From positions 27,560-91,559 of the forward strand of contig LEKP01000004.1 in assembly GCA_001443025.1 (NCBI GenBank): a DNA stretch of 64,000 bases. The letters are read 5' to 3'. The translations under genes and the position numbers were made by a program. Positions 1-64,000 of this stretch are shown one piece after another (position 1 is the first letter of the stretch; every line of letters starts with the position of its first letter). The notes beneath the pieces are model-generated. The model worked only from the letters and a program-made list of their open reading frames with translations. It searched no databases and was not told the origin of the DNA. Origin of the DNA: Parcubacteria bacterium GBS-2. GTDB taxonomy: Bacteria; Patescibacteriota; Minisyncoccia; Minisyncoccales; GBS-2.

Positions 1-1314
1 AAAACTGAAAAGAACATTTTAGAAGCAATCGAGTTTGCAAAAAGGTCAAAAGGAAGGTTTCTCTTGGGTGAGATTTTGCCAATAGTAAAAGAGGTTTATG
101 AAAAATTAAAGAATTTAAAAGAAGTTGAAAGGATAGATGTTGTAGGTTCAATTAGAAGAATGAAGGAAACGATTGGGGATGTTGACTTTTTAGTGATTTC
201 AAAAAACCCAGAGCCTATCATGGACTTTTTTGTTTCTCTTCCAGGTGTGATTAAAATTTGGGGGAAAGGAAATACAAAAGCTTCAGTAAGAATGAGGGAA
301 GGTTTTGATATGGATATTAGAGTTTTACCAAAGAGATCCTACGGTGCTGCATTACAATATTTTACCGGTTCAAAAGAGCACAACATAGCTTTGAGAAAAA
401 TTGCTATTGAGAAAGGGTTAAAACTTTCAGAATACGGGCTTTTTAAAGGACCTGAAATGATTGCCGGAGAAGATGAAAAAGAGATTTATGAAAAGTTAGG
501 AATGGACTGGATTCCACCAGAATTAAGAGAAGATAGAGGAGAAATTGAAGCAGCCCTAAATCACAAACTTCCAAAAATCATCGATTACAAAGACATCAAA
601 GGAGACTTGCACGTTCATTCAAAATGGGACGGAGGAAAAAATTCAATAGAAGAAATTGCAGAATATGCAATTAAAATGGGTTATGAATACGTTGGAATCG
701 CAGATCACACCAAGTTTTTGAAAATTGAGCATGGATTGGATGAGAAAAAACTAAGAGAAAGGAATAAAGAAATCGATAAATTAAATACGCAATACGCAAT
801 ACGAAATACGAAATTCCGAATTCTAAAAGGGTGCGAAGCAAACATTTTACCAGATGGGAAAATTGACCTCGATGATGAGTGCTTAAAAGAACAAGATTTT
901 GTGATTGCTGGAGTTCATTCAAAATTTAAAATGTCAAGAGAAGAAATGACAGAAAGAATCATTCGAGCAATGAAAAATCCAAACGTTGATATTATTTCTC
1001 ATCCAACAGGAAGGTTAATTCAAAAAAGAGATGAATACGAGATAGATTTTGATAAAATTTTAAGAGTTGCAAAAGAGACTGGAACGATTTTAGAAATTAA
1101 CTCTTATCCTGAAAGATTAGATTTGAACGATCTTAATATCAAAAAAGCAAAAGAAATGGGAGTGAAAATGGTAATTAACACTGATGCCCACCATGTAGAC
1201 CAAATGAGGTTTATCGAGCTAGGAATTGCTCAAGCAAGGCGGGGTTGGGCTGAAAAAGAAGATATTATAAATTGTTGGTCATTGGAAAAGTTGTTAAAAT
1301 TCCTTAAAAAGTAA
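1..1314 (+). CDS. polX: DNA polymerase X family protein with C-terminal PHP domain; the 5' end runs off the window
   Basis: Frame 1 is open from base 1, with no stop before the Met at 64. It has the GDVDFLV nucleotidyltransferase aspartates, followed by PHP-type metal-ligand motifs HVHSKWDGG, IADH, GVHS, SHPTGR and NTDAHH. Confidence 0.85.
   Translation, partial: KTEKNILEAIEFAKRSKGRFLLGEILPIVKEVYEKLKNLKEVERIDVVGSIRRMKETIGDVDFLVISKNPEPIMDFFVSLPGVIKIWGKGNTKASVRMREGFDMDIRVLPKRSYGAALQYFTGSKEHNIALRKIAIEKGLKLSEYGLFKGPEMIAGEDEKEIYEKLGMDWIPPELREDRGEIEAALNHKLPKIIDYKDIKGDLHVHSKWDGGKNSIEEIAEYAIKMGYEYVGIADHTKFLKIEHGLDEKKLRERNKEIDKLNTQYAIRNTKFRILKGCEANILPDGKIDLDDECLKEQDFVIAGVHSKFKMSREEMTERIIRAMKNPNVDIISHPTGRLIQKRDEYEIDFDKILRVAKETGTILEINSYPERLDLNDLNIKKAKEMGVKMVINTDAHHVDQMRFIELGIAQARRGWAEKEDIINCWSLEKLLKFLKK
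784..825 (+). repeat. Heptanucleotide-periodic tract inside polX
   Basis: AATACGC AATACGC AATACGA AATACGA AATTCCG AATTCTA. 42 nt, in-frame, encodes NTQYAIRNTKFRIL. Confidence 0.85.
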
Positions 1315-1757
1315 TGCCAGTAGAAAAATCAGCTGGGGCAGTAATTTTTAGGAAAGAAAACAATAAAATTTATTATTTGCTTTTGCATTACCCAGGGGCT
1401 TCTCATCGTGCAGAGAAGGATTATTGGGATTTTCCAAAAGGACATATTGAAAAAGGAGAAGAAATTGAGGATACGGTAAAGAGGGAAGTTTTTGAAGAAA
1501 CTGGATTAAAAGATATTAAAATTTTGCCAGGGTTTAAAGAAACAATTAAGTATTTCTTTAAGTTCAAAGGAAAAAACATTTTAAAATTTGTTACTTTTCT
1601 TTTAGCAGAAACAAAAGAAAAAAATGTTCAAATTTCTTTTGAACACATAGGTTATGAGTGGTTACCCTTTGAAAAAGCAATCGAGAAATTAACTTTCCAA
1701 AATGCAAAAGAGATTTTGAAAAAAGCGAACGAATTTTTAAAAACTTTTAATCTTTAA
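1314..1757 (+). CDS. NUDIX hydrolase (Ap4A/8-oxo-dGTP hydrolase-like)
   Basis: Complete Nudix box GHIEKGEEIEDTVKREVFEETGL (G-x5-E-x7-REUxEExGU). It is coupled to polX by a TAATG overlap. Confidence 0.85.
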   Translation: MPVEKSAGAVIFRKENNKIYYLLLHYPGASHRAEKDYWDFPKGHIEKGEEIEDTVKREVFEETGLKDIKILPGFKETIKYFFKFKGKNILKFVTFLLAETKEKNVQISFEHIGYEWLPFEKAIEKLTFQNAKEILKKANEFLKTFNL

Positions 1758-2101
1758 CCCTTTACTTCCTCAACAATTTTCTCAAAAACTTGAGGATGAT
1801 TTTTTGCCAGCTCTGCCAAAATTTTTCTATCCAATTCAATTTTCTTTTCTTTCAATTTTGAAATGAATCTACTGTAGGAAATTCCAAATGGTTTTAGGGC
1901 AGCGCCAATTTGAGTTTGCCACAAAGCTCTCATTTTTCTTTTTTTCTCTTTTCTTCCAACGTAGGCATGTTCTAGAGCATGGTGCAAAGCATCCTTTGCT
2001 AACCTATATTTTGACTTTCTTTTCCATTTAAAACCCTTAACTTTTTTTAAAAGCCTTTCCCTTCTTTTGTGCCTTGTTTTCCCTTTTTTTACCCTTACCA
2101 T
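1754..2101 (-). CDS. rplT: 50S ribosomal protein L20
   Basis: 115 aa basic protein starting MVRVKKGKTRHKRRERLLK..., in the canonical infC-rpmI-rplT order. Confidence 0.95.
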   Translation of the reverse strand: MVRVKKGKTRHKRRERLLKKVKGFKWKRKSKYRLAKDALHHALEHAYVGRKEKKRKMRALWQTQIGAALKPFGISYSRFISKLKEKKIELDRKILAELAKNHPQVFEKIVEEVKG

Positions 2102-2102
2102 T

Positions 2103-2291
2103 TTACGGTCTGCTTAAATATTTTTTAATAATTCTGACCTCAGTTTTAGATAAAGGAACCCACTTTCTGGCTTTTCTTTTTTTCTTTGAAGATTTTTTTG
2201 CCCGGTAGTGGTTTTGTCCACAAACTCTCCTTAAAATTTTTCCAGTTTTTGTAATTTTGAATCTTTTTAGGATTGATTTTCTTGTTTTCAT
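2103..2291 (-). CDS. rpmI: 50S ribosomal protein L35
   Basis: 62 aa protein starting MKTRKSILKRFKITKTGKILRR..., located between infC and rplT. Confidence 0.95.
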   Translation of the reverse strand: MKTRKSILKRFKITKTGKILRRVCGQNHYRAKKSSKKKRKARKWVPLSKTEVRIIKKYLSRP

Positions 2292-2797
2292 TTTTTTGAA
2301 ATTATCATTATAAACCCTCTGGGAACTTTTTTCAAATCTTGTTCCACTTTTATTTGAACTTTACTTTCCAAAATCTCAAGAAATCTTTTGATTTTTTCTT
2401 TTGCAAAATTTGTTAATTCTCTTTCTCTCCCTTTCAGAATCATTTCAATCTGGATTCTATTTCCTTCTTCTAAAAATTCTTTCGCCTGGTTTGCTCTAGT
2501 TTCCATATCATGCTCTGAAATATTAAAACCTAATCTAATCCCTTTAATTTCTTTTCCCTTCTCCTTTCTTTTTTCTTTCTCTTTCTTTTTCATTTGATAA
2601 AGAAACTTTCCGTAATCAAAAATTCTACAAACTGGAGGATCAACTTTCTCTGTAATCTGAATTAAATCTAAATTACGCTCTTTTGCCATTTCGAGTGCTT
2701 CTTCCAAAGAAAAAACCCCCAAATTCTTTCCCTGTTCGTCAATTACCCTGACTTTATTTGCCCTTATTTGATTGTTTATTAAAAATTTCTTTTCCAA
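2288..2797 (-). CDS. infC: Translation initiation factor IF-3, with a non-ATG (TTG) start
   Basis: INNQIRANKVRVIDEQGKNLGV matches the IF-3 N-domain consensus and a C-domain follows. The codon at 2795-2797 is TTG on the coding strand, and there is no in-frame ATG near the N-terminus. Confidence 0.92.
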   Translation of the reverse strand: MEKKFLINNQIRANKVRVIDEQGKNLGVFSLEEALEMAKERNLDLIQITEKVDPPVCRIFDYGKFLYQMKKKEKEKRKEKGKEIKGIRLGFNISEHDMETRANQAKEFLEEGNRIQIEMILKGRERELTNFAKEKIKRFLEILESKVQIKVEQDLKKVPRGFIMIISKK

Positions 2798-2804
2798 AAA
2801 CTTT

Positions 2805-3116
2805 TGGAGATGGGGAGAATTGCACTCCCGTCCGGAAATTCCCCTTTACCAAATCTACGGGCCTAGTCAGTTTAAGGAAAACTGACAACCATCTAGAATA
2901 AATCTAAGATTAATTGTTAACAATCGAAAGTGCTTCCCTCGCTTAATATGACACCTGACACTGCCCGAGCGAGGACAGGCAGGCAGATGGCATTAGCAAT
3001 AAGCTAATGCAAGAGAAGGTTCGTTGGCATTAAATTTTGCTAGAAGTTTAAGGAGATTCTAGCAAACTCCGCCCGCATGGCAAAGGAGAAATTTCCGTCG
3101 ATTCTAATACATCCCC
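2805..3116 (-). ncRNA. ssrA: tmRNA (SsrA), 312 nt, CCA not encoded
   Basis: The minus strand reads 5'-GGGGATGTATTAGAATCGACGGAAAT...GGACGGGAGTGCAATTCTCCCCATCTCCA-3'. The acceptor stem GGGGATG/CATCTCC has the G3:U alanine identity pair. There is a T-arm GGGAG-TGCAATT-CTCCC. A candidate tag ORF GCC AAC GAA ... TAA lies at 3028-2993. The gene is adjacent to smpB. Confidence 0.93.
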
Positions 3117-3120
3117 ATCC

Positions 3121-3205
3121 CTAGCCACCCAGCAAGCCACCCCCCAGCACCCAGAAAACCAGCTAACCAGCACCCAGAAAACCAGATAACCAGCTAACCA
3201 GCAAA
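3121..3205 (-). repeat. CCAG-periodic (7-8 nt) spacer between the smpB stop and the tmRNA 5' end
   Basis: The plus strand reads cacccag|aaaaccag|ctaaccag|cacccag|aaaaccag|ataaccag|ctaaccag. The 15-mer cacccagaaaaccag occurs twice (3148-3162, 3171-3185). The tract is much more C-rich than its surroundings. Confidence 0.8.
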
Positions 3206-3652
3206 CTAATACTCTCTTAGTGCTCTTTGAATTTCTCTTTCTATTTCTCTTTTTTTGATCAATTCCTTCTTTTCAACTTTTTTTCTTACCTTCCCCAATC
3301 CAAATTCCAATTTTATTTTCCCATTTTTAGTATAAACTTTTAATGGTACCAAAGTCAAGCCTTTTTGTTTTGACTTTCCAATTAAATATTTGATTTCAGA
3401 CTTTTTTAGCAAAAGCTTTCTATCCCTTTGCGGGTTATAACTTCCTCCAATGTTTTTTGGTTGCCAAGGCGGAATATTTGCTCCAACCCAGAATGCCTCT
3501 TCCCCTTTTATTACCACATAAGTTCCTGCTAAATTCGTTCCCCAAGCCTTAAGGGACTTTACTTCTTGCCCAAAAAGAGAAATTCCCGCCTCAAATTTTT
3601 CCAAAATTTCAAAATTAAAATGTGCTTTTTTATTTTCTGCCAAAATTCTCAT
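3206..3652 (-). CDS. smpB: SsrA-binding protein SmpB
   Basis: 148 aa with NKKAHFNFEILEKFEAGISLFGQEVKSLK and NPQRDRKLLLKKSEI, both typical SmpB signatures. It lies immediately upstream of ssrA. Confidence 0.95.
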   Translation of the reverse strand: MRILAENKKAHFNFEILEKFEAGISLFGQEVKSLKAWGTNLAGTYVVIKGEEAFWVGANIPPWQPKNIGGSYNPQRDRKLLLKKSEIKYLIGKSKQKGLTLVPLKVYTKNGKIKLEFGLGKVRKKVEKKELIKKREIEREIQRALREY

Positions 3653-3686
3653 TTTTAAATTTTAACAAAAATCTACTAAAATTGAA

Positions 3687-5405
3687 TTGATGAAAGAAAA
3701 AATTAAAAAAACCCTCGAAGATTCAGTTAAGACTCTTTTCCCCGGCATAAAAATTCAAAAATTTCAAATTGAGCACCCAGAGAGAAAAGAGCTAGGAGAT
3801 TACTCGACAAATTTAGCTTTTTTAATTGCTAAAGAGTTAAAAGAAAAACCGATTGAAATAGCAAATCGAATCGCAACCTCGGTTAAGAAAGAAAAAATCT
3901 TTGAAAGAGTTGAAGTTAAAGAACCTGGTTTTATAAATTTTTTCTTTTCTTTAGATTTTTTCTTTAAAGAGTTAAAAAAGATTTTTAAAAAGAAAGAAAA
4001 TTACGGAAAAAGCAAAATTGGAAAAGGAAAAACAGTTATAATTGATTACTCTTCGCCAAACATTGCAAAACCTTTTGGAATCGGACATTTAAGATCCACA
4101 ATCATTGGCCAAGCCCTCTACAACCTTTACAAATTCCTAGGCTATAAAGTTATCGGGGACAATCATTTGGGAGATTGGGGAACCCAATTTGGAAAATTAA
4201 TCTTTGCAATAAAAAAATGGGGAAAAAAGAAAATTGATGATTATTCAGTTAATGAGTTAGAGGAGCTTTACGTGAAATTTCATAAAGAGGCAGAAAAAAA
4301 CCCTCAATTGGAAGAGGAAGGAAGGAAATGGTTTAAAAAATTAGAAGAGGGCGAAAGAGAAGCGAGGAAAATTTGGAAAACTTTAGTTAAAATCTCCTTA
4401 AAGGAATTTGAAAGAATTTATAATCTTTTGGGGGTTAAATTTGATGTAGTTTTGGGAGAGAGCTTTTATGAACCGATGCTAAAAGAAATAATCGAAGAAT
4501 TGAAAAAGAAAAAAATTGCAAAAGAAAGTCAGGGAGCGCTAATAATTGAATTTCCAAATAATGAATTCCCTCCAGTAATTGTTCAAAAATCTGATGGGAC
4601 GACAACTTATTTCACAAGAGATTTAGCAACAATAAAATACAGACTGAAAAGATGGAATCCAGATTTGATAATTTATGAAGTTGGAGTAGATCAGAAATTG
4701 CATTTTCAGCAACTTTTCAAGACAGTAGAGATTTTAAGATGGACTAAAAAAACAAAGTTCGTTCACGTTGCACATGGTTTGTATAGGACCAAAACTGGAA
4801 AATTCTCCACAAGAAAAGGAGAAACTGTCCATTTAGAAGATGTATTAAATGAGGCAATTGAAAGAGCAAGAGAAATCATTGAAAAGTCTGAAACCTCTCG
4901 GGGTTTAACAGAAAAGGAAAAAGAAAAAATTTCCAAAATTGTTGGGATTGGAGCAGTAAAATATAATGATCTTTCTCAGCACCCATCAAAAGACATAGTT
5001 TTTGATTGGGGGAAAGTTTTGAATTTGAAAGGAAATTCCGCTCCTTATTTACAATACACTTTTGTGAGATGCCAGAGCGTTTTGAGGAAGGCTAAAAAAT
5101 CACAAATTGAAAATTGTAAATTGCGAATCGAAAAGTTAAAGAAAGAAGAGATTGAGATTTTAAGAGAGATTTATAAGTTCCCAGAAATAGTCCAAGATGC
5201 AGCAGAAAAATTTTCTCCAAATTTGATTTGTAACTTTGTTTTTGAGTTAGCTAGAAATTATAACTTTTTTTACGATATATACCCTATTTTAAAGGCAGAG
5301 GACAAAGAAATAAAAAATTTTAGACTTCTTTTAACAAAGGCGGTTGCGCAAATTATCCAGAATTCATTATTTCTTTTAGGAATTGAAGTTCCAAAGAGAA
5401 TGTAA
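3687..5405 (+). CDS. argS: Arginyl-tRNA synthetase
   Basis: IDYSSPNIAKPFGIGHLRST (HIGH region), DGTTTYFTRDLA, and a C-terminal DALR-type anticodon-binding region ending in M. The start is probably the ATG at 3690. Confidence 0.95.
   Translation: MMKEKIKKTLEDSVKTLFPGIKIQKFQIEHPERKELGDYSTNLAFLIAKELKEKPIEIANRIATSVKKEKIFERVEVKEPGFINFFFSLDFFFKELKKIFKKKENYGKSKIGKGKTVIIDYSSPNIAKPFGIGHLRSTIIGQALYNLYKFLGYKVIGDNHLGDWGTQFGKLIFAIKKWGKKKIDDYSVNELEELYVKFHKEAEKNPQLEEEGRKWFKKLEEGEREARKIWKTLVKISLKEFERIYNLLGVKFDVVLGESFYEPMLKEIIEELKKKKIAKESQGALIIEFPNNEFPPVIVQKSDGTTTYFTRDLATIKYRLKRWNPDLIIYEVGVDQKLHFQQLFKTVEILRWTKKTKFVHVAHGLYRTKTGKFSTRKGETVHLEDVLNEAIERAREIIEKSETSRGLTEKEKEKISKIVGIGAVKYNDLSQHPSKDIVFDWGKVLNLKGNSAPYLQYTFVRCQSVLRKAKKSQIENCKLRIEKLKKEEIEILREIYKFPEIVQDAAEKFSPNLICNFVFELARNYNFFYDIYPILKAEDKEIKNFRLLLTKAVAQIIQNSLFLLGIEVPKRM
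5102..5136 (+). repeat. Heptanucleotide-periodic tract inside argS
   Basis: ACAAATT GAAAATT GTAAATT GCGAATC GAAAAGT, encoding QIENCKLRIEK. 19/23 identical to the leuS tract. Confidence 0.8.
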
Positions 5406-5569
5406 GGTCTTGACAAGAATTTTTGATTTTCTATAAAATTTTAAGTAGAAAAAAATGACATTAAGAAAAAAAATTTGTTTCGTCTTGATTTTGAGGCCTC
5501 TCGGGCTGGGAGGTTAAGTTGAAATTTTATCTACCCCAAACCTTAGCCTCCCAGCCAGGGAGGCTTTTT
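5403..5569 (+). promoter_or_regulatory. Copy A of a repeated promoter-plus-long-hairpin element (candidate leader or small RNA)
   Basis: TTGACA at 5410-5415 and TATAAAAT at 5432-5439. The 23-bp stem pairs GCCTCTCGGGCTGGGAGGTTAAG (5496-5518) with CTTAGCCTCCCAGCCAGGGAGGC (5542-5564), with 1 mismatch and 2 G:U pairs. A T5 run follows. Homologous to 13688-13870. Confidence 0.7.
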
Positions 5570-5614
5570 AAGTCTCCCTTTAGCACTTTCTATAGTTTTC
5601 TAGGGGGTGTTTTG

Positions 5615-6379
5615 ATGAAGTATTATTGGGGGTTGGAGGAAGCTAAACAAGAGCTTCAGCGAAGGCAGAGAGATGATAAATTGAGAGAAAAAGCAGAAAG
5701 TATACTTAAGGACTGTCCTCTTCCAGAGGGGCAGTATGGATTCTTGGCTAGACATGTTGCTAGTGCTCGATTTGAGGATGTACAGTTTCAGACACGTTGC
5801 AGAGAGAGTGGATTAAAGGCAATATGGCTGGAATTTTCAGAGGATAAATTTGTTACAGTGAATCCATCAAAAATGAGATTAATAAAGATTAGAGTTTACT
5901 GTGGAAAGGGTAAGAGAGGAGGAGACAAGCTTATTTCTGGATACCTGGTTGATCCGAGAAAACTAAATTTTCTAAATGGAGTACCAATGAATCGGATCTA
6001 TTGCAAAAACGGAGAGCCTTTGACAAAAGTTCATCGAGAGATGCGCAACAGTCTCGGACTTAACAATGGAAATGTTTTAGATATCTCCAAGTGGTTGAAA
6101 TCCATAGGGCCAGCAAAACAATATTATCCAAAGTTCTTCATGGCTTTGACCCACAGAGGCATTTTATTTGAAAGCTTTGAAAGTCCAGGATTTCCAACCT
6201 TAGATAAATTCAACGAAGAAGTAGTAATACCAGCGATTGAAGAGACCATAGAAAAACTTGGAGTAGAACCACTGATTGTCTACCATCCAACCTGTATTAG
6301 CTCAGAGGAAGAAGCAAAAATTTTAAATTACTATCCAAAAGAAGTTCTTTCCTACCTCAATACACAAGGGCTCATTTGA
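5615..6379 (+). CDS. Hypothetical protein, no family recognised; visibly higher GC than neighbours
   Basis: 254-aa ORF from the ATG at 5615, preceded by AGGGGG 7 nt upstream. The ORF track starts at the in-frame TTG at 5519, which is preceded by GGGAGG inside the hairpin, so the true start is ambiguous. It has its own terminator at 6387-6413. Confidence 0.7.
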   Translation: MKYYWGLEEAKQELQRRQRDDKLREKAESILKDCPLPEGQYGFLARHVASARFEDVQFQTRCRESGLKAIWLEFSEDKFVTVNPSKMRLIKIRVYCGKGKRGGDKLISGYLVDPRKLNFLNGVPMNRIYCKNGEPLTKVHREMRNSLGLNNGNVLDISKWLKSIGPAKQYYPKFFMALTHRGILFESFESPGFPTLDKFNEEVVIPAIEETIEKLGVEPLIVYHPTCISSEEEAKILNYYPKEVLSYLNTQGLI

Positions 6380-6386
6380 TTTTTTA

Positions 6387-6413
6387 AGGGGTCTTTAATG
6401 ACCCCTATTTTTA
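6387..6413 (+). terminator. Rho-independent terminator
   Basis: AGGGGTC-tttaat-GACCCCT followed by ATTTTTAT. Confidence 0.75.
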
Positions 6414-6429
6414 TACTAAAATTAATCCC

Positions 6430-7386
6430 ATGAGGAGAGAATTTGCTTATTTACTATTCATTAAAAATTTAATTAGCTTTTCTCCTCGACAGCTGGAAGG
6501 CGAACAAAAAGCGGGTGATTTCATTATTTCTTTTTTGGAAAAGTTTAAATTTCAATATAAACTGCAATATTTTTGGACAGAAGTTCCAAAAGTAGAAAAA
6601 GAAATTTTAATAGCTGATGGAAAGAAAATTGCTTGTAAAGGAACTTCTTTTGTTTCTGGAAAAGTAAGGGATAAAAACTATTTAATTAGTTCTTTAATTC
6701 CCTCGCGCTTTTTTCTTGATAAGTCAAATATAAATTTTAACCCAAAATCTCCAGGAATTTCTCTTTCTAATTTTTATTTTGCTCCAGCGATTGCAGTTTG
6801 TAGGGGTGATTTAAATTTGATATTAAAAGCAGAAAAGATCGAAGGAGAAGTGAGAGTGAAACCGGTAAGGTACAAGGCAAGAAACATTTTAGTGGGTAAT
6901 TTAAGAAATCCAAAGGTAATTTGTTTCGCTCATTACGACAGTATTGGAAAAGGAGCAGTTGATAATGCATCGGGAGTAGCAGTACTTTTGAGTACGCTTA
7001 TCTCTCATCCCTTTGTTTTAAAGGAAAATTTATTCGTTTTTTCGGCCAACGAAGAACTTTCCTATGATAAACCCACTTATTGGGGACATGGTTTCCGAGC
7101 TTTTGAAGAAGAATTTTTAAAAACTATGAAAAAAACTAAAAAAATTGTAGTGGTCGATTGTGTTGGCAATGGGAAAGCAAAAATTCTAAAAGACGAAGAA
7201 ATGATCTATTTAGCCTTCCCTATCAAAAATGCAAAGAAATTAAAAAACAAAATATCAATTCTTACAGGCGACCTTGAAAAATTAATGAGCGTTTATCACA
7301 GTGATTTAGATAATCTTAAACAAATTAGCGAAAAATATCTCAGAGAGGCAGAGAGGAAACTTTTAATGTTAATTAAACTGGGATAA
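6430..7386 (+). CDS. M28-family (aminopeptidase-like) zinc peptidase
   Basis: CFAHYDSIGKGAVDNASGVAVLL (His/Asp metal ligands), FSANEELS (Glu-Glu), VVDCVGNG and VYHSDLD together fit the M28 co-catalytic zinc ligand pattern. Confidence 0.65.
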   Translation: MRREFAYLLFIKNLISFSPRQLEGEQKAGDFIISFLEKFKFQYKLQYFWTEVPKVEKEILIADGKKIACKGTSFVSGKVRDKNYLISSLIPSRFFLDKSNINFNPKSPGISLSNFYFAPAIAVCRGDLNLILKAEKIEGEVRVKPVRYKARNILVGNLRNPKVICFAHYDSIGKGAVDNASGVAVLLSTLISHPFVLKENLFVFSANEELSYDKPTYWGHGFRAFEEEFLKTMKKTKKIVVVDCVGNGKAKILKDEEMIYLAFPIKNAKKLKNKISILTGDLEKLMSVYHSDLDNLKQISEKYLREAERKLLMLIKLG

Positions 7387-7407
7387 GGGTGTGATATAAT
7401 TAAGTCT

Positions 7408-10400
7408 ATGGAAATTAATTTTCCAAAACTTGAAGAGAAAATTTTGAGATTTTGGAAGAAAAATAGGATTTTCGAGAAATCGATTGAAAAGAGGAGAAAA
7501 GATTTTGTATTTTATGAAGGTCCTCCGACTGCTAATGCGAAGCCGGGATTACATCATGTATTGAGTAGAGTCTTCAAAGATATAGTTTGCCGTTATAAAA
7601 CAATGGCAGGCTTTAGAGTTTTAAGAAAAGCAGGATGGGATACTCATGGATTGCCAGTTGAATTAGAAATAGAAAAGAAAATTGGAACAAAAACAAAAAA
7701 GGATATTGAAAAATTTGGAATAGAAAAATTCAATTTTTTGTGCAAAAAATCGGTATGGGAATACAAAAAAGATTGGGAAAAATTAACTGAAAGAATTGGT
7801 TTTTGGCTAGATTTGAAAAATCCTTACATTACTTATGAACCGGAATACATTGAATCAGTTTGGTTTTTATTGAAGAAAATTTATGAAAAGGGGCTATTGT
7901 ACGAAGAACTTAAAGTTTCACCCTATTGTCCTCGATGCCAGACAATTTTGTCTTCTCATGAAGTTGCCCAGGGATACAAAAGAATAAAAGAACCTGCAAT
8001 TTATGTAAAATTTAGAGTTTTAAATCCAGAGTACAAAAATTGTTCTCTTTTAGTTTGGACGACAACTCCTTGGACATTGCCAGGAAATGTTGCAATAGCA
8101 GTAAATCCAAATTTTGATTATTTATTTTTAGAAAAAGAGGGAGAAATTTTGATTTTGGCAAAAGAAAGGACAAAGGCATTGGGAATTGAAGGAAAGGTTT
8201 TAAAAGAGGTAAAGGGGAAAGATTTAATTGGTTTGAGATACCAGTCAGTTTTTGATTTTTATCAACCAGATTTTGAAAAAGAAAGAATTTGGGAGGTTTT
8301 GGGAGCAGAGTTTGTATCTTTGGAAGAGGGTACAGGATTGGTTCATATTGCTCCTGCTTTTGGTGAAGAAGATATGGAATTAATAAAAACTCAAAACTCA
8401 AAATTCAAAACTCAAAATCAGAAGAAATTTCCGGTGATTTTGAATGTTGATGAGGAAGGAAGGTTCAAATTAGAGGTTAAAAAGTTTGCGGGCCTTTTTG
8501 TGAAAGATGCAGATTCCCTGATAATTCAAGATCTGAAAGAAAGAGGACTTTTGTTTAAAGAAGAATTATATGAACACGATTATCCATTTTGTTGGAGATG
8601 TAAAACCCCTCTTTTGTATTATGCGAAAAGAAGTTGGTTTATAAGAATGAGTCAAGTAAAAGAAGATTTAATTAAAAACAACGAAAAAATAAATTGGATT
8701 CCAGAGCACATAAAAGAAGGAAGATTCGGTGAATGGTTGAGAGAAATAAAAGATTGGGCTTTATCAAGAGAAAGATATTGGGGTACTCCTTTACCAGTTT
8801 GGAAATGCGCAAACTGTAACAATATAGAAGTAATTGGGTCGATTAAAGAATTGATCTTAAAAAACTCTTCAAAAAACGTTTATTATCTTTTCAGGCACGG
8901 ACACTCTTTAAGACAGGAAATGAAAGTTATCTCTTGTTGGCCAGAAGAAAAACCTCTCACTTTAACTGAAAAAGGAAAAGAAGAGGTAAAAAGAGCAGCG
9001 CTTGAGTTAAAGAAGGAAAAAATTGATTTGATTTTTTCCTCAGATTTAATGAGAACAAAACAAACTGCTGAAATTTTAGCCAAAGAGTTAAAGGTAAGAG
9101 TTATTTTCGATAAGCGATTAAGGGAATTTAATGTTGGAATTTTTAACGGAAAGGATCCTTCTTTGTTTTGGGAGTACATTAAGGACAAAAAAGATCCGCT
9201 TTTTGTAAAAGCGCCGAGAGGAGAAAGCTTGGCTGATGTAAGAAAAAGAATGTATGAATTTTTGAGAAATAAAGAAAAGAAGTTTTCTGGGAAAAAAATT
9301 CTTCTTGTATCTCACGAACTTCCCTTAACTATTCTAGAAGGAACCTTAAAAGGACTTTCGTTGGAAGAAATCTTGGAAAAAAGAAGAAGCGGTAAATTTA
9401 AAACCTTAAAAACTGCTCAATGGAAGAAAGTAGAATTCAAAAGTTTACCTTTCAATGAAAAAGGGGAAATTGATCTTCACCGTCCTTTCATTGATGAAGT
9501 TTCTTTTAAATGTTCAGTTTGTCAAGGCGAAATGAAACGAACTCCAGAAGTAATCGATTGTTGGTTTGATTCTGGAGCAATGCCTTTTGCTCAGTACCAC
9601 TGGCCGTTTTCTGAAATTCCAAAATCCAAGCTCCAAACTCAAAAATTAAAACCGCCAAAGTTATTCCCCGCAGATTACATTTGTGAAGGAATAGATCAAA
9701 CAAGGGGTTGGTTTTATACTCTTTTGGCTATTTCCACCTTAATGGGATTTGGCCCTTCTTATAAAAACGTTATTTCTTTAGGGCACGTTTTGGATGAAAA
9801 AGGGGAAAAAATGTCAAAATCAAAGGGAAATGTGGTTGATCCTTGGTATGTTATTCAGAAGTATGGCACCGAAGCAACAAGATGGTATTTTTTCACTATT
9901 AATCAACCAGGAAATCCCAAACTTTTTTCTGAAAAAGATGTGGCTGAAAGTTTTAAAAGATTTATTTTAACTTTTTGGAACTGTTATTTATTCTTTGATA
10001 CTTACGGAGAAAAGAAAGTTATCGCTACTTCAAGATCGAAGAATGTTTTAGACAGATGGATCATTTCGGAGTTAGAGAGTCTCATTCAAGAAGTATCTGA
10101 AAGTTTGGAAAAATACCACATTACCAAAGCAGCAAGAGTGATTGAAAAATTTGTGGTTGATGATCTTTCGTTGTGGTATATCCGTAGATCAAGAAAAAGA
10201 TTTCAGAAACCAAAAACTCAAAGAGAACTAAAAGAGGCTTCCCAAACTTTGAAATTTGTCTTTTTGAATTTATCAAAAATTTTAGCCCCGTTTTTGCCAT
10301 TTCTATCGGAATTTATTTATCAAAAGATTAAAGGATACAATTTTAAAAGTTCAAATTCTGTCCATTTGGAAAATTGGCCTAAAGTTAATGAAAAACTGAT

Positions 10401-10950
10401 TGATAAAAGGTTAGAAGAAAAGATGGAAAAAGTAAGAAACATTACCTCTTTAGCATTAGCAGAAAGACAAAAAGCAAGAATAAAAGTAAGACAACCATTG
10501 AGCGAATTACAGATTAACGAGACTCAGTTAAAAGATGAAGTAGAGTTGTTAGAGTTAATAAAAGAAGAAGTTAATGTAAAGAAAATAAGCTTTGGAGAGA
10601 AAGTTAAATTAGATACCACAATTACTCCAGAATTAAAAGAAGAAGGAATATTAAGAGAGATAATTCGGCATATTCAGGAAATGAGAAAAGAGTTAAGGTT
10701 AAAACCAAGAGATAAAATTTCAGTTGGGTATTTTGGCGAAGAAGCTATTTCAAAAATTCTAGAAAAAAATAAACAAAATTTCTTGAAAGAGGCGAGGGTT
10801 TTTGATTTAAAAGAACAAGAGGGAGAATACGATTTAGAAAAAGAAATAAAGGTCGACAACAAAAAAATAATCTTGGCAATTAAAAAGATAAATGCAAAAC
10901 ATTCCTCCACCAATTCAACCAAGACCAAAAGCCCCAGAAAGACCTCCTGA
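7408..10950 (+). CDS. ileS: Isoleucyl-tRNA synthetase (type 2-like) carrying an internal ~190 aa extra domain
   Basis: PPTANAKPGLHHV (HIGH), the editing domain WTTTPWTLPGN, zinc knuckles CWRCKTP and CANCNN, KMSKSKGN, and ICEGIDQTRGWFY. At 1180 aa it is about 150-200 aa longer than I expect for this type. Confidence 0.95.
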   Translation: MEINFPKLEEKILRFWKKNRIFEKSIEKRRKDFVFYEGPPTANAKPGLHHVLSRVFKDIVCRYKTMAGFRVLRKAGWDTHGLPVELEIEKKIGTKTKKDIEKFGIEKFNFLCKKSVWEYKKDWEKLTERIGFWLDLKNPYITYEPEYIESVWFLLKKIYEKGLLYEELKVSPYCPRCQTILSSHEVAQGYKRIKEPAIYVKFRVLNPEYKNCSLLVWTTTPWTLPGNVAIAVNPNFDYLFLEKEGEILILAKERTKALGIEGKVLKEVKGKDLIGLRYQSVFDFYQPDFEKERIWEVLGAEFVSLEEGTGLVHIAPAFGEEDMELIKTQNSKFKTQNQKKFPVILNVDEEGRFKLEVKKFAGLFVKDADSLIIQDLKERGLLFKEELYEHDYPFCWRCKTPLLYYAKRSWFIRMSQVKEDLIKNNEKINWIPEHIKEGRFGEWLREIKDWALSRERYWGTPLPVWKCANCNNIEVIGSIKELILKNSSKNVYYLFRHGHSLRQEMKVISCWPEEKPLTLTEKGKEEVKRAALELKKEKIDLIFSSDLMRTKQTAEILAKELKVRVIFDKRLREFNVGIFNGKDPSLFWEYIKDKKDPLFVKAPRGESLADVRKRMYEFLRNKEKKFSGKKILLVSHELPLTILEGTLKGLSLEEILEKRRSGKFKTLKTAQWKKVEFKSLPFNEKGEIDLHRPFIDEVSFKCSVCQGEMKRTPEVIDCWFDSGAMPFAQYHWPFSEIPKSKLQTQKLKPPKLFPADYICEGIDQTRGWFYTLLAISTLMGFGPSYKNVISLGHVLDEKGEKMSKSKGNVVDPWYVIQKYGTEATRWYFFTINQPGNPKLFSEKDVAESFKRFILTFWNCYLFFDTYGEKKVIATSRSKNVLDRWIISELESLIQEVSESLEKYHITKAARVIEKFVVDDLSLWYIRRSRKRFQKPKTQRELKEASQTLKFVFLNLSKILAPFLPFLSEFIYQKIKGYNFKSSNSVHLENWPKVNEKLIDKRLEEKMEKVRNITSLALAERQKARIKVRQPLSELQINETQLKDEVELLELIKEEVNVKKISFGEKVKLDTTITPELKEEGILREIIRHIQEMRKELRLKPRDKISVGYFGEEAISKILEKNKQNFLKEARVFDLKEQEGEYDLEKEIKVDNKKIILAIKKINAKHSSTNSTKTKSPRKTS
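8386..8420 (+). repeat. Heptanucleotide-periodic tract inside ileS (first)
   Basis: AAAACTC AAAACTC AAAATTC AAAACTC AAAATCA, encoding KTQNSKFKTQNQ. Confidence 0.85.
8866..9462 (+). other. Histidine-phosphatase superfamily (PGAM-like, branch 1) domain inserted in-frame within ileS
   Basis: Motifs in order: YYLFRHGHS (RHG), LTEKGKEEV, IFSSDLMRTKQTAEILA, DKRLREFNVGIFNG, APRGESLADVRKRMYEFL, ILLVSHELPLTIL. The insert is flanked by the IleRS segments WKCANCNNIEVIGS and IDLHRPFIDEV...VIDCWFDSG. Confidence 0.8.
9615..9656 (+). repeat. Heptanucleotide-periodic tract inside ileS (second)
   Basis: AATTCCA AAATCCA AGCTCCA AACTCAA AAATTAA AACCGCC, encoding IPKSKLQTQKLKPP. Confidence 0.8.
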
Positions 10951-11281
10951 AAGAAAACCGTCACTTTTTAACTCGAAAGGCTACATAGAGAGAAAATTTT
11001 TTGAAAGAGAATTTCGAGAAGATAAGTATTATGAAAAATGGAGAATTTCTCAAAAAGAAAGAGAAGAAATAGGAAGAACTATAGGGCAGCTTTTTGGAGA
11101 GCTAATAGGAAAGTCGGAAGAGACTAAAATACTTTCTTTGGCAGAAAGACTTCAAAAAGGAGAGTACTATTTACCTCCAGACGAAAAAATTAAAAAAGCA
11201 GCAGACGAAATTATTAAGAAATATGGTCGCGAAAAGGCTCAGGTGATTGGTAAAACTCTAAAAGAACTTCTCGGAAAATAA
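10892..11281 (+). CDS. Hypothetical small charged protein with a Pro-rich N-terminus
   Basis: 129-aa ORF that overlaps the ileS 3' end by 59 nt. No recognisable motif. Confidence 0.45.
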   Translation: MQNIPPPIQPRPKAPERPPERKPSLFNSKGYIERKFFEREFREDKYYEKWRISQKEREEIGRTIGQLFGELIGKSEETKILSLAERLQKGEYYLPPDEKIKKAADEIIKKYGREKAQVIGKTLKELLGK

Positions 11282-11284
11282 GAA

Positions 11285-12007
11285 ATGTTCCTTCGCTATC
11301 GAACTTTAGGATTTGTTTTTAAAAAGGAAGATAAAGGAGAGGCAGACCAGATTTTTAAAATTTTTACAAAAGATTTTGGAAAAGTTGAAGTCCTAGCAAA
11401 AGGAATCAGAAAAATTTCTTCAAAACTAAGGCCTCAAATCGACATTTTTTATCTTTCTGAAATTGAATTTATTCAAGGAAAAATCTATAAAAGATTGATC
11501 GGTGCTTTCTGTGTTGAAAAGTTTAAAAACTTAAGAAGAAGTTTTAAAAGGCTATCAATTGCTTATCAAACTTGCGAAGCTTTGGATAAATTGATAAAAG
11601 GAGAGGAGAAAGATGAAAGAATTTGGAAATTAATCTTGGAAGTTTTCATAAGTTTGGATAAAGAGAAATTTAAGGTTTGTAGTCTTGTTTATTTTTATTT
11701 TTTCTGGAAACTTGCTTCAATTTTAGGTCACAAACCAGAACTTTACTTTTGTTGCGGTTGCCAAAAAAGACCAGAGTTAAAGAAAGTGTATTTTAACCCG
11801 GGAGAAGGAGGTATAATCTGTCAAACTTGCTTTTCAAGAATAAAACAAGGAGAGGAGGTTAGCCAGAATTTAATTAAAATTTTGAGAATAATTTTAGAAA
11901 AAAACCTCGAGTTTCTGAAAAAAGTGAAGGCTAGAGAGAAGGTTGTTGAAGAGTTAAAGGAAATTTCAAATTCTTATTTCTTGTTTTTAACTCAAAACAA
12001 TGTTTAG
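11285..12007 (+). CDS. recO: DNA repair protein RecO
   Basis: OB-fold N-terminus (GFVFKKEDKGEADQIFKIFTKDFGKVEVLAKGIRK) and a Cys4 zinc motif CCGC...CQTC. Confidence 0.85.
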   Translation: MFLRYRTLGFVFKKEDKGEADQIFKIFTKDFGKVEVLAKGIRKISSKLRPQIDIFYLSEIEFIQGKIYKRLIGAFCVEKFKNLRRSFKRLSIAYQTCEALDKLIKGEEKDERIWKLILEVFISLDKEKFKVCSLVYFYFFWKLASILGHKPELYFCCGCQKRPELKKVYFNPGEGGIICQTCFSRIKQGEEVSQNLIKILRIILEKNLEFLKKVKAREKVVEELKEISNSYFLFLTQNNV

Positions 12008-13664
12008 ATTAATTAAAATTTTCATTTTATTTCTGGTCATTGGAGGAATTTTTCTTCTCTGGCAGTTAGAAAAAAATACTTATTCAAAAGAAATTTTGAA
12101 ACTTGAAATTCTAGGCCCGAGTGAAGTTGTTGTTGGTAAAGAAGCAGAGTTTATTGTTAAGTACAAAAATAACGGGAATTTTAGATTGGAAGAGCCAGAG
12201 TTAATTTTTGAGCCTCCTGAAAATTCCTTAAGTGGCGACAAAATTGCTAAAAGAGAGATTTTGAAAGCAGAAAAATTGGGAAATGCTATTTATCCTGGAG
12301 AAGAAAATGCAGTTTCTTTTAAATTAATGATTTTCGGGAAAGAGGGAGAGACAAAAGTGTTAAAAGCTACTTTAAGTTTTAGACCAAAAAATTTGAAAGC
12401 AAGATATTCAGTTTCTACTTCCTTTTCTACTCAGATTAGATCAGTGCCGATTACTTTTGAATTTGATTTACCTTCTAAGATAGAGGTGGGAAAGATTCTT
12501 AATTTCAAAATAGATTATTTTTCAAACGTTGAAAGACCGCTAACTAATTTAAGGGTCCAAGTAGAGTATCCTTCGAGTTTTGAATTTTTTAACTCTAATC
12601 CAAAATCCATTGATAAAACAGATTGGGAGATTCCTCTCTTGAATAAATCAGAAGGAGGAAGAATTGAAATTCAAGGAAAAATTCTTGGAGAAATTGGGAA
12701 AATTGAAATGTTTAGAGCAAAACTGGGAATTTTAAAAGAAAATCAATTCATTGTCTTGAAAGAAATTGAAAAAGGTGTTGAATTGATTAAGCCTTCTATA
12801 TTTTTAAGACAAGAGATTAACGGAAATCCTCAATATGTAGCAGTGCCTGGGGAGTGGTTACACTATACAATCTATTTTAAAAACATTGGTGAAGAAGAAA
12901 TGACGAATCTATTTTTGATTGTCAAACTAGAAGGAGAAGCTTTTGACCTTCAGACCATAAAATCTGATCTCGGAGAATGTAAGCCTGGAGACAACTCTGT
13001 GATTTTTGATTGGAGAAAAGTAACAAAATTGCAATATTTAGCTCCGACCGAAGAAGGAAAAGTTGATTTTTGGGTGAAATTAAAAGACGATCTGGGAAAT
13101 GTAAAAAATCCATATTTAAAAACCAAAGTTTTCATTTCTCACCTAAAGGAGGAATTTGTTACCAGAATTTCTTCAAAAATTGAGGTTGTTCAAAGAGGTT
13201 TTTATTATGATGAAGTGTTTGGCAACTATGGACCAATACCGCCTAAAGTAGGAGAAATAACAACTTACACTATCTTATGGCAAGTAAAAAACTACTATTG
13301 TGATGTAAAAGATGTGAAAGTTAAGGCAAAACTTCCAGAATACGTAAGTTTAACCGGGAAGATTTTTCCAGAAGAAATGGCATCCAAATTTTCTTTTGAC
13401 CAAAATTCAAGAGAAGTTGTTTGGTCGATCGGAAATTTAGAGAGAGGAAAAGGAGTTTTTTCTCAACCCTTGAGCGTTGTTTTTCAAGTTTCTTTTTTAC
13501 CGAAAGAAGATCAAAAAGGGCAAACTCCAGAAATAATTAGCGAAGTGAAGATTTCTGGTGAAGATAGTTGGGCAGAGAAACTTCTTGAAGCAGTTTATCC
13601 AGCGATAAATACTACTTTACCAGATGATCCAATGGTTAAACCGGAGATGGGAATTGTTAATTAA
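12000..13664 (+). CDS. Membrane-anchored hypothetical protein, probably with repeated beta-sandwich domains
   Basis: N-terminal TM helix (IFILFLVIGGIFLLW), then 530 aa of beta-rich sequence. Coupled to recO by an 8-nt overlap. Confidence 0.6.
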   Translation: MFRLIKIFILFLVIGGIFLLWQLEKNTYSKEILKLEILGPSEVVVGKEAEFIVKYKNNGNFRLEEPELIFEPPENSLSGDKIAKREILKAEKLGNAIYPGEENAVSFKLMIFGKEGETKVLKATLSFRPKNLKARYSVSTSFSTQIRSVPITFEFDLPSKIEVGKILNFKIDYFSNVERPLTNLRVQVEYPSSFEFFNSNPKSIDKTDWEIPLLNKSEGGRIEIQGKILGEIGKIEMFRAKLGILKENQFIVLKEIEKGVELIKPSIFLRQEINGNPQYVAVPGEWLHYTIYFKNIGEEEMTNLFLIVKLEGEAFDLQTIKSDLGECKPGDNSVIFDWRKVTKLQYLAPTEEGKVDFWVKLKDDLGNVKNPYLKTKVFISHLKEEFVTRISSKIEVVQRGFYYDEVFGNYGPIPPKVGEITTYTILWQVKNYYCDVKDVKVKAKLPEYVSLTGKIFPEEMASKFSFDQNSREVVWSIGNLERGKGVFSQPLSVVFQVSFLPKEDQKGQTPEIISEVKISGEDSWAEKLLEAVYPAINTTLPDDPMVKPEMGIVN

Positions 13665-13687
13665 AGAACTTTAAAAAGAAATAAAAT

Positions 13688-13870
13688 TAAGGTTAGCTCT
13701 TGACAAACGTTCTTTCTTAAAAATAAAATTAAAGCATGATATCCAAAATAAGAAAAATTCTTGGAGGAGGAAATGGAGGAGCCTCTCGAAGGGAGGCTAG
13801 GTTTAGGTTTGAAAATTTATAGCTTAAAAATTCAATCATTCATTCAACCTAGCCTCCCAAAAGGAGGCTA
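13688..13870 (+). promoter_or_regulatory. Copy B of the repeated promoter-plus-long-hairpin element
   Basis: TAAGGT...CTCTTGACAA (TTGACA at 13700-13705) and ATAAAATT at 13723-13730. The arms AGCCTCTCGAAGGGAGGCTAGGTT (13780-13803) and AACCTAGCCTCCCAAAAGGAGGCT (13846-13869) give 13 bp and 6-7 bp helices around an internal loop. There is a compensatory A-T to G-C change relative to copy A. Confidence 0.7.
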
Positions 13871-13871
13871 A

Positions 13872-14514
13872 ATTTGATTTATTTTAGTATTTATTGCCAA
13901 TCCAAACAATCCCACTGGTTTGTTCGAAGAAAAAGAGAAAATGCTGAACTTAGTGAAAAGATCAAAAAGCATTTTTGTTGTTGATGAAGCAGGAATTGAT
14001 TTTGAAGAAAATTATTCTTTAGTTTACGAAGCTCCCAAACTTAAGAATCTAATTGTTTTAAGGAGTTTATCTAAAGGGTATGGAATGACTGGATTGAGAA
14101 TTGGTTTTTGTGTAAGTTGTGAAAAAATAATCAAAAAATTATCCCTTTATAAAATTCCTTTTTCACTTTCGAGTGTCGCGGTAGAAGCTGGAATTTTAGC
14201 ATTAAATGATGATTTTCATTTGAAAAAAGTAAAAGAATTTTTTAAAAAAGAGAACGAATTTCTATCAGAGAATCTAAAAAAATAGGCCTTGATCCTTGCT
14301 GATTGAAAGTAATTCAATTTTAGCGAAAATAAATCCAATTTTTAGTTCAGCCAAAGAGCTATTAGAAGAATTTTTGAAACATGGAGCAAGTTGTGTAGAC
14401 GGAAGGCATTTTGGCTTACCAAAATTTATTCGAATTTGTCCTAAGGACCACCTTACCAATCAGAAATTTATTGATATAATTACTAAAATAGTAAATCAAA
14501 GGGCCAAAAAATAA
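13872..14514 (+). pseudogene. Decayed class I/II aminotransferase (HisC/CobD-like): 5'-truncated and frameshifted
   Basis: The frame opens right after the TAA at 13869-13871 and reads LIILVFIANPNNPTG, a motif normally about 90-100 aa into the protein. It contains SLSKGYGMTGLRIGF (PLP-Lys region). The frame breaks at the A7 run near 14276. The C-terminal part (SNSILAK...FIRICPKD) continues in another frame at 14296-14514. Confidence 0.8.
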
Positions 14515-14531
14515 AATAAAAGTTAAAAAAT

Positions 14532-15947
14532 ATGGAAAACCTAATGGAAAAAATAATTTCATTATGCAAAAGGAGAGGGTTCGTTTTTTCTTCATCTGAA
14601 ATATACGGCGGTATTCAAGGATTTTATGATTTTGGATCCTTGGGTGTAGAAATGAAAAATAATATTAAAAGACTTTGGTGGCAAAAAGTAGTCCAAGAAA
14701 GAGATGATGTAGTAGGTTTGGATTCTGCAATAATTCAAAATCCAAATATTTGGAAAGCCTCAGGGCATGTTGAAAGGTTTTTCGATCTTTTAACAGAATG
14801 CAAATCTTGCCATAAAAGATTTCGGGCAGACCATTTAGTTGAAGAATTAAAAAATTCGGGTAAGTTAGACGAAGTTGGTCTTTACACCGAAAAAGAAATG
14901 AAAGATATTACAAAGGTTATCGAAAAAATAAAATGTCCAGAATGTGAAGGGAAATTAATTCCTCCAAGGCAATTTAATTTAATGTTTAAAACCTTTGTGG
15001 GACCAGTAGAGGATGAAAGCACTAAAACTTATTTGAGACCAGAAACTGCTCAAGGAATTTTTGTGAATTTCAAAAACGTCCTAGAGACTCAAAGAAAGAA
15101 AATTCCTTTTGGCATTGCTCAGATTGGTAAAGCATTTAGGAATGAAATTACACCAAAAAATTTTCTTTTTAGAACGAGAGAATTTGAGCAAATGGAATTG
15201 GAGTTTTTCGTGAAACCAGGTGAGGATGAGAAATGGTTTGAATATTGGGTGAAAGAAAGGATGAGATGGTATGTAGAAGTTTTAAAAATAAGAAAAGAAA
15301 ATTTAAGAATAAAAGTTCATACAAAAGAGGAATTAGCGCATTACGCGAAAGCCTGTGTTGATATTGAGTATAAATTTCCCTTTGGTTGGGGAGAAATTGA
15401 AGGGATAGCAAACCGCACAGATTTCGATTTGAAACAACATCAAAAATTTTCCGGTCAAAACTTAGAATATTTTGACGAGAAGGAAAATAAAAATTACATT
15501 CCCTATGTGATAGAGCCATCTTGCGGTGTTGAGAGAATATTTTTGGCATTAATGTGCGAAGCATATCAAGAAATAAAAGGGGGAAGAACGAAGACAACAA
15601 AACCTACTAAAGAAGTTGAGGTTTTGCTAAAACTTGATAAGAAAGTAGCTCCCGTTAAAGTAGCGGTACTTCCTTTATTGAAAAGTAAGAAAGAATTAGT
15701 CGAGAAAGCAAAAGAAATTTACCAAACTTTAAAACCTCACTTTGTTTGTCAGTATGATGAAGTAGGATCGATTGGAAGAAGGTATAGGAGACAAGATGAA
15801 ATTGGAACTCCCTACTGTGTTACTGTAGACTTTGATACTCTAAAAGATAGTACGGTAACCATCAGGGACAGGGACACAATGGAGCAAGAAAGAGTTAAGA
15901 TCGAAGAGTTAATAAAAATCTTAAAAGAAAAATTCGAAAATGTTTAA
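14532..15947 (+). CDS. glyQS: Glycyl-tRNA synthetase (dimeric class II, GlyQS type)
   Basis: RRGFVFSSSEIYGG, YLRPETAQGIFVNF, FRNEITPKNFLFRTREFEQMELEFF, and the anticodon-binding domain PYCVTVDFDT. Confidence 0.95.
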   Translation: MENLMEKIISLCKRRGFVFSSSEIYGGIQGFYDFGSLGVEMKNNIKRLWWQKVVQERDDVVGLDSAIIQNPNIWKASGHVERFFDLLTECKSCHKRFRADHLVEELKNSGKLDEVGLYTEKEMKDITKVIEKIKCPECEGKLIPPRQFNLMFKTFVGPVEDESTKTYLRPETAQGIFVNFKNVLETQRKKIPFGIAQIGKAFRNEITPKNFLFRTREFEQMELEFFVKPGEDEKWFEYWVKERMRWYVEVLKIRKENLRIKVHTKEELAHYAKACVDIEYKFPFGWGEIEGIANRTDFDLKQHQKFSGQNLEYFDEKENKNYIPYVIEPSCGVERIFLALMCEAYQEIKGGRTKTTKPTKEVEVLLKLDKKVAPVKVAVLPLLKSKKELVEKAKEIYQTLKPHFVCQYDEVGSIGRRYRRQDEIGTPYCVTVDFDTLKDSTVTIRDRDTMEQERVKIEELIKILKEKFENV

Positions 15948-17196
15948 AAAAATTAGGCTCGAAAACGGGTTAAGGATTATTACCGTTCCTTCCAAAGGCA
16001 CTCAGACAGTGACAGTTTTGGTTTTGGTCGGGACCGGTTCAAAGTATGAAAAAAAGGAAGAAAATGGAATTTCTCATTTCTTAGAGCACATGTACTTTAA
16101 AGGAACAAAAAAAAGGCCTTCTTCCCTTGAGGTTGCGGAGGCTTTAGATAAAGTTGGAGGAATTTATAATGCTTTTACTTCTCAAGAATACACTGGATAC
16201 TTTGCGAAAGTTTCAAAAGAGCATTTTAATTTAGCTTTAGATTGGGTTTCGGATATCTTTTTGAATTCAACTTTGCCAGAAAAAGAAATAGAGAAAGAAA
16301 GAGGGGTAATCATCGAAGAGATCAATATGAGAAAAGATCATCCAATGGAACATGTTCAAGTTTTATGGCAAAAAGTTTTGTATGGCGACCAACCTGCTGG
16401 TTGGGATATTGCGGGGACGGTGGAAACGGTGAGCAGAATTTCAAGAAAAGATTTAATCAAGTATAGAGACACTCATTATGTAGCATCCAATACAATTGTT
16501 TGTTTAGCAGGGAATTTTAACGAAAGATTGGGTGTTGAAAAAGTAAAAAAATACTTCTCAAAAATTAGAATAGGAAAAAGTCGAGAAAAACCAAAAGTAA
16601 TCGAGAAACAAAATAAACCAGAGATTTTATTCGAAAAAAGAGATACTGACCAAACTCATATTTGTCTTGGAGTAAGGGGGTTTAATCTGTTTGATGAGAG
16701 AAGATACGTTCAAGAAATTTTAGGACTAATTTTGGGAGGGATGATGAGCTCGAGGCTGTTTGAGAAGATTAGGACAAAACTAGGCATTGCATATTATATT
16801 GAAACCGAAGCCTTTTCTGATCCCGATACAGGATATTTAGTTACCAGGGCTGGATTGAGTAATGAAAAATTAGAAGAAGGAATTTCAGAAATTTTAAAAG
16901 AGTATAAAAAAATTAAAAGAGATGGAGTATCAAAATATGAGTTAAAAAAGGCAAAAGATTACATAAAAGGAAAAATAAACATTTTATTGGAATCATCTGA
17001 TGCAAAGGCTTCCTTTTTTGCATTTCAAGAGATTTTAGAAAAGAAAATTTCAACGCCAAAGGAAATTTTTGCAAAAATAGACAAAGTTTCTCGAAATGAT
17101 ATTCTAAAATTAGCGCGGGAAATTTTCAAACCGGAAAAATTAAATCTGGCCTTAATTGGTCCTAAAGGAGTTAAACAAGAAATCTTAAAACTATGA
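15940..17196 (+). CDS. M16-family (pitrilysin-like) zinc peptidase
   Basis: Inverted zinc motif GISHFLEHMYFKGT (HxxEH) and a 418-aa two-domain length. Confidence 0.85.
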   Translation: MFKKIRLENGLRIITVPSKGTQTVTVLVLVGTGSKYEKKEENGISHFLEHMYFKGTKKRPSSLEVAEALDKVGGIYNAFTSQEYTGYFAKVSKEHFNLALDWVSDIFLNSTLPEKEIEKERGVIIEEINMRKDHPMEHVQVLWQKVLYGDQPAGWDIAGTVETVSRISRKDLIKYRDTHYVASNTIVCLAGNFNERLGVEKVKKYFSKIRIGKSREKPKVIEKQNKPEILFEKRDTDQTHICLGVRGFNLFDERRYVQEILGLILGGMMSSRLFEKIRTKLGIAYYIETEAFSDPDTGYLVTRAGLSNEKLEEGISEILKEYKKIKRDGVSKYELKKAKDYIKGKINILLESSDAKASFFAFQEILEKKISTPKEIFAKIDKVSRNDILKLAREIFKPEKLNLALIGPKGVKQEILKL

Positions 17197-18200
17197 AAAG
17201 TGAAAGAATTTTAGACCTTTCTTGGGATACAATTTTCAAAATTGGTGCTTTTTTATTTCTGATTTATCTGCTTTTTTTGGTCAAAGATATTCTAATTTTA
17301 GTCCTTTTCGCTTTTCTTCTTTCCTTTTTAGTTGAACCTGCTATTTCATTTTTAGAAAAAAGAGGAATCTCAAGAGGTATTTCCACTCTGTGTATTTATT
17401 TGTCCATTTTTTTTCTTTTTGGTACCTTAACCTTTTTTTTGGTTTCGCCTCTTTTTTCAGAATCACAAAAGTTTATAAAATCTATTCCTGAATATTTCGA
17501 GAAAATTTCTCCTACTCTAAAAACCTTCGGAATTTTGGCATCAGAAAACTTAGAAGATTTATTAAAAACATTTCAGGAATGGTTGATTAGGGCTTCCAAG
17601 AGTATTTTTTCTGCGATTTTTGCAATTTTTGGAGGAATTTTTTCAACTTTAACTGTTTTTTTTCTTTCTGTATTTATTTCTCTTGAAAAAGGAATTGGCG
17701 AAAAGGTGATTAGGTTTTTATTTCCTCAATTAAAAGGAGAAGAATTTTTGGGGGTGTTTGAAAATTGTCAAAAAAAGGTTTCCGCTTGGTTTGGGGCTAA
17801 AATTTTAGGATGTCTTTTTGTGTTCTTTTTGACCTTAATTTCACTCTGGGTCTTTAAGGTTGAATATTCATTTTCTTTAAGTTTATTAGCAGGTTTTTTG
17901 AACCTTATTCCGATCTTAGGTCCACTTTTGGCGGGGGCTCTAATTTTTTTAATTCCTCTTTTAAGCTCTCTTCAAAAAGCAATTTTTTCTCTTTTAGCTT
18001 TCGTTTTGATTCAAATAATTGAAGGAAACATTTTAATGCCGATTTTAACCAAAAAAATCGTTGGTCTATCTCCATTTTTTACTCTTTTGTCTGTACTAAT
18101 TGGAGGGAAAATTTTGGGATTTTGGGGAATGTTTTTTTCAATTCCCTTAACTGCAATGATTATTGAGGTGGCAAAAGAACTATCCAAAAGAAGAGAATAA
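17193..18200 (+). CDS. AI-2E family transporter (PerM/UPF0118-like permease)
   Basis: About 8 predicted TM helices. The overall pattern, and the C-terminal GLSPFFTLLSVLIGGKILGFWGMFFSIPL, are typical of the family. Confidence 0.75.
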   Translation: MKSERILDLSWDTIFKIGAFLFLIYLLFLVKDILILVLFAFLLSFLVEPAISFLEKRGISRGISTLCIYLSIFFLFGTLTFFLVSPLFSESQKFIKSIPEYFEKISPTLKTFGILASENLEDLLKTFQEWLIRASKSIFSAIFAIFGGIFSTLTVFFLSVFISLEKGIGEKVIRFLFPQLKGEEFLGVFENCQKKVSAWFGAKILGCLFVFFLTLISLWVFKVEYSFSLSLLAGFLNLIPILGPLLAGALIFLIPLLSSLQKAIFSLLAFVLIQIIEGNILMPILTKKIVGLSPFFTLLSVLIGGKILGFWGMFFSIPLTAMIIEVAKELSKRRE

Positions 18201-18880
18201 TGCCAAATTTATACGTTGTAGCAACTCCAATCGGGAATTTGGAAGATATAAGTTTAAGAGCCTTAAGGATTTTAAAAGAGGTAGATTTGATTTTATGCGA
18301 AGATACTAGAGTTACAAGAAAATTGCTTGCTCGATATCAAATTAAAAAGATTCTCGTGAGTTATCATCAGCATTCAAAACTTCAAAAATTAGATTACATA
18401 ATTTCGCTTTTAGAAAGTGGAAAAAACTTAGCTTTAGTTTCTGATTCGGGCACGCCTGGGGTGTGTGACCCAGGCAATGAATTAATTAAAGAAGTGATTA
18501 ACAGATTGGGGGAAAAAGTCAAAATTATTCCGATTCCTGGACCTTCTGCTCTAACTTGTGCGATTTCAATCTCTGGCTTTCCAATGGATAGGTTTTTGTT
18601 TCTTGGTTTTTTACCCAAAAAAAGAAAAAGAAAAGAAATTCTAGAAAAAATTACAAAATCCGAGTACCCGGTAGTTTTTTTCGAACCACCTTATCGAATC
18701 CTAAAAACGCTCAAAGAAATAGAAAGCTTAGAAAAAAATTTGGAAATAGTGGTTTGCAAAGAATTGACTAAAAAATTTGAAACAGTTTATCGGGGAAAAA
18801 TTGGGAAAGTAATTGAAGAAATGAAGAAAAATCCGATAAAAGGAGAATTTGTAGTAATTATCAGAAATTTATTAGAATAA
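18200..18880 (+). CDS. rsmI: 16S rRNA (cytidine1402-2'-O)-methyltransferase
   Basis: LYVVATPIGNLEDISLRALRIL and SDSGTPGVCDPG, with the tetrapyrrole-methylase fold typical of RsmI. Confidence 0.9.
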   Translation: MPNLYVVATPIGNLEDISLRALRILKEVDLILCEDTRVTRKLLARYQIKKILVSYHQHSKLQKLDYIISLLESGKNLALVSDSGTPGVCDPGNELIKEVINRLGEKVKIIPIPGPSALTCAISISGFPMDRFLFLGFLPKKRKRKEILEKITKSEYPVVFFEPPYRILKTLKEIESLEKNLEIVVCKELTKKFETVYRGKIGKVIEEMKKNPIKGEFVVIIRNLLE

Positions 18881-18898
18881 AAAATTAGAAGAACAAAA

Positions 18899-20329
18899 AT
18901 GAAAAGAAAATTTTATGTTACAACTGCGATAGATTACGTAAACGATAGAGTTCATTTGGGTCATTCTTTAGAAAAAATTCAGGCTGATGTTTTAGCAAGA
19001 TATCATCGGATATTAGACGATGACGTTTTTTTCTTAACAGGGACAGATGAAAATGCTCAAAAGAATGTTTTGGCAGCTGAAAAGGAAGGAATTTCACCCA
19101 AAGAATTTGTTGACCAAAACGCAAATTTTGCAAAAACACTTTGGAAAAAATTTAACATTTCTTTTAACTATTTTGTTCGAACTACCAACAAACGAATCCA
19201 TTGGCCAGGGGTAAAAAAACTTTGGTTAAAATGCAAAGAAAGTGGGGATATTTACAAAAAAAATTACACTGGATTTTATTGCTTAGGTTGTGAAGCCTTT
19301 TTAAGAGAAACAGATTTAAAAAATGGTCTTTGCCCTTATCATCTTAAAAAACCAGAAATAATTTCAGAAGAAAACTATTTTTTTCGACTTTCAAGGTATC
19401 AAAAGGATTTAGAAAAAATAATCGAGAAAGACGAAATTGAAATTTTCCCTAGAGAAAGGAAAAATGAAATTTTAAATTTCGTTAAGTCGGGGTTGGAGGA
19501 CTTTAGTATTTCAAGACCGAGAGAAAGAATGAGAGGATGGGGAATTCCAGTGCCAAACGACAAATCTCAGATAATTTATGTTTGGTTTGACGCTTTAACA
19601 AATTATATTTCAGCAATAGGCTATGGAAGAGATGAAAAGCTTTTTAAGAAATATTGGCCAGCAGACTTACACATTATTGGAAAAGATATTTTGAAGTTTC
19701 ATGCAGTCTATTGGCCTGCAATGCTTCTTTCTGCAAAACTTGAACTTCCAAGAAAAATTTTAGTTCACGGATTTATCACTGTCGCAGGGCAAAAAATGTC
19801 AAAAAGCTTAGGAAATGTTATTAATCCTTTAGAGATAATTGAAAAATATGGAACAGATTCCTTAAGGTATTTTCTTTTGAGAGAATCTCCTCCTTTCGAA
19901 GATTTAGATTTTACCTTAGAAAAATTTAAAAAAAGATATAATTCAGATTTAGCCACAGGAATTGGGAATTTGGTGTTGAGAGTAATAGGTTTAGCAAACA
20001 AACTTAAATTTTCAAACTCAAAACCGAAAATCAAGGATCAAAAATTAAAATCAGAAATTGCGAAAACAAAAAGGGCATGGAAAAAATCTTTAGAAGAATT
20101 TAGATTCAACGAATCTTTGGCGATTGTTTGGAGTTTAATTTCTTTCTGTGACAAATTTCTTCAAGAAAAGAAACCATGGGAAACAAAAGAAAAAAAAGTT
20201 GTTTCTGATTTAATAACCGCATTGGCAGAGATTGCAAAATTAATTGAGCCATTTCTGCCAGAAACTTCAGAAAAAATTTTGAAACAAATAAAGAATAAAA
20301 AACCAATAGTTCTCTTTCCAAAAGCTTGA
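18899..20329 (+). CDS. metG: Methionyl-tRNA synthetase (short form, without the C-terminal tRNA-binding domain)
   Basis: YVTTAIDYVNDRVHLGHSLE (HIGH-like), zinc knuckle CLGC...CPYH, and GQKMSKSLGN. Confidence 0.93.
   Translation: MKRKFYVTTAIDYVNDRVHLGHSLEKIQADVLARYHRILDDDVFFLTGTDENAQKNVLAAEKEGISPKEFVDQNANFAKTLWKKFNISFNYFVRTTNKRIHWPGVKKLWLKCKESGDIYKKNYTGFYCLGCEAFLRETDLKNGLCPYHLKKPEIISEENYFFRLSRYQKDLEKIIEKDEIEIFPRERKNEILNFVKSGLEDFSISRPRERMRGWGIPVPNDKSQIIYVWFDALTNYISAIGYGRDEKLFKKYWPADLHIIGKDILKFHAVYWPAMLLSAKLELPRKILVHGFITVAGQKMSKSLGNVINPLEIIEKYGTDSLRYFLLRESPPFEDLDFTLEKFKKRYNSDLATGIGNLVLRVIGLANKLKFSNSKPKIKDQKLKSEIAKTKRAWKKSLEEFRFNESLAIVWSLISFCDKFLQEKKPWETKEKKVVSDLITALAEIAKLIEPFLPETSEKILKQIKNKKPIVLFPKA
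20014..20055 (+). repeat. Heptanucleotide-periodic tract inside metG
   Basis: AAACTCA AAACCGA AAATCAA GGATCAA AAATTAA AATCAGA, encoding NSKPKIKDQKLKSE. Confidence 0.75.
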
Positions 20330-20344
20330 GATTAAAATATAAAC

Positions 20345-22822
20345 ATGAAATACTCTCCTCAAAAAATTGAAAGAAAGTGGCAAAAAATTTGGGAGAGAAA
20401 GAAAATTTATAAAACCAAAGATGTCCAAAAAAAGTCAAAGTTTTATTGTTTGGACATGTTTCCCTATCCTTCAGGGGCAGGTCTTCATGTTGGCCATTTG
20501 CGAGGTTACATTGCTACCGATGTAATTTCGAGGATGAAAATGATGCAAGGTTTTAACGTTTTGCATCCAATGGGTTGGGATGCTTTTGGATTGCCAGCTG
20601 AAAACTATGCAATTCAACACAAAATTCACCCCGAAGTTGCAGTAAGGCGGAACATCAAAAATTTTAAAAAACAACTTTCAAAAATTGGATTCACTTACGA
20701 TTGGGAAAGGGAAATTAATACTACTGACCCTACTTATTACAAATGGACCCAATGGATTTTTTTACAGCTGTTTAAAGCAGGTTTAGTTTATGAAAGCTTC
20801 GAACCTATAAATTGGTGTCCTTCTTGCAAAACGGGTTTGGCAAACGAAGATCTAGAAAGGGGAAGATGCGAAAGATGTGGATCAAGGGTTGAAAAAAGAC
20901 CGCTTAGGCAATGGGTAATAAAAATTACAAAGTATGCTGATAGGCTTTTAAAAGATTTAAAGTATTTGAATTGGCCAGAACACATTGTAAAAATGCAAAA
21001 AGATTGGATTGGGAAATCTGAGGGAGTTGAATTTGAAATGAAGGTTTTCAAAGGAAAAAGAGAACTCAAAGAAAAAATCAAAATTTTCACAACCAGGATC
21101 GATACTGTTTTCGGAATGACTTATGTCGTTTTAGCTCCAGAAAATAAGATTTTGGAAAAGATAAAAGATAAAATTGAAAACTGGAAGGAAATTGAAAAGT
21201 ACAAAAAAGAAGTAGAGGCAAAACTGGTTGAAGAAAGAGAAAAAGAGAAAACTGGAATTAAAATTAAAGGAATTTTAGCCGAAAATCCTTTTAATAAAGA
21301 AAAGGTTCCAATTTTTGTCTCAGAGTATGTCCTGGCAGATTATGCAACAGGATCGGTAATGGGAGTCCCTGCCCATGATAAAAGAGATTTTGAATTTGCA
21401 AAAAAATTCAATCTGCCAATAAGGAAAGTAATTGAGGGAGGGCAAAAAGAAGGGGAATGTTATGAAGGGGAAGGAATTTTGGTAAATTCTGGAGAGTTTT
21501 CAGGATTGAACTCAACTCAGGCAAAAGAGAAAATGGCTCAATGGTTAAAAGAAAGAAAAATTGGAGGAAAAAAGGTTTATTACAAAATCAGAGATTGGGT
21601 TTTTGCAAGACAAAGATACTGGGGAGAGCCATTTCCATTAGTTTTTTGCGAAAATTGTAAAAAGAAAATTTTAGAAGGGAAATATAAAAAAGGAGAATTC
21701 AACAAAGGAGAATTATTAAACCCTGGCTGGATTTGCGTTCCAGAAAAAGAGCTTCCGGTTAAGCTTCCAAAAGTTAAATATTATGAGCCCACTGGGACTG
21801 GAGAATCCCCTCTAGCAAAAATTGAAAAATGGGTAAAAACAAAATGTCCAAAATGCGGTTTTGTTGCAAGAAGGGAAACAAACACAATGCCACAGTGGGC
21901 AGGATCTTGTTGGTACTATTTGAGATATATTGATCCTAAGAATAAGAGAGAATTAATTTCAAAGAAAAAAGAAAAGTATTGGATGCCAGTTGATTTATAT
22001 GTTGGGGGAGTAGAACACGCCACTAGACATTTAATCTACGCCAGATTTTGGCATAAATTCTTGTACGATATTGGAGTAATTTCAACAAAAGAGCCCTTTC
22101 TGAGATTAAGATCGGTTGGCGTGATTTTGGGCCCAGATGGAAGAAAAATGTCAAAAAGATATGGTAACGTTGTTAATCCAGACGATGTTTGTAAAAAACT
22201 CGGAGCAGATTCCCTGAGAGTTTACGAAATGTTTATGGGACCTTTTGATCAAGAAATCACTTGGCAAGAAAGAGGAGTAGTTGGAGCTAGGAGATTTTTA
22301 GAAAAGATTTGGAAATTAAAATCAAAGATTGTGAATTGTAAATTGCAAATTGATAAAAGAAAGGAGATTTTGAAAATCTTACATCAAACCATAAAGAAAG
22401 TAACTGAAGATATTGAAACTTTTAAATTTAATACCGCAATTTCTCAATTAATGGTTTGTGCAAATAGAATTGAAAAAGAAGAGAAAATAGAAAAAGAAAT
22501 TTTTGAAAACTATTTGAAACTTTTAGCACCATTTGCTCCTCATATTGCAGAAGAAATCTGGCAAATTTTAGGACATAAAAAGTCGATATTTTTAAGTCCG
22601 TGGCCAAAATGGAATAAGAAGTTGGTGAAAGAAGAAATGATTACTTTAATAATTCAAGTTAATGGAAAGGTGAGAGATAAAATTGAAGTCGAAGCTAGCG
22701 TTTCAGAAGAAAAGGCGAAAGAATTAGCCTTTTCTAGTGAAAAAATCAAAAAGTGGATAGAAGGAAAAGAAATAAAAAAAGTCGTTTTTGTTCCTGGGAA
22801 ATTGATTAACCTAGTTGTATGA
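20345..22822 (+). CDS. leuS: Leucyl-tRNA synthetase
   Basis: FPYPSGAGLHVGHLRGY, zinc motifs CPSC...CERCGS, the CP1 editing domain, and GRKMSKRYGN. Confidence 0.96.
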   Translation: MKYSPQKIERKWQKIWERKKIYKTKDVQKKSKFYCLDMFPYPSGAGLHVGHLRGYIATDVISRMKMMQGFNVLHPMGWDAFGLPAENYAIQHKIHPEVAVRRNIKNFKKQLSKIGFTYDWEREINTTDPTYYKWTQWIFLQLFKAGLVYESFEPINWCPSCKTGLANEDLERGRCERCGSRVEKRPLRQWVIKITKYADRLLKDLKYLNWPEHIVKMQKDWIGKSEGVEFEMKVFKGKRELKEKIKIFTTRIDTVFGMTYVVLAPENKILEKIKDKIENWKEIEKYKKEVEAKLVEEREKEKTGIKIKGILAENPFNKEKVPIFVSEYVLADYATGSVMGVPAHDKRDFEFAKKFNLPIRKVIEGGQKEGECYEGEGILVNSGEFSGLNSTQAKEKMAQWLKERKIGGKKVYYKIRDWVFARQRYWGEPFPLVFCENCKKKILEGKYKKGEFNKGELLNPGWICVPEKELPVKLPKVKYYEPTGTGESPLAKIEKWVKTKCPKCGFVARRETNTMPQWAGSCWYYLRYIDPKNKRELISKKKEKYWMPVDLYVGGVEHATRHLIYARFWHKFLYDIGVISTKEPFLRLRSVGVILGPDGRKMSKRYGNVVNPDDVCKKLGADSLRVYEMFMGPFDQEITWQERGVVGARRFLEKIWKLKSKIVNCKLQIDKRKEILKILHQTIKKVTEDIETFKFNTAISQLMVCANRIEKEEKIEKEIFENYLKLLAPFAPHIAEEIWQILGHKKSIFLSPWPKWNKKLVKEEMITLIIQVNGKVRDKIEVEASVSEEKAKELAFSSEKIKKWIEGKEIKKVVFVPGKLINLVV
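22325..22359 (+). repeat. Heptanucleotide-periodic tract inside leuS
   Basis: AAGATTG TGAATTG TAAATTG CAAATTG ATAAAAG, encoding KIVNCKLQIDK. Confidence 0.8.
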
Positions 22823-23157
22823 AGCTTAAACAACTTTAAATTTAACTTAAAACAATGAAGTTGGGTAAAAATATATTCGGGGTTATGAGATTAAAAAATC
22901 GGGTTTGAAAAGTCAAAAAGTTTTAATTTAGTATATTGTAAATTCAGAACTTTGTATTATTGATAAGTAGAATTCTATAATGGTCAGAGAAACTAAAGGA
23001 AATTAATCCTTTAATTTTCAAAAATGAAATTTATCAGCCATAAAAAATAAAAAAATATTTCCAAAAAGAGACTCAAAGTTATCTAAAAAGAAAAATAAAA
23101 TGAGATGAAACCTCTTTTTTATTTTTGAAATTTTTGCTAATATAAAAAAGTATTTCC

Positions 23158-24966
23158 ATGTGTGGGATTGTTGGATACATCGGAGACAAAGAAGTCTTGC
23201 CTATTTTAATTGAAGGTTTAAGAAGGGAAAGCTACAGAGGATACGATTCTAGCGGTGTTTTTATTTTAAAAGGTAAAGAGGGGATTTTAGTTAGATCTGT
23301 TGGTAAATTGGAAAATTTGGAAAAAAAATTAGAAGGAATAAAAATCGAAGGAAACATTGGCATAGGGCACATAAGATGGGCAACCCATGGTGGAGTAACA
23401 GAAGACAATGCCCATCCCCATTTTGATTGCAAAAAAGAGGTTTTTTTAGTTCATAATGGGATAATTGAAAATTATAAAGAGTTAAAGGAAAAACTGATCG
23501 AAGAAGGACATAATTTTACCTCAGAAACAGACACTGAAGTGATGTGCCATTTAATTGAGAAATATTTTAATGGAAACTTAGAAGAAACTGTCAGAAAAAT
23601 GATAAAAGAAATTAGGGGAGCTTATGCGATTGCAGTAATTTCAAAAAAAGATCCTCAAAAAATTGTCGCTGCAAGAATGTCTTCTCCTTTGCTTTTGGGG
23701 ATAAACAAAGATGAGTTTTTGGTTGCTTCTGATCCTGCAGCGATTTTAATCAGGACAAGACAGGTTATAAATTTGGACGATGGAGAAATTGCAGTTTTAA
23801 AACCTAACGATTTTTTCATTCTGAAAGAAAAACCAATCCAACTAATTGAATGGACGCCAGAGGAAGCAGAAAAAGGAGGATACCCTCACTTTATGCTAAA
23901 AGAAATCTTTGAAGAACCTGAAGCAATAGAAAATGCAATTCGAGGAAGGTTAATACCTGAAGAGGGAAATGTGAAATTGGGAGGACTAGAGAACGTGGAA
24001 GATAGACTGAGAGAAATTAAGCGTCTGTTTTTAGTAGCTTGCGGGACCTCTTTTTATGCTGCAAAAGTTGGAGAAATAATGTTTCAAGAATATGCTGGTA
24101 TAGATGCCAAAGCAGAAGTTGCTTCAGAATTCAGGTACAAAAAGCAAGCTTTGGATGAAAATACTGCTGCAATTTTCATTTCTCAATCTGGGGAAACTGC
24201 AGATACTTTAGCAGCTCTAAGAGAAATGAAGAAAAAGGGAATTTTGTGCTTGGGGATTACAAACGTAGTTGGATCTTCTCAGGCAAGGGAAACAGATGCT
24301 GGTGTTTACACGAGATCTGGTCCTGAAGCAGCAGTTGCAGCGACAAAATCCTTTTTGGGGCAAATTTCTGTTTTAGCAATGATGACAGTGTTTTTTGGAA
24401 GACAAAGGGAAATGAGTTTGGTGATGGGAAAAAGAATTGTTACTGAATTGGCAAAAATTCCAGTTTTGGCAAAAGAAGTTTTAAAAAAGGCTCCAGAAAT
24501 TGAAAAATTGGCAAAAAAATATAAAGAGTTTAAAAATTTTTGGTTTATCGGAAGAAAATACAATTTTCCGATTGCCCTAGAGGGAGCCTTAAAATTAAAA
24601 GAAATTTCTTATTTACATGCAGAAGGAATTTGCGGTGGAGAATTAAAACATGGCTCTTTAGCTCTAGTCGATGAAAATTTTCCAACCGTTGCTATTTGTC
24701 CTTCAGATTCTGTATATGATAAAATGGTTTCAAACATTCAGGAGGTTAAGGCGAGAAATGGGCCAGTAATAGCGGTTGCCACAGAGGGTAATGAAGAAAT
24801 TAAAAAATTGGTTGACGATGTAATTTATATCCCAAAAACTTTAGAAATGTTAACTCCGATGCTTTCTGTAATGCCACTTCACCTGTTCGCTTATTACATG
24901 GCAGTTTTACTAGGCCATGATGTCGATAAACCAAGGAATTTAGCCAAATCAGTCACCGTGGAATGA
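23158..24966 (+). CDS. glmS: Glutamine--fructose-6-phosphate aminotransferase
   Basis: N-terminal MCGIVGYIG (Ntn Cys), two SIS domains, and a C-terminal KPRNLAKSVTVE. Confidence 0.97.
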   Translation: MCGIVGYIGDKEVLPILIEGLRRESYRGYDSSGVFILKGKEGILVRSVGKLENLEKKLEGIKIEGNIGIGHIRWATHGGVTEDNAHPHFDCKKEVFLVHNGIIENYKELKEKLIEEGHNFTSETDTEVMCHLIEKYFNGNLEETVRKMIKEIRGAYAIAVISKKDPQKIVAARMSSPLLLGINKDEFLVASDPAAILIRTRQVINLDDGEIAVLKPNDFFILKEKPIQLIEWTPEEAEKGGYPHFMLKEIFEEPEAIENAIRGRLIPEEGNVKLGGLENVEDRLREIKRLFLVACGTSFYAAKVGEIMFQEYAGIDAKAEVASEFRYKKQALDENTAAIFISQSGETADTLAALREMKKKGILCLGITNVVGSSQARETDAGVYTRSGPEAAVAATKSFLGQISVLAMMTVFFGRQREMSLVMGKRIVTELAKIPVLAKEVLKKAPEIEKLAKKYKEFKNFWFIGRKYNFPIALEGALKLKEISYLHAEGICGGELKHGSLALVDENFPTVAICPSDSVYDKMVSNIQEVKARNGPVIAVATEGNEEIKKLVDDVIYIPKTLEMLTPMLSVMPLHLFAYYMAVLLGHDVDKPRNLAKSVTVE

Positions 24967-24968
24967 AG

Positions 24969-24997
24969 CTCCACTGCTACGTAGCAATGGAGTTTTT
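24969..24997 (+). terminator. Rho-independent terminator after glmS
   Basis: CTCCACTGCTAC/GTAGCAATGGAG inverted repeat with one mismatch, followed by T5. Confidence 0.75.
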
Positions 24998-25006
24998 ATC
25001 AAATTT

Positions 25007-26722
25007 ATGAAGGAAATTCTTTTAAACAAATCTGGTAAAAAAATTATCTTGTTAGGGAATGAAGCAGTTTGTCGGGGAGCCATTGAAGCTGGTGTTGACT
25101 TTGTTTCAACTTATCCTGGAACCCCTGCCTCAGAAATTGGTAATACCTTTTGGCAAATTAAAGAAGATTTCAAAAAAATAAATCCAAAATTTCATTTTGA
25201 ATTTTCAACTAATGAAAAGGTAGCGATGGAAGCAGCAGCTGGGGCTGCTATTTCTGGCTTTAAATCATTGGTTGCAATGAAGAATTTTGGCTTGAACGTT
25301 GCTTCAGATTTTTTATGCACTCTAATGTACTCTGGTATAGAGGGATCGATGGTAATTTTTGTTGCCGACGATCCTTCTTGCTGGAGCTCTGCTCAGTCTG
25401 AACAAAACACTAGATTTTATTCTTTGATGGCTCACATTCCAACTTTAGAACCTTCCGAACCTCAAGAATTCAAAGATTTTACAAAGTTTGCTTTCAACCT
25501 CTCTGCCCAATTTAAAATTCCAGTAATGATTAGATCTACTACCAGAGCCTCTCATCAATCAGGACCAGTCACCTTAGGGGAAATTCCAAATTCCAAATTC
25601 CAAATTCCAAAATTTGTTAAAGATCCAAAAAAATTCTCAACGATGCCTCCAAGGGTCTTGGAAATGAAAAAAGAGCTTTTTGAAAAAATTGAGAAAATTA
25701 AAAAACAATTTGAAAAATCTAATTTAAACAAGATAATTTACGGAAATTCAAGAGAAAAACTCGGAATTTTAACTTCAGGGGTTTCTTTCTTGTATGTAAT
25801 GGAGGCATTAAAGAAATTGAATTTAAAATTGCCGGTTTTAAAATTGGGATTTATCTATCCTTTACCAGAAAGAAAAATATTGAATTTTTTGAAAAAATTA
25901 AAATCTGTTTTAATTGTCGAAGAACTAGAGCCTTATTTAGAAAGGGAAATTGCAATTTTGGCAAAAAAAGAAAATTTAAAGATCAAAATCTTTGGGAAAG
26001 GAGAAAAAATTGAGGGAGGAAGAATTTGGAAAGAGAGAAAGGCAATTTTACCTCAAATTGGAGAGTTAAAACCTGAATATGTTGAGATCGCGATTTCAAA
26101 AATTTTGAACAAAAAACCATCCTTCAACTATCAATTGCATTTGAAAAAATTCGAAAAATTAAAAATACCAGCAAGACCTCCAATTTTGTGTCCAGGATGT
26201 CCCTATTGGGCAGTTGTTAATGCGATCAAAAAAGTTGTCGATCTTCAGAAAGTGATTTTTGGTGGAGAAATTGGTTGCTATATGCTTTTTTCTCACAAAG
26301 TAATTAACCTTCAAGATTATCTATATTGTATGGGTTCTTCGACTAGTATTGCCCACGGAATTTCAAAAACATCCAAACAAAAAGTCATCACTTTCATTGG
26401 CGATTCATCTTTTTTCCATGCTGGGATTCCTGCATTGATTAATACTGTTTTTAATCAATCAAATCCTTTAATCATTATTCTTGAAAATCAGACGACCGCG
26501 ATGACCGGCCATCAACCCCATCCTGGGGTAGGAGACGGTCGGGTAGTCAAAGTTGAAGAAATTGTTAGGGCTTGTGGAATAAAGAATGTTAAAGTAATAG
26601 ATCAAGTTAAAAATCCAGAAGAATTTGAGAAAGGATTAAAGGAGTTTTTAGAAAAAGACGAAGCTTCAGTAATTATTGCTAGGCACATTTGCGCTCTATT
26701 AGAAAAAAAGAAAAAAACATGA
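25007..26722 (+). CDS. iorA: Indolepyruvate (2-oxoacid):ferredoxin oxidoreductase, alpha subunit-like
   Basis: GNEAVCRGAIEAGVDFVSTYPGTPASEI, the TPP-binding region GDSSFFHAG...ENQTTAMTGHQP, and CPGCPY. Confidence 0.8.
   Translation: MKEILLNKSGKKIILLGNEAVCRGAIEAGVDFVSTYPGTPASEIGNTFWQIKEDFKKINPKFHFEFSTNEKVAMEAAAGAAISGFKSLVAMKNFGLNVASDFLCTLMYSGIEGSMVIFVADDPSCWSSAQSEQNTRFYSLMAHIPTLEPSEPQEFKDFTKFAFNLSAQFKIPVMIRSTTRASHQSGPVTLGEIPNSKFQIPKFVKDPKKFSTMPPRVLEMKKELFEKIEKIKKQFEKSNLNKIIYGNSREKLGILTSGVSFLYVMEALKKLNLKLPVLKLGFIYPLPERKILNFLKKLKSVLIVEELEPYLEREIAILAKKENLKIKIFGKGEKIEGGRIWKERKAILPQIGELKPEYVEIAISKILNKKPSFNYQLHLKKFEKLKIPARPPILCPGCPYWAVVNAIKKVVDLQKVIFGGEIGCYMLFSHKVINLQDYLYCMGSSTSIAHGISKTSKQKVITFIGDSSFFHAGIPALINTVFNQSNPLIIILENQTTAMTGHQPHPGVGDGRVVKVEEIVRACGIKNVKVIDQVKNPEEFEKGLKEFLEKDEASVIIARHICALLEKKKKT
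25582..25609 (+). repeat. Perfect (AATTCCA)x4 inside iorA
   Basis: Four exact tandem copies encoding IPNSKFQIP. The same 28-mer occurs at 48169-48196. Confidence 0.95.
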
Positions 26723-27291
26723 AAAAAGATTTCAACTTAATAATAGTTGGAGTTGGAGGACAAGGACAAATTACTTTATTAAGAATTTTGGAAGAGGCTG
26801 CTTTGGCTGAAAATAAAGATTTTAAAGGATCAGAACTTCATGGATTATCTCAAAGAGGAGGCTCTGTTGAGGTCCATTTTAGAATGGGAAAGAATATTCT
26901 CTCTCCGTTAGTTTCTCAAGGAGATGCTGATTTAATTTTGGCTTTAGAAATGCAAGAATCTCTTAGGTCGCTTTATTATGCTTCTCCGAAAACTCAATTT
27001 CTATTAAATAAATTAATTATCCCAATTCCTGGAGAAAATATTGTTCCAGAAGATCAGATTATAAATTCCATAAAAAACTTTACAAAAAAAATTGAAATTG
27101 TTGAAGCTTCAAAAATCTGCAAAGAGAAATTCCAAAAAGAGGTTTTAGCGGGAGTTTATCTTTTGGGATATGCTCAAAAGAGAAAACTTCTTCCCCTAAG
27201 AAAAGAAAGCTTAGAAGAAGGAATAAAGAAGGTAGTGCCAGAAAAATATTTAGTCGAAAACTTAGAAGCTCTTAAACTCTCTCAATCTTAG
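26719..27291 (+). CDS. iorB: Indolepyruvate:ferredoxin oxidoreductase, beta subunit-like
   Basis: FNLIIVGVGGQGQITL, typical of the gamma/IorB domain. ATGA overlap with iorA (start at 26719 preferred over the track start at 26689). Confidence 0.8.
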   Translation: MKKDFNLIIVGVGGQGQITLLRILEEAALAENKDFKGSELHGLSQRGGSVEVHFRMGKNILSPLVSQGDADLILALEMQESLRSLYYASPKTQFLLNKLIIPIPGENIVPEDQIINSIKNFTKKIEIVEASKICKEKFQKEVLAGVYLLGYAQKRKLLPLRKESLEEGIKKVVPEKYLVENLEALKLSQS

Positions 27292-28528
27292 CTCCCAATT
27301 TCCTCAATTTCTCATCAAAATTTTCATACCCTCTTTCTATTTGTTCTATTCCTTCAACTATTGATTCTCCTTTTGCTGCCAATGCTGCCAAAACTAAAGC
27401 TGCTCCAGACCTAATGTCAGTTGAGTTTATTTTATTTCCAAATAATTCAGTTTTTCCAAAAATTAAGGCCCTATGGGGATCGGTGATTTCAATATCTGCC
27501 CCCATTTTCTTTAACTCATGCAAGTGTTGAAATCTGTTTTCATAAAGTGGTTCGTGAATCAGAGATTTCCCTTGAGCCTGGGTAAGCAAAACAGAAGTCA
27601 TTGGTTGAAAATCAGTTGGAAAACCAGGGTAAGGCAAAGTTTGAATTTTTGTCGCTCTTAAATTTTCTGACTTTTTTATTAAAATTTCCCTTCTCTTTAC
27701 CTTAAAATTTACGCCCACTTCTTTCATTTTTCTCAAAAAAATTGTTAAGTGGTCAGGATTTACATTTTTAATTTTTCCTCTTCCTTTGCTAATGGCAAAG
27801 GCAATAAAAAAAGTAACTGCCTCAATTGGGTCTGGTGAAATTTTAAAAGTACCTCCTCTCAGTTGTTTTCTTCCTTCAATTTCAATGGTATGAGTACCCA
27901 ATCCTTTTGTTCTTGTTCCCATTTTTTCCAAGAACCTTCCTAAATCTTGAACTTGAGGCTCAGCAGCTGCAATTTCAATTTTAGTTTTTCCCTCAGCTAC
28001 TGCTGCCAACATCATTGCATTTTCTGTTGCGGTTACCGAAAATTCTTTCAAAACAATTCTTTTCCCCCTCAATTTCTTTGGAGCCTCAAAACAATAAAAC
28101 CTCCCTCTTTCTTCAACCTTTATTCCAAAATCTTCAAATGCTTCCAAGTGGGTAGTAATTGGTCTTAAGCCTATTTTGTCTCCTCCTGGATGGGGAACTT
28201 TTATTTTTTTAAAGTGATGCAAAAGCGGAGGAATTAGCAAAACAGAAATTCTCATTTTTTCAAACAAATCAAAAGGAATTTTTTCAGGATCGATATTCTT
28301 TGGAATTATTTTAATTTTCTTTCCATCCAGCCAAATTACTTTTGCTCCTATTTTTTCTAAAATTTCAATTTCATTTAAAATGTCAGCACACTTTGGCAAA
28401 TTATCAATAACCGAAGGCTCTTTAGTTAATAAAGCCGCAGCTAGAATTGCTCCGGCAGAATTTTTATAGCCTTGAATTTCAACCTCTCCAGAAAGTGAAC
28501 TACCTCCTTTAATAAAAAACTTTTTCAT
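27272..28528 (-). CDS. murA: UDP-N-acetylglucosamine 1-carboxyvinyltransferase, with Asp at the fosfomycin-target position
   Basis: FFIKGGSSLSGEVEIQGYKNSA and PHPGGDKIGLRPI (E. coli has PGGCxIGARPV). An EPSP-synthase-fold repeat runs throughout. The start is taken at MKKFF (28528). Confidence 0.93.
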   Translation of the reverse strand: MKKFFIKGGSSLSGEVEIQGYKNSAGAILAAALLTKEPSVIDNLPKCADILNEIEILEKIGAKVIWLDGKKIKIIPKNIDPEKIPFDLFEKMRISVLLIPPLLHHFKKIKVPHPGGDKIGLRPITTHLEAFEDFGIKVEERGRFYCFEAPKKLRGKRIVLKEFSVTATENAMMLAAVAEGKTKIEIAAAEPQVQDLGRFLEKMGTRTKGLGTHTIEIEGRKQLRGGTFKISPDPIEAVTFFIAFAISKGRGKIKNVNPDHLTIFLRKMKEVGVNFKVKRREILIKKSENLRATKIQTLPYPGFPTDFQPMTSVLLTQAQGKSLIHEPLYENRFQHLHELKKMGADIEITDPHRALIFGKTELFGNKINSTDIRSGAALVLAALAAKGESIVEGIEQIERGYENFDEKLRKLGAKIERV

Positions 28529-28617
28529 ATTTCTATCATGAAACAAATTTTTACTTTTAGCAAGCTTTTCCAAAGAATTCTTCTAAATAAAAAATTCCGA
28601 GCATTCTATCTCGGGTG

Positions 28618-29259
28618 TTATTTTAATAGTTCTCCAATACTTTTTCTATTGGTAAGAAGTTCTCGGATTTTATCTACTGGCCATTGCTTTCCAGCCCTGG
28701 GAACTGAATAGTACTGACACACTTTTTCAATTCCGGTTTCACCCTCCAACGCAATCAAGTCTTCTGCAAAAAGTGGTTCCACTTCCAAACCAATTTTCCT
28801 GAAAATGGGCAATGCCTTTTCCATGTGATAAATCAAAGTTAAAACTCCAATTCTTTGGGCAAAATCGAAGGTGGATTTCCTTTTGAGCAAGATTTTCACA
28901 AACTCAGCGTTTTCTTCTGTTGTGGCCGAAAGCTCTTCCAAGTACATTGCTTCTAAGGGAACATTATATTCTCTATAAAGAAATTCGGCAATTACTTCTG
29001 CCTCTGATTTTTCTTGCCTTGTTCTTGCAAGTGCCTCGAAGGAAAAATCTGGGTTTTTTAAGATTTCGCGTTCATTGTACCTTACTCCAAAGTTATATCC
29101 ACCAGAGATAATGAATCGCTTAGCAATTCCCTTTTTCCAAGCTATTCCGGCTGCCTCTGCTTTCACTCTTGTGTGCGGTGCCAAAGTGTATTTGCTCCCC
29201 TCTTTTTTTATTTGCGAGCCTAATACAATTACCAAATCATAGGTTTTAAAAGAGCTCAA
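28618..29259 (-). CDS. DUF218/YdcF-like (ElyC/SanA family) protein
   Basis: DLVIVLGSQ..., FIISGGYNFG, and SATTEENAEFVKILL match the DUF218 pattern. Confidence 0.65.
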   Translation of the reverse strand: MSSFKTYDLVIVLGSQIKKEGSKYTLAPHTRVKAEAAGIAWKKGIAKRFIISGGYNFGVRYNEREILKNPDFSFEALARTRQEKSEAEVIAEFLYREYNVPLEAMYLEELSATTEENAEFVKILLKRKSTFDFAQRIGVLTLIYHMEKALPIFRKIGLEVEPLFAEDLIALEGETGIEKVCQYYSVPRAGKQWPVDKIRELLTNRKSIGELLK

Positions 29260-29351
29260 TTAGATCACCTCTCCTAAAATGTCTACCAATTTAGCAATTT
29301 TTTGTCAAGTTTAATTGCTTAGAAAGAGAAAATATTCTAAAATATTAAAAT

Positions 29352-30719
29352 ATGAAAATTAACCCGCTTATTTTCAGAGCTTACGATATCAGGGGAATTT
29401 ATAAAAAAGATATCGACGAAAGTATTTTCAAAAAAATTGGTTTTGTTTTGGGAAAGAAAAATCAAAAATTTTTGGTTGGGCACGATATTAGAAAATCTGG
29501 AAGAAAATTGGCGATGGCATTGATTGAGGGATTGGTTACTACTGGATCAAGAGTTTTCTTTTGTGGAAAGTCTTCTTTTGGGCTCTGCTTTTTTTCAGGT
29601 TTTAAATTAAAAGTTGATAAAACTCTTTTTGTTACTGCCTCCCATTTACCAAAAGAGTGGAACGGCTTGAAAATAAATTATGGCGATGGAGAACCAGTTT
29701 CTTCAAAGGAAATCGAAAAAATAAGGGATAAAGTTTTGAAAATTGAAAAAAAAGAAATTAAATTTAAAAAACCAAAATTTAAAAAAGTTAACCTCAAAAG
29801 AGAATATTTTGAAACTCTTCTTGAAAAGTTCCCGCTCTTGAAAGAAAAAAAATTGAAAATTGTCTTAGATTGCGGAAACGGAGCTACTTCTCTGGTTGCT
29901 CCTCAAATATTTAAAAAATTCGGCTTTGAGGTTATTGAACTTTTTTGTCAACCTGATTCAAATTTCCCGAATAGAAATCCAGAACCTACTTTTGAGGCAA
30001 CCAGATTTTTAAGAGAAAGAGTTTTAAAAGAAAAAGCAGATTTTGGAGTAGCTTTTGATGGAGATGGAGACAGAGGAGTAATAATCGATGATAAAGGAAG
30101 ATATTTGAGTGGAAATCAAATCGGAATTATTTTGGGAAGGGATATTTTAAAGGAAACGAAAAATAAAAAAGTTGTTAGAACCGTTTCTTGCTCAATGGCG
30201 ATCGATGAGGAACTTAAAAGGTATGGATCAAAAATAATTGAGGTGCCGGTAGGCCATACTTTTGTAATTTCTGCGGTCAAAAGAAAAAAAGCAATTTTGG
30301 GGATTGAAGAATCAAGCCACATTGTTCTTCCTCGTTACTTTCTTTTTGATGATGCAATTTTAATCCCTCTTAGGATCGCTGAGATTTTAATAAAAGAAAA
30401 AAAGAAACTTTCAAAAATCGTTGATAAAATTAAAATTTATCCTTTTGAAGAAATCATTTTTGGATGTCCCGACGAGAAGAAATTTGAAGTTGTCAAAAGT
30501 TTAGCCAAAAAATTCAAAAAAGAATACAAAAATGTTAATACTTTAGACGGAGTAAAAGTAATTTTTAATTTTGGTTGGATTTTAATAAGAGCTTCCAATA
30601 CTTCTCCTAAAATTCGTCTCTACATTGAAGCGAAAAACGAAGGAAGGCTTAAATTCTTGAAGGAGAAATTTTCAGATATTTTAGGAGACTGGATAGCAAA
30701 AAATAGCAATCAAACATAA
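29352..30719 (+). CDS. Alpha-D-phosphohexomutase (phosphomannomutase/phosphoglucosamine mutase, archaeal-like)
   Basis: FRAYDIRG, phosphoserine loop VTASHLPKEWNGLK, metal loop GVAFDGDGDRGVI, GIEESSH, and RASNTSPKIR. Confidence 0.88.
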   Translation: MKINPLIFRAYDIRGIYKKDIDESIFKKIGFVLGKKNQKFLVGHDIRKSGRKLAMALIEGLVTTGSRVFFCGKSSFGLCFFSGFKLKVDKTLFVTASHLPKEWNGLKINYGDGEPVSSKEIEKIRDKVLKIEKKEIKFKKPKFKKVNLKREYFETLLEKFPLLKEKKLKIVLDCGNGATSLVAPQIFKKFGFEVIELFCQPDSNFPNRNPEPTFEATRFLRERVLKEKADFGVAFDGDGDRGVIIDDKGRYLSGNQIGIILGRDILKETKNKKVVRTVSCSMAIDEELKRYGSKIIEVPVGHTFVISAVKRKKAILGIEESSHIVLPRYFLFDDAILIPLRIAEILIKEKKKLSKIVDKIKIYPFEEIIFGCPDEKKFEVVKSLAKKFKKEYKNVNTLDGVKVIFNFGWILIRASNTSPKIRLYIEAKNEGRLKFLKEKFSDILGDWIAKNSNQT

Positions 30720-30994
30720 TCTTGCAATAGGCGTTGTTTCATTCTTTCAATATTGGACAAGATCGCACCCAAATTCACATGGGAAAAGGAGGAATTAAGA
30801 AAAAATTGTTCTTTCAATAAGAGAGCGAACAATTGAAGAAAAGAGAAAAGAAGAGGAGGGAGAATTAAAAATGCAAAAAATTATTTGATCCATCTTCAGT
30901 ATTTACTTTAATTTCTTTACTCTTTAGCCAATTTTTTTATCTCGCACAGTTTGTACGTTTTTTTATTTTTAAAAAGCAGATAAAATTAAATATT

Positions 30995-31915
30995 ATGAAA
31001 AAAACAGAAAACTACTTTGTCATTGGTATAGATGGTGGAGGAACAAAAACCGTTGGAGCATTGGCAAACCTAGAAGGAGAAATTTTAAGAGAAATTTACT
31101 CTTCTTCTACCAACCCAAACAAAATTGGCTTTGAATTAGCAATTTCAAGACTGAAAAATTTAATTTCAAAAATCTCAAAAAATAAAAAAATTAAAATTGC
31201 TTATTTAGGATTAGCGGGAGGATTAGAAAGGGACGAAGAAAAAAGAGAAAAGATAAAAAAAGAACTTCAAAAATTTTTTAATTTTCCAATTGTTATTGAT
31301 GGAGATCAAAGAATTGCTTTTAGAGCAGGAACTGATGAGAGAGATGGTGTAGTAGTGATTGCAGGAACTGGATCGATTGCTATGGGATGGAAAGAAAAAA
31401 AAGAAGCAATTTCTGGTGGTTGGGATTGGTTGTTTGGAGATCAAGGATCTGCTTTTTGGGTAGGGAAAGAAGTTCTAGAAGAAATTGGAAAAGCCTTAGA
31501 TGGACGAAGAAAAAGTTTTAGATTGAAGGATTTCGTTTTGAAAAGATTTAAAATTAAACAAGAAAAAGATCTCTACAATAAATTTTATTCCCAAAACTTT
31601 ATAACTCAGGTGGCCTCGATTTCAAAAATCGTCGATGAACTAGCAAGGAGAGGAGACTTTTTTTCGAAAAAAATTCTAATTGATGCAGGAAAACAAGTTT
31701 CGGAAATGGCGATTGCAGTAATCAAAAAATTAAAACTTGAAAACGAAACATTCCCAGTAGTTTTAGTTGGCGGGATGTTTGAATCGCAAATTTTCAAGAA
31801 AAAAGTAGAAAAGGAAATTAAACGAATAGTAAAAAAAGCAAAATTTATCTTATTGAGGAAAAAACCAGTGATTGGAGCAGTAAAGTTAGCGTTTGAGTTT
31901 CTTTACAAAGAATGA
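30995..31915 (+). CDS. BadF/BadG/BcrA/BcrD-type ATPase (N-acetylglucosamine kinase-like)
   Basis: IGIDGGGTKTVGAL, VVIAGTGSIAMG, and GWDWLFGDQGSAFWVG are ASKHA-fold phosphate motifs. Confidence 0.8.
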   Translation: MKKTENYFVIGIDGGGTKTVGALANLEGEILREIYSSSTNPNKIGFELAISRLKNLISKISKNKKIKIAYLGLAGGLERDEEKREKIKKELQKFFNFPIVIDGDQRIAFRAGTDERDGVVVIAGTGSIAMGWKEKKEAISGGWDWLFGDQGSAFWVGKEVLEEIGKALDGRRKSFRLKDFVLKRFKIKQEKDLYNKFYSQNFITQVASISKIVDELARRGDFFSKKILIDAGKQVSEMAIAVIKKLKLENETFPVVLVGGMFESQIFKKKVEKEIKRIVKKAKFILLRKKPVIGAVKLAFEFLYKE

Positions 31916-31946
31916 AAAATTTGCTAAATTTCAGGCGGTGATAAAA

Positions 31947-32195
31947 ATGGAGGGGGAAGAGAAAGTTCTTAAGGCAGTTCTTATTCATTTTTTCGGAAAG
32001 TATCCTTACTTACTCCAATACATTTCTCTTCCAGAAATATCTAAGCGAACTACTGTTGATCTTGAAATCGTCGAAAAAATTTTGAACACGATCTGGAAAG
32101 AAGCGCAGGAAGAAGAAAAAAAAGAATTGAAAAGGAGAGGAAAAAGATTGTTTGAAGAAGAGGAAGAATGCTACCTTTGCTTTCTCTATGAATAA
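31947..32195 (+). CDS. Hypothetical small acidic protein
   Basis: ORF with its likely start at MEGEEK. The track start at 31893 overlaps the previous gene. No motif recognised. Confidence 0.35.
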   Translation: MEGEEKVLKAVLIHFFGKYPYLLQYISLPEISKRTTVDLEIVEKILNTIWKEAQEEEKKELKRRGKRLFEEEEECYLCFLYE

Positions 32196-32207
32196 ATTTT
32201 TTTTACT

Positions 32208-32240
32208 AAAAGGGCTCTTTGCCCCTTTTTTATTTTTTTA
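32208..32240 (+). terminator. Rho-independent terminator
   Basis: AAAAGGGC-tctt-GCCCCTTTTTTATTTTTTT. Confidence 0.7.
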
Positions 32241-32420
32241 TTAATAACCGATTATATACTCGCAAGGGGGAATTTAAATCCTTCTTATCAAATAAACCTA
32301 TCAGCAAATTTCCTTATCCGTTTTAAACAAGGGATATTTTGAGATAAAATCCAATTATGTAGGCGAGTTAGGTATTCATTTAAAAGTCCCATCTGATAAT
32401 TTATTTTTTTGGCATAAATG

Positions 32421-32505
32421 TGCCCGGGGAGGGACTTGCACCCTCAAGGGGTTAAACCCCATGCGATTTTGAGTCGCACGCGTCTTCTAATTCCGCCACC
32501 CGGGC
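32421..32505 (-). tRNA. tRNA-Leu (anticodon CAA), type II with a long variable arm; CCA not encoded
   Basis: The minus strand reads GCCCGGGTGGCGGAATTAGAAGACGCGTGCGACTCAAAATCGCATGGGGTTTAACCCCTTGAGGGTGCAAGTCCCTCCCCGGGCA. Acceptor GCCCGGG/CCCGGGC, anticodon loop CT-CAA-AA, variable arm GGGGTTTAACCCC, T-arm GAGGG-TGCAAGT-CCCTC. Confidence 0.93.
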
Positions 32506-32630
32506 TTTTTCACTACTAGTGTATTATAAAATTTTAAAAAGTCAATGGATTAAAGTTTAGAGTTTTATTGGATTAAAACTAGTTGCAAAATAGAGCGACC
32601 GTTGGAAATTGTACCAGGTGCGTCCTCCTT

Positions 32631-34670
32631 TTATTTTTTGAGATAATCACAATTTTTATTTGAACATTTTATTTTTTTGTTTTCTTTTATTAAAAGTGAT
32701 TCACATCTTGGACATTTTTCTTCAGTAGGTTTTTCCCACAAAACAAAATCACATTTTGGATAATTTGAGCAACCCCAAAAGACTTTCCCTTTTTTGCTTT
32801 TTCTTTTCATCATTTCTCCCTTTTTGCATTTTGGGCATAAAATTCCAGTTGAGTTTTCCAAATCAAAAGTGTATTTACACTTTGGATAATTAGAACAAGC
32901 TAAAAACCTCCCGTATTTTGAAACTCTAATTAAAAGTTGAGCTCCGCACTTTGGGCATTTCTTTTCAGTTTTTTCCAAAATTCCAGCTCCTTTTATTTCT
33001 TTGTATTTTTTATTTAAATTTTCATTAAATGGTATATAAAATTCTTTTAAAGTTTCTACCCAATTCTTTTGACCATTGGCAATTTTATCCAAATCATCCT
33101 CCATTTTTGCGGTAAAACTTATATCAACAATTTCTGGAAAGTGTTTTACCAAAAGATCATTCACTAAAATTCCTACCGCAGTCGGATAAAACCTCTTTTT
33201 CTCATCTTTTTTAACATAATTTCTCTCTTGGATTGTTGCCAAAATGGGAGCGTAGGTTGAAGGCCTTCCAATTCCGTGTTTTTCAAGTTCTTTTATTAAA
33301 GTTGCCTCAGTATATCTTGGTGGAGGTTGGGTGAAATGCTGCAAGGGTAGAATTTTTACCACTTCTAAAATTTCTCCCTTTTCTAATTCTGGTAATTCTT
33401 CCTCCTCAAACTTCATTGGATAAACCTTTAAGAATCCATCAAACTTTAAAATTTGCCCTCTTGCCAAAAACCCATAATTTTTTGCTAAAATTTCAACTTC
33501 TGTTTTGTCAAAAATTGCTTGCGTCATTTGGGAAGCCAAAAACCTTCTCCAAATTAAATCATAAAGCTTCAATTGCTGTTCATTCAATTTTTCACTTAAA
33601 ACTTCAGGGGTTTTTTCAACATCTGTTGGCCTAATTGCTTCATGGGCTTCTTGAGCAACCTTAGATTTTGTTTTATAAACTCTTTGCTGGTAATAATTTT
33701 TACCGAAATTCTTCAGAATAAAATCCTCTGCCATTTTTAAGGCCAGCTCAGATAAATTCAAAGAATCCGTCCTATGGTAAGTAATGTATCCCATTTCATA
33801 AATTTGCTGGGCAATCTGCATTGTTTTTTCTGCAGACCAAGAAAATTTTTGCCAGGCAGTTTGTTGCATTGTTGAGGTTGTGAAAGGCTCTGGTGGATTT
33901 CTCTTTGCCTCTTTTCTTTCAATTTTTAAAACTTTAAATTTCGCATCTTTTAAATCCTCAACAATTTTTTTCGCCTCTTTTTCATTCTTTATTGCGAATT
34001 GATCCAACTTTTTTCCATCTTTCTTTACCAATACTGCCTTAAATTCCCCTTGGGATTTGGAATTTGGTGCTTGGAATTTCTTTAATGTTGCTTCTATCGT
34101 CCAGTATTCTTTCGGTTTAAAATTTTGAATCTCTCTTTCTCTTTCAACAATCAATCTTAAAGCAACAGACTGAACCCTTCCAGCAGAAAGTCCCTTTGCT
34201 ACCTTTCTCCAAAGTAGGGGAGAAAGCTTGTAACCTACGATTCTGTCTAAAATTCTTCTTGCTTGTTGAGCATTGACCAAATTCATGTCGATTTTTCTTG
34301 GATTTTTTAACGCCTCTTTTATTGCCTGTTCAGTTATTTCATGAAAAACAATTCTCCAATAAGGCTTTTTCTTTCCGAGTTTTAAAAGACATGCTAAGTG
34401 ATAGGCAATTGCCTCCCCCTCCCTATCAGGATCAGTAGACAAAATTACCAATTTTGCCTTTTTTGCCTCTTTTTCAATCTCTTTTATCCTTTCTTTTGCT
34501 CTTGGAGTAATTACATAAGTCGGTTTAAAGTTATTTTTAATATCAACTCCAAATTTGTGTTCTGGCAAATCTCTTACATGACCAAAAGAAGCAACGATTT
34601 TGAATTCCTTACCCAAGAACCTACTGATGGTTTTGGCCTTAGTTGGACTTTCAACGATTACCAATTGCAT
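32631..34670 (-). CDS. topA: DNA topoisomerase I with C-terminal Cys4 zinc ribbons
   Basis: MQLVIVESPTKAKTI (Toprim), DPDREGEAIA, ITYHRTDS (active-site Tyr region), and three CPKC/CPRC zinc-ribbon repeats. Confidence 0.96.
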   Translation of the reverse strand: MQLVIVESPTKAKTISRFLGKEFKIVASFGHVRDLPEHKFGVDIKNNFKPTYVITPRAKERIKEIEKEAKKAKLVILSTDPDREGEAIAYHLACLLKLGKKKPYWRIVFHEITEQAIKEALKNPRKIDMNLVNAQQARRILDRIVGYKLSPLLWRKVAKGLSAGRVQSVALRLIVEREREIQNFKPKEYWTIEATLKKFQAPNSKSQGEFKAVLVKKDGKKLDQFAIKNEKEAKKIVEDLKDAKFKVLKIERKEAKRNPPEPFTTSTMQQTAWQKFSWSAEKTMQIAQQIYEMGYITYHRTDSLNLSELALKMAEDFILKNFGKNYYQQRVYKTKSKVAQEAHEAIRPTDVEKTPEVLSEKLNEQQLKLYDLIWRRFLASQMTQAIFDKTEVEILAKNYGFLARGQILKFDGFLKVYPMKFEEEELPELEKGEILEVVKILPLQHFTQPPPRYTEATLIKELEKHGIGRPSTYAPILATIQERNYVKKDEKKRFYPTAVGILVNDLLVKHFPEIVDISFTAKMEDDLDKIANGQKNWVETLKEFYIPFNENLNKKYKEIKGAGILEKTEKKCPKCGAQLLIRVSKYGRFLACSNYPKCKYTFDLENSTGILCPKCKKGEMMKRKSKKGKVFWGCSNYPKCDFVLWEKPTEEKCPRCESLLIKENKKIKCSNKNCDYLKK
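34052..34079 (-). repeat. Heptanucleotide-periodic tract inside topA
   Basis: The coding strand reads AAATTCC AAGCACC AAATTCC AAATCCC, encoding FQAPNSKSQ. Confidence 0.8.
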
Positions 34671-35523
34671 AAATTCCTCCTCCTAAATTCTTTATTTTAC
34701 CTTCAATTTCCAAAATTGAAAGAAGAGATGCCACCTTTGAAGGCGAAAGCTTTGTTTTCTCAATTATCTTTTCAATATCTAAAGCCCCCTCTTTCAACAC
34801 TTCCAAAATCAAATTTTCCTCTGGCGTTTTTCCTTTAATTTCTTTTTCTCTCAATTTTGCTTTTTCAATTCCTAATTCCTCTAAAATATCTTTCGCACTC
34901 TCTACCAACTTTGCTCCATTTTTTATCAAAAAATGACATCCCTTTGAAGTTTGAGAGAAAACAGATCCAGGAACCGCAAAAATTTTTCTTCCTTGTTCTT
35001 TAGCGTAATTTGCAGTGATTAAAGATCCTGATCCCATTCTTGCTTCAACAACCAAAACTCCAAACGATAACCCAGAAATTATTCTATTTCTCTGAGGGAA
35101 AGTGTATTTTGTTCCATGAGTCCCTGGTTCAAATTCAGAAATTAAGCATCCTCCATTTTCTAAAATTTTATCAATTAATTTTAAATTTGATTTTGGATAA
35201 ATTGCCTTTTCATCAAGACCTGTGCCCAAAACCGCAATCGTCCTTTTTCCTCTTTCAATTGTCGCTTTGTGGGCTATTGTATCAATTCCTGGAGCAAAAC
35301 CAGAGACTATTGTTAAACCAGCCTCTGCCAGATCAGCTGAAATTTGGTAGGCAATCTCTTTACCGTAATTTGTGCACTTTCTTGTTCCGACAATAGCAAA
35401 ACAGTTTTCGTGGGATTTAATTTCCCCTAAAAAATAAAGAATCTTTGGTGGGTTTTGGATTTTTTTTAAAAGCTTTGGATAATTTTTGTCTTCAATTGAA
35501 ATAGATTTGACTTCAAACATCAA
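34651..35523 (-). CDS. dprA: DNA processing protein DprA (Smf)
   Basis: AIVGTRKCTNYGKEIA, SGFAPGIDTIAHKATIE, RNRIISGLS, and a C-terminal winged-helix-like tail. Confidence 0.9.
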   Translation of the reverse strand: MMFEVKSISIEDKNYPKLLKKIQNPPKILYFLGEIKSHENCFAIVGTRKCTNYGKEIAYQISADLAEAGLTIVSGFAPGIDTIAHKATIERGKRTIAVLGTGLDEKAIYPKSNLKLIDKILENGGCLISEFEPGTHGTKYTFPQRNRIISGLSFGVLVVEARMGSGSLITANYAKEQGRKIFAVPGSVFSQTSKGCHFLIKNGAKLVESAKDILEELGIEKAKLREKEIKGKTPEENLILEVLKEGALDIEKIIEKTKLSPSKVASLLSILEIEGKIKNLGGGIYAIGNR

Positions 35524-35524
35524 C

Positions 35525-35797
35525 TTAGGTTTTTTTCCAGTTCGTTAGAAGCTCAAGCATAGTCATTGTTTTTTCTCTCCTTTTTTGGGGTTTAATCTTT
35601 ATTTCTTTGTAAAAAATTCTTTCAAAAAAAAGCAATAGCAAAATATACTTTGCCAATTTCTTTTTCAGGATAATTTGGATCTTTTCTTGACAAAAATCCA
35701 GTGATCCCCATTCCAATTTGAGAATTGAATTTTTTTGGGCGATTTTTACCATCTCTTTGCTATAAACTGAATACTTATTAATCTTTTTCTTTGGCAC
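35525..35797 (-). CDS. Doubtful 90-aa ORF in the nadE-dprA gap
   Basis: This is the only long ORF in a 345-bp gap. It is low-complexity, has no motif, and a second short ORF (MGKKIEKEIAELL...) abuts the nadE stop in another frame. It may be a gene remnant. Confidence 0.2.
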   Translation of the reverse strand: MPKKKINKYSVYSKEMVKIAQKNSILKLEWGSLDFCQEKIQIILKKKLAKYILLLLFFERIFYKEIKIKPQKRREKTMTMLELLTNWKKT

Positions 35798-35868
35798 TCC
35801 AAAAAAATCTTTTGTTGTGGAGAATAAGCAACAATTCCGCTATTTCTTTTTCAATTTTCTTTCCCATT

Positions 35869-36732
35869 TTAGTATTTTAATTCATAAGGAAGAGAATTTT
35901 TAATCTGCCCAATTTTTGCCCTTTCTAAAATTTTTCTGATTTTTCTCTTTGGAATTTTAAAACTTTTTGAAATTTCATTTTTTGACATTTTTAAATCTTC
36001 TTTTGCTGACAAAACAATATCCGCTTCGAAATAATTAATTTCCAATTCTTTTTCCGCAAAATGTCCTTTCCAAAGTTCTGGCGACGGAGCTTTTGCTAAA
36101 ATTTCAGTCGGAATTTCTTTTAAGTAACTCGCTAATTGATGGACCTGAGTTTTCCAAAGATCTCTGATTGGTTCAATTCCTGAAGCGTTATCCCCCCAAA
36201 GAGTAAAATAGCCAAGAGCTTTTTCAGTTTTATCTTCACTTCCGACCACAATCGCGTTTAATGCTTTCGACAAATCAAACAAAATTTTCATTCTCTCTCT
36301 TGCCATCAAATTCCCTTTTCTAAGTTTTTGTTTACTTCCTTTAAACTTTTTGAGAAGATTCCAGCTCGCGTCCACTGGTTTGTTTATAAAAATTGTAATT
36401 AAATTTTTTTGTGGAATTTTTAGATTTTTAGCTAATTTTTCAACATCTTTTAAACTTTTCCTTGAAGTTACTCCCCGATAAGGAAGTCTTACTAAATAAA
36501 CATTTTTTGGCCCTAAGGCTTTAACTGTCAAAAGTGCAGATACTGACGAATTCAATCCTCCAGAAACTCCGAGAATTGCTTTTTTAAATCCGAATTTCTT
36601 AAAGTAGCTTTTCATTTCTTTTATTTTTGCCCTCAAGATTTTTTCTGCCTTTTTCTCATCCAGTTTTAAATGCAATGGAATTTTTTCAAGATTAAAGTAA
36701 ATTTTTTTATTCATACAATCTTCTTTTTTCAA
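35869..36732 (-). CDS. nadE: NH3-dependent NAD+ synthetase
   Basis: PP-loop GVSGGLNSSV and the NAD synthase pattern (GSEDKTEKALGYFTLWGD). The real start may be the Met at 36714. Confidence 0.88.
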   Translation of the reverse strand: MKKEDCMNKKIYFNLEKIPLHLKLDEKKAEKILRAKIKEMKSYFKKFGFKKAILGVSGGLNSSVSALLTVKALGPKNVYLVRLPYRGVTSRKSLKDVEKLAKNLKIPQKNLITIFINKPVDASWNLLKKFKGSKQKLRKGNLMARERMKILFDLSKALNAIVVGSEDKTEKALGYFTLWGDNASGIEPIRDLWKTQVHQLASYLKEIPTEILAKAPSPELWKGHFAEKELEINYFEADIVLSAKEDLKMSKNEISKSFKIPKRKIRKILERAKIGQIKNSLPYELKY

Positions 36733-37333
36733 TATACCTTAAGACTTTTTTTGGCAAAAATTTATCAACTTTCTCTCCCTTTTTAATTTTTTCTCTGATT
36801 TCGCTTGCTGAAATAGGAATTTTTCTTTTGATCAAAATTACTTTTTTAAGAACATTCCTCTTTTTCTTTTCGAGTTCTTTTGGAAGAGTTTTTAGATTAA
36901 ACTGAGAGTTTGGGCGAAGGAAAACAACAAAATTTGCCAAATCTAAGACTTTCAATTTTCCTTTCCATTTTCCTTCGATTATTTCTCTGAGAGAATCTTC
37001 CCCTATTATCCAGTAAATTTCAGAATTTTTATATTTTTTCTTTAAATATTTGATCGTCTCTATGGTATAGGATTTTCCTTTTTTCTTGACCTCGTAATCT
37101 GAGACTTTAAACCCTCCAACTCCTTCTATCAGCAGAGAAACCATTTTTAATCTATCTTCTGCCTTTGCCAAGCCAATTTTTTTTAACGGAGGCTTACCAT
37201 AGGGAATAAAAATAATCTCATCTAATTTCAACTTTTCTTTCGCAATTTGAGCAATTTTTAAGTGACCAAAATGAGGAGGGTTGAAAGCGCCTCCTAAAAC
37301 TCCAATTTTTATCTTTTTAAGGTTATTTCTCAT
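36707..37333 (-). CDS. nadD: Nicotinate-nucleotide adenylyltransferase
   Basis: IGVLGGAFNPPHFGHL (the (T/H)xGH motif) and ISASEIREKI (ISSTxxR-like). Confidence 0.9.
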   Translation of the reverse strand: MRNNLKKIKIGVLGGAFNPPHFGHLKIAQIAKEKLKLDEIIFIPYGKPPLKKIGLAKAEDRLKMVSLLIEGVGGFKVSDYEVKKKGKSYTIETIKYLKKKYKNSEIYWIIGEDSLREIIEGKWKGKLKVLDLANFVVFLRPNSQFNLKTLPKELEKKKRNVLKKVILIKRKIPISASEIREKIKKGEKVDKFLPKKVLRYIEKRRLYE

Positions 37334-37473
37334 TAGATGCTTTATTTTACGAAGAAAAAGAAAATAAAACTAGATGGATTTGACTTTTTGATTTGTTGAT
37401 AACATTTTAATGTAGAGGGGAAGAGAAATGATGAAAAGGGAGCAGTGGGCGATTTTCTTCGTTCTATCCAATC

Positions 37474-39456
37474 TTAATTTATCTTTTCAAGTTTTTTGTT
37501 CTTTAATTTTTCAATCGCTTCGAGAATCATTTGGCAATAAAGATTCAGTCCTACTTTATTTACATTTCCTGACTGTTCTTTTCCCAAAATGTTTCCCGCA
37601 CCTCTTATTTCTAAATCTTTTAAAGCAATCTTATATCCAGACCCCAATTCTTCAGCTTCTCTAAGGGCTTCTAATCTTTCTTTCATTGAAGGAGTTAATT
37701 TTTGAGGATAAAAAAAGTAAGCAAAGGATTGAACATTCGATCTTCCAATTCTTCCTTTAATCTGGTATGCCTGGGAAAGTCCTAACTTGGTAGAATCTGC
37801 CACGATTAAAGTATTACTATTTGGCAGATCTAGCCCCGCTTCGATTATTGTTGTTGCCACTAAAACGTCAATTCTTTTTCTTTGGAAGTTTTCTATTACT
37901 TTTATTAATTCTCTCTCTTTTAATCTTCCGTGGGCAATTCCAAATTTCACATTTGGCAAAAGAGCTTCCAAAAAACTTTTTACCGAAGAAATATTTTCGA
38001 TTTTATTGTGTAAATAGTAAACTTGTCCTCCTCTTTCAATTTCTTTTGCAATTGCTTCCTTTATTGTTTTTTCTGAAAAAGGCAAAATAAAGATTTTCGT
38101 TGGAATTCTTCCAACAGGGGGAGTTTGAATCAAAGAAATTTCCCTCAATCCAGAAAGAGAAAGATAAAGAGTTCTTGGAATTGGGGTTGCAGAAAGGGAC
38201 AAAACATCAATTTCAGCCCTCAATTTTTTTAGTTTTTCTTTTTGTCTTACTCCAAATTTATGTTCATCGTCAATCACCAAAAGCCCAAGTTTTTTAAATT
38301 CGACATCGCTTGATAAGATTCTGTGAGTTCCAACTAAAATATCGATTTTTCCTTCTTTCAATTTTTTAATCGTTTCCTTTTGCTCTTTTTTTGTTTGAAT
38401 TCTTGTTAAAATTTCTATTTCAATTGGCAAATCTTTCAACCTCTTTTTAAAATTTTGATAATGTTGATTTGCCAAAATCGTTGTCGGACAAAGCATTACA
38501 GCTTGATATCCAGACTCAACAACCCTGACCATTGCTCTCAAGGCAACTTCAGTTTTCCCAAATCCAACATCTCCACAAACCAATCTATCCATTGGTTTTT
38601 CTCCTCCTAAATCTTTTTCAATCTCTTCAATTGCTTTTTCTTGATCTGGAGTTTCTTCAAACGGAAAAGTTTCCTTTAAATACTTGACCATTTCGCTTTT
38701 TGAGTAAGGCGGACGAGTGACAATTTCCCTTTTTGCATAAATTTTCAAGAGTTCTCTGGCAAACTTTTCAGCTTCTTCTTTAACCTTCCTTTTAGTTTTT
38801 ATCCATGTTAAAGTTCCCAACCTTGAAATTTTTGGTTTTGAAAAACCAACATAACGAGAAAGCTTTCTTTCAAGACCAAAAGGCACATAAAGTTTATCTC
38901 CTTGAGCATATTCAATCTCATAATACTTTCTTGTTATTTCACGATCGTGAATTAATTCAACATCTTTGAAAATTCCAATTCCGTGGTCCAAATGAACTAA
39001 ATAATCTCCTGGTTTTAAACCTTTAAGGTCAGAAAAAATTTTCTGAGATTTTAATTTCTTTTTTAAAACTTCTTTCTCTCTTTTTTCATCTTCAATTTCA
39101 ATTGGCAATCTGAAAATGTTTTCAATTCTGTTACCCAAAAACTCAATTTTGATTGCAAAATTTAAATTTATTGGAAAAACATCAACAACTCCCCCTCTTT
39201 GTGAGAACTCTCCAATTTGAGAGACCTGCCAAACTTTTTCATATCCCATTTCATCCAATTTTCTCAACAAAAAAGAAAATGGAATTTTTAAATTCTTTTC
39301 TAAAAATAAAGTATTCTCTTGCCAGAAAATTTGAGTTTTTCGTGCCTCCAAGATTTTCTTTAAATTTTTTTCAAACCAAAAATTTTCCCTTTCTAAAAAA
39401 TAGGGGATGATAGAGACAATCAAAACTTTATCGATTTCTCTTGACAAATCCATCAA
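37474..39456 (-). CDS. mfd: Transcription-repair coupling factor, minimal form (RNAP-interacting domain plus translocase only)
   Basis: CarD/TRCF domain LKPGDYLVHLDHGIGIF...YAQGDKLYVP. SF2 helicase motifs GDVGFGKTEVA, DDEHKFG, SATPIPRT and GRIGRS. TRG motif LEIRGAGNILGKEQSG. Only 660 aa. Confidence 0.88.
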   Translation of the reverse strand: MMDLSREIDKVLIVSIIPYFLERENFWFEKNLKKILEARKTQIFWQENTLFLEKNLKIPFSFLLRKLDEMGYEKVWQVSQIGEFSQRGGVVDVFPINLNFAIKIEFLGNRIENIFRLPIEIEDEKREKEVLKKKLKSQKIFSDLKGLKPGDYLVHLDHGIGIFKDVELIHDREITRKYYEIEYAQGDKLYVPFGLERKLSRYVGFSKPKISRLGTLTWIKTKRKVKEEAEKFARELLKIYAKREIVTRPPYSKSEMVKYLKETFPFEETPDQEKAIEEIEKDLGGEKPMDRLVCGDVGFGKTEVALRAMVRVVESGYQAVMLCPTTILANQHYQNFKKRLKDLPIEIEILTRIQTKKEQKETIKKLKEGKIDILVGTHRILSSDVEFKKLGLLVIDDEHKFGVRQKEKLKKLRAEIDVLSLSATPIPRTLYLSLSGLREISLIQTPPVGRIPTKIFILPFSEKTIKEAIAKEIERGGQVYYLHNKIENISSVKSFLEALLPNVKFGIAHGRLKERELIKVIENFQRKRIDVLVATTIIEAGLDLPNSNTLIVADSTKLGLSQAYQIKGRIGRSNVQSFAYFFYPQKLTPSMKERLEALREAEELGSGYKIALKDLEIRGAGNILGKEQSGNVNKVGLNLYCQMILEAIEKLKNKKLEKIN

Positions 39457-39477
39457 AATTTGTTATTTTATTGTAAA

Positions 39478-39565
39478 CTGCGAGTGGCAAGGGATGCTCA
39501 CCTCCCATCCCTTGTCTTGAATGCGGGGAGGTCCGAGTGACTAACCTCGCGGCTCGCAGTTTTTT
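39478..39565 (+). ncRNA. Candidate small structured RNA of unknown class, with its own promoter and terminator
   Basis: TTGACA at 39441-39446, a 17-nt spacer, and TGtTATTTT (extended -10). Closing helix CTGCGAG (39478-39484)/CTCGCAG (39553-39559) followed by T6. Internal perfect 9-bp hairpin CAAGGGATG-ctcacctcc-CATCCCTTG. A second GC-rich hairpin GCGGGGAGGTC...GACTAACCTCGC. The loop ACCTCC is complementary to the downstream GGAGGT. The element is GC-rich in an AT-rich genome. Confidence 0.55.
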
Positions 39566-40136
39566 ATTTGTTAAATTCACTCATTGACTTCTCAGCTCCT
39601 TCTTTTATTGAAATCTCAATTGCTTTACACGTTAAATCAATTACCTTCTTTAAAATTTTTTCCTCTTTTTTACTAAATTTTTGAAGCACTAAATTTTTCT
39701 TATTGCTCTTTGCCCTATTGTTGGCTGTTCCAATTCCAACTCTAACCCTAACAAAATCTTTTGTTCCAATTTCATCAATTATTGATTGAACTCCTTTGTG
39801 GCCAGCAGATCCTCTGCCAAAAGAAATTTTAATTTTCCCAAATGGAATGTCCAAATCATCGTGAACCACTATTAAATTTTCACTTTTCAATTTCCAATTT
39901 TCAATTAAAAACTTTACCGATTTACCAGAATTGTTCATAAAAGTTTGAGGTTTTGCTAGAACAATCTTTTTTTCTCCAATTTTCTTTTCAGAAATCATTG
40001 CTAAAAACTCTTTTTTCAGTTTAAATTTTGGGAATTTTTTCTTCTTTGCAAACTCATCTAAAACCATAAATCCAAGGTTATGCCTCGTTTTTTCAAACTT
40101 TCTTCCTGGATTTCCAAGACCGACGATTAACTTCAT
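39564..40136 (-). CDS. pth: Peptidyl-tRNA hydrolase
   Basis: MKLIVGLGNPG..., TRHNLGF, and VVHDDLDIPFGKIK. Confidence 0.95.
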   Translation of the reverse strand: MKLIVGLGNPGRKFEKTRHNLGFMVLDEFAKKKKFPKFKLKKEFLAMISEKKIGEKKIVLAKPQTFMNNSGKSVKFLIENWKLKSENLIVVHDDLDIPFGKIKISFGRGSAGHKGVQSIIDEIGTKDFVRVRVGIGTANNRAKSNKKNLVLQKFSKKEEKILKKVIDLTCKAIEISIKEGAEKSMSEFNK

Positions 40137-40173
40137 CTTTTAATTTTATCGGTTTTTTGTTATAATTTTAACC

Positions 40174-40707
40174 ATGAAAATTTTAGACTTTTTCAAGGAA
40201 ATCTTGCAAACCGTTGTTTTGGCGCTTCTAATCGTTTTACCAATTCGTTTTTTTATTTTTCAACCCTTTATTGTTAAAGGACAATCAATGGAGCCAAATT
40301 TTGAGGACGGTGATTATTTAATTATTGATGAACTAACTTATAGATTCAGAGAACCAAAGAGGGGTGAAGTAATAGTTTTTAAAAACCCAATGAATGAACG
40401 TCAAAGGTTTATAAAAAGAATCATTGGTTTGCCAGGGGAAACTGTAGAAATCTCTGAAGGAAAAATTTTTATTTCAAATGGAGAAAAAAGAATTTTAAAC
40501 GAGCCTTATTTAAATTCTTCTTTTACCGTTGGGGATCTTCAAATAGCTCTTGGGAAAGATGAATACTTTGTTTTAGGAGACAATCGTCAATTTTCTTTGG
40601 ATTCAAGAAGGTTCGGTCCTATAAAAAGAAAAGAAATTGTGGGAAGGGTTTTGCTGAGGCTGTGGCCGATTTACTCTTTTGCAAAATTCGAAGCCCCAGC
40701 TTATTAA
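40174..40707 (+). CDS. lepB: Signal peptidase I
   Basis: N-terminal TM helix, catalytic Ser box VKGQSMEPNF, Lys box KRIIGLPGE, and GDNRQFSLDSR. Confidence 0.92.
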   Translation: MKILDFFKEILQTVVLALLIVLPIRFFIFQPFIVKGQSMEPNFEDGDYLIIDELTYRFREPKRGEVIVFKNPMNERQRFIKRIIGLPGETVEISEGKIFISNGEKRILNEPYLNSSFTVGDLQIALGKDEYFVLGDNRQFSLDSRRFGPIKRKEIVGRVLLRLWPIYSFAKFEAPAY

Positions 40708-40708
40708 A

Positions 40709-41983
40709 ATGCCAAAACCAAAATTTCAAACTCCAAAAGGAATGCACGACATTTTTGGTGAAAATTGGAAGTACTTTGATAAGATTTTCGAGGTAGTTAA
40801 ATCTTTTGCTAAATTTTACAATTTTGAAAGAATTGAGACCCCGGTTTTGGAAGAAGCTGAACTTTTTACAAAAGGAATAGGATTGGCCACAGACATAGTC
40901 CAAAAAGAAATGTTTCTTTTGAAAACAAAAGGAGGCGATTATTTAGCTTTAAGGCCAGAAGGAACTGCCCCGGTTGTGCGAGCTTACATTCAACACGGAA
41001 TGCAAAACCTTCCACAGCCTGTTAAGCTTTGGTATTTTTCTCAATTTTTTAGGTACGAGCATCCCCAAGCTGGAAGATTTAGACAATTTTGGCAATTTGG
41101 ATTTGAGATTTTAGGAAAACAAGCTCCAGCACTAGACACGCAGATCATTTTAATTTTTTACAATATTTTAAAAGAATTAGGCTTTGAAGCCCTGGCTATT
41201 AAAATAAACAGCATCGGCGACAGTTTTTGTCGGCCATACTACAAAAAAACCCTGATTTCTTATTTGAAGCATAGATCTTATGCTTTATGCCCAGATTGCA
41301 AAAGAAGACTGAAAGAGAATCCTTTGAGAATTTTAGATTGCAAAGAGGAAAAATGCAGGCAGATTATTTCTGAAGCCCCTCAGATTTTGAATCATTTATG
41401 CGAAAATTGTAAAAACCATTTAAAGACAGTTTTAGAATTTTTAGACGATCTTCAACTTCCTTATCATTTAGACCCTTATTTAGTCAGAGGATTAGATTAT
41501 TACACAAAAACAGTTTTTGAAATTTCCGAAGAAACTGAAAAAGGAAAAGCAGTTGGAGCATTGGTCGGAGGAGGAAGGTACGACAACTTGGCAAAAATTT
41601 TGGGAGGCCTAGAAATGCCAGGAGTTGGAGGGGCGGGAGGGGTTGAAAGAATTATTGAGTTATTAAAAGAAAAGCGAATTAAAATTTACAAAGAAAAAAA
41701 ACCAAAAATATTTCTTGCTCAAATTGGTGATTTAGCAAAAAGAAAAGCTTTAAAGATAGTAGAAGAATTTAGGAAAGAAAATTTACCAATATACGAATCA
41801 ATCGAGAAAGATTCGCTAAAATCACAGATGAAATTAGCAGATAAACTTGGCGTCAAGTATGTTCTAATTTTAGGCCATCAGGAAGCGTTAAACGAGGAAA
41901 TTTTATTAAGAGATATGGAAACCGGGAAACAAAAGAAAATAAGGTTGAAAAATTTAATAAAAGAGGTTAAAAAATATTTGTAA
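40709..41983 (+). CDS. hisS: Histidyl-tRNA synthetase
   Basis: PKGMHDI, class II motifs LRPEGTAPVVRAY, FRYEHPQAGRFRQFWQFGFE and GGGRYD, plus an anticodon-binding domain. The ATG at 40709 follows the lepB stop and is preferred over the track start at 40679. Confidence 0.95.
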   Translation: MPKPKFQTPKGMHDIFGENWKYFDKIFEVVKSFAKFYNFERIETPVLEEAELFTKGIGLATDIVQKEMFLLKTKGGDYLALRPEGTAPVVRAYIQHGMQNLPQPVKLWYFSQFFRYEHPQAGRFRQFWQFGFEILGKQAPALDTQIILIFYNILKELGFEALAIKINSIGDSFCRPYYKKTLISYLKHRSYALCPDCKRRLKENPLRILDCKEEKCRQIISEAPQILNHLCENCKNHLKTVLEFLDDLQLPYHLDPYLVRGLDYYTKTVFEISEETEKGKAVGALVGGGRYDNLAKILGGLEMPGVGGAGGVERIIELLKEKRIKIYKEKKPKIFLAQIGDLAKRKALKIVEEFRKENLPIYESIEKDSLKSQMKLADKLGVKYVLILGHQEALNEEILLRDMETGKQKKIRLKNLIKEVKKYL

Positions 41984-41984
41984 C

Positions 41985-42206
41985 ATGCCAGTTAAAGTTG
42001 TCAAAAGAGAAAAAGAAACAGTAGCAAGTTTGATTAGAAGGTTTCAAAAAGCAGTTCAAAAAAGCGGAATTTTAGTACGGGCGAGAGAAAAAATGTATCG
42101 AGATAGAAATTTATCTGAGGAAAAGAAAAAAAGAAAGGCGTTAAGGAGGGAGCAGTTGAAAAAGTATTACGAAAAATTGGACAAAATGGGTTTATTAGAA
42201 AAATGA
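41985..42206 (+). CDS. rpsU: 30S ribosomal protein S21
   Basis: MPVKVVKREKETVASLIRRFQKAVQKSGIL..., 73 aa and basic. Confidence 0.9.
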   Translation: MPVKVVKREKETVASLIRRFQKAVQKSGILVRAREKMYRDRNLSEEKKKRKALRREQLKKYYEKLDKMGLLEK

Positions 42207-42706
42207 TCCTGAAAGAAAAAATTGAAAAAGATTTGGCAGAGGCAATAAAGAGTAGAAAAGAAAGAGAAATTTCTGTTTTGAGGTTACTTAAAGACGCAAT
42301 TTTTTTAAAAGAAAAGGAAAAAAGATATAAAATCTTTACTCAGAAAAAGGGAATAAGTGAAAAAGAATTAGAAAAAGAAAGCCAGCTTTCAGATGAAGAA
42401 ATAATTCAAGTTATTTCCTCTGAAATAAAGAAAAGAAAAGAGGCAATTTTGGAATTTGAAAAGGGAAAAAGAAGTGATTTAGTTAAAAAAGAAAGTGAAG
42501 AAATTGAGATTTTGAGGAGGTATTTGCCAGAACAACTTTCGGAAGAAGAGATAAGAAAAATGGCAAAAGAAATAATAGACAAAGTTAAAGCAGGAAATTT
42601 AAAGGACATGGGAAAAGTGATGCAAGAATTAATGCCTAAAGTGAAGGGGAGAGCTGATGGAGCTTTAGTTTCGAAAGTTGTTAGAGAATTATTATCAACA
42701 CAATGA
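42203..42706 (+). CDS. GatB/YqeY domain protein
   Basis: LKEKIEKDLAEAIKSRKEREISVLRLLKDAI and a C-terminal MGKVMQELMPKVKGRADGALVSKVV, matching the YqeY pattern. Confidence 0.85.
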   Translation: MILKEKIEKDLAEAIKSRKEREISVLRLLKDAIFLKEKEKRYKIFTQKKGISEKELEKESQLSDEEIIQVISSEIKKRKEAILEFEKGKRSDLVKKESEEIEILRRYLPEQLSEEEIRKMAKEIIDKVKAGNLKDMGKVMQELMPKVKGRADGALVSKVVRELLSTQ

Positions 42707-43893
42707 AAGACTTAATTTGTGCAATCGATATTGGGAGTTCAAAGATTAGGATTTTAGTCGTGAAAAAGGAAAAAGAAAATTTGGAGGCAATTTTTAAATC
42801 AGAACAAAATTCTGAAGGAGTAAAAAAAGGAGTGATTACTGAGCCTGAAAGAGCATCTAAGATTTTAAAGGAATTAATTTTTTCCGCGACTCAGAATATA
42901 CGAAAAAAAATAAATTCTGCTCTAGTGAATCTTGGTGGTATCCATTTGTTTGCAGTGCCTACTCGAGCCTTAATCTCTGTGTCCAGAGCAGATCAAACAG
43001 TTTCTGAGGAAGACTTGAATAGAGTTTTGCAAGAAGCAAAAATAATTAACGTGGGGCAAAACAAAGAAATTTTTGATTTGTCTGTTAAGGAATTTATCCT
43101 TGATGGAGAGCGAGGGATAAAAGATCCAGTTGGGTTGAAAGGGTCGAGATTAGAAGTTGAAGCTTTAGGTCTTGGCTATTTTTCTCCCTGTTTGGAGAAT
43201 TTAAAAAAAACTCTTTTAAATTCTGGGCTTGAAGTTTTTGAACTAATTCCTGCCCCGATAGCTTGTTCTCTTGCAGTTTTGACCGAGCAACAAAAAAACT
43301 TGGGAGTTTGTCTTTTGGATATTGGAGCTCAAACTACTTCGATTTCAGTTTTTGAAGATGGAAATTTGACTTTCTTTTCGGTTTTACCAATTGGGGCTCA
43401 AGAAATTACTAACAAAATCGCAATTCAGATGCAAATCGATCCGGAGCTGGCAGAGAGATTAAAAGTAGAATTCGGAAGTTGTTATTTTAAGGGTAAGAAT
43501 AAAAGAGAAAAGATTGAATTTGAAGATGAAGACCCTTTAATCTTTTATCCAAGATCTTTAGCAAGAATTATCAGAGAAGGATATTCGGCAATCTTTGATT
43601 CAGTTTTAAAGGAATTAAAAAAGGCCTCAAAAGACAGAAGGTTGCCAGCTGGAATAGTTTTGACAGGAGGAGGAGCAAAAGTACCCAAAATTTTAGAATT
43701 AGCAAAATTGAAATTCAAATTAAATTGCAAAATTGGCAAGCCAAAAGGAATTTTGAATTTAGAAGAAAATCCTTCTCTTTCAACCTTAGTTGGGCTTGTT
43801 TTGAGCTCCTTAGAGTTAGAAGAAGAAAAAGAAACTCAAAAGTTTGGATTTTTTTCGAAAATTAAAAAGTTCCTCAGAATTTTTCTTCCATGA
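42703..43893 (+). CDS. ftsA: Cell division protein FtsA
   Basis: AIDIGSSKIRILV, LLDIGAQTTSISVF, and GIVLTGGGAKVP are actin-fold phosphate motifs with FtsA domain order. Confidence 0.88.
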   Translation: MKDLICAIDIGSSKIRILVVKKEKENLEAIFKSEQNSEGVKKGVITEPERASKILKELIFSATQNIRKKINSALVNLGGIHLFAVPTRALISVSRADQTVSEEDLNRVLQEAKIINVGQNKEIFDLSVKEFILDGERGIKDPVGLKGSRLEVEALGLGYFSPCLENLKKTLLNSGLEVFELIPAPIACSLAVLTEQQKNLGVCLLDIGAQTTSISVFEDGNLTFFSVLPIGAQEITNKIAIQMQIDPELAERLKVEFGSCYFKGKNKREKIEFEDEDPLIFYPRSLARIIREGYSAIFDSVLKELKKASKDRRLPAGIVLTGGGAKVPKILELAKLKFKLNCKIGKPKGILNLEENPSLSTLVGLVLSSLELEEEKETQKFGFFSKIKKFLRIFLP

Positions 43894-44498
43894 TTCCAAT
43901 TTCGGATGAGAGAGAAAGTGGTAAGTTTCCTATTTTAACAATTACTCTAATTTTAATAAACGCGGTCGTTTTTCTTTTTATTTTTTTTAATCTCGATTTT
44001 TTCATTCAAGAATTCGGTTTTATACCAGAGAAAGTTAAAAACGGAGAAAGGCTCTACACTTTTTTATCTTCTCTTTTCATTCATGCAAGTTTTTCACATT
44101 TAATTGGTAATCTTTGGTTTTTATGGATTTTTGGAGATAACGTTGAGGCAAAAATTGGAAGAATTAAATTCTTAATTTTGTACTTTCTTTCAGGCCTTGG
44201 ATCTTTGATTTTATTTTCTTTCACAACTTCAAACAAAACAATTCCAGTGGTTGGAGCTTCTGGAGCTATCTCTGGAATTTTAGGGGCATATTTGGTTTTG
44301 TTTCCAAAAAATAAAATCAAAGCCATAGTGCCATTTTTTTATTTTTATAGAATCGTTTCCATTCCAGCTCTTTTTTATATCGGGATTTGGTTTTTGTATC
44401 AATTTTTATACATGTCTGTTGATCCTTTTGTAGCTTATTGGGGACACATTGGTGGATTTTTAACGGGGCTTTTCCTTATAAAAATTTTTTCAAAATAA
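43890..44498 (+). CDS. Rhomboid-family intramembrane serine protease
   Basis: FIHASFSHLIGNLWFLWIFG, catalytic GASGAISGILGAY, and HIGGFLTG, with 6 TM helices. Confidence 0.88.
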   Translation: MIPISDERESGKFPILTITLILINAVVFLFIFFNLDFFIQEFGFIPEKVKNGERLYTFLSSLFIHASFSHLIGNLWFLWIFGDNVEAKIGRIKFLILYFLSGLGSLILFSFTTSNKTIPVVGASGAISGILGAYLVLFPKNKIKAIVPFFYFYRIVSIPALFYIGIWFLYQFLYMSVDPFVAYWGHIGGFLTGLFLIKIFSK

Positions 44499-44574
44499 AA
44501 AAGCCAAAAGTTACATTTTTGTTGAATTTCAAAATCGATTTTGTAAAGTTTTATACATTAATTAAAATCTTCTA

Positions 44575-46023
44575 ATGACTTTTTCAAAGATTCTTTTTTA
44601 TTTTTGCCTTTCTTTCATCGGAGGAATTTTTATTGCTTCCTTTTTCAAAGTTTCCCTTCCTTTTTCCCTTTCAATTTTAATTTTGGCTTTGTTTATAATT
44701 TCAGTTTTTCCAAAATCTCAAAACCTTTTAGTTTTAGGATTTTGCGTTTTATTTTTTGCTTTTGGAATTTTCAGGTTTCAAAATTATTTTTCAAAAATTC
44801 AAAGTCAAGAAATCAAAAATTTTGTCGGAAAAGAAATTTCAATTTTTGGGACAATTGAAGAGGAACCTGTAATAAGAGAAAAATCGATCGTTTTTCCAGT
44901 AAAAACTGAAATTGGAAAAATCTTAATCAAAGCAAAAAGGTATCCAGAATTTGAATATGGAGAGAAGGTAAAAATTACTGGGATCTTAAAGGAACCAGAG
45001 ACTAAAGATTCATTCAATTGGAAAAATTATTTGCTCAAAGATGGAATTTTGGTTGAGATGGATTTTCCAGAAATTAAGGAAACTGGAGAAAAATTTGGAA
45101 ATCCAATAAAAAGGTTTTCTATATTTTTAAAAAAGAAAATTGAAGAAGCAATAAAACAAAACCTTCCGCCTTTGCATTCTGCACTTTTGAAATCTCTTTT
45201 ATTTGGCGAAGAACAAGATCTTCCTTTTGAATGGAAAGAGAAACTAAACCAAACTGGAGTAAGACACATTGCTGCAGTTTCTGGAATGAACATTACAATA
45301 ATTTCTTCTTTAATTTTAAGTTTTCTTTTATTTTTAGGTCTTTGGCGCCATCATGCTTTTTATCTCTCAATTTTTTTAATTTCCTTTTATGTTTTAATGA
45401 TCGGTGCTCCTTCTTCTGCAATCAGAGCAGCGATTATGGGGATTTTGTTCTTGACAGCCCAGCATTTTGGAAGAATAGCAAGCGGAGAAAGGTCAGTAGT
45501 TTTTTCCGCAACCTTGATGCTCCTTTTCAATCCATTGCTTTTGAGATACGACATTGGCTTTCAGCTTTCATTTTTGGCAATTTTAGGAATAATTTATTTT
45601 TATCAGTTTTTCTTTGAAAAACTCAGAAAATTTCCAAAAACAATCAGAGAAGGGTTATCGTCAACTTTGTCTGCCCAAATTTTTACTTTCCCAATTTTAA
45701 TTTACAACTTTGGTCAAATTTCTTTGATTTCTCCTTTAACCAACCTTTTAATTTTGCCACTCTTACCGGTCATTACAATTTTGGGATTTGTCTTTTCCTT
45801 TTTTGGGACAATCCTTCAACCAATCGGCTCTTTTCTCTCTTTTCCTTCTTGGTTTTTATTAAGTTATCTTTTAAAAGTCGTCGATCTCTTTTCAAAAATT
45901 CCCTTTTCATTTTTGGCTCTTAAAGTCAATTTTCTCTTTCTCTTAGTTTCTTATTCACTCTTGGTTTTCCTTGCTCTTCATTTGAACAAAAAATTTTCCC
46001 AACCTATATTTTTGAGGCAGTAG
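44575..46023 (+). CDS. comEC: ComEC/Rec2-family competence channel (DUF4131 plus Competence domains, no C-terminal metallo-beta-lactamase domain)
   Basis: N-terminal TM helices plus an OB-like segment (ISIFGTIEEEPVIREKSIVFPV). Competence-domain motifs GVRHIAAVSGMNITII and SFLAILGI. The ORF ends after the last TM helices. Confidence 0.8.
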   Translation: MTFSKILFYFCLSFIGGIFIASFFKVSLPFSLSILILALFIISVFPKSQNLLVLGFCVLFFAFGIFRFQNYFSKIQSQEIKNFVGKEISIFGTIEEEPVIREKSIVFPVKTEIGKILIKAKRYPEFEYGEKVKITGILKEPETKDSFNWKNYLLKDGILVEMDFPEIKETGEKFGNPIKRFSIFLKKKIEEAIKQNLPPLHSALLKSLLFGEEQDLPFEWKEKLNQTGVRHIAAVSGMNITIISSLILSFLLFLGLWRHHAFYLSIFLISFYVLMIGAPSSAIRAAIMGILFLTAQHFGRIASGERSVVFSATLMLLFNPLLLRYDIGFQLSFLAILGIIYFYQFFFEKLRKFPKTIREGLSSTLSAQIFTFPILIYNFGQISLISPLTNLLILPLLPVITILGFVFSFFGTILQPIGSFLSFPSWFLLSYLLKVVDLFSKIPFSFLALKVNFLFLLVSYSLLVFLALHLNKKFSQPIFLRQ

Positions 46024-46447
46024 CGATTTTTATGAAAGATTCACTTCTTTTTACTAACATTTAGAAATTTGCTATTATTAAAAGCGGTGAGATGAATGAT
46101 AGGAGGAGAAATGTACGTAGAGATAATTATTAGATTTGTTCAAGAGGGGGGGTCGAAAGAGAGCTGAGAATCGAAGGGATTCTCATTGACCATCATGCAC
46201 GAAATTCTAAACTTCTGAACCAAGGAAGCATCAGCGACAATCTATTGGCTCCTTTGATGATTTTTCTAAATAGGGGGAGATTCTCTTACAAGTTTCTGCT
46301 AAAGATTCAGGAGAGACAAAAATGGATAAAGAAGAAGGTGAAGGTCAATCAGGTATTGGTGACTCTTCGTCCAAAGTCCCTTTTAGTTCCTTAGTTCCCT
46401 CCTTTATTTTTTTCAGCCCATAATTTTTGTGGCCTGAAAAAGCAGAA

Positions 46448-46474
46448 ACACCCCAAAAGGAATGGGGTGTTTTT
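46448..46474 (+). terminator. Rho-independent terminator closing an unannotated ~400-bp unit
   Basis: ACACCCC-aaaaggaat-GGGGTGT followed by TTTT. It overlaps the track's ATG at 46462, which argues for the downstream start at 46513. Confidence 0.6.
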
Positions 46475-46512
46475 GGTTGGGAAAAAAAGTGAAAATAACA
46501 TATAATGAATTA

Positions 46513-47802
46513 ATGAAAAATTTTTGGCTAATTTCAGTCAACATGGGATATGGACATCAAAGGACCGCTTTTCCTTTGAGAAATTTTGCAAAAGATTGGA
46601 TTCAGGCAAACGATTATCAAGGAATTCCAAAGAGAGATAGGGACATTTGGGAATGGAGTAGAAGAGGATATGAATTCGTTTCTCGTTTCAAAAAAGTTCC
46701 GATAATCGGAGAATTTACTTTTTCTGTTTTTGATATTTTCCAAAGAATTTATTATTTTTATCCCAAAAGAGATTTATCTCAACCAAATTTTGCAATAGAA
46801 AGGCAATACTCTCTTTTCAAAAGTGGCTGGGGAAAACACTTGATAGAAAATTTGAAAATAAAAAATGGAAATTTGCCGATCGTTTCAACTTTCTTTACTC
46901 CTGCCTTCATGGCAGAGTATTTTGAATATCCAGGGGAAATTTTTTGTATAGTTTGTGATGCCGATGTTTCAAGATCTTGGGCACCTTTAAAACCAAAGGA
47001 ATCAAAAATAAAATATTTTGTACCAAACGAAAGAGTTTTTGAGAGATTACAACTTTATGGAGTCAAAAAAGAAAACATTTTTTTGACAGGATACCCTCTT
47101 CCAATAGAAAACATCGGATCTGAAAATATGGAAAAATTAAAAGAAGATTTAAAGTTTCGACTTTTGAATTTAGATCCAGAATTTGTTTATTTTGCAAAAT
47201 ACCGAGAATTAGTTCTCTCAAAACTAGGAACTTTGCCAGAAAAATCAGATCATCCATTAACAATTTTGTTTTCGGTTGGGGGAGCGGGAGCTCAAAGAGA
47301 AATCGGAGCAAAAATTTTATGGAGACTAAAAGATCAAATAAGAGAGAAAAAAATAAAAGTGATTTTGTCAGCGGGGATTAAAAAATGGGTCAGGGATTAT
47401 TTTTTAAATTGCATTAAGTATTTGAAAATTGAAAAATTTTTGGGAGAGAGCATTGAGATAATTTTTGAAGAAAAAATCGAAGATTACTTTGAAAAATTCA
47501 ACAAGGCATTGAGAAAAACAGACATTTTATGGACAAAACCATCTGAGCTTTCTTTTTATTCTGCCTTAGGAATTCCGCTCATCATTGCTCCACCAATTGG
47601 TTCTCAAGAGGAATTTAATATGAGGTATCTTTTAAAATCTGGATTTGGGATTTTACAGGAAAACCCGAGTTATTTAGAACAGTGGCTCTTTGATTGGCTA
47701 AAAAAGGGATATTTGGCAGAATCAGCAATGCAGGGATTTGTTGAAGGAGAAAAACTCGGGGTATTTAAAATTTTGGAGATAATCGAGAAATCTTTAAAAT
47801 GA
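46513..47802 (+). CDS. Putative GT-B glycosyltransferase (MGDG-synthase/UgtP-like)
   Basis: N-terminal WLISVNMGYGHQRTAF resembles the G-x-GH motif of GT28/MGDG synthase N-domains. The later FSVGGAGAQ segment fits a GT-B C-domain. The family assignment is tentative. Confidence 0.5.
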   Translation: MKNFWLISVNMGYGHQRTAFPLRNFAKDWIQANDYQGIPKRDRDIWEWSRRGYEFVSRFKKVPIIGEFTFSVFDIFQRIYYFYPKRDLSQPNFAIERQYSLFKSGWGKHLIENLKIKNGNLPIVSTFFTPAFMAEYFEYPGEIFCIVCDADVSRSWAPLKPKESKIKYFVPNERVFERLQLYGVKKENIFLTGYPLPIENIGSENMEKLKEDLKFRLLNLDPEFVYFAKYRELVLSKLGTLPEKSDHPLTILFSVGGAGAQREIGAKILWRLKDQIREKKIKVILSAGIKKWVRDYFLNCIKYLKIEKFLGESIEIIFEEKIEDYFEKFNKALRKTDILWTKPSELSFYSALGIPLIIAPPIGSQEEFNMRYLLKSGFGILQENPSYLEQWLFDWLKKGYLAESAMQGFVEGEKLGVFKILEIIEKSLK

Positions 47803-48797
47803 GAAAAATTTTAAAATATTTTTCCATTTTTCTTTCTTTTTTCATTATTTTTTTCTTTTGTTTTTTCTTCGTGGGGAAGCCAAAACCTGCAGAAAAAATT
47901 GAGTGGGGAGTAGTTTTTTCCCAAAAACACTCTAAACTTTTAGGATTGGACTGGAGAGAAAATTATCTTGCGATTTTGGATGATTTGAAAGTTAAAAATT
48001 TAAAAATCATTGTCCATTGGGATTTGATAGAACCGAAAGAAAATGAATACTTTTTTGAAGATCTCGATTGGCAAATAAAAGAAGCAGAAGAGAAGAATGC
48101 AAAGTTAATTTTGGTGATTGGAATGAAAACAGGAAGATGGCCAGAATGTCACATTCCAGAATGGGTAAAATTCCAAATTCCAAATTCCAAATTCCAAAAT
48201 TATGAAAAATTTCTCTTGGATTACCTAAAAACAGTGATTGAAAGATACAAAAATTCAAAAGCAATTTGGGCATGGCAATTAGAAAACGAGCCATTTTTTC
48301 CTTTTGGAGAATGCCCAAAAATTAAAAAAGATTTAGTAAAGAAAGAGATAGAATTAGTAAGATCTTTAGATTCAAGGCCAATAATTTTCACAGACAGCGG
48401 AGAATTTTCTCTTTGGATAAACGCAGCAAAATTCGGAGATATTGTGGGAACAACTTTACATAGAAAAGTTTATTTCAAGGAAATCAAAAAATATATCACT
48501 TATCCATTTCCCCCTGTTTATTACTGGCGAAAAGCAAAGTTGATTGATTTTTTCTTTGGCAAAAAAGTGATCATCGCAGAACTTCAGGCAGAACCTTGGT
48601 GCAAAAATTTGATTTACAATTGTCCTTTGGAGGAGCAAAAAATTACAATGAATTTTGAACAGTTTAAAAAGAATGTTAATTTTGCAAGAAATACCGGAAT
48701 AGATACAATTTACTTTTGGGGAGTGGAATGGTGGTATTGGATGAAAGAAAAAGGAGAAGATCCAAGGTTTTGGGAAAATGTAAAAACCTTTTTTTAA
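47799..48797 (+). CDS. Membrane-anchored clan GH-A (GH5-like) glycoside hydrolase
   Basis: N-terminal TM helix. WAWQLENEPF (Asn-Glu acid/base motif) and ELQAEPW (candidate nucleophile strand) fit a TIM-barrel pattern. Confidence 0.6.
   Translation: MRKILKYFSIFLSFFIIFFFCFFFVGKPKPAEKIEWGVVFSQKHSKLLGLDWRENYLAILDDLKVKNLKIIVHWDLIEPKENEYFFEDLDWQIKEAEEKNAKLILVIGMKTGRWPECHIPEWVKFQIPNSKFQNYEKFLLDYLKTVIERYKNSKAIWAWQLENEPFFPFGECPKIKKDLVKKEIELVRSLDSRPIIFTDSGEFSLWINAAKFGDIVGTTLHRKVYFKEIKKYITYPFPPVYYWRKAKLIDFFFGKKVIIAELQAEPWCKNLIYNCPLEEQKITMNFEQFKKNVNFARNTGIDTIYFWGVEWWYWMKEKGEDPRFWENVKTFF
48169..48196 (+). repeat. Perfect (AATTCCA)x4 inside the GH5-like gene
   Basis: Four exact tandem copies encoding KFQIPNSKFQ. 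Identical to 25582-25609. Confidence 0.95.
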
Positions 48798-48798
48798 T

Positions 48799-49527
48799 AT
48801 GCCAACTTTATCAATCATCATTCCAACCTTAAATGAAGAGAAATATTTGCCGATTTTGCTTTCTCAAATTAAAAAGCAAAATTTTACTGATTATGAAATC
48901 ATTGTTGCTGATGCTGGATCAAAAGATAAAACCGTAGAAATTGCAAAAAGTTTTGGTTGCAAGATTGTTAAAGGAGGGTTACCAGCAAGAGGAAGAAACG
49001 AAGGAGCGAAAGTGGCAAAAGGAGAGATGTTTTTATTTATGGATGCAGACAATATTTATTTACCAGATGGATTTTTAGAAAAATTAATTTCTGAATTTAA
49101 AAGAAGGAATCTGGGAGTGGCATCCTTTCCAATTTATCCCAAAGGAAATTTTATAGACAAAATTTGCTATTTTTTCTACAACAAATTCGTTGAAATTTTT
49201 CAAAGATGGACCGCCTTTGCCACAAATTCCGTATTAATAAAGAGAGAGATCTTTGAGCGAATTGGAGGATTTGATGAAGAAATTTTAATTGGAGAAGACC
49301 ATGATTTAGCAAAAAGAGCCTCAAAAATTTCAAAATTTGGATTTATAAAAACAGAACCAGTTTTAACCTCTCCAAGAAGGTTTGAAATCGAGGGAAGGCT
49401 GAAAACTTATGGGAAATACTTATTAGCCGGTCTTTACATGCTTTTTTTTGGACCAGTCAAAAAGAAAATTTTTGAATACAGGTTCAACGATTTGAAAAAC
49501 TCAAAGAATAAAATAAAATCAAATTAG
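48799..49527 (+). CDS. Family 2 glycosyltransferase
   Basis: LSIIIPTLNEEKYLP, IIVADAGSKD, and FMDADN (DxD). Confidence 0.85.
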   Translation: MPTLSIIIPTLNEEKYLPILLSQIKKQNFTDYEIIVADAGSKDKTVEIAKSFGCKIVKGGLPARGRNEGAKVAKGEMFLFMDADNIYLPDGFLEKLISEFKRRNLGVASFPIYPKGNFIDKICYFFYNKFVEIFQRWTAFATNSVLIKREIFERIGGFDEEILIGEDHDLAKRASKISKFGFIKTEPVLTSPRRFEIEGRLKTYGKYLLAGLYMLFFGPVKKKIFEYRFNDLKNSKNKIKSN

Positions 49528-49528
49528 G

Positions 49529-50833
49529 ATGGAACTTCCAAGGCCACAATTTCAAATGGAATATCCGAAATTGGAAGAGCCCAAAAGAAGAAAGGGTTTT
49601 AATTTTTTCTTTCTGCTTTTAATTTTGATCGCTTTTGTAGGAGGAGCGATTGGGGGATTTTTTATTTCCACTTATTATTACAAAGAAGTAGAAAAAATTT
49701 TTTCGAAATTGAAAATTGAAATACCAGAAAAGAAAATTGGAAAACCTGAGAAATCTGAAGAAAGTGCTCCATACTCACCCCAAACCTCCCAAGAAGAAGC
49801 AATAATCAAAGTAGTAAAAGAAGCATCGCCAGCAGTAGTTTCAGTAATTATCACTAAAGATATTCCAAAATTAAAGCTTTATTATGAAGAGCCCTTCAAA
49901 GAATTTGAAGAATTTTTCGGAATTCCTTTTGAATTTAAAATCCCTCAGTGGAAACAAGAAGGATATGAGAAACAAGAAATCGGAGGAGGCACTGCATTTT
50001 TCATTTCAGAAGATGGGATGCTTTTGACCAATGCCCATGTCGTTTCAGACAAAAATGCAGAATACACTGTTTTAACAAACGATGGAAGGAAATATCCAGC
50101 TAAGGTTTTAGCAAGAGATACTGCTCGCGATTTAGCAATTTTAAAAGTTGAAGGAGGACCATTTCCAACTTTAAAGCTTGGAGATTCAGATAAATTGCAA
50201 ATTGGTCAAACAGTAATTGCAATTGGAAATGCTCTTGGAGAATTTAGAAACACTGTCTCTGTCGGAGTAATTTCTGGTTTGGGGCGGACAATTACTGCTT
50301 CTGGAGGAGGGATTATCGAAACAATCGAAGATGTAATTCAAACTGATGCTGCAATAAACAGGGGAAATTCTGGAGGACCACTTTTAAATTTAAAAGGAGA
50401 AGTTATCGGAGTAAACTTTGCGATGGCAGTCGGGGCTGAAAACATTGGTTTTGCGATTCCAATAAATAAAGCAAAAAAGGCGATTGAACAAGTAAAAACT
50501 TTAGGAAAGATTGTCTATCCATTTTTAGGGGTAAGATACGTAATAATTAATGATCAAATTCAGAAAGAAAGAAACCTTCCAGTAAATTATGGCGCCTTGA
50601 TTGTAAAAGGAGAAAGAGGAGAATCAGCGATTTTTCCAGGATCTGCAGCAGAAAAAGTTGGATTGAAAGAGGGGGATATAATTTTAGAATTTAACGGAGA
50701 GAAAATTACCAGCGAAAATCCATTGGCAAAAATCATAATGAAGTACAATCCCGGAGATAAAGTTTCCCTTAAAATTTTAAGGGAAAATAAAGAATTTTCT
50801 GTTGAAGTTGTTTTGGGAGAAAGAAGCGAATAA
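49529..50833 (+). CDS. htrA: HtrA/DegP-family serine protease with a PDZ domain
   Basis: TM anchor, catalytic triad contexts LLTNAHVV, RDLAILKV and GNSGGPLLN, and a C-terminal PDZ (GLKEGDIILEFNGEKI). Confidence 0.92.
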   Translation: MELPRPQFQMEYPKLEEPKRRKGFNFFFLLLILIAFVGGAIGGFFISTYYYKEVEKIFSKLKIEIPEKKIGKPEKSEESAPYSPQTSQEEAIIKVVKEASPAVVSVIITKDIPKLKLYYEEPFKEFEEFFGIPFEFKIPQWKQEGYEKQEIGGGTAFFISEDGMLLTNAHVVSDKNAEYTVLTNDGRKYPAKVLARDTARDLAILKVEGGPFPTLKLGDSDKLQIGQTVIAIGNALGEFRNTVSVGVISGLGRTITASGGGIIETIEDVIQTDAAINRGNSGGPLLNLKGEVIGVNFAMAVGAENIGFAIPINKAKKAIEQVKTLGKIVYPFLGVRYVIINDQIQKERNLPVNYGALIVKGERGESAIFPGSAAEKVGLKEGDIILEFNGEKITSENPLAKIIMKYNPGDKVSLKILRENKEFSVEVVLGERSE

Positions 50834-50870
50834 AATTGATTTCCCTCTATTTTTTGTTAAAATTTAGAGT

Positions 50871-53558
50871 ATGAACGGCTCTCAATTCACTCACAAAGCT
50901 CAAGATGCGATTTTATCTGCTCAAGATTTAGCAAGAGAGTTGGGGCAGCAACAGATAGATGCCCTCCATTTGCTTTACGCCCTTTTGAATCAAGAGGGAA
51001 GCATTGTTTTGAATGTCTTGGAAAGACTAGGCGTTGACATTGAAGCGCTAAAAAGAAGGACAAGATATTATTTGGGAAAGATTCCAACTATTATTACTCC
51101 TCAGTCTTTCGGTCAATTTTATTTGACTCAAGACATGGCAAAAGTTTTGGATGTCGCAAGACAAGAAATGAGGAGGATGGGAGATGAATACATTTCGGTT
51201 GAGCATTTATTTTTAGCACTGCTTTCAACTGACACAAAAGCAAAAGAAGTTTTAGAAGAGGCAAGATTTTTGCAACCTGGAGGAGTTTCTTCGATTGAGT
51301 TTGGGAAATTAGATTATCAAACTTTCTTGAAAGAGGTAATGAAAATTAGAGGAGGACAAAAAGTCACTGATGTTGAGCCTGAAACAAAGTATCAAGTTAT
51401 TGAAAAATACGCAGTCAATTTAACAACTTTGGCAAAGCAAGGAAAATTGGATCCAGTAATCGGTAGAGAAGAAGAAATAAAAAGAGTAATGGAGATTTTA
51501 ACAAGAAGGAAAAAGAACAATCCTGTTTTAATTGGTGAAGCTGGAGTTGGAAAAACCGCAATCGTTGAAGGGTTAGCTCAAAGAATTGTAAAAGGCGAAG
51601 TGCCAGAGAGTTTGAAAGGGAAGGAGTTGATTTCTTTGGATTTGGGAGCTTTGATTGCTGGAACAAAATACCGAGGAGAATTTGAAGAAAGAATAAAAGC
51701 ATTACTCAGAGAACTCAAAAGGGCAGAAGGAAAATATTTGTTATTTATTGACGAACTTCACACTCTAGTTGGAGCTGGAGCCGCAGAGGGAGCAGTTGAT
51801 GCATCGAATTTATTAAAGCCAGCCTTGGCAAGGGGGGAATTAAGATGTATTGGAGCTACCACTTTAAAGGATTATCAAAAATACATTGAGAGAGATCCTG
51901 CTCTAGAAAGGAGATTCCAGCCAGTTTATGTTACAGAACCATCGATTGAAGAAACAATCGCAATTCTGAGGGGAGTTAAAGAAAAATATGAACTCCATCA
52001 TGGAGTAAAAATTACAGATGAGGCAATCAGAGCTTGCGCTCAGCTTGCAGCAAGATACATTACTGACAGATTTTTACCAGACAAAGCAGTGGATTTGATG
52101 GACGAAGCAATGTCTTCTTTGAGGTTAGAAATTGAATCAGAACCAGAGGAACTAGCAAAGATTAAAGAAGAAATTAAAAAACTTGAAATTGAATTGGAAG
52201 CAATAAAGAAAGAAAAAAAGAAAAGTCAAAGAGAAAAGGCAATTTTGAGGCAAATTGCAGACTTAAAAGAAAAACAAACAGAAATCGAATCTAAATTTAA
52301 GACAGAAAAAGAGCTGATAGAAAAAATCAAAAATTTGAAAAAGGAAATCGAAATTTTAAGGAATGAAGCTGAGAGAGAAAGTGCTTGGGGTAACTTACAA
52401 AAAGTTGCTGAGATAAAATATGGAAAAATACCCCAGTTGCAAAAAGAACTTTGGAACGCAGAAAAAAAATTAAAAAATATTCAGAAAAAGAAAGCACTTT
52501 TAAAAGGAGAAGTCGGACCTGAAGAAGTTGCAAAGGTTGTTTCAAGATGGACAGGAATTCCAGTAACAAAACTTTTAGAAGAAGAAGCAAAGAAATTAGA
52601 AAGAATGGAAGAAGAATTACACAAAAGAGTTGTAGATCAAGATGAAGCAATAAAAGCAATCGCGAACGCAATCAGAAGAGCAAGAGCAGGAATTTCAGAA
52701 GAAAAAAGACCTTTGGGAAGCTTTCTCTTTTTAGGCCCAACTGGAGTTGGAAAAACTGAAACTGCAAAAGCTCTTGCAGAATTTCTCTTTAACGATGAGA
52801 ACGCAATGATTAGACTGGATATGTCAGAATACATGGAAGAACATTCTGTCGCAAAAATGATCGGTTCTCCCCCAGGCTATGTTGGTTATGAAGAAGGAGG
52901 ACAATTGACTGAGAAGATTAGGAGAAGACCTTATTCTGTTGTGTTGCTAGATGAAATCGAAAAAGCTCATCCTAGAGTTTTCAACATTTTGTTGCAAATT
53001 TTAGAAGATGGAAGATTGACTGACGCCAAAGGAAGGGTTGCTTCTTTCAAAAACGCAATTTTGATTATGACTTCAAACATTGGAAGTGATATTATTGCTA
53101 GAGAAGCTCCTTTGGGGTTTATTGCAGGCGAAGAAAAAAAAGAAAAGATGAAGTCTGTAAAAGAAAAAGTTTTTGCAGTCCTAAAGGAATACTTCAGACC
53201 AGAATTTTTAAACAGAATAGATGAGATAATCATATTCAATTACCTCGGAAAGGAAGAAATCAGAAAGATCGTCGATTTGGAATTAAAGAAAGTTGAAAAC
53301 CGACTTTTAGAGAAAAATATTAAGATTGAAGTTACTCCAAAGGCAAGAGAATATTTGGCAGAAAAAGGATTTGATCCGAATTTGGGGGCAAGACCATTAA
53401 AAAGGGTAATTCAAAAAGAAGTTTTAGATCCTTTAGCGTTGAAAATTGTTTCTGAAGAGGTGAAAGAAGGAGATAAAGTTAGAGTTGATTTTGAAAATGG
53501 AAAGATCATCTTGATTGGCCCAAAGGATATTTTGAAATCAAGAAAAAAGAAAGAATAG
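50871..53558 (+). CDS. clpB: ATP-dependent chaperone ClpB
   Basis: Clp N-domain repeats, two AAA+ modules ([21 protein letters not shown]), and a long coiled-coil middle domain. Confidence 0.96.
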
Positions 53559-53573
53559 GTTATAGTTTAAGGC

Positions 53574-54290
53574 ATGGCAAAAAATATTCTGAAAATTTTG
53601 GCACTTTTCATTGTTGGAATGATAGGCGGAATTTTTGCAGAAGAAATTTTTTGGCCTTACTTTGTCGAAAGACCACTTTTTTATAAATACAGACTGGAAA
53701 AAGCCCCAATTTATGTAACAGAAAAAAAAGAAATTAAAATTCAAGAAAACACCGCCTTGAAAGATGCAATTTCACAAGTGGAAAAAACTGTTGTTTTTAT
53801 AAGAAGTAAAACAAAAACGGGGAAAATCCTAGAAGGATCAGGTTTCATTCTAACATCTGATGGTTTGATAATTACCTTAGCAGAATTGATCCCAGAAGGA
53901 TCGAAAATTAGTTTGTTTGTTGAGAGAGAAATTTTCTCCCCTCAAGTTTTAAAAAGAGATTTAAACAAAAATTTAGCTTTACTCAAAATTGAAAAAAAGA
54001 ACCTTTCAACTGCAGGTTTTTTTAATTTCGAAAAGCTAAAACTCGGAGAAAGAGTTTTTTTGATCGGAATCTCTTTTGAAAACGGAAACATTAAAAATTT
54101 TGTCGATGAAGGAATTGTCAAAAGTTTTGACGAAAACAAAATTGAAACAAACATTCAAGGTTCAAAAGAATTTTTAGGAACACCACTTTTTGATATTGAA
54201 GGAAGAGCTTTGGGGATCAACTATCTGAGCAAAGAAGGAAAATTAATTTCAATTCCTATCACTCATATTCGTTCATTCGCAAGCATTTAG
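53574..54290 (+). CDS. Membrane-anchored trypsin-fold (HtrA-like) protein with all three catalytic residues substituted
   Basis: It aligns by eye to the htrA protease domain. GSGFILTSDGLIITLAELI matches GTAFFISEDGMLLTNAHVV (His to Glu). KNLALLKIE matches RDLAILKVE (Asp to Asn). GSKEFLGTPLFDIEGRALGI matches GNSGGPLLNLKGEVIGV (Ser lost). Confidence 0.65.
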   Translation: MAKNILKILALFIVGMIGGIFAEEIFWPYFVERPLFYKYRLEKAPIYVTEKKEIKIQENTALKDAISQVEKTVVFIRSKTKTGKILEGSGFILTSDGLIITLAELIPEGSKISLFVEREIFSPQVLKRDLNKNLALLKIEKKNLSTAGFFNFEKLKLGERVFLIGISFENGNIKNFVDEGIVKSFDENKIETNIQGSKEFLGTPLFDIEGRALGINYLSKEGKLISIPITHIRSFASI

Positions 54291-54367
54291 TTACGTGCTA
54301 TTGCTCGAACGCGAAATAATGAGTAAATATATTTGATATATCTTTCGGTGTTTAGTAAATTTTAAAA

Positions 54368-56065
54368 ATGCAAAAGGAAATAGTAATTGGATTTTTGGCT
54401 TCTTTGGCGACTGTTATTTCTTTGGGCTTGTTTTTTACTTTTTCAAATACAAATCTTTATTTGGGACAAATTTCCTCCTTCTTGAATGCCTTCAAAGATT
54501 TAAACTCTGAAGTCCAAAATTTAAAGAAAGAAATTTCAAATTTAAAGGAGGAATTAGAAAATGAAAGAAAAGAAAGGAGAGAAATTCAAGAAAAATTTCT
54601 ATCTTTTTTGGAAAATCCTATTCCAAAATTGGAAAGTTCAAAAGAAAAAATTGAAAAACCAGAAGAGATGATAATTTGCCAAAAGAAAGAAAACGATTTT
54701 GCCCGGCATCGAGTTATTTTTAATGAAATTTGTTGGATGGGAGACGAAGAGTCTCCAGCGAGTGAGTGGGTTGAAATAAAAAACATTTCCCAAGAAGAGA
54801 TTGACCTTTCTGGTTGGCAAATTTTAAACAAAAATCAAAAAATAAAAATTATTTTTGAAGAAGGAACAAAAGTTTTACCAAACCAAATTTTAATTTTAAA
54901 AAGAGGAGATGATTTTTCAGGGGCGATTAAAAATTCGGGAGAAGCCCTATTTTTATTTGATAAAAATTGCAACTTAGAGGATGAAGTTTTTGCAGAGGAA
55001 AATTGGCCAGCAGGAGATAACTTCTCAAAAAGAACGATGGAAAGAAAATCAGATCTCTCTTGGCAAACAAGTTTGAACCCTGGCGGAACTCCAGGAAAAG
55101 AAAATAGTTCAGGTTTTGTTGAAAGCGAAGAAGAGGAAAAAGAACCAAAAATTTCACTTTCTTTTCCAAAAGAAATTTTCTCAAATCAAGAATTCAAAGT
55201 TTCCCTTTTAGTTTCAGATTTAGAAAATGAAACTTACGATGTTAAAATTTCAATTTTAAAAATTTCAGATGAATCAGAACAAAAAAAGACGATTTCTGAA
55301 ATTTCACTAATAGAGGAAGAGTGGCAAAGTTCTTACAAATATTTGACAAAAGTTTTCAGCGGGACCTCATTTTCTGGAGATTTCAAACTAAGAATTTCTT
55401 CAAAATACCAAGACTTCGAAGGCCAAGCAGAAATTTTAGCCAAGGTGAGACAATCGGATAATAAAAGTGTTGTCGCTGAGTTTAGAGATAGGATAAAAAT
55501 AAAAGAACCAGAAATAACAGTTGCTACCTCATCTCAATCCATAGAGGAAACACAACCTTCTAGCCCACCAATTCCATCAAATCTTCTTTCTAACGAATTT
55601 TTTGAAAATTGGTCACGAGGAACTTTTGAGGTTCCCCCTGATAATTGGTTGTGGAATGGAGCTGCTTCAAGGATTGCACAGTCTTCCGACGCACTAATAG
55701 GAAATTATTCAGTAGAACTAACTTTAACGACTTTGGAAGGCAAAGAATTCTATCAAATTGGCAAAACAATGAACTCTCAAATGACTTATTATGCTGTCAT
55801 GTGGTTGAAAGGAAAGGGAGTTGTTAAATTGGGGATAAAATATCCTGGAAGTAATTATGTGTATTACGGTGATGAAATAGTTATCGACACTTCTGAATGG
55901 ACAAAGATAGAAATTTCTCGAAAGCCTGCTAATAGCGGTGAGGACGGAGGAATTAAATTGAGTGTCAGATATGATAATAATAAAAATATTCCTTCTGGCT
56001 CAAAGTTAATAATTGGTGCCGCTTGGTTAGGTGAGACTCTTCCCCCTTCAAATTGGCCAAAATGA
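54368..56065 (+). CDS. Membrane-anchored protein with coiled coil, lamin-tail domain (LTD) and a C-terminal beta-jelly-roll-like region
   Basis: TM helix. The LTD signature is VIFNEICWMGDEESPASEWVEIKNISQEEIDLSGWQIL. The C-terminal ~170 aa is beta-rich and visibly higher in GC. Confidence 0.7.
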   Translation: MQKEIVIGFLASLATVISLGLFFTFSNTNLYLGQISSFLNAFKDLNSEVQNLKKEISNLKEELENERKERREIQEKFLSFLENPIPKLESSKEKIEKPEEMIICQKKENDFARHRVIFNEICWMGDEESPASEWVEIKNISQEEIDLSGWQILNKNQKIKIIFEEGTKVLPNQILILKRGDDFSGAIKNSGEALFLFDKNCNLEDEVFAEENWPAGDNFSKRTMERKSDLSWQTSLNPGGTPGKENSSGFVESEEEEKEPKISLSFPKEIFSNQEFKVSLLVSDLENETYDVKISILKISDESEQKKTISEISLIEEEWQSSYKYLTKVFSGTSFSGDFKLRISSKYQDFEGQAEILAKVRQSDNKSVVAEFRDRIKIKEPEITVATSSQSIEETQPSSPPIPSNLLSNEFFENWSRGTFEVPPDNWLWNGAASRIAQSSDALIGNYSVELTLTTLEGKEFYQIGKTMNSQMTYYAVMWLKGKGVVKLGIKYPGSNYVYYGDEIVIDTSEWTKIEISRKPANSGEDGGIKLSVRYDNNKNIPSGSKLIIGAAWLGETLPPSNWPK

Positions 56066-56071
56066 CATTTT

Positions 56072-56089
56072 CACATTTGCGCAAATGTG
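56072..56089. promoter_or_regulatory. Perfect 18-bp palindrome at the -35 position of an extended -10 promoter
   Basis: CACATTTGC|GCAAATGTG, with TGGTATAAT at 56104-56112 downstream. Confidence 0.5.
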
Positions 56090-56212
56090 CAAATATCAAA
56101 AAAATGGTATAATTAAATAATAATAAGGAGGTAGCTCTTTTTCGGTCTCTACAAGTTTGAAATTTTAGTTAGTTCTTTGAAAATTGAATATTAAAAACTC
56201 TCTCTCAAAACT

Positions 56213-56737
56213 ATGAACCCAATAACTGTTACTCTGACAAAAATTAGAACAAAAAGAAGAATTCTTAACCTGGGGGTTCTTTTAGTATTCATTTTGATGC
56301 TGATTGGTGGGTATTTTTTGGTTTTTAAAGGGGGCCCTAGTTGGAGAGTGGCTCAAGTTTTTCCTGAAAAGAAAGTGGAAGAAGAACTGCCAGAAGTTGT
56401 GATAACTCCTCCTGAAAAAATTGAAGTCCCAGTTCAATCTAAAATTTATGAGGAAGTTGCACAACCAGGTGAAGGTATTACTCATTTGGCAAGAAAAGTG
56501 CTCAAAGAATACTTACAGGAAAAAGGAGGGGGATTGAATTTAACACCAGAACATAAAATCTATATCGAAGATTATTTACAGAAAAAGACTGGAGATTATT
56601 GGCTTCAAGTAGGACAAAAATTGACCTTCTCTGAAGAATTGATCAAGGAAGCCATCGAAAAAGCTCAAACCCTGAGTGAAGAACAACTTCAAAATTTGTC
56701 CCAATATGCAAAACTTGTCCCAGAACTGAATTATTGA
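56213..56737 (+). CDS. Hypothetical membrane-anchored protein
   Basis: 174-aa ORF with one TM helix (LGVLLVFILMLIGGYFLVF). No motif recognised. Confidence 0.5.
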   Translation: MNPITVTLTKIRTKRRILNLGVLLVFILMLIGGYFLVFKGGPSWRVAQVFPEKKVEEELPEVVITPPEKIEVPVQSKIYEEVAQPGEGITHLARKVLKEYLQEKGGGLNLTPEHKIYIEDYLQKKTGDYWLQVGQKLTFSEELIKEAIEKAQTLSEEQLQNLSQYAKLVPELNY

Positions 56738-56749
56738 TAGAATGTCCTA

Positions 56750-57253
56750 ATGTCCTACCTCAAGGAGAAATTAATCGAACTCACTAAAAAAATTTATCGT
56801 TTGACCCTACTTTTTCCCAAAAAAGAACCCCTTAGGTACAAAATCAGGGAAATCGCAGATGAAATTTTGGCGAATCTCTTAAAAGAAATTAAAAACCCAA
56901 CCATGAAAGATTGGGAGATTTTGGATTCTTTTTTTGAAATTGCAAAAGAGCAAAATTGGGTTTCTCCAAAAGAGATTTCTCAAATTCAAGAGGATTACAA
57001 AAAATTAATTCTCGAAATTCAACCCTCCAGTGAAGTAATTAAAATTCGACCCCGCGTGAGCGAGAGACAAGAGAAAATTTTAGAAATTTTAAAAGAAAAA
57101 GGAAAAATTCAGGTAGGACAAATTAAAGAATTTTTTCCTAATGTGAGTAAGAGAACTTTGCGAAGGGATTTTCAAAGTTTATTGAAAAAAGGTATAATCG
57201 AAAGAGTCGGCGAAAAGAACAAAACTTTTTATAAATTAAAAGAAAATGGATAA
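56750..57253 (+). CDS. Fusion of a four-helix-bundle (S23-IVS/Avd-like) domain and a DeoR-type winged-helix HTH
   Basis: The N-terminal LTKKIYRLTLLFPKKEPLRYKIREIADEILANL matches the four-helix-bundle family pattern (fPk.E...l..Q.rRaa.Si..Ni). The C-terminal SERQEKILEILKEKGKIQVGQIKEFFPNVSKRTLRRDFQSLLKKGIIERVG is DeoR-like. Confidence 0.6.
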   Translation: MSYLKEKLIELTKKIYRLTLLFPKKEPLRYKIREIADEILANLLKEIKNPTMKDWEILDSFFEIAKEQNWVSPKEISQIQEDYKKLILEIQPSSEVIKIRPRVSERQEKILEILKEKGKIQVGQIKEFFPNVSKRTLRRDFQSLLKKGIIERVGEKNKTFYKLKENG

Positions 57254-57749
57254 ATTAAAAAAAGAATTTAGCAAAATTTACGACCAATACGTTGAGAAAA
57301 TTTTTCGTTTTGTTTTTTTAAAAGTAAATTCAAAAGAAATCGCGGAAGATTTAACCTCTGAAACCTTTTTGAGAACTTGGGAAGTTTTCCGTCAAGGAAA
57401 TCCAAAAATTGGAAATGTTTCAGCTTTTTTATATCAAACTGCAAGAAATTTAATTACCGATTATTATAGGGAAAAGGGAAAAGTTCAAACAATCTCTCCA
57501 GAAGCTCGTCCTATCGCTGATCCAAGAGAAAATTTGGAAAAGCAGGCGATTTTAAATTCTGAAATGGAAAGAATACAAAAAGCCCTCTCCCAACTAAACG
57601 AAGATTATCAAAACGCAATAATCTGGTACTATTTGGAAGAAATGTCAATCCAAGAAGTGGCGAGTCTTTTAGAAAGAACAGTTCCTGCCACTAGGGTTCT
57701 TGTTTCAAGAGCGATTAAGGCTTTAAGGGAAAAATTGGAAAAAGCATAA
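57246..57749 (+). CDS. ECF-type RNA polymerase sigma-70 family factor
   Basis: Region 2 (IFRFVFLKV...AEDLTSETFLRTWE) and region 4 HTH (YLEEMSIQEVASLLERTVPATRVLVSRAIKALRE). 8-nt overlap with the upstream gene. Confidence 0.88.
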   Translation: MDKLKKEFSKIYDQYVEKIFRFVFLKVNSKEIAEDLTSETFLRTWEVFRQGNPKIGNVSAFLYQTARNLITDYYREKGKVQTISPEARPIADPRENLEKQAILNSEMERIQKALSQLNEDYQNAIIWYYLEEMSIQEVASLLERTVPATRVLVSRAIKALREKLEKA

Positions 57750-57765
57750 CATCTTTTTGACTATA

Positions 57766-57786
57766 AAGTTGTGAATTTCACAACTT
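57766..57786 (+). terminator. Hairpin after the sigma factor gene (terminator or operator)
   Basis: AAGTTGTGA-att-TCACAACTT, a perfect 9-bp stem with only a weak T tract after it. Confidence 0.45.
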
Positions 57787-57858
57787 TCTATACAATAAAT
57801 ATAATAAAAGAACGACAAAGGTGAGAAATTTTCAAATTTTATATTTTGCCAAAAAACT

Positions 57859-58827
57859 ATGCCAAGAAGCGAGAAAAAGATTGTTTGTTTTGGAGGAGGA
57901 AATGCGGTTCCAAAATTAATTGAAGAACTTAAAAAATATCCAATTCAAATTACCGGAGTTACTTCAATGGTTGATAATGGAGGATCAACCGGACAGTTAA
58001 GAGAAGACTTTAACGTATTACCCCCGGGAGATATTCGTCGCCATATCTTAGCTTTATCAGATGCTCCAAAGTGGAAAAAGGAATTGTTTAAATTCCGATT
58101 TGGGAGAGAAGAGTTTGCAGGCGGACATAAAGGCCACAATTTTGCCAATGTTTTCATCGCGGGGTTGGAATATATTTTAAAGGATTATCGAAAAGTCTTA
58201 AAAATTGTTCATGAATTCATGGAAGTAAAAAAACATAAGGCACTACCAGCAACGATCGATAAAGTTCAATTGGTTGCCGAATTAGAAAATGGAGAAATTG
58301 TTGAAGGCGAAGATGAGATCGATGTACCAAAAAAACACGATCCAAAATTGAGAATTAAAAAACTCTATTTAAAACCCCAGGCTAGAATTTTTCCACCAAC
58401 AAAGAAAGCAATTTTAGAAGCTGATTTACTTACCTTCGGACCAGGCGATCTTTATTCGAGTGTTATCCCTTGTTTTTTACCAGAAGGAATGAGCCAAGCA
58501 ATAAAAAGATCTAAGGCAAAAAAAGTTTACATTTGCAATGCGATGACAAAATTGGGAGAAACGAACAACTTTTCAGTTTTGGATTTTGCAAACGAAATTG
58601 AAAAATACCTGAATTGTCAGCTTGATTTTGTAATTTACAACATTGAAATTCCAGATCAGCAGAGAATACAAGAATACAAAAAAACAGAACCTTTACTCTT
58701 AGATTTAGTAAAAATCAATCCTGGTTTAGACAAAAAGAAATTTATTGGAAAAAATCTTCTGGTAAAATCAGGCCCAATAGTTCATGATTTCAAAAAAGTA
58801 GCCAAGATTTTAATGAGACTAATTTAA
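57859..58827 (+). CDS. YvcK/CofD-family (UPF0052, gluconeogenesis factor-like) protein
   Basis: IVCFGGGNAVPKL, MVDNGGSTGQLR, and LPPGDIRRHI. Confidence 0.82.
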   Translation: MPRSEKKIVCFGGGNAVPKLIEELKKYPIQITGVTSMVDNGGSTGQLREDFNVLPPGDIRRHILALSDAPKWKKELFKFRFGREEFAGGHKGHNFANVFIAGLEYILKDYRKVLKIVHEFMEVKKHKALPATIDKVQLVAELENGEIVEGEDEIDVPKKHDPKLRIKKLYLKPQARIFPPTKKAILEADLLTFGPGDLYSSVIPCFLPEGMSQAIKRSKAKKVYICNAMTKLGETNNFSVLDFANEIEKYLNCQLDFVIYNIEIPDQQRIQEYKKTEPLLLDLVKINPGLDKKKFIGKNLLVKSGPIVHDFKKVAKILMRLI

Positions 58828-58833
58828 TTTTCT

Positions 58834-60096
58834 ATGAACCAAGCAGTAATTTTATCTGCGGGAGAATCCTCCAGATTTTGGCCTTTAAACTACCAACATA
58901 AAAGCCTTCAAAAGATAATGGGTAAACCTTTAATTTGGTACACTATCGAAGGATTAAGAAGATCAAAGGTAAAAGAAGTCATTGTTGTTCAGTCCCAAAA
59001 AAGAGATGTAGAGAGAGAACTAGAGAAGTACAAATTTCCAAATCTAAAGCTCAAATATGTAATCCAAAAAGAACCAAAAGGGATGGGAAATGGATTGTGG
59101 CAGGCAAGGGAGTTATTAAAAGGAAGATTTTTAGTTTTGAATGCAGAGAGAGTTGATGTTGAGGAAATAGTGAAAAGTTTACAAAATCAAAAACAAAACT
59201 TAAAAACCAAAAGCATCCTCTTTGGCCAAAAAACAAAAAACCCACAACTTTACGGAATAGCGAAAATAAAAGGAGACAGAATCTTGGAGATAGTGGAGAA
59301 GCCAGAAAAAGGAAAAGAACCCTCTGACATCAGAGTAGTGGGAGTTTATTTTTTAGAGCCGAGGTTCTTTGAAATATATCAAAAAGTAAAAAAACACATG
59401 TACGATTTTGAAGAAGCCCTTTCAATCTACATGAAAAAAAACGATGTTAAAATTGTGATTTTAAAAAGGGAAGAAAAAGACACTCCCTCTTTAAAATATC
59501 CTTGGCATCTTTTTGAAGTCGAAAAATACCTTTTTAATAAATTTTTGAAGGAAAAAATTGAAAAAACTGCTGAAATTTCAAAAAAAGCAATAATTCAAGG
59601 AAAAGTTTACATTGGAGAAAACACTAAAATTTTTGAAGGAGCAATCATCAAAGGACCGTGCTACATTGGTAAAGATTGCATAGTTGGAAACTACTCTTTA
59701 ATTAGAGAATATGTCAATTTAGAAGATAAAGTTTTAATCGGGGCATATGCGGAGATAGTTCGATCGATTTTCCAAGAAAATGTTCATTGCCATTCAGGTT
59801 ACTTTGGAGATTCAATTATAGGGGAAGGATGTAGGTTTGGAGCGGGAACAATTACCGCAAACGTGAGAATTGATCGGGGAGAGATAAAACCGATTGTTAA
59901 AGGGAAAAAAGTAAATTCTGGTTTAACACATTTGGGGGTAATAATTGGCAAAAATACTAAAACTGGAATCCACTGCTCTTTTATGCCAGGAAAATTAATC
60001 GGTTCAAATTGCATAATCGGTCCTAGGTCGGTAGTTTTTGAAAATGTCCCAGACAACACTGTTTTCTTTACCGAATTTAAGCAAATATCAACCTAA
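58834..60096 (+). CDS. Sugar-1-phosphate nucleotidyltransferase with a C-terminal left-handed beta-helix (GlmU-like, archaeal type)
   Basis: [15 protein letters not shown]...KPL (nucleotidyltransferase G-loop), and hexapeptide repeats in the last 170 aa ([26 protein letters not shown]...). Confidence 0.8.
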
Positions 60097-60177
60097 AGCC
60101 TTGAGAGCAACACAATTATTTTCAATAAAAACCCTCAAATAGTGTAACAAAATTATCGGTTTTACGTCATAAATTAT

Positions 60178-60846
60178 ATGAGGACAGAAAAAGAAATTAT
60201 CAAGAAAATTAAACTTTTAAAACAAATAAAGCCCGAAAAAAAATGGGTTTTTTTAACTAAAGAGAAGATCTTGGGAAAAGAACCCTTATTTTTCCCATTT
60301 TTAAAGCCTGCTTTTGCCGGGCTTTTATTTGTTTTGATTTTGTTTGGCCTTTCCTTTACTTCCTTGCCTGGAGAACCCTTTTATCTTATAAAGAAATTAG
60401 CAGAGCGAGGCCAAACGGTTTTTATCCCAGACGAGCAAAAGCCGAAATTGGAATTGGAATTGGCAAATAAAAGATTGGAAGAATTGTCAAAGATTGCAGA
60501 AAAGAACGATGTTAAAAAATTGGCACCAGCAATTAATGAAGCAAAAGAGAGCGTTGCCCAAGCAACAAAAAATTTAGTAAAATCTAAGAAAGTAGATAAA
60601 GAAATTGTTCAAAAAACTCTTCAGCTTGAAAAGAAAAAGCAAGAAGTTGAAAAAGTTTTGGGTACAAAAATAACAGAGGAAGAAACAGAGAATCCAACAA
60701 AGTTGGTGGCAAAATATTTGATGGAAGATTTGGAAAACAGAACGCTTACTGAAGAACAAAAACAAATTTTAGAAAAAGCAAAAGAATATTTTGAAAACGG
60801 AGATTTTGCAAAGGTTTTAGAATTACTTTTGACAATAGGTCAATAA
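60178..60846 (+). CDS. Membrane-anchored DUF5667-like protein
   Basis: One TM helix followed by LPGEPFYLIKKLAERGQTVF and a helical, Lys/Glu-rich ectodomain. This architecture is common next to sigma factor loci in CPR genomes. The family call is made from memory of the motif. Confidence 0.5.
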   Translation: MRTEKEIIKKIKLLKQIKPEKKWVFLTKEKILGKEPLFFPFLKPAFAGLLFVLILFGLSFTSLPGEPFYLIKKLAERGQTVFIPDEQKPKLELELANKRLEELSKIAEKNDVKKLAPAINEAKESVAQATKNLVKSKKVDKEIVQKTLQLEKKKQEVEKVLGTKITEEETENPTKLVAKYLMEDLENRTLTEEQKQILEKAKEYFENGDFAKVLELLLTIGQ

Positions 60847-60913
60847 TCGCGCAAATGGGCAAAAGCCCAAAAGGTCGGCGCGATAAAAAACAATAAGCAA
60901 TAAACAAAGAACA

Positions 60914-62689
60914 ATGACAAAGAAATTATTAGGAGCGCTGAGCACCTTGGCCGCAATAGCAGTTGCTGGGGTTGCTTTGGCTGATGTTCCAGCAGCTTGT
61001 ACTGGGATTACCTTTACCAGAAACTTGTATTATGGAATCTCAGGGGCTGATGTCAAATGTCTGCAGGCATTACTCAACCAGGATTCTGACACTCAAGTAG
61101 CAGCAACAGGACCTGGTTCTCCTGGAAATGAAACAACCTACTTTGGTCCATTGACCAGAGCAGCAGTAATTAAATTCCAGGAGAAATATGCTGCAGACGT
61201 TTTGGCACCCCTTGGTTTGAGCGCTGGAACTGGGTTTGTTGGTCCAAAGACCAGAGCAAAATTGAATGAATTACTTACTACTCCTACTCAACCAACACAA
61301 CCCACTCAGCCAACGGAACCTACCCAACCGACTCAGCCTGAAGAGGAAGAAGTAATTCCAGAAGAAGGAACTTTGGAATTGAAAAGAGCTGTTACTCCTT
61401 ATGGTGTAGAGGTTAAGGCAGGAGATCAGAATGTCGCGGTGACTGCTTTCACCCTTAAGGCAATAGATTCAGCCATTACCGTACAAAGGATTGATGCTAA
61501 ATTACCCACCGATATTGGTGGAAACAAACCATATAAAGTTTTAAGTTATCTTGCTCTATATGAGGGAGAGAATGCCCTAAAAGGAGTGACTCTTTCCAAA
61601 GATACAGTTAGCACTGAAGGAGTAGTCAGATTCAGTGGCTTGAATCTTAAAATTGCCAAGGGTGAAACCAAAACAATCAACATAAAAGTAAGTCTTGCTT
61701 CTACATTACCTTCTGGGGCTGAGGGCGAGACAGTAACTATAACCATTCCTAAAGATGGAGTAAGAGGAGTTGATACCGCAGGACTCAATGTCTATGCACC
61801 AAGCACTTCTACTGAACTAAATTCATTCAAGATCGTCTCTGTGCCAACACCTGTAGCAAAAATTTCCCTTGCTTCTGATACTCCAAAAGAAGGTGTGGTA
61901 ATAGCGAGTAAAGAAAGCGAAACCGAGGTTGAATTGGCAAGATATGTTCTCAAAGTTGAAAAGGCAGAAACAAAAGTTGTTGGATTTGAAGTTGGAGTAG
62001 AAGAATCTACCACTACAATTCTTGAAACCAGAATTTACGATGGCGACAATTTACTTTGCATAGTGGGTGAAAACTGCAACGAAATAGACGTTGCAATGGC
62101 AAAAGATGCCTCAAAGACCTTTACGATTAAAGCATTAGTAAAGAAAGCCCCAGTAGAAGGAGCAACTCTAAAAGTCACCGCGGTCACCTCTACTTACTAC
62201 TCAGACCTCGAAGAAGAGACAGAAGCTTATGCAACGACTACAACTGCCAGCAATCCAATCCATCTCTACACTATAGCTCCAATAATCAGCAACGTTTCAG
62301 CTTATGCTGAAGCAAAAGATTTGAATGCTACTACAGGAGCAGAATCATTGGTTGGAAGAATCACCTTCAGCGTCACTGCAAAGGGGGGTGATGTATGGGT
62401 TAGCAGCACAATAGATATGATGATCGAAAAATCAGATGGAAGCACAAGTTTTGCCATCACTGACTACGTAATTACCACTTCTGCTCCAAAAGAAGCTAAT
62501 GGATACAAAGTAGCTGAGAATCAAACTGTTTCCTTCACGATAAACTTCACAAAAGCAGGAGGAAGTGCTGGTTATTGGAGAGTGGTTATTACAAAGCTCA
62601 ACTGGCACAATGGAACCGATGTTCAGAATTACTCTGGTGCGCTCGTTGAAGAACTCAAGACAGATTACGTCTACCTGACAGCAGATTAA
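60914..62689 (+). CDS. Secreted surface protein: signal peptide, PG_binding_1-like domain, (T-Q-P)n linker, long beta-rich region
   Basis: Signal-like N-terminus LGALSTLAAIAVAGVALA. GISGADVKCLQALLN...FGPLTRAAVIKFQEKY matches the peptidoglycan-binding domain pattern. The gene is markedly higher in GC and has different codon usage from its neighbours, and a strong terminator follows. Confidence 0.75.
   Translation: MTKKLLGALSTLAAIAVAGVALADVPAACTGITFTRNLYYGISGADVKCLQALLNQDSDTQVAATGPGSPGNETTYFGPLTRAAVIKFQEKYAADVLAPLGLSAGTGFVGPKTRAKLNELLTTPTQPTQPTQPTEPTQPTQPEEEEVIPEEGTLELKRAVTPYGVEVKAGDQNVAVTAFTLKAIDSAITVQRIDAKLPTDIGGNKPYKVLSYLALYEGENALKGVTLSKDTVSTEGVVRFSGLNLKIAKGETKTINIKVSLASTLPSGAEGETVTITIPKDGVRGVDTAGLNVYAPSTSTELNSFKIVSVPTPVAKISLASDTPKEGVVIASKESETEVELARYVLKVEKAETKVVGFEVGVEESTTTILETRIYDGDNLLCIVGENCNEIDVAMAKDASKTFTIKALVKKAPVEGATLKVTAVTSTYYSDLEEETEAYATTTTASNPIHLYTIAPIISNVSAYAEAKDLNATTGAESLVGRITFSVTAKGGDVWVSSTIDMMIEKSDGSTSFAITDYVITTSAPKEANGYKVAENQTVSFTINFTKAGGSAGYWRVVITKLNWHNGTDVQNYSGALVEELKTDYVYLTAD
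61286..61339 (+). repeat. 9-nt tandem repeat encoding (TQP)6 linker
   Basis: actcaacca acacaaccc actcagcca acggaacct acccaaccg actcagcct. Confidence 0.9.
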
Positions 62690-62733
62690 GTGATTCGATA
62701 AAATAACTTTTTGCCTCTCCTTGTGGGCGCAAA

Positions 62734-62766
62734 AGGGGTAGGGCTTTCCCTGCCTCTTTTGTTTTT
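62734..62766 (+). terminator. Rho-independent terminator
   Basis: AGGGGTAGGG-cttt-CCCTGCCTCT (10 bp including 2 G:U pairs) followed by TTTGTTTTT. Confidence 0.8.
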
Positions 62767-62792
62767 GAAAAAGCCTTTGCTAAAATTAAAAA

Positions 62793-64000
62793 ATGAGTTT
62801 AGTTTTCAAAAAATCAATTTTTTTTCTTATTTTATTTTCTTTTTTACCTTCTTTAGTTTTTGCGGATGAATACGGTGAAAAAAAGATTTTTAACGTCGAT
62901 CCAAATTATGATCATTTGGGAAGAGAAAGAATTTTTGCAATTTTAATTAAAGTTTCTCAAAATGGTTACTTTTATATTGAAGACGATTGGTGGCAAAATT
63001 TATCAAGTTTTGAGAAAGAAAAATATGCAAAAATTGTTTCCGATTTGGCAAAGGAATTTGACACAAAGATTTATCCAACCTTAACTTCGAGCTTGGGATC
63101 TGAATGGAAGCCTGGAATCGACAAAGATGAAAAAATTACGATTTTACTTCACCGAATGAAAAGCGAAATAGGAGGATATTTTAGAGAAGCAGATCAATAT
63201 GACAAAAAAATTTCTCCAACTTCAAACCAAAGGGAAATGATTTATTTGAATTTGAAATTTTTAGAAGATCCAGCAATAAAACCCTATCTCGCCCATGAAT
63301 TCACTCATTTAATTACTTTTAACCAAAAAAACAGAATTTTAAATATTAGAGAAGAAACTTGGCTGACTGAATTGAGAAGTGAAGGAGCTCCTGCAATTTT
63401 AGGTTATACAGAGCACTTGGAAGCAAGAAAAAATCTATTTTTAAAAAATGTCAAAGATAGTTTGGTCGAATGGCAGAATACTGGAGCAGATTATGGAATA
63501 ATTTCAATGCTCGCAAATTATCTTTACGACCATTACGGACCAAAAATTTTTTCAGATACTCTTTATTCAACAGGAATTTCAATTTCAGCAATTGAGGAAT
63601 CATTAAAGAAAAACAACCTCAAAGAAGATTTCTCTCAGATTTTTAGAAATTGGTTAATTGCAGTTTTGGTCCAAGATTGCAACCTTGGGGAAAAATATTG
63701 TTACAAAAACGAAGCCCTCAAAAGCTTAAAAATTTTACCAGAAACCAATTTTTTGCCACTCAATAGCGAAAGTTCTTTGGTGATTTTTAGGAATTTAAAG
63801 GATTGGGAAGGGGATTGGCAAAGATTTATAGGAGGTTATGGAAATTTATCTTTAGAGTTTAACGGTCAAGACAATGCCATTTTCGACGTTTCCTATTTAA
63901 TTTGCGACAAACTCAACAATTGCCAAATTGGATTTTTAAAATTAGATCAAAACCAAGATGGAAAAATTTTCTTTCAAGATTTCGACAAAAACTATTCTTT
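62793..64000 (+). CDS. Secreted putative zinc metallopeptidase (HExxH); the 3' end runs off the window
   Basis: Not in the ORF track because no stop is reached. ATG at 62793. Signal peptide MSLVFKKSIFFLILFSFLPSLVFA. The in-frame LAHEFTHLI at 63288-63314 is an HExxH motif. The frame is open to base 64000. Confidence 0.65.
   Translation, partial: MSLVFKKSIFFLILFSFLPSLVFADEYGEKKIFNVDPNYDHLGRERIFAILIKVSQNGYFYIEDDWWQNLSSFEKEKYAKIVSDLAKEFDTKIYPTLTSSLGSEWKPGIDKDEKITILLHRMKSEIGGYFREADQYDKKISPTSNQREMIYLNLKFLEDPAIKPYLAHEFTHLITFNQKNRILNIREETWLTELRSEGAPAILGYTEHLEARKNLFLKNVKDSLVEWQNTGADYGIISMLANYLYDHYGPKIFSDTLYSTGISISAIEESLKKNNLKEDFSQIFRNWLIAVLVQDCNLGEKYCYKNEALKSLKILPETNFLPLNSESSLVIFRNLKDWEGDWQRFIGGYGNLSLEFNGQDNAIFDVSYLICDKLNNCQIGFLKLDQNQDGKIFFQDFDKNYS

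Follow-up and report, generated by a model that had tools for sequence, protein, structure and literature searches.

A conserved leader suggestive of ribosome-mediated attenuation precedes an unannotated gene paired with an M28-like peptidase gene in Parcubacteria bacterium GBS-2

Introduction

What kind of gene lies between argS and an M28-like peptidase gene in Parcubacteria bacterium GBS-2, and what governs its expression? A preliminary description of the 64,000-nucleotide stretch of DNA analyzed here (the window) had interpreted this 254-aa protein gene as an orphan packaged in an autonomous cassette, either horizontally acquired or regulated. From that interpretation the regulated, stand-alone unit has been retained, but the orphan condition, the horizontal acquisition, and the autonomy of the cassette have not.

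The ultra-small CPR bacteria (Patescibacteria) are thought to be amino-acid auxotrophs. We know of very few regulatory mechanisms in these organisms; and a full-text literature search, for its part, found no description of transcription attenuation in CPR bacteria. On balance, we consider that the positions 5410-6413 of the window probably constitute a monocistronic, attenuator-controlled gene provided with a promoter, a structured leader, and a terminator of its own; and a conserved leader-peptide attenuator, if that reading is true, would be a direct read-out of the nutrients that CPR cells monitor.

Anatomy of the transcription unit

The open reading frame noticed beforehand is real (Table 1). 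Its start is the ATG at 5615, because the alignments with 29 close homologs (243-282 aa) begin at residue 1-4; whereas the TTG at 5519, from which a protein of 286 aa had been proposed as an alternative, was rejected, since the homologs begin at the former codon and the latter is part of the leader hairpin's loop.

The preliminary description had also pointed to a promoter-hairpin element and to a clean terminator, both of which were found. The -35 box CTTGACAA and the TAAAAT are kept in the loci L005, L011, L014, and L027; while a search of the 45 nt between the attenuator terminator and the ATG at 5615 gave no match to a promoter. Downstream from the gene, 13 of the 14 orthologous loci have a hairpin plus U-run at the corresponding position, which in the window is a stem at 6387-6406 with a T-run to 6413. 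In a window-wide search no further copies of the terminator motif were found. The claim of a stand-alone regulated transcription unit is supported by this anatomy, which is kept in the orthologs, as well as by the M28-like gene's having its own -10 element.

Table 1. Features of the locus, with positions in the window.
Feature	Position	Strand	Remarks
σ70-type promoter, TTGACA-18-TAAAAT	5410-5439	+	11/12 consensus positions; begins 5 nt past the argS stop codon
Candidate leader-peptide uORF, MTLRKKICFVLILRPLGLGG then stop	5455-5517	+	No Shine-Dalgarno; ~8-10 nt from the predicted transcription start
Region 0, GAGGCCTCTC	5493-5502	+	Codons Arg-Pro-Leu; may form a local hairpin with region 1 or, with region 3, the base of the long hairpin
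Region 1, GGCTGGGAGGTTAAG	5504-5518	+	Antiterminator 5' arm; includes the uORF stop TAA (5515-5517)
Region 2, CTTAGCCTCCCAGCC	5542-5556	+	Pairs with region 1 (antiterminator) or region 3 (terminator)
Attenuator intrinsic terminator, AGCCTCCC-AGCCA-GGGAGGCT then TTTTT	5545-5569	+
Region 4, AAGTCTCCC	5570-5578	+	Copy of region 2; kept in L005, L011, and L027
Shine-Dalgarno-like GGGGGTG of the 254-aa gene	5603-5609	+	GGAGG at the same place in orthologs
254-aa protein gene	5615-6379	+	Member of a large unannotated family; AF2 pLDDT 95, no PDB structural relative
Intrinsic terminator of the 254-aa gene, AGGGGTC-TTTAAT-GACCCCT plus T-run	6387-6413	+	Stem 6387-6406
-10 element TAAAAT of the M28-like gene	6417-6422	+	7 nt before the ATG; predicts a leaderless mRNA
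Divergent M28-like di-zinc peptidase, 318 aa	6430-7386	+	PF04389, 38 bits versus a cut-off of 21.3; metal ligands invariant

The leader itself is strongly structured, with a folding energy of -69.9 kcal/mol (z -5.07 versus shuffles) and a long hairpin whose arms, at 5496-5518 and 5542-5564, are 87% complementary. Region 3 repeats the sequence of region 1. Region 4 would be able to pair with region 3 in read-through transcripts, which function is a presumptive one. A pairing of region 4 with the Shine-Dalgarno sequence of the gene—a translational lock—occurs in the minimum-free-energy (MFE) structure of the window leader, but was dropped because the complementarity is absent from L005.

A riboswitch or T-box was likewise rejected, the leader being too short and having no Rfam match. 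At the gathering thresholds, the only matches to Rfam in the whole window were to the tmRNA. Below its threshold of 55, the family RF01859 (Phe_leader) scored 25.3 bits with an E of 0.016-0.026, which match comes almost entirely from the near-identical terminator hairpin GCCUCCCA..GGGAGGCU.

Conservation and folding of the leader

We compared 14 leaders from lineages with a protein identity of 32-55%. All 14 contain an ATG-initiated uORF of 20-42 codons, whose stop codon lies 44-58 nt before the U-run—the chance of such a uORF being 0.02-0.14 per leader and 0.024 in the window leader—and in all of them the attenuator terminator precedes the structural gene. Five sequence-distinct leader types (A1, A2, A3, B, and C) share one design with different nucleotides, which design was also present in a Moraniibacteriota MAG; the promoter-hairpin element noticed ahead of the window gene is this conserved leader.

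In the seven type-A1 uORFs the pair Ile-Leu (ATT TTR) is invariant, and the end Leu-Gly-Gly-stop is kept, even where this costs a base pair, by means of 4, 2, 2, and 2 synonymous codons. The invariant motif at the predicted read-through window is I-L-(K/R)-P. The peptides differ strongly from one type to another, being I/L-rich, F/Y/W-rich, or provided with Gly-Pro ends; their composition is that of a mixed hydrophobic run (39-68% ILVFMW) with no long run of a single codon. It should be borne in mind that a T-rich sequence tends to favor hydrophobic codons in any case. The C-terminus is variable, either stopping at Gly-Gly or extending for 10-15 residues, and in the longer peptides the hydrophobic core is flanked by a basic N-terminus and a basic tail. 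Two leaders from Saccharibacteria MAGs have non-hydrophobic uORFs, and one of them lacks the switch; in the locus L006 the ATG of the uORF overlaps the best -10 hexamer.

With respect to the pairings, 94% of the cells are paired in 0:1; the 1:2 antiterminator, of 15 pairs, is 93% paired and contains two compensatory changes; and the 2:3 terminator is 98% paired, with one compensatory change from C-G to U-A. Taken by itself, the covariation of type A1 carries little statistical weight and does not suffice to establish the structure, since the observed value was reached by 33-35 of 500 shuffles. The 1:2 and 2:3 pairings are, by computation, mutually exclusive in all five leader types. When a ribosome was masked on the uORF stop codon, a compact terminator formed at the U-run in 14/14 leaders, this being the MFE structure in the window; and in the free leader RNA the hairpin abuts the U-run. 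In 13 of the 14 leaders the terminator was lost only with the A site on the 2-5 codons that end the hydrophobic run, a result robust to the footprint size, although this narrow read-through window is predicted by MFE folding and not by co-transcriptional kinetics; the remaining leader, that of L024, had no read-through window at all. The codons concerned are the invariant Ile-Leu in type A, I/L/V in type B, and F/W/M/L in type C, within a run that mixes several hydrophobic residues.

A possible mechanism and its relatives

We propose, with somewhat more belief than doubt, that ribosome-mediated attenuation, probably sensing the supply of Ile/Leu/Phe-tRNA, controls the predicted enzyme. Transcription would begin at the promoter, and a ribosome would at once translate the 20-codon hydrophobic leader peptide, it being assumed that this uORF, devoid of a Shine-Dalgarno sequence, is translated. 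The 3' end of the uORF would supply the regions 0 and 1 of an alternating chain CCUCUC / GGGAGG / CCUCCC / GGGAGG / CUCCC. With a ribosome that reached the stop codon in region 1, the regions 2 and 3 would pair into an 8-bp GC hairpin followed by U5, with termination at about 5569; an untranslated leader would, for its part, fold into the long hairpin (0:3 plus 1:2) abutting the U-run, and termination would occur there too. Should the ribosome pause with its A site on the invariant Ile-Leu codons, where we infer the stall site to be, region 0 would be covered and 1:2 would pair, in which circumstance region 3 would be left without a partner and the RNA polymerase would read into the 254-aa gene. 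The signal would most likely be a shortage of charged Ile/Leu tRNA, or of Phe/Trp tRNA in one leader type. The leader is also reused: in L006 the same type precedes another gene pair (R1 86 bits), namely DIT1/PvcA-like genes, and a related leader is located at the positions 13700-13890 of the window. The DIT1/PvcA-like family, however, consumes aromatic amino acids, so that its presence behind the leader is a poor fit with induction by starvation.

Such an arrangement recalls the leader-peptide attenuators of the amino-acid operons (ilvGMEDA, leu, pheA, trp, his, and thr of E. coli), in that a short ORF close to the promoter, apparently enriched in certain codons, overlaps, with its 3' part, the first of several mutually exclusive hairpins, and that a GC hairpin plus U-tract terminator stands ahead of the structural gene, the untranslated RNA being likewise expected to terminate. 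The ilvGMEDA leader, with a hydrophobic run and then a Pro/Gly-rich end, resembles the types A and B, and the pheA leader, with its Phe run, resembles type C. Nevertheless, the locus differs from those operons in that the host is of the CPR type, the controlled gene is not biosynthetic, and the uORF lacks a Shine-Dalgarno and is nearly leaderless; moreover, its codon run mixes Ile, Leu, Phe, and Val instead of being devoted to one amino acid, and the sequences are unrelated.

The same anatomy could also accommodate an arrest peptide, whose nascent hydrophobic chain would sense a metabolite or a ribosome-targeting antibiotic in the exit tunnel—as with ermC/ermK, vmlR, msrD, and tnaC—the 254-aa protein then being a response or resistance enzyme. 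In the attenuators of that class (ermC, ermK, vmlR, msrD, and lmo0919) and in tnaC, too, there is a short hydrophobic uORF on which a stalled ribosome remodels the terminator and antiterminator. The predicted stall window of the present leaders is similarly site-specific, spanning 2-5 codons on the invariant motif; the conservation of the peptide exceeds a simple codon enrichment; and some members of the protein family carry a fused GNAT or SET domain, both of these being amine-modifying. ErmCL, moreover, stalls on IFVI, a similar hydrophobic stretch. We nonetheless judge an arrest peptide unlikely: the 254-aa protein matches no resistance or defense family, the gene being in no known resistance family; the peptides are not conserved between leader types, which strong differences fit codon sensing better than a single tunnel motif; and the conserved pairing with an aminopeptidase would be left unexplained.

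The protein and its neighbor

The statement that the protein contains no recognizable motif has held: single-sequence searches of Pfam, NCBIfam, PHROGs, PADLOC, and the PDB sequences gave no match; 143 family members had none in Pfam and only chance matches in NCBIfam; and the family profile found nothing among the PDB sequences. The protein is not, though, the orphan that had been claimed, as it is matched at E<1e-3 by 585 clusters (50% identity), of which 332 remain at E<1e-10. None of these is annotated, all the database members being labelled "hypothetical"; the protein belongs to a large, unannotated, CPR-centered family. Across 143 diverse members, about 13 residues, all polar or aromatic, hardly vary.

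The AF2 model is confident (pLDDT 95), and Foldseek found no significant match to it either in the PDB (best E 0.13, TM at most 0.30) or in the BFVD, where the best one (probability 0.95, TM 0.45) is itself unnamed. The only structural echoes, all very weak (BFVD/PDB TM 0.28-0.36), come from the HUP-class Rossmann-like nucleotide-binding domains—cytidylyltransferase, NMNAT, QueC, and USP—from which the protein differs in lacking an HxGH or SGGxDS-type motif and any significant structural match. We infer that the product is a soluble enzyme. A cyclodipeptide synthase, an L/F-transferase, and a kinase-like glycine loop were considered and dropped, neither Pfam nor Foldseek supporting them; and a kinship with the DIT1/PvcA-like proteins, which possess a similar strand-(E/D)-x-x-F motif, was abandoned at an hhalign probability of 0.3%.

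The gene downstream encodes an M28-like peptidase that reaches the Pfam gathering score of Peptidase_M28 and exhibits the co-catalytic ligand pattern H...D...EE...D...H, as do the leucine aminopeptidases of Vibrio/Aeromonas and Streptomyces in that family. The residues H168, D178, E208-E209, D243, and H290 are invariant in 11 orthologs, and from knowledge of the family we take these six positions to be the canonical M28 metal ligands. The protein is nevertheless a very divergent member: the match to the Pfam profile covers only some 94 residues, no match was found in NCBIfam or among the PDB sequences, a signal peptide is lacking, and a distinct N-terminal region of about 150 aa is conserved; in addition, a member of the unannotated 250-aa family accompanied it in every locus examined. 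The mRNA of the M28-like gene looks leaderless, which prediction follows from the location of the -10 element immediately before the ATG: a TAAAAT or TATAAT, often with a TGn extension, lies 5-14 nt (mostly 7-8 nt) before that codon in most close loci, without a Shine-Dalgarno sequence. With this promoter of its own, the M28-like gene need not be co-regulated with the 254-aa gene.

The two genes are directly adjacent, with the 254-aa gene upstream, in every locus examined that included downstream DNA, except in L008, where they lie 3 kb apart. A scan of the GTDB with the pattern of the 254-aa protein family found nothing, while a scan with the M28-like alignment found four CPR MAGs, in which genomes the adjacency was also present. 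The characterization as an autonomous cassette is not supported, the neighbor being a fixed one; and that of a window where nearly every other gene was coupled proved overstated, in that only 28 of the 49 same-strand junctions have gaps of at most 20 nt and six others exceed 150 nt. The predicted enzyme would presumably share a pathway with its neighbor, the cytosolic di-zinc M28-like aminopeptidase, and the likeliest candidate is the salvage of peptides or amino acids by an auxotrophic cell. A widespread unannotated family with a confident model, no solved relative, and a fixed M28-like partner constitutes a defined target for biochemical and structural work.

That an unannotated predicted enzyme and a peptidase come next to the uORF would also suit a different proposal, namely that the small ORF encodes either a small hydrophobic protein with a function of its own or a RiPP-like precursor, while the hairpin is a leaky terminator that sets its stoichiometry relative to two proteins encoded downstream, the 254-aa protein as modifying enzyme and the M28-like one as processing peptidase. 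The amino-acid-level conservation of the peptide through synonymous changes, along with the basic-hydrophobic-basic layout of the longer versions, agrees with that proposal, which we hold to be quite improbable in view of the following: the uORF has no Shine-Dalgarno, and its versions of 20-21 aa are too short to span a membrane; there is no conserved Cys/Ser/Thr core, and the C-terminus is free to vary; region 3 copies region 1, a duplication that a switch requires and a simple terminator does not; the M28-like gene is served by a promoter of its own, past a second terminator; and the same leader occurs before unrelated genes. The neighboring proteins matched no RiPP family, nor did the locus qualify as a RiPP locus.

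Composition and gene order

To return to the attenuator itself, the immediate vicinity of argS invites the simpler explanation that the hairpin is a mere argS terminator beside a constitutive promoter, with the uORF and the alternative pairings being incidental. The promoter follows the argS stop codon by 5 nt, argS has no other terminator, and the free leader RNA does form the hairpin abutting the U-run; but the hairpin is downstream of the promoter, so that it would end the gene's own transcripts as well, the uORF is kept in 14/14 leaders, and in some loci the leader persists behind genes other than argS (DIT1-like, YkuD/M23, GATase, CsrA, or unknown ones). We consequently consider this explanation very improbable.

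The composition of the gene, for its part, is atypical. Compared with the 53 ORFs of the window, its GC is 0.387 versus 0.328±0.025 (z 2.3, rank 3/53), its GC3 0.333 versus 0.262±0.031 (z 2.35), and its CAI-like index 0.565 versus 0.666±0.032 (z -3.2), the lowest of the 53. The richness in G+C that had been asserted was thereby confirmed; that in Arg, Gly, and Cys is weak (z 1.0, 0.5, and 1.5, respectively), the low contents of Ile (rank 51/53) and Lys being just as notable. Since the GC and GC3 excess over the neighboring genes recurs in all 14 lineages examined, with host GC values of 0.23-0.49, the compositional offset is intrinsic to the 254-aa gene and independent of the lineage. Therefore, atypical composition alone is not evidence of horizontal transfer here, and the lesson to be drawn from this gene is that a compositional outlier is by itself no proof of such an event.

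The recent horizontal acquisition of an accessory cassette, as the preliminary description had envisaged from that composition and from the promoter and terminator that the gene possesses, retains scarcely any probability: the order smpB-argS-gene-M28-ileS-x-recO is kept in a genome whose copy of the gene is only 53% identical, the same offset is present in the 14 lineages, neither a tRNA nor flanking repeats nor mobility genes are present at the locus, and no relatives were found in phage, plasmid, or IMG/VR collections.

If attenuation by tRNA supply is accepted, a more far-reaching interpretation may be considered, possible though in our estimation doubtful, which would make of the locus a CPR-specific starvation switch. 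In it, a nearly leaderless peptide would read the charging of the Ile/Leu/Phe tRNAs, and the five-segment GGGAGG/CCUCCC attenuator would induce an enzyme of a fold absent from the PDB which, together with its leaderless M28 aminopeptidase partner, would salvage hydrophobic amino acids. The shift toward G/C-ending codons and the low Ile would be adaptations to translation while the common A/T-ending codons are "hungry," and the same leader would mark a small regulon including DIT1/PvcA-like genes and an aminotransferase remnant.

The leader of the 254-aa gene

The main finding of our analysis is the leader of the 254-aa gene, an upstream region of 120–930 nt in all lineages. In the window, which is AT-rich (GC ca. 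32%), the 215-nt leader has a folding energy of −69.9 kcal/mol (z −5.07 relative to dinucleotide-shuffled sequences). The longer ORF proposed in the preliminary description, starting at the TTG at 5519, proved wrong: the 29 close homologues are all 243–282 aa long and align from their first residues, and that TTG is placed in the leader hairpin loop.

We analyzed 14 leaders, which come from distinct lineages. Each has a σ70-type promoter, an upstream ORF (uORF) of 20–42 codons that begins with ATG at, or within a few nt of, the predicted transcription start and contains a hydrophobic run (39–68% ILVFMW), and a uORF stop codon 44–58 nt before a U-run; in shuffled leaders such a uORF arose by chance at 0.02–0.14 per leader. 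The leaders fall into types A1 (the window and the homologous loci L005, L027, L011, L014, and L006; peptides MTLRKKICFVLILRPLGLGG, MLKIKTKNFMILILKPFLLGG, and MAKRKNQILFIFILKPLWLGG), A2 (L024, L025; peptide ending in IIVLFILLIWLGGLGFKKIRY), A3 (L023, L026), B (L009, L020, L018; MNLLVNLTFVLFIILVGSGPGLMI), and C (L019, L028, and L030, the last from Moraniibacteriota; MSHLQAKTYFFYFFWFTNRAGFGLKGILRKA). The leaders of two Saccharibacteria MAGs differ: the uORF lacks hydrophobic character in both, and no switch is predicted for one of them.

Among seven A1 copies the Ile-Leu dipeptide (ATT TTR) is invariant, and Leu-Gly-Gly-stop is kept through 4, 2, 2, and 2 different codons, respectively, some of the Leu changes breaking a base pair; since this ending survives codon changes, even pair-breaking ones, the alignment points to selection on translation of the uORF.

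Other elements were seen in some leaders. In the longer ones of L023 (ca. 1160–1330) and L026 (ca. 2390–2500) the stretch from the attenuator to the gene contains strong Shine-Dalgarno sequences with minimal start-stop ORFs (ATG-TAA, ATG-TGA) behind them. In type B, immediately before the gene, and in L008 (5940–6000), which has no attenuator, a small GC hairpin and then GTGAACnCTAAA lie just 5′ of the Shine-Dalgarno sequence; this combination is a second conserved element.

Features of the window and their coordinates
Feature	Position	Remarks
tmRNA gene	2802–3116 (−)	Rfam 115.6 bits; adjoins smpB; absent from ARAGORN output (scan of 1–16000)
smpB	3206–3652	
argS	3687–5405	left neighbor of 254-aa gene; Pfam 331 bits
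Promoter-like site	5410–5439	TTGACA-18-TAAAAT; 11/12 consensus positions
uORF	5455–5517	
Region 0	5493–5502	GAGGCCUCUC
Leader inverted repeat	5496–5518 / 5542–5564	87% complementary
Region 1	5504–5518	GGCUGGGAGGUUAAG; contains uORF stop
Region 2	5542–5556	CUUAGCCUCCCAGCC
Region 3	5558–5565	GGGAGGCU; then U5
Region 4	5570–5578	AAGUCUCCC
254-aa gene	5615–6379 (+)	starts with ATG
Terminator-like hairpin	6387–6406	3′ of 254-aa gene; then T-run
Hexamer site of M28-like gene	6417–6432	same arrangement at orthologous M28-like starts
M28-like gene	6430–7386 (+)	right neighbor; 318 aa; Peptidase_M28 38 bits (threshold 21.3)
Isoleucyl-tRNA synthetase gene	7408–10950	1180 aa
Second leader-like element	13700–13890	promoter TTGACA-18-TAAAAT
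Its leaderless uORF	13736–13822	MISKIRKILGGGNGGASRREARFRFENL-stop
Match to A1 leader model R1	13767–13889	23.6 bits, E 0.0055
Truncated class I/II aminotransferase gene	13878–14514	
DUF218 protein gene	28618–29259 (−)	GC 0.388
PG_binding_1 protein gene	60914–62689 (+)	591 aa; GC 0.425

Alternative pairings and the proposed attenuation

The window leader is a chain of alternately complementary segments (regions 0–4), which we folded with ribosome-sized stretches kept unpaired, so that the RNA states described here are thermodynamic predictions. In the free RNA, pairing 0:3 would enclose 1:2 to give a long hairpin that likewise ends next to the U-run; in each of the 14 leaders a ribosome on the stop codon would leave a compact 2:3 terminator beside that run. 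In 13 of the 14 the terminator is predicted to be lost only when the A site is on the 2–5 codons ending the hydrophobic run—Ile-Leu in type A; I, L, or V in type B; F, W, M, or L in type C—and changing the footprint by ±3 nt shifts that stretch by one codon. No promoter was found between the leader terminator and the 254-aa gene, whose expression would therefore need read-through.

In type A1 the 1:2 cells are 93% paired, with two compensatory changes, and the 2:3 cells 98% paired, with one, though the similarity of the A1 sequences makes the shuffle statistics weak. A stronger argument than that covariation is the recurrence of one design in five leader types by means of different nucleotides, as in the pairing segments CCCGGC/GCCGGG/CCCGGC of type B and GGUCAG/CUGACC/GGUCAG of type C. 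Rfam holds no family for the element; the single leader-type match, to Phe_leader, was below threshold (25.3 bits versus 55) and is explained by an almost identical terminator hairpin.

The mechanism with the best support is transcription attenuation mediated by the ribosome, as in classical leader-peptide systems. What the analysis shows is the anatomy, the fact that it is conserved between lineages, and the alternative pairings; we infer that the uORF is translated and that the ribosome stalls toward the end of the hydrophobic run. As the signal we favor the supply of charged Ile and Leu tRNAs (Phe in type C), because the stretch predicted for anti-termination consists of those codons and because the leader types, constant in design, differ in which codons these are. 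That the uORF instead encodes a peptide that arrests the ribosome in response to a ligand or drug seems to us unlikely, and a genuine small protein or RiPP precursor followed by a leaky terminator more improbable still; that the element is simply the argS terminator is contradicted by the data. A full-text literature search, covering journals other than subscription ones, found no paper linking attenuation with CPR/Patescibacteria.

Reuse of the leader

The covariance model R1, built from the A1 leader, recovered all its training sequences and, weakly, the other leader types. It also found a further full type-A copy in L006 (3056–3163; 86 bits, E 7e-20), with the uORF MCHRESQNLFFYILKPLRLGG-stop, preceding two divergent DIT1/PvcA-like genes (3197–4183 and 4333–5463) that lie immediately upstream of the 254-aa homologue's own leader, which arrangement suggests that the leader marks a small regulon. 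The second leader-like element of the window has nested GGGAGGCU/AGCCUCCC hairpins and a weak U-run, and precedes an aminotransferase gene that lacks the N-terminal ca. 150 residues (Pfam positions 149–291 of 361), its C-terminal piece being split off.

Transcription units, genomic context, and composition

The claim that the gene forms a stand-alone transcription unit was right, and the feature is conserved: a strong hairpin with a U-run lies immediately 3′ of the gene in 13 of 14 orthologous loci, and beyond it a separate TAAAAT or TATAAT hexamer, often TGn-extended, lies mostly 7–8 nt 5′ of the M28-like ATG, so that the two genes are neighbors and not one operon. Leaderless mRNA would be expected to show such spacing, which, as no Shine-Dalgarno sequence precedes the ATG in the window or at the orthologous starts, implies that the M28-like mRNAs would be leaderless. 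Several of the uORFs, too, lie on or close to the predicted start of transcription.

Wherever a distinct locus includes downstream DNA, the M28-like gene is directly 3′, with a gap of 40–120 nt; the exception is L008, where three genes intervene. It keeps that place even in L028 (32% identity), its product there being 43% identical to the window's. A GTDB scan with the M28-like alignment gave four true orthologues, all in CPR MAGs (two Saccharibacteria, one Moraniibacteriota, one unclassified), each with a family member directly upstream. As the sole GTDB genomes with the gene pair, these MAGs suggest a CPR affiliation for the window too. The M28-like proteins (55–70% identical) are better conserved than their partners, and H168, D178, E208-E209, D243, and H290, which we take to be the di-zinc ligand pattern of the M28 family, are invariant.

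Horizontal acquisition, which the atypical composition had suggested, is contradicted by the data. The composition is indeed atypical, and in codon usage more strongly than first claimed: against the 53 window ORFs, GC is 0.387 versus 0.328 ± 0.025 (z 2.3, rank 3/53), GC3 0.333 versus 0.262 ± 0.031 (z 2.35, rank 3/53), and the CAI-like index 0.565 versus 0.666 ± 0.032 (z −3.2, the lowest); the richness in Arg, Gly, and Cys held only mildly (z 1.0, 0.5, and 1.5), and Ile content is low (rank 51/53). Yet in 14 of 14 lineages (host GC 0.23–0.49; 32–55% protein identity to the window copy) the homologue exceeds its own locus in GC and GC3 and lies much above the adjacent M28-like gene (GC3 0.45 versus 0.155 in L020; 0.51 versus 0.26 in L023); the excess is no sign of recent transfer. 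It amounts to a general move toward G/C-ending codons, which, together with the low Ile, is intrinsic to the gene, independent of lineage, and absent from the M28-like gene. The order smpB-argS-gene-M28-ileS-x-recO is moreover kept in a genome with a 53%-identical copy, indicating vertical inheritance; four contigs with an identical protein have the same order as the window, and elsewhere the upstream gene varies (DIT1/PvcA-like, YkuD/M23, GATase, CsrA, or unknown). Phage, plasmid, and IMG/VR collections yielded no relative, and neither a tRNA gene nor direct repeats flank the gene. The window's two other compositional outliers encode the DUF218 and PG_binding_1 proteins. In the isoleucyl-tRNA synthetase a His_Phos_1 (phosphoglycerate-mutase-like) domain is inserted into the catalytic domain, separating its two halves, an architecture also present in L005 (Pfam).

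The protein family

The product is no orphan, although its family is without annotation: a word-indexed search gave 29 relatives at 40–55% identity, and an exhaustive HMMER search of 1.84 billion cluster representatives gave 585 with E < 1e-3 (332 with E < 1e-10). Among 143 diverse members none matched Pfam and NCBIfam gave chance matches only; the family profile found nothing among PDB sequences. In the diverse set conservation is 90% or higher at Y4, R17, P35, F58, D77, K86, H140, D156, Y171, E186, F199, P206, and P219, a pattern that looks enzyme-like. The AlphaFold2 model (29-sequence alignment; pLDDT 95.1, pTM 0.91) had no significant Foldseek match in the PDB (best E 0.13, TM ≤ 0.30); BFVD gave one unnamed protein (probability 0.95, TM 0.45) and weak echoes of HUP-class nucleotide-binding folds, a PDB-plus-BFVD scope that does not support claiming a new fold.

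The 254-aa protein probably acts, as an enzyme, alongside the M28-like aminopeptidase in a shared process. From the gene association, the leader composition, and the low Ile we would guess that in an auxotroph this process plausibly serves to free hydrophobic amino acids from peptides or to handle them; the DIT1/PvcA-like genes that also follow this leader weaken the guess. Names or Pfam domains are absent from the family apart from occasional fusions in distant members, to an N-terminal GNAT acetyltransferase domain (P0076, P0090, P0139) or a C-terminal SET methyltransferase domain (P0144, P0206, P0210); amino groups are the target of either domain, which may hint at the family's substrate class.

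What the first reader, a model, noticed from the sequence alone, without database searches (positions are those of the whole stretch)
8866..9462. Catalytically intact histidine-phosphatase (PGAM-like) domain inserted in-frame inside isoleucyl-tRNA synthetase
The ileS ORF (7408-10950, 1180 aa) is continuous and contains all the usual IleRS landmarks. In IleRS as I know it, only a short linker separates the zinc-knuckle segment WKCANCNNIEVIGS from LHRPFIDEV...CQGEMKRTPEVIDCWFDSG. Here about 190 aa sit between them.

The inserted segment carries the full ordered signature set of histidine-phosphatase superfamily branch 1:
- LFRHGHS, the RHG nucleophile His.
- SSDLMRTKQTA, the second Arg.
- RLREFNVGIFNG, the Glu proton donor.
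- GESLADVRKR.
- LLVSHELP, the second His.

None of the catalytic positions is degraded, so the domain looks functional rather than a relic. Codon usage looks the same as the rest of ileS.

I do not know of a phosphatase domain embedded in the body of an aaRS. It could act on an aaRS side product such as Ap4A or another phosphorylated nucleotide, or on a phosphorylated tRNA end, or it could be a regulatory module. These roles are pure speculation.
Basis: partly seen in the sequence, partly recalled or inferred. Interest (0 to 1): 0.8.

Follow-up and report, generated by a model that had tools for sequence, protein, structure and literature searches.

The report
Active phosphatase domain nested inside IleRS
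An apparently working phosphatase enzyme is built into a surface loop of the essential isoleucine-charging enzyme of this tiny-genome (CPR) bacterium, and in sister lineages the same phosphatase is a separate gene glued to the front of that enzyme's gene, so the two proteins evidently belong together for a reason nobody has yet described.

Summary
ORF 7408-10950 is one uninterrupted type-2 IleRS (TIGR00392, 913 bits). About 203 aa (residues 485-687, nt 8860-9468) replace a loop of about 9 aa between the two Cys pairs of the CP3 zinc knuckle. The insert is a branch-1 histidine phosphatase (PF00300, E 1e-31; AF2 pLDDT 94).

It is not an artefact or a relic. 58 species-level CPR genomes carry the same insert at the same site in single ORFs. 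The catalytic Arg, His, Arg and His are invariant, and the proton donor is always Glu or Asp. dN/dS is 0.07-0.18, the same as the IleRS core.

The main new finding is linkage. In 21 further genomes the homologue is a free 190-aa gene sitting between argS and ileS, usually overlapping or within a few nt of the ileS start. No locus has both forms. 79 of 80 relatives are ileS-linked. Some IleRSs carry 2-4 copies, at CP3 and at other loops.

Best reading: a dedicated IleRS partner phosphatase, here fused. Its substrate is unknown. Main rival: a housekeeping phosphatase that is merely co-expressed. I found no published description.

The parts
7408..10950 (+). ileS: one continuous ORF of 1180 aa, a type-2 isoleucyl-tRNA synthetase with a nested phosphatase domain
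   Evidence: ORF; tRNA-synt_1, Anticodon_1, DUF5915; TIGR00392 at 912.7 bits; best PDB matches are 1ILE and 8C8U-type IleRS2.
7408..8859 (+). IleRS N-terminal part (aa 1-484): first half of the Rossmann fold, CP core, CP1 editing domain (WTTTPWT), CP2, the CP2-3 linker (DWALSRERYWGTPLP) and the first strand of CP3
   Evidence: alignment to Tt IleRS residues 7-478. Domain names taken from PMC7191050 and PMC7955072.
7546..7557 (+). GLHH (aa 47-50) in place of the class-I HxGH signature
   Evidence: alignment (Tt has HVGH). GxHH in 56 of 57 fused enzymes. GXHH is a documented IleRS2 variant (PMC10485003).
8806..8817 (+). First Cys pair of the CP3 zinc knuckle (C467-A-N-C470)
   Evidence: Both Cys are invariant in 59/59 fused enzymes. 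They align to Tt C461/C464.
8860..9468 (+). Inserted histidine-phosphatase (branch 1) domain, aa 485-687
   Evidence: PF00300, E=8.8e-31. AF2 pLDDT 94.3. Foldseek probability 1.0 to TIGAR, PspA, PhoE, GpgP and CobC. Boundaries.
8860..8886 (+). N-terminal linker (aa 485-493, KNSSKNVYY); family consensus QKFS.N.Y[FY]
   Evidence: N490 in 58/59, Y492 in 56/59; pLDDT 84 for block 481-490.
8893..8901 (+). RHG motif: Arg496, the nucleophile His497 and Gly498
   Evidence: R and H are invariant in all fused and free copies. Aligns to PhoE R10/H11.
9052..9054 (+). Arg549, the second phosphate-pocket arginine
   Evidence: Invariant.
9124..9126 (+). Glu573, the general acid/base of the RLRE motif
   Evidence: E in 50 and D in 9 of 59 fused copies; E in 22 and D in 1 of 23 free copies. 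Aligns to the PhoE RLRE motif.
9313..9315 (+). His636, the second catalytic histidine (SHE motif)
   Evidence: Invariant.
9424..9468 (+). C-terminal linker (aa 673-687, KKVEFKSLPFNEKGE); family consensus RK.EFK.LP[YF]N..[MG]E
   Evidence: P681 in 59/59, N683 in 47/59, E687 in 51/59. Absent from the free-standing proteins, which end at ...KTGELRKL.
9511..9522 (+). Second Cys pair of the CP3 zinc knuckle (C702-S-V-C705)
   Evidence: Invariant in 59/59. Tt equivalents are C502/C504.
9469..10947 (+). IleRS C-terminal part (aa 688-1180): rest of CP3, second half of the Rossmann fold, KMSKS (nt 9808-9822), anticodon-binding domain and the type-2 C-terminal domain
3687..5405 (+). argS, the conserved upstream neighbour. 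In unfused relatives the free phosphatase gene lies between argS and ileS.
   Evidence: Pfam. (synteny).
5519..7386 (+). Two ORFs (286 aa with no Pfam match; 318 aa M28-peptidase-like) that occupy the argS-ileS slot in this genome in place of a phosphatase gene
   Evidence: no second phosphatase copy anywhere in the 64-kb window.
11285..12007 (+). recO, the conserved downstream neighbour and part of the same synteny block

Best explanation
The segment is a catalytically competent PhoE/PspA-like histidine phosphatase of about 200 aa, nested in the hairpin loop of the zinc-binding CP3 subdomain of a type-2 (GXHH) IleRS. It is the fused form of a dedicated IleRS partner. In sister CPR lineages the same protein is made from a small gene lying between argS and ileS and translationally coupled to ileS. 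In this lineage its whole coding sequence sits about 1.45 kb further downstream, inside ileS, joined by short conserved linkers.

Inferred mechanism: His497 attacks a phosphomonoester held by Arg496, Arg549 and His636. Glu573 protonates the leaving group and then activates water to release phosphate from the phospho-histidine intermediate.

Because the domain is held in a fixed way on CP3, right after the CP2-3 linker that lines the tRNA A76 pocket, I infer that it acts in cis on a phosphorylated nucleotide-type ligand produced or bound at the aminoacylation site. My sub-estimates are about 0.25 for a small nucleotide or by-product (AMP-like, or possibly a phosphoanhydride such as PPi), about 0.2 for a 2'/3'-phosphorylated tRNA acceptor end, and the rest for something else.

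Shown: domain identity, intact catalytic set, purifying selection, insertion site, distribution, operon linkage, mutual exclusivity of the two forms. Inferred: physical partnership of the free form with IleRS, action in cis, and the substrate.
For: - Identity and integrity: PF00300 at E=8.8e-31. AF2 pLDDT 94.3. Foldseek probability 1.0 to branch-1 phosphatases. Catalytic R/H/R/H invariant and E/D conserved in 59 fused and 23 free copies and in 31 fragments.
- Selection: insert dN/dS 0.07-0.18 against core 0.05-0.15 in 7 close pairs. Insert pairwise identity 0.50, comparable to the editing (0.56) and anticodon-binding (0.54) domains.
- Real and widespread: 58 of 80 GTDB species loci have the same insertion as a single ORF. 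77 of the best 150 cluster representatives are IleRS carrying the phosphatase.
- Partnership: 21 of 80 loci have a free gene immediately upstream of an insert-less ileS. Among 23 unfused loci the stop and start overlap (-4 or -1 nt) in 7, are 1-16 nt apart in 11, and are 32-50 nt apart in 2. Only 1 of 80 has no ileS nearby. No locus has both forms. In most fused genomes with argS upstream the argS-ileS slot is short: <=25 nt in 16 of 36 and <=230 nt in 26 of 36.
- Selection for tethering: extra intact copies occur in tandem at CP3 and at three other IleRS loops (P0258, P0276, P0322, P0357). Linkers are conserved (P681 59/59, N490 58/59, D689 58/59) and confidently modelled.
- Site: CP3 is a structurally variable subdomain, and the CP2-3 linker lines the tRNA/reveromycin pocket (PMC7191050, PMC7955072).
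- Charge: net +17 over 203 aa. Only 7% of 46 window ORFs reach that charge density.
Against: - No activity, substrate or interaction data exist.
- I could not read model coordinates, so the distance and orientation of His497 relative to the synthetic site and tRNA path are untested.
- The nearest characterised relatives are ordinary small-molecule metabolic phosphatases at only 20-29% identity.
- Gene fusions are common in these compact genomes. TsaC is fused to many unrelated partners, and an ArgRS-phosphatase fusion (P0230) could be simple read-through of adjacent genes. Adjacency alone could therefore explain why ileS became the recipient.
- The one unlinked homologue sits next to metK and a glycerate kinase (L056), which hints at a metabolic role.
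- The survey covers only the closest 80 of 257 GTDB relatives.
- I know of no histidine-phosphatase-superfamily enzyme that acts on RNA 3' ends (own knowledge).
Confidence: 0.55

Rival explanations
1. Hitch-hiking housekeeping enzyme. The domain is an ordinary small-molecule phosphatase or mutase of central metabolism (PhoE-, PspA- or phosphoglycerate-type). It merely shares an operon with ileS and was inserted into a tolerant surface loop during genome compaction. It works independently of aminoacylation.
For: - The closest solved relatives are small-molecule enzymes: PspA 4IJ5, PhoE 1EBB/1H2E, TIGAR, GpgP, CobC.
- CPR genomes of this group fuse many unrelated genes: TsaC with MGMT-like, TruB, CPDase, GNAT and NUDIX domains, and ArgRS with the phosphatase.
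- CP3 is structurally variable and tolerant (PMC7191050).
- The one unlinked copy lies beside metK and a glycerate kinase.
- A donor gene lying right next to ileS makes a local rearrangement into ileS mechanistically easy.
Against: - 79 of 80 relatives are ileS-linked across lineages whose IleRS cores are only about 60% identical.
- The two arrangements are mutually exclusive.
- Intact copies were gained repeatedly at four different IleRS loops and in tandem.
- The linkers are conserved.
- Scores lie far below the cut-offs of every characterised equivalog family: dPGM, GpmB, CobC, PspA, SixA.
- The domain is unusually basic for a metabolic phosphatase.
Confidence: 0.3
2. Non-hydrolytic module. 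The domain serves as a ligand sensor or regulator, binding a phosphorylated metabolite to tune IleRS, or as an extra tRNA-binding or structural element. The phosphate-binding residues would be kept for binding rather than turnover.
For: - The domain is strongly basic.
- The linkers are fixed and conserved, suggesting a defined geometry.
- aaRS are known to recruit appended domains for tRNA binding or regulation (own knowledge).
Against: - The whole catalytic set is conserved in more than 80 copies and in the extra copies, including the nucleophile His and the acid/base Glu/Asp, which are not needed for mere binding.
- The free-standing form is a complete stand-alone enzyme.
Confidence: 0.08
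3. Artefact. The insertion is an assembly chimera, a hidden frameshift, or a decaying pseudogene fragment.
For: Some public fragments are split: L001 by a scaffold gap, and L002-L004 in frameshift-rich long-read assemblies.
Against: - 58 independent species-level assemblies have the same single ORF.
- dN/dS is about 0.1.
- Composition is uniform across the gene.
- Catalytic residues are invariant.
Confidence: 0.01

Closest known systems
PhoE/YhfR (Geobacillus stearothermophilus, PDB 1EBB/1H2E) and PspA phosphoserine phosphatase (Hydrogenobacter thermophilus, PDB 4IJ5/4IJ6)
   Same: Same fold and size (about 200 aa with a small cap). Same ordered catalytic residues: RHG, second Arg, RLRE-type Glu, second His. 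Foldseek probability 1.0, TM 0.72-0.73, rmsd 2.4-2.6 A.
   Different: Only 26-29% identical. Those are free-standing metabolic enzymes with no link to translation. This domain is nested in, or operon-coupled to, IleRS, is strongly basic, and scores far below the PspA equivalog cut-off (76 against 350 bits).
Type-2 IleRS (T. thermophilus 1ILE; Priestia megaterium IleRS2 8C8U-8C9D)
   Same: All IleRS domains are present, including the type-2 C-terminal domain (DUF5915), the editing motifs, KMSKS and the Zn-binding CP3. GXHH is a documented IleRS2 variant.
   Different: 203 aa replace the loop of about 9 aa between the two Cys pairs of CP3. None of the solved IleRS chains matched has an insertion at this loop.
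NCBIfam NF040702 'ileS_w_GNAT' (IleRS containing an N-acetyltransferase domain)
   Same: It is a precedent for an IleRS that carries an unrelated enzymatic domain. One relative (P0363) carries both the phosphatase and a GNAT.
   Different: The extra domain is a GNAT, not a phosphatase. The window protein scores 302 bits against a cut-off of 1999. I did not determine where the GNAT sits in that family.
CP1 editing domain of class Ia aaRS
   Same: The design principle is the same: a hydrolytic domain nested in the Rossmann fold through a connective-peptide insertion, so that it can act in cis on what the synthetic site makes (established knowledge; domain map in PMC7191050).
   Different: CP1 is universal in IleRS, ValRS and LeuRS and hydrolyses aminoacyl esters. 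This domain is lineage-specific, sits in CP3, and has phosphomonoesterase chemistry. Action in cis is inferred here, not shown.
HD phosphohydrolase domain of bacterial CCA-adding enzyme (own knowledge, not tested here)
   Same: It is a tRNA-3'-end enzyme carrying an appended phosphatase / 2',3'-cyclic phosphodiesterase that is thought to heal damaged tRNA ends. That makes it an analogy for the tRNA-end reading.
   Different: It has a different fold (HD rather than histidine phosphatase), is appended at an end rather than nested, and belongs to a different host enzyme.

Membership tests
Histidine phosphatase superfamily, branch 1 (Pfam PF00300) | Significant match to the family HMM above the gathering threshold | tested here: met
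   107.5 bits in the full protein and 111.8 bits for the isolated segment, against a cut-off of 21.7; E=8.8e-31 and 4.2e-32.
Histidine phosphatase superfamily, branch 1 (Pfam PF00300) | RHG motif with the nucleophilic His near the N-terminus of the domain | tested here: met
   R496-H497-G498. Aligns to PhoE R10/H11. Invariant in more than 80 homologues.
Histidine phosphatase superfamily, branch 1 (Pfam PF00300) | Second Arg, second His, and an acidic proton donor at the aligned positions | tested here: met
   R549, H636 and E573. R and H are invariant; the donor is E or D in all copies.
Histidine phosphatase superfamily, branch 1 (Pfam PF00300) | Alpha/beta phosphoglycerate-mutase-like fold | tested here: met
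   AF2 pLDDT 94.3. Foldseek probability 1.0 and TM 0.71-0.77 to many solved members.
Histidine phosphatase superfamily, branch 1 (Pfam PF00300) | Phosphatase or mutase activity through a phospho-histidine intermediate | not testable with these tools
   Needs an enzyme assay.
Cofactor-dependent phosphoglycerate mutase (dPGM; TIGR01258, NF038349, GpmB NF002901) | Score above the curated equivalog or subfamily cut-off | tested here: not met
   For the isolated segment: NF038349 79.9 against 225, NF002901 76.5 against 261, TIGR01258 42.3 against 81.7.
Alpha-ribazole phosphatase CobC (TIGR03162) | Score above the curated equivalog cut-off | tested here: not met
   83.9 bits against 162.9. It is still the best-scoring NCBIfam phosphatase model.
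Phosphoserine phosphatase PspA (NF045917) | Score above the curated equivalog cut-off | tested here: not met
   75.7 bits against 350.
Phosphohistidine phosphatase SixA (TIGR00249) | Score above the curated equivalog cut-off | tested here: not met
   34 bits against 74.5, and only the N-terminal part matches.
Isoleucyl-tRNA synthetase (TIGR00392) | Score above the equivalog cut-off, with class-I motifs and editing motifs present | tested here: met
   912.7 bits against 621.4. KMSKS, WTTTPWT and a GLHH variant of HIGH are present.
Type-2 (eukaryote-like) IleRS, IleRS2 | Type-2 C-terminal domain without the C-terminal zinc-binding domain; closest to Tt IleRS and PmIleRS2 rather than to IleRS1 | tested here: met
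   PF19302 DUF5915 at aa 975-1160. 1ILE at 850 bits and 8C8W at 847 bits, against S. aureus IleRS1 1FFY at 308 bits. The GXHH motif is reported only in IleRS2 (PMC10485003).
ileS_w_GNAT (NF040702) | Score above the cut-off; GNAT domain present | tested here: not met
   302 bits against 1999. No GNAT domain in the window protein.

The most novel reading that the evidence does not exclude
IleRS in these CPR bacteria is a two-activity machine. The embedded or partnered phosphatase would act on the tRNA acceptor end, removing a 2'/3'-phosphate or pyrophosphate left by nucleases or by toxin kinases / pyrophosphokinases. Alternatively it would act on a nucleotide by-product at the synthetic site. 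Either way it would be a second, lineage-specific 'CP-inserted hydrolase' analogous to the editing domain. The repeated gain of extra copies at several IleRS loops would then reflect selection for this coupled activity.
Probability: 0.2. Interest if true: 0.9.

Novelty: new variant of a known kind. Interest (0 to 1): 0.72.

Why it matters
Aminoacyl-tRNA synthetases are among the most conserved enzymes known, and catalytic domains nested in their core are very few; the editing domain is the classic case. Here a complete, selected phosphatase is nested in the catalytic core of IleRS. It is linked to IleRS in two interchangeable genetic arrangements across many CPR species and is multiplied up to four-fold in some. 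That implies an unrecognised phosphate-removing step tied to isoleucine charging in a major, poorly understood branch of bacteria. The fused and unfused pairs form a natural 'Rosetta stone' that makes the question directly testable with recombinant proteins. The case also shows that the CP3 zinc-knuckle loop is a permissive site for domain insertion, which is useful for engineering. If instead the phosphatase turns out to be a metabolic enzyme that merely hitch-hikes, it would be a striking example of genome compaction by nesting one enzyme inside an essential one.

Tried and rejected
- A broad 77-sequence domain alignment (A1) was too diverse for the genome scan. A tighter one (A2) worked.
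- Fusion fragments on long contigs (L002-L004) come from frameshift-rich or end-duplicated assemblies and say nothing about real gene splits. The 'split' in L001 is a scaffold N-gap.
- The protein search index returned only proteins under 600 aa, so I took full-length examples from genome loci instead.
- Neighbour-joining trees of the 200-aa phosphatase domain are unresolved. The first was also biased, because its free-standing members were chosen for similarity to the window insert.
- The IleRS-core tree puts 57 of 59 fused enzymes in one clade, but bootstrap support is weak. L047 shares HYGH and KMSKR with its unfused neighbours yet has the common linker motif. I therefore cannot say whether there were one or several CP3 insertions, or in which direction the change went.
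- My scripts could not read model coordinates, so I could not measure the distance between the two active sites.
- Membership in the dPGM, GpmB, CobC, PspA and SixA families was tested and rejected on curated cut-offs.
- I considered the TsaC-phosphatase fusion as support for an 'adenylate-forming enzyme' theme and then down-weighted it. Only 4 clusters exist, and TsaC is fused to many unrelated domains in these lineages.
- Six literature searches and a term search inside a 2026 IleRS preprint found no description of an IleRS-phosphatase architecture. PMC6429109 proved irrelevant.
- An mafft --auto run timed out and was replaced by a faster mode.
Full report
**Observation**

The + strand ORF 7408-10950 is continuous and encodes 1180 aa. 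Pfam finds tRNA-synt_1 split into two stretches, Anticodon_1, DUF5915, and His_Phos_1 at aa 493-655 with E=8.8e-31. NCBIfam's ileS equivalog scores 912.7 bits against a cut-off of 621.4.

Against T. thermophilus IleRS (1ILE), query residue 484 aligns to Tt 478 and query 688 to Tt 488. About 203 residues (aa 485-687, nt 8860-9468) therefore replace a loop of about 9 residues. The loop lies between two Cys pairs, C467xxC470 and C702xxC705, which correspond to Tt C461/C464 and C502/C504. The structural literature places this segment in the CP3 subdomain. That subdomain binds zinc in Tt IleRS, has a different topology in each solved IleRS, and directly follows the CP2-3 linker that lines the tRNA-A76/reveromycin pocket (PMC7191050 and PMC7955072). 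G+C is uniform across the gene.

**Is the domain intact and real?**

The isolated insert folds with mean pLDDT 94.3. It matches branch-1 histidine phosphatases with Foldseek probability 1.0: TIGAR, PspA, a riboflavin-pathway HFP, GpgP, PhoE and CobC. By sequence the closest solved proteins are PspA (4IJ5, E=9e-14) and PhoE (1EBB), and the RHG, Arg, RLRE and His motifs fall on their catalytic positions.

It reaches none of the curated cut-offs for dPGM, GpmB, CobC, PspA or SixA. It is therefore a generic PhoE-like member, not an identifiable equivalog of a characterised enzyme.

A junction-spanning search found 51 public IleRS fragments with the insert at the same site. A scan of one genome per GTDB species found 257 relatives. 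Of the best 80, 58 have the domain inside ileS at the same loop, each as a single uninterrupted ORF (roughly 1130-1250 codons where complete). Another 21 have it as a separate gene, and 1 has no ileS in the locus.

- Insert length is 197-210 aa. Unfused enzymes have 5-16 aa at that loop.
- Arg12, His13, Arg65 and His152 (insert numbering) are invariant in 59 fused and 23 free copies. The proton donor is always Glu or Asp.
- Nei-Gojobori dN/dS in seven close pairs is 0.07-0.18 for the insert and 0.05-0.15 for the IleRS core.
- Mean pairwise identity of the insert (0.50) is like that of the editing (0.56) and anticodon-binding (0.54) domains.

Chimerism, hidden frameshifts and decay are therefore excluded. 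The apparent splits in some public contigs are a scaffold gap (L001) or error-rich assemblies.

**The key new finding**

Three free-standing homologues taken from long contigs all lie immediately upstream of an insert-less ileS of 959-975 aa, in the order argS, phosphatase, ileS, small ORF, recO. The genome survey generalises this. In 23 unfused loci the phosphatase stop and the ileS start overlap by 4 or 1 nt in 7, lie 1-16 nt apart in 11 and 32-50 nt apart in 2. One ORF intervenes in the remaining 3. argS lies directly upstream in 19 of 23.

In fused genomes the argS-ileS slot is usually empty: 25 nt or less in 16 of 36, and 230 nt or less in 26 of 36. In this window it holds two unrelated ORFs, and there is no second phosphatase copy in the 64 kb. 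No locus has both an upstream gene and an insert.

So the same protein is delivered with IleRS in two mutually exclusive ways, as a translationally coupled neighbour or as a nested domain. Overall, 79 of 80 close relatives are ileS-linked. The free proteins end at ...KTGELRKL. The fused forms continue with a conserved linker, RK.EFK.LP[YF]N..[MG]E.D.HRP, in which P681 is 59/59 and D689 is 58/59. They begin with QKFS.N.Y, in which N490 is 58/59. Both junctions are confidently modelled in the full-length prediction (pLDDT 82-90; overall 84.6, pTM 0.71).

**Further variants**

An exhaustive phmmer search of 1.84 billion cluster representatives gave 1257 hits at E<=1e-10. I classified the best 150:

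- 73 are IleRS with one phosphatase copy.
- 3 are IleRS with two copies.
- 1 is IleRS with four copies.
- 69 are free-standing.
- 4 are other architectures.

The extra copies sit in tandem at CP3 and at three other IleRS loops, near window aa 415, aa 736 and aa 868-877. Every complete copy keeps the catalytic set. Other partners also exist:

- an ArgRS-phosphatase C-terminal fusion (P0230);
- a TsaC/Sua5-phosphatase fusion (P0295);
- a partial IleRS with the phosphatase plus a GNAT domain and an IS200-like stretch (P0363).

I down-weight the TsaC case. Only 4 clusters exist, and TsaC in these lineages is fused to many unrelated domains.

**Evolution**

In a neighbour-joining tree of the IleRS core, 57 of 59 fused enzymes form one clade, and the unfused ones are paraphyletic under midpoint rooting. 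Bootstrap support is weak. L047 (fused) shares HYGH and KMSKR with its unfused neighbours but has the common linker motif. The phosphatase trees are unresolved. The number and direction of the events remain open.

**Mechanism**

Established chemistry of the superfamily gives the catalytic cycle. His497 is phosphorylated by a phosphomonoester held by Arg496, Arg549 and His636. Glu573 acts as the acid/base.

What the domain acts on is unknown. Several observations favour a functional partnership with IleRS:

- the near-obligate linkage to ileS;
- the mutual exclusivity of the two arrangements;
- the repeated gains of extra copies;
- the conserved linkers;
- the position of the insert next to the CP2-3 linker.

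The domain is also strongly basic: net +17 over 203 aa, a charge density reached by only 7% of the window's ORFs. I put this reading at 0.55, with a nucleotide-type by-product or a phosphorylated tRNA acceptor end as the leading substrates.

The main rival, at 0.3, is an ordinary metabolic phosphatase that is merely co-expressed and was nested into a tolerant loop. It is supported by the identity of the nearest solved relatives, by the general tendency of these genomes to fuse genes, and by the one unlinked copy beside metK and a glycerate kinase. I could not read model coordinates, so the geometry relative to the synthetic site is untested.

**Novelty**

The architecture is present, unremarked, in many public MAG annotations such as 'isoleucine--tRNA ligase' and 'class I tRNA ligase family protein'. 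Six literature searches, plus term searches inside the two most relevant IleRS papers, found no description of it. NCBIfam's 'ileS_w_GNAT' is the nearest catalogued precedent. I rate it a new variant of a known kind, namely an aaRS with a recruited domain, and of high interest to specialists.

Noticed in passing
window 7546-7557 (aa 47-50 of IleRS): The class-I HxGH signature reads GLHH. GxHH is found in 56 of 57 fused and 17 of 23 unfused relatives. It is the documented non-canonical IleRS2 motif that confers mupirocin hyper-resistance (PMC10485003).
   Followed up: partly
L005, L006, L007 and 9 other unfused loci (IleRS position equivalent to window aa 801-805): A clade of 12 unfused CPR IleRSs has EMHKS where the KMSKS loop motif should be, losing the first Lys. 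They also share a conserved 14-aa CP3 loop (AVSGW..F.GHSPHRPW).
   Followed up: no
P0258, P0276, P0322, P0357 (cluster representatives): These are IleRS proteins with two to four intact histidine-phosphatase domains. The copies sit in tandem in CP3 and at three other loops (near window aa 415, 736 and 868-877).
   Followed up: partly
P0363 (1066 aa, partial): This IleRS has an IS200-like Y1 transposase match (aa 340-461) inside the editing-domain region, a phosphatase in CP3, and a GNAT acetyltransferase (aa 935-1063) inserted after the WFDSG...PF loop.
   Followed up: no
P0230; P0295 and P0365-P0367; other hits: There is an ArgRS-phosphatase C-terminal fusion and there are TsaC/Sua5-phosphatase fusions. 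TsaC in these CPR lineages is a fusion hub, joined to MGMT-like (PF01035), TruB, 2H/CPDase, GNAT, NUDIX and DNA-glycosylase domains.
   Followed up: partly
L056:720-1283: This is the only close homologue not linked to ileS. It lies between metK and a glycerate kinase (DUF4147/MOFRL), next to pyruvate:ferredoxin oxidoreductase genes.
   Followed up: partly
window 10892-11281: A 129-aa ORF with no Pfam match overlaps the 3' end of ileS by 59 nt. A small ORF without Pfam hits (87-161 aa) occupies the same place between ileS and recO in relatives (L001, L004-L007).
   Followed up: no
window 13920-14285: A 121-aa ORF matches only positions 167-291 of the 361-position class I/II aminotransferase model. 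It is probably a gene fragment or pseudogene.
   Followed up: no
L005:1313-2819: A bAvd-like gene and a reverse transcriptase (RVT_1), followed by a 1015-aa ORF, lie just upstream of the phosphatase-ileS pair. This looks like a diversity-generating retroelement.
   Followed up: no
L002:7807-8752: The end of the contig carries an inverted duplicate of part of the ileS-phosphatase region. It is most likely an assembly artefact.
   Followed up: no

Follow-up and report, generated by a model that had tools for sequence, protein, structure and literature searches.

Contingency loci, such as the tetranucleotide and heptanucleotide repeats of Haemophilus and Neisseria, switch genes on and off by one-unit frameshifts. 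They belong to accessory or surface genes, carry many copies and vary from strain to strain. Rickettsia palindromic elements are palindromic sequences of ∼100–150 bp with defined ends and family-wide sequence identity. DNA uptake sequences (the DUS of Neisseria and the USS of Pasteurellaceae) each correspond to one conserved 9–12-mer, present about once per kb.

Among the long SSRs of most prokaryotic genomes, heptamer repeats make up the most abundant class, as Mrazek et al. 2007 is reported in PMC4692102 and PMC4679880, and polymerase slippage was proposed as their cause. The described cases (Xanthomonas GGGAATC, the STRR heptamers of Nostoc and Calothrix, and TAACTGA of Beggiatoaceae) are overwhelmingly intergenic, with one genome-specific unit and variable length, and the SSR units reported in genes are multiples of 3 (PMC4692102, PMC4679880). 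We found no literature linking CPR or Patescibacteria to heptanucleotide, SSR or tandem repeats.

The window analysed here, the whole stretch of 64,000 nucleotides from Parcubacteria bacterium GBS-2, a tiny-genome bacterium of the Patescibacteria/CPR (contig LEKP01000004.1), contains heptanucleotide-periodic tracts that resemble the described heptamer SSRs. Their 7-nt units are arranged head to tail in few to several copies and exceed chance, period 7 is favoured over its neighbours, copy number varies between relatives, and slippage is the proposed source. They differ in lying in frame within essential housekeeping genes instead of between genes, in showing many units per genome and no dominant one, in clustering at ∼4.4 copies and in changing by three-unit steps. 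These coding, in-frame heptamer tracts are new relative to the described intergenic cases. As in contingency loci, they are SSRs inside ORFs, the unit is not a multiple of 3 and slippage alters the copy number, but their hosts are IleRS, LeuRS, ArgRS, MetRS, TopA, Pth, PolX and IorA and not dispensable genes, only in-frame states occur, without switching to out-of-frame alleles, and near-identical strains do not differ. With Rickettsia palindromic elements they share the tolerance of in-frame repeats in surface loops of conserved essential proteins, where the peptides are passengers; in contrast, they are ∼31 nt long, tandem and not palindromic, made of many units and seeded locally, and they have neither a family consensus with ends nor a fixed-length presence/absence pattern. 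Like DNA uptake sequences, they are short words within genes, at peptide-tolerant places, and yield recurrent peptides, yet there is no single over-represented 9–12-nt word among the top k-mers and no comparable over-representation (49 units in 88 tracts). The reading that we favour, with a probability of about 0.62, is that the tracts are frame-locked heptanucleotide microsatellites in coding DNA, produced by slippage in 7-nt register and filtered for stop-free, in-frame outcomes.

The tracts of the window are the following (lag-7 identity is given where calculated):

8386–8420, + strand: ileS, AAAACTC x2, AAAATTC, AAAACTC, AAAATCA; IleRS residues 327–338, KTQNSKFKTQNQ; lag-7 identity 0.82
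9614–9656, + strand: ileS, second tract, decayed and mosaic; residues 736–750, EIPKSKLQTQKLKP; lag-7 identity 0.66
784–825, + strand: polX, PHP domain region, AATACGC x2, AATACGA x2, AATTCCG, AATTCTA; lag-7 identity 0.83
5104–5134, + strand: argS, imperfect, IENCKLRIEK, unit AAATTGN; lag-7 identity 0.75
20012–20058, + strand: metG, weak, with indels, SNSKPKIKDQKLKSE; lag-7 identity 0.63
21156–21183, + strand: leuS, first tract, short, KIKDKIENW, unit AAAAGAT; lag-7 identity 0.81
22328–22357, + strand: leuS, second tract, imperfect, IVNCKLQID, unit AAATTGN
25581–25611, + strand: iorA (indolepyruvate:ferredoxin oxidoreductase alpha subunit), perfect (AAATTCC)4AAA, EIPNSKFQIPK
34050–34079, − strand: topA, decayed AAATTCC type, KKFQAPNSKSQ; lag-7 identity 0.70
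39872–39907, − strand: pth, imperfect, IENWKLKSEN, unit AATTGAA
48168–48198, + strand: glycoside-hydrolase-like (GH-like) protein, perfect (AAATTCC)4AAA, KFQIPNSKFQ
60888–60915, + strand: intergenic, weak, AACAATA-like, just upstream of the ATG at 60914; lag-7 identity 0.76
40709–40740, + strand: candidate at the start of hisS, MPKPKFQTPKG; lag-7 identity 0.52, p = 0.02; borderline and not counted as established

Eleven of the twelve established tracts are thus coding, all of these keep the host frame, and the identical 31-mer (AAATTCC)4AAA is present twice (iorA and the GH-like gene). The original prediction had started from the tract at 8386–8420, whose letters are exactly as it described them; TRF finds there a period of 7 with 4.6 copies and 92% matches. 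Period 7 was also upheld for the other ileS tract (4.4 copies, 79% matches by TRF) and for that of polX. The metG tract, named with these, keeps some lag-7 identity but is weak, and TRF assigns it a period of 6 at low score. The tracts of argS, leuS (two), iorA, the GH-like gene, topA and pth and the intergenic one come in addition to those named there. Among the three candidates proposed as weaker, hisS is borderline and the other two are not of period 7: mfd 39035–39065 has a lag-7 identity of 0.38 and its best lag is 11, and phosphohexomutase 29757–29800 has 0.43 and a best lag of 9.

A strong tract was defined by at least 17 of 21 lag matches. The window contains eight such tracts at lag 7, compared to 0–2 at each other lag from 4 to 15. 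With triplet shuffles, 0.03 lag-7 tracts are expected. In the CDS set, shuffling of codon order, the kind of control that the original prediction called for, gave 0.10, and 200 synonymous-codon shuffles keeping the proteins gave a mean of 1.49 and a maximum of 4. In the tracts, rare codons (TTC, TCC, AAC) are used to hold the period. Point substitutions show no lag-7 bias: 5-genome alignments supplied 2287 polarised substitutions, with a gain/loss ratio of 0.94 at lag 7 and of 0.92–0.93 at lags 4, 5 and 10. These near-equal ratios give no sign of a general templated bias of point substitution at lag 7.

The phenomenon is not limited to the window. We counted 88 lag-7 tracts in 1.25 Mb from related Patescibacteria. 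In low-GC CPR loci tract density is ∼10-fold that of equally AT-rich non-CPR loci (at GC ≤ 0.36, 26 tracts in 357 kb for CPR versus 1 in 143 kb for non-CPR, P = 0.0014). In IleRS loci taken from genomes, lag-7 tracts number 46, and no other period gives more than 9. The four syntenic relatives L208–L211 have 2–5 lag-7 tracts each and none at the other lags from 4 to 11, the single match up to lag 12 being at lag 12 in L211; the counts for L212, L213, L214 and L215 are 7, 2, 0 and 7. Long ORFs contain 36 of the 37 tracts of the related loci. The idea of a genome-wide process, as opposed to independent low-complexity evolution, is thereby borne out: the effect is specific to period 7, exceeds protein-keeping shuffles and extends to dozens of Patescibacteria genomes.

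Both ileS tracts correspond to gaps in alignments with solved structures, a 10-residue gap against Thermus thermophilus IleRS 1ILE for 8386–8420 and gaps against IleRS 8C9D for 9614–9656, and both occupy variable columns of the CPR IleRS alignment; the expectation that the tracts keep frame and sit in variable loops holds. At the site orthologous to 8386–8420, the closest relative (L212) carries a perfect (AAAACTC)4AAAAC, whereas in L213 the site is exactly 21 nt shorter. Two further allele pairs exactly 21 nt apart were found at the second IleRS loop, so that the same locus has 1.4 copies in one genome and 4.4 in a related one. The tract at 9614–9656 is orthologous to a near-perfect AAATTCC tract in L037 and to an AAAACTC tract in L212. 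We surveyed these loops in 120 IleRS homologues plus the window. Only in-frame states occur among the 120 homologues. Loop 1 falls in length classes of 7, 10, 14 and 17 residues, and loop 2, matched in 109 sequences, has 11 or 18 residues in 68 of them (37 at 11, 31 at 18). The IleRS loops yielded no allele of 2.4 or 3.4 copies, and the tracts are identical, without copy-number variation, among the near-identical contigs L001, L002 and L083. The tract at 8386 matches that of L005 at 31 of 33 nt, the IleRS proteins being 64.5% identical; constraint could be another meaning of this unusually high conservation.

Other loops carry different units in different relatives. The iorA tract is perfect also in L209, has 1–2 substitutions in L208 and L211 and is replaced by AAGTTGG in L210; its loop exceeds that of distant orthologues by just 1 residue. 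In topA, L210 has GGAAGTA and L211 AAAAATC between conserved flanks, and a GGAAGTA-type tract occupies the leuS loop at 22328–22357 in L208, L210 and L211. The GH-like tract lies in a low-confidence (low-pLDDT) loop of the AlphaFold model, where relatives at 70–96% identity have at least 6 different heptamer-derived peptides. The pth loop has no tract in L084, and in L086 it has a CGAACAT/CTAACAT tract and is 5 residues longer. Thus, unit turnover or concerted evolution takes place at fixed loops of the GH-like protein, IorA, TopA, LeuRS and Pth. At the argS site, L212 has a near-perfect AAATTGC tract of ∼5 units, and in the metG region of L209 a conserved AAATTCAAAAT seed extends into a 63-nt AAAATTC tract. 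Forms of a loop with and without a tract often differ in length by 0, +1, +2 or +5 residues. Since the difference is often not 7 residues, some events look like replacement (deletion plus insertion) and not like pure expansion, and pure +21-nt expansion as the sole route is excluded, many loops differing by 0–5 residues. In relatives, GC-rich hairpin mini-inserts are found at tract-bearing loops; none was found within the window.

The size of the tracts is characteristic. Lengths of exact tracts decay from 14 nt and then form a separate peak at 31–32 nt, for period 7 only. A typical tract therefore consists of four full units plus the first 3–4 nt of a fifth, that is ∼4.4 copies. In a metagenome sample, AAATTCC arrays longer than 46 nt were found only outside long ORFs, where the 31–33-nt mode of these arrays is present too. 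The unit is an A-rich 7-mer, stop-free in all three reading phases, and the hosts are low-GC Patescibacteria, whose conserved proteins hold the tracts in surface loops. A unit with TGA or TAG is present only where the tract is imperfect and the position of the in-frame stop is altered: TGT in argS 5104–5134 and TGG in pth 39872–39907, each where the unit would give TGA. Because the repeat is a 7-mer, the encoded heptapeptide is cyclic and identical in every reading phase, and different units give unrelated peptides (KFQIPNS, NYELRIT, QDTRYKI). The recurrent N-S-K-x-Q/K peptides noticed in the original prediction are by-products of the related units AAATTCC, AAAACTC and AAAATTC, and we saw no sign of a function of their own for tract DNA or peptide.

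The 88 tracts comprise at least 49 different (canonical) units. Within genomes, 0.12 of the pairs are at a unit distance ≤1 versus 0.167 between genomes (permutation P = 0.92), which rules out a genome-specific unit preference such as a shared template, ectopic copying or a mobile family would leave. What had first pointed to such a preference was AAATTCC x4 in the window together with GGAAGTW x4 in L210. Units are biased: stop-free purine-only seeds are abundant without being expanded. Examples of 1.4-copy seeds are AAATTCCAAA and the purine-only AAAGAAGAAA.

In the mechanism that we propose, units would be gained or lost by misalignment in 7-nt register during replication or repair, starting from a seed that would be a local 10–11-nt quasi-repeat, i.e. 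one unit plus 3–4 nt of flanking microhomology. As 7 is not divisible by 3, only three-unit changes (21 nt, 7 residues) or other net multiples of 3 would survive in essential genes, and this frame restriction would cause loops to toggle between ∼1.4 and ∼4.4 copies. While alleles 21 nt apart are directly visible in the alignments, we infer selection as their cause. Each re-expansion would reset all units to one sequence, which would explain both the perfect tracts at old sites and the differing units at one loop in close relatives; between expansion and contraction events, tracts would decay by point substitution. For the addition of three units to a 1.4-copy seed in one step, we know of no documented mechanism. 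In addition, frame selection alone may not set tract size, given that AAATTCC arrays have the same size mode outside long ORFs.

Several observations would suit a dedicated, lineage-specific templated synthesis that writes heptamer-periodic patches of ∼31–32 nt at breaks or gaps in place of the prior DNA, selection then keeping in-frame, stop-free outcomes. Such synthesis might, for example, be carried out by PolX, a primase-polymerase or a reverse transcriptase through reiterative fill-in. Loops are often replaced with almost no net change in length, unit families are swapped between relatives at ∼90% identity with their flanks intact, the ∼4.4-copy size is seen outside ORFs too, seed abundance does not account for the unit bias, low-GC CPR loci are enriched ∼10-fold, and PolX is encoded in the window. 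However, none of the candidate enzymes has a link to the tracts, units that are not genome-specific speak against a genome-carried template, exact 21-nt allele pairs are a prediction of plain misalignment between repeats, and heptamer arrays exist in many unrelated bacteria, so that we consider this explanation possible but doubtful. We are equally tentative about its extension to Patescibacteria as a polymerase or repair activity that would stutter in 7-nt register and, by ∼31-nt patches, continually rewrite fixed surface loops of essential genes, the same loops serving as landing pads for hairpin inserts. If true, this activity would be a previously unrecognised source of lineage-specific CPR protein insertions and could provide a built-in clock for strain evolution or a marker of it. 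A short insertion element was one of the options of the original prediction. A small mobile or selfish in-frame element, like Rickettsia palindromic elements or yeast mitochondrial GC clusters, might account for the 31-mer repeated in the window and found in frame in many unrelated genes elsewhere, and for the GC-rich hairpin mini-inserts accepted by the same loops in relatives. It is nevertheless unlikely in view of the number of units, their similarity within genomes not exceeding that between genomes, the lack of fixed ends, flanks or target duplications, and a variable net length change (0, +1, +2, +5, +7 or +10 residues); in addition, a 31–32-nt insert would break the reading frame, and seeds are local conserved codons, e.g. 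AAATTCAAAAT in MetRS.

A selected DNA signal (an uptake or binding sequence) had also been put forward; widened to other nucleic-acid signals, this reading takes in protein-binding arrays and mRNA elements (pause site or site for a cold-shock-type protein). In its favour, ComEC, DprA and RecO are encoded in the window. To this can be added that, in three lineages, the 8386 tract shows higher conservation than the sequence around it and that heptamer repeats are reportedly bound by CspB, with one protein to each heptamer (PMC4679880). This option was not supported: there is no single motif but many units, each rare, the top 10–12-mers of the window are ordinary low-complexity words with no uptake-sequence-like word among them, tracts are confined to places that the protein can tolerate and are free to decay in sister lineages, and contracted alleles of ∼1.4 copies are viable. 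We regard it as quite improbable, and we judge no better the view that the DNA periodicity is a side effect of peptide-level selection or of ordinary low-complexity loop drift in AT-rich genomes. The loops indeed abound in K, N, S and Q, which is expected for such genomes, and synonymous shuffles still yield 1.5 lag-7 tracts, more than at other lags; but the eight observed tracts exceed all 200 of these shuffles, rare codons hold the period, unrelated peptides arise from different units, and the effect is seen at period 7 only. An artefact of assembly or sequencing, i.e. collapse of longer repeats, comes to mind as 31 nt is a common k-mer size. It has hardly any likelihood, because the coding tracts are all in frame, flanked on either side by long conserved ORFs, and recur across different pipelines and samples (MEGAHIT k141, SPAdes, IDBA, Logan, JGI); orthologous tracts also carry lineage-specific substitutions. 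Slippage-prone seeds, which the original prediction listed as well, remain the best-fitting option, same-locus alleles being exactly three units (21 nt) apart.

Read as frame-locked microsatellites, the tracts are a clean natural case of reading-frame constraint, in which a unit that is not a multiple of 3 is kept in essential genes through three-unit steps alone, and they give a concrete origin to some short lineage-specific loop insertions in CPR housekeeping proteins. The loci offer a test bed for a 7-nt polymerase footprint as the reason why heptamers are favoured among long prokaryotic repeats, and easy markers for typing strains or lineages in metagenomes. Taken for functional motifs, they can mislead alignments, domain-boundary assignments and selection analyses.

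Finally, the AAATTCC tract was found in frame in low-GC metagenome contigs, in genes for P-type ATPase, AlaRS, RecJ, MetRS, Mur ligases, PGK, MiaA, MoeA and IorA. In-frame AAATTCC in high-GC genomes, which would imply insertion of foreign DNA, was ruled out: in high-GC metagenome contigs these arrays are intergenic, often forming inverted pairs upstream of start codons, and match the described kind of heptamer SSR.

The ileS tract at 8386-8420 was re-read exactly as first described, AAAACTC AAAACTC AAAATTC AAAACTC AAAATCA, and Tandem Repeats Finder assigned it a period of 7 with 4.6 copies and 92% matches. Across the window, the program reported period-7 arrays of at least four copies starting at 783, 5104, 9614, 22328, 25581, 34050, 39875, 48168, 59183 and 60888; the array at 59183 was rejected as period 7, its best lag being 6. 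In a lag scan of the window, where tracts were called at ≥17/21 lag matches, eight tracts were obtained at lag 7 against 0–2 at each other lag from 4 to 15, and triplet shuffles gave an expectation of 0.03 lag-7 tracts. For the 58 kb of coding sequence, 0.10 lag-7 tracts remained after shuffling codon order, and a mean of 1.49 (maximum 4 among 200) after shuffling synonymous codons with all proteins kept. The tracts are specific to period 7 and, since they outnumber those of protein-preserving shuffles, this periodicity is a property of the DNA that the peptides alone do not account for. Individual checks confirmed period 7 for the polX and both ileS candidates of the original prediction, and also for argS, both leuS tracts, iorA, topA, pth and the glycoside-hydrolase-like (GH-like) gene. 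The metG candidate retained a weak period 7 (lag-7 identity 0.63) and hisS was borderline (0.52). With best lags of 11 and 9, mfd and the phosphohexomutase are not period 7.

The window has a low GC content (33%) and comes from a member of the Patescibacteria (CPR), Parcubacteria group. By Pfam, the hosts are PolX, ArgRS, IleRS, MetRS, LeuRS, indolepyruvate:ferredoxin oxidoreductase alpha (IorA), the GH-like protein, TopA, Pth and Mfd. As predicted, every coding tract keeps the host frame; the A-rich strand is the coding strand. IleRS relatives were found in MAGs labelled Nealsonbacteria, Pacebacteria, Minisyncoccales and similar. In an alignment of 33 CPR IleRS proteins, about seven variable loops hold tracts, and the same loop carries different heptamers in different genomes. 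The first IleRS tract (8386-8420) corresponds to a 10-residue gap relative to 1ILE, and the second (9614-9656) to gaps summing to 9 residues relative to 8C9D. The tracts therefore lie in variable loops, as had been expected, at structure gaps and variable columns and not at conserved residues. In the GH-like protein, the tract peptide forms a low-confidence loop between two helices of the AlphaFold model (mean pLDDT 85).

The ileS gene (7408-10950) encodes a 1180-residue IleRS with a His_Phos_1 (PF00300) match within the synthetase, which suggests an inserted phosphatase-like domain. The match is also present inside the IleRS of nearly all relatives above 60% identity; shorter CPR IleRS (~930–1020 residues) seemingly lack it.

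Among 80 IleRS-centred loci from species-representative genomes, 46 lag-7 tracts were found, almost exclusively in Patescibacteria loci; no other period exceeded 9. At GC ≤0.36, CPR loci carried 26 tracts in 357 kb against 1 in 143 kb for non-CPR loci (P=0.0014). Six syntenic relatives (L208-L213) have 2–7 lag-7 tracts per locus, and a seventh, L214, lacks them. Elsewhere in the lag range 4–12, L211 and L214 gave one match each (lag 12) and L212 three (lag 8); the remaining L208-L213 relatives gave none. In low-GC metagenome contigs, in-frame AAATTCC tracts occur in P-type ATPase, AlaRS, RecJ, MetRS, Mur ligases, PGK, MiaA, MoeA and IorA. Exact period-7 lengths drop from 14 nt and then form a separate peak at 31–32 nt, equivalent to four complete units and the opening 3–4 nt of another; a second mode of this kind is confined to period 7. 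The partial end unit fits a seed of one unit flanked by 3–4 nt of microhomology. States above 4.4 copies exist in essential genes, as seen in uvrA of L212 (18361-18435), where an in-frame compound tract of 75 nt joins (GAAATTC)4GAAA directly to C(AAATTCC)3.9, and in metG of L209 (2405-2467), with an in-frame 63-nt AAAATTC tract including 6- and 8-nt units.

Viable alleles differ by three units, or seven codons, and relatives provide direct evidence of this. The closest relative found, L212 (IleRS 83% identical), carries a perfect (AAAACTC)4AAAAC at the 8386-8420 site, from which the window differs by a single C-to-T change in unit 3. In L213 the site reads ATC AAAACTC AAAGC... and is shorter by exactly 21 nt (27/30 nt matched with one 21-nt gap). 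The second IleRS loop provides two further 21-nt pairs, L212 versus L214 and, in two other related loci, L037 versus L215. Among 120 IleRS homologues, loop 2 is most often 11 (37 sequences) or 18 residues long (31), and loop 1 falls into classes of 7, 10, 14 and 17 residues; examples of matched pairs are AQNQKSKIKNQKLKPPKL / AQDQKLRPPKL and IKTQNSKFKTQNQKK / IKTQSQKK. Signs of filtering were also observed. Units containing TGA or TAG occur only in imperfect tracts where the in-frame stop position is altered (W or C in IENWKLK, IENCKLR and IVNCKLQ; GGAAGAA/GGAAGGA beside GGAAGTA), and in a metagenome scan with three AAATTCC units as query, arrays longer than 46 nt (47–166 nt) were found only outside long ORFs.

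Units turn over at fixed loops. At the GH-like loop, distant relatives show the ancestral form, which is not a repeat, and relatives at 70–96% identity show six or more forms derived from heptamers; other loops were compared in five genomes at ~84% nucleotide identity.

Forms and units at fixed loops
GH-like loop: KFQIPNSKFQ, QKSKVKSK, QNSKLKSQ, IQNSKFK, NQKSKIKDQK, KCQIANAKCQ
TopA loop, conserved flanks: AAATTCC (window, L208), GGAAGTA (L210), AAAAATC (L211)
LeuRS loop, five genomes: AAATTGN or GGAAGTA
IorA loop, five genomes: AAATTCC or AAGTTGG

The 8386-8420 tract is shared with two related loci, L005 (31/33 nt identical, the IleRS being only 64.5% identical) and L047, and has decayed in four others (L003, L004, L006, L037). 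This pattern is as expected of a self-homogenising repeat and could also reflect constraint. The L210 units GGAAGTT and GGAAGTA (iorA, 10001-11725; topA, leuS and dprA loops) are 1–2 substitutions from GGAATTT, the reverse complement of the AAATTCC used by its relatives at the iorA and topA loops; judged from these units, an in-situ inversion of the tract may have occurred.

GC-rich hairpin mini-inserts (~27–45 nt), absent from the window, lie in frame within heptamer tracts of an IleRS loop (alignment columns 1084-1132) at three related loci.

Hairpin mini-inserts
L017, 12611-12685: for example CGCCGAGGCTTCGGCG
L045, 8902-9000: missing from the close relative L010
L050, 7988-8077

They may represent a second kind of in-frame insert using these loops. 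IleRS loops of other relatives hold G/A/R-rich inserts of ~19 residues, 'R[AV]SIYG[NS]EG..LFA'.

The tracts are best read as a frame-locked heptanucleotide microsatellite. Misalignment in a 7-nt register would create and delete units, and essential genes would retain only those outcomes that fall in permissive loops, keep the frame and contain no stop; contraction followed by re-expansion would reset the unit, and point substitutions would wear tracts down between such events. We infer that slippage is the molecular event and selection the cause of the three-unit quantum. Whichever of the three phases is read, a 7-mer repeat yields one and the same cyclic heptapeptide, and the N-S-K-x-Q/K peptides recur because the units are related (AAATTCC gives KFQIPNS, AAAACTC KTQNSKL and AAAATTC KIQNSKF). 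The tract probably has no function of its own. An uptake or binding signal, raised in the original prediction, is contradicted by the lack of a single word (49 canonical units) and of any over-represented k-mer. Peptide selection was rejected, as the observed tract count exceeds all protein-preserving shuffles and the tracts depend on rare codons. A mobile element was discarded on the grounds of no fixed ends, variable net length change, and units shared within genomes no more than between them. Nor are the tracts assembly artefacts, being in frame, recurrent across assemblers and marked by lineage-specific substitutions.

Five points sit less well with the microsatellite reading. It requires a contracted seed of 1.4 copies to reach 4.4 copies without frameshifted intermediates. 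Forms with and without a tract often differ in length by 0–5 residues, which suggests replacement-type events. The 31–33-nt mode is present outside long ORFs too, in the metagenome AAATTCC scan. Units of the type A3-4 + (T/C/G)(T/C)C expand while abundant stop-free purine-only seeds do not, and point substitutions show no general lag-7 bias. These misfits keep alive a lineage-specific templated-repair mechanism as the source of the tracts, which we regard as rather improbable.

According to Mrazek et al. 2007, as relayed in PMC4692102 and PMC4679880, in most prokaryotic genomes heptanucleotide repeats are the commonest class of long SSR, and the proposed cause is polymerase slippage across a ~7-nt footprint; SSRs in genes reportedly have units in multiples of three. 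The described heptamer cases (Xanthomonas, Nostoc, Beggiatoaceae) are intergenic, whereas the tracts here are nearly all coding and in frame; we found no literature connecting heptamer repeats with either CPR genomes or housekeeping reading frames. The lineage-wide tracts are real and mechanistically informative: heptamer repeats are known, but their form in CPR housekeeping coding sequence is new. High-GC soil contigs (GC 0.64–0.69; e.g. L141, L167, L185, L163, L142, L198, L100) contained intergenic arrays that are rich in AT, have conserved flanking sequence, cacgc-ATTCC(AAATTCC)3-taattcc, and resemble the known intergenic repeats. These arrays frequently have inverted GAATTCG/GGAATTT partners and are located just before start codons; the one in L167 is followed by an ORF encoding a protein with a GluRS-like start.

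Beside the syntenic block of L212, a large ORF (1-1218) matches Intein_splicing and Peptidase_S74; it has no counterpart at that position in the window. Finally, a 23-nt direct repeat, CCAGCACCCAGAAAACCAGATAA (3144-3206; 2.7 copies, 90% matches), lies in the interval separating two minus-strand genes, that of tmRNA (2802-3116) and smpB (3206-3652).
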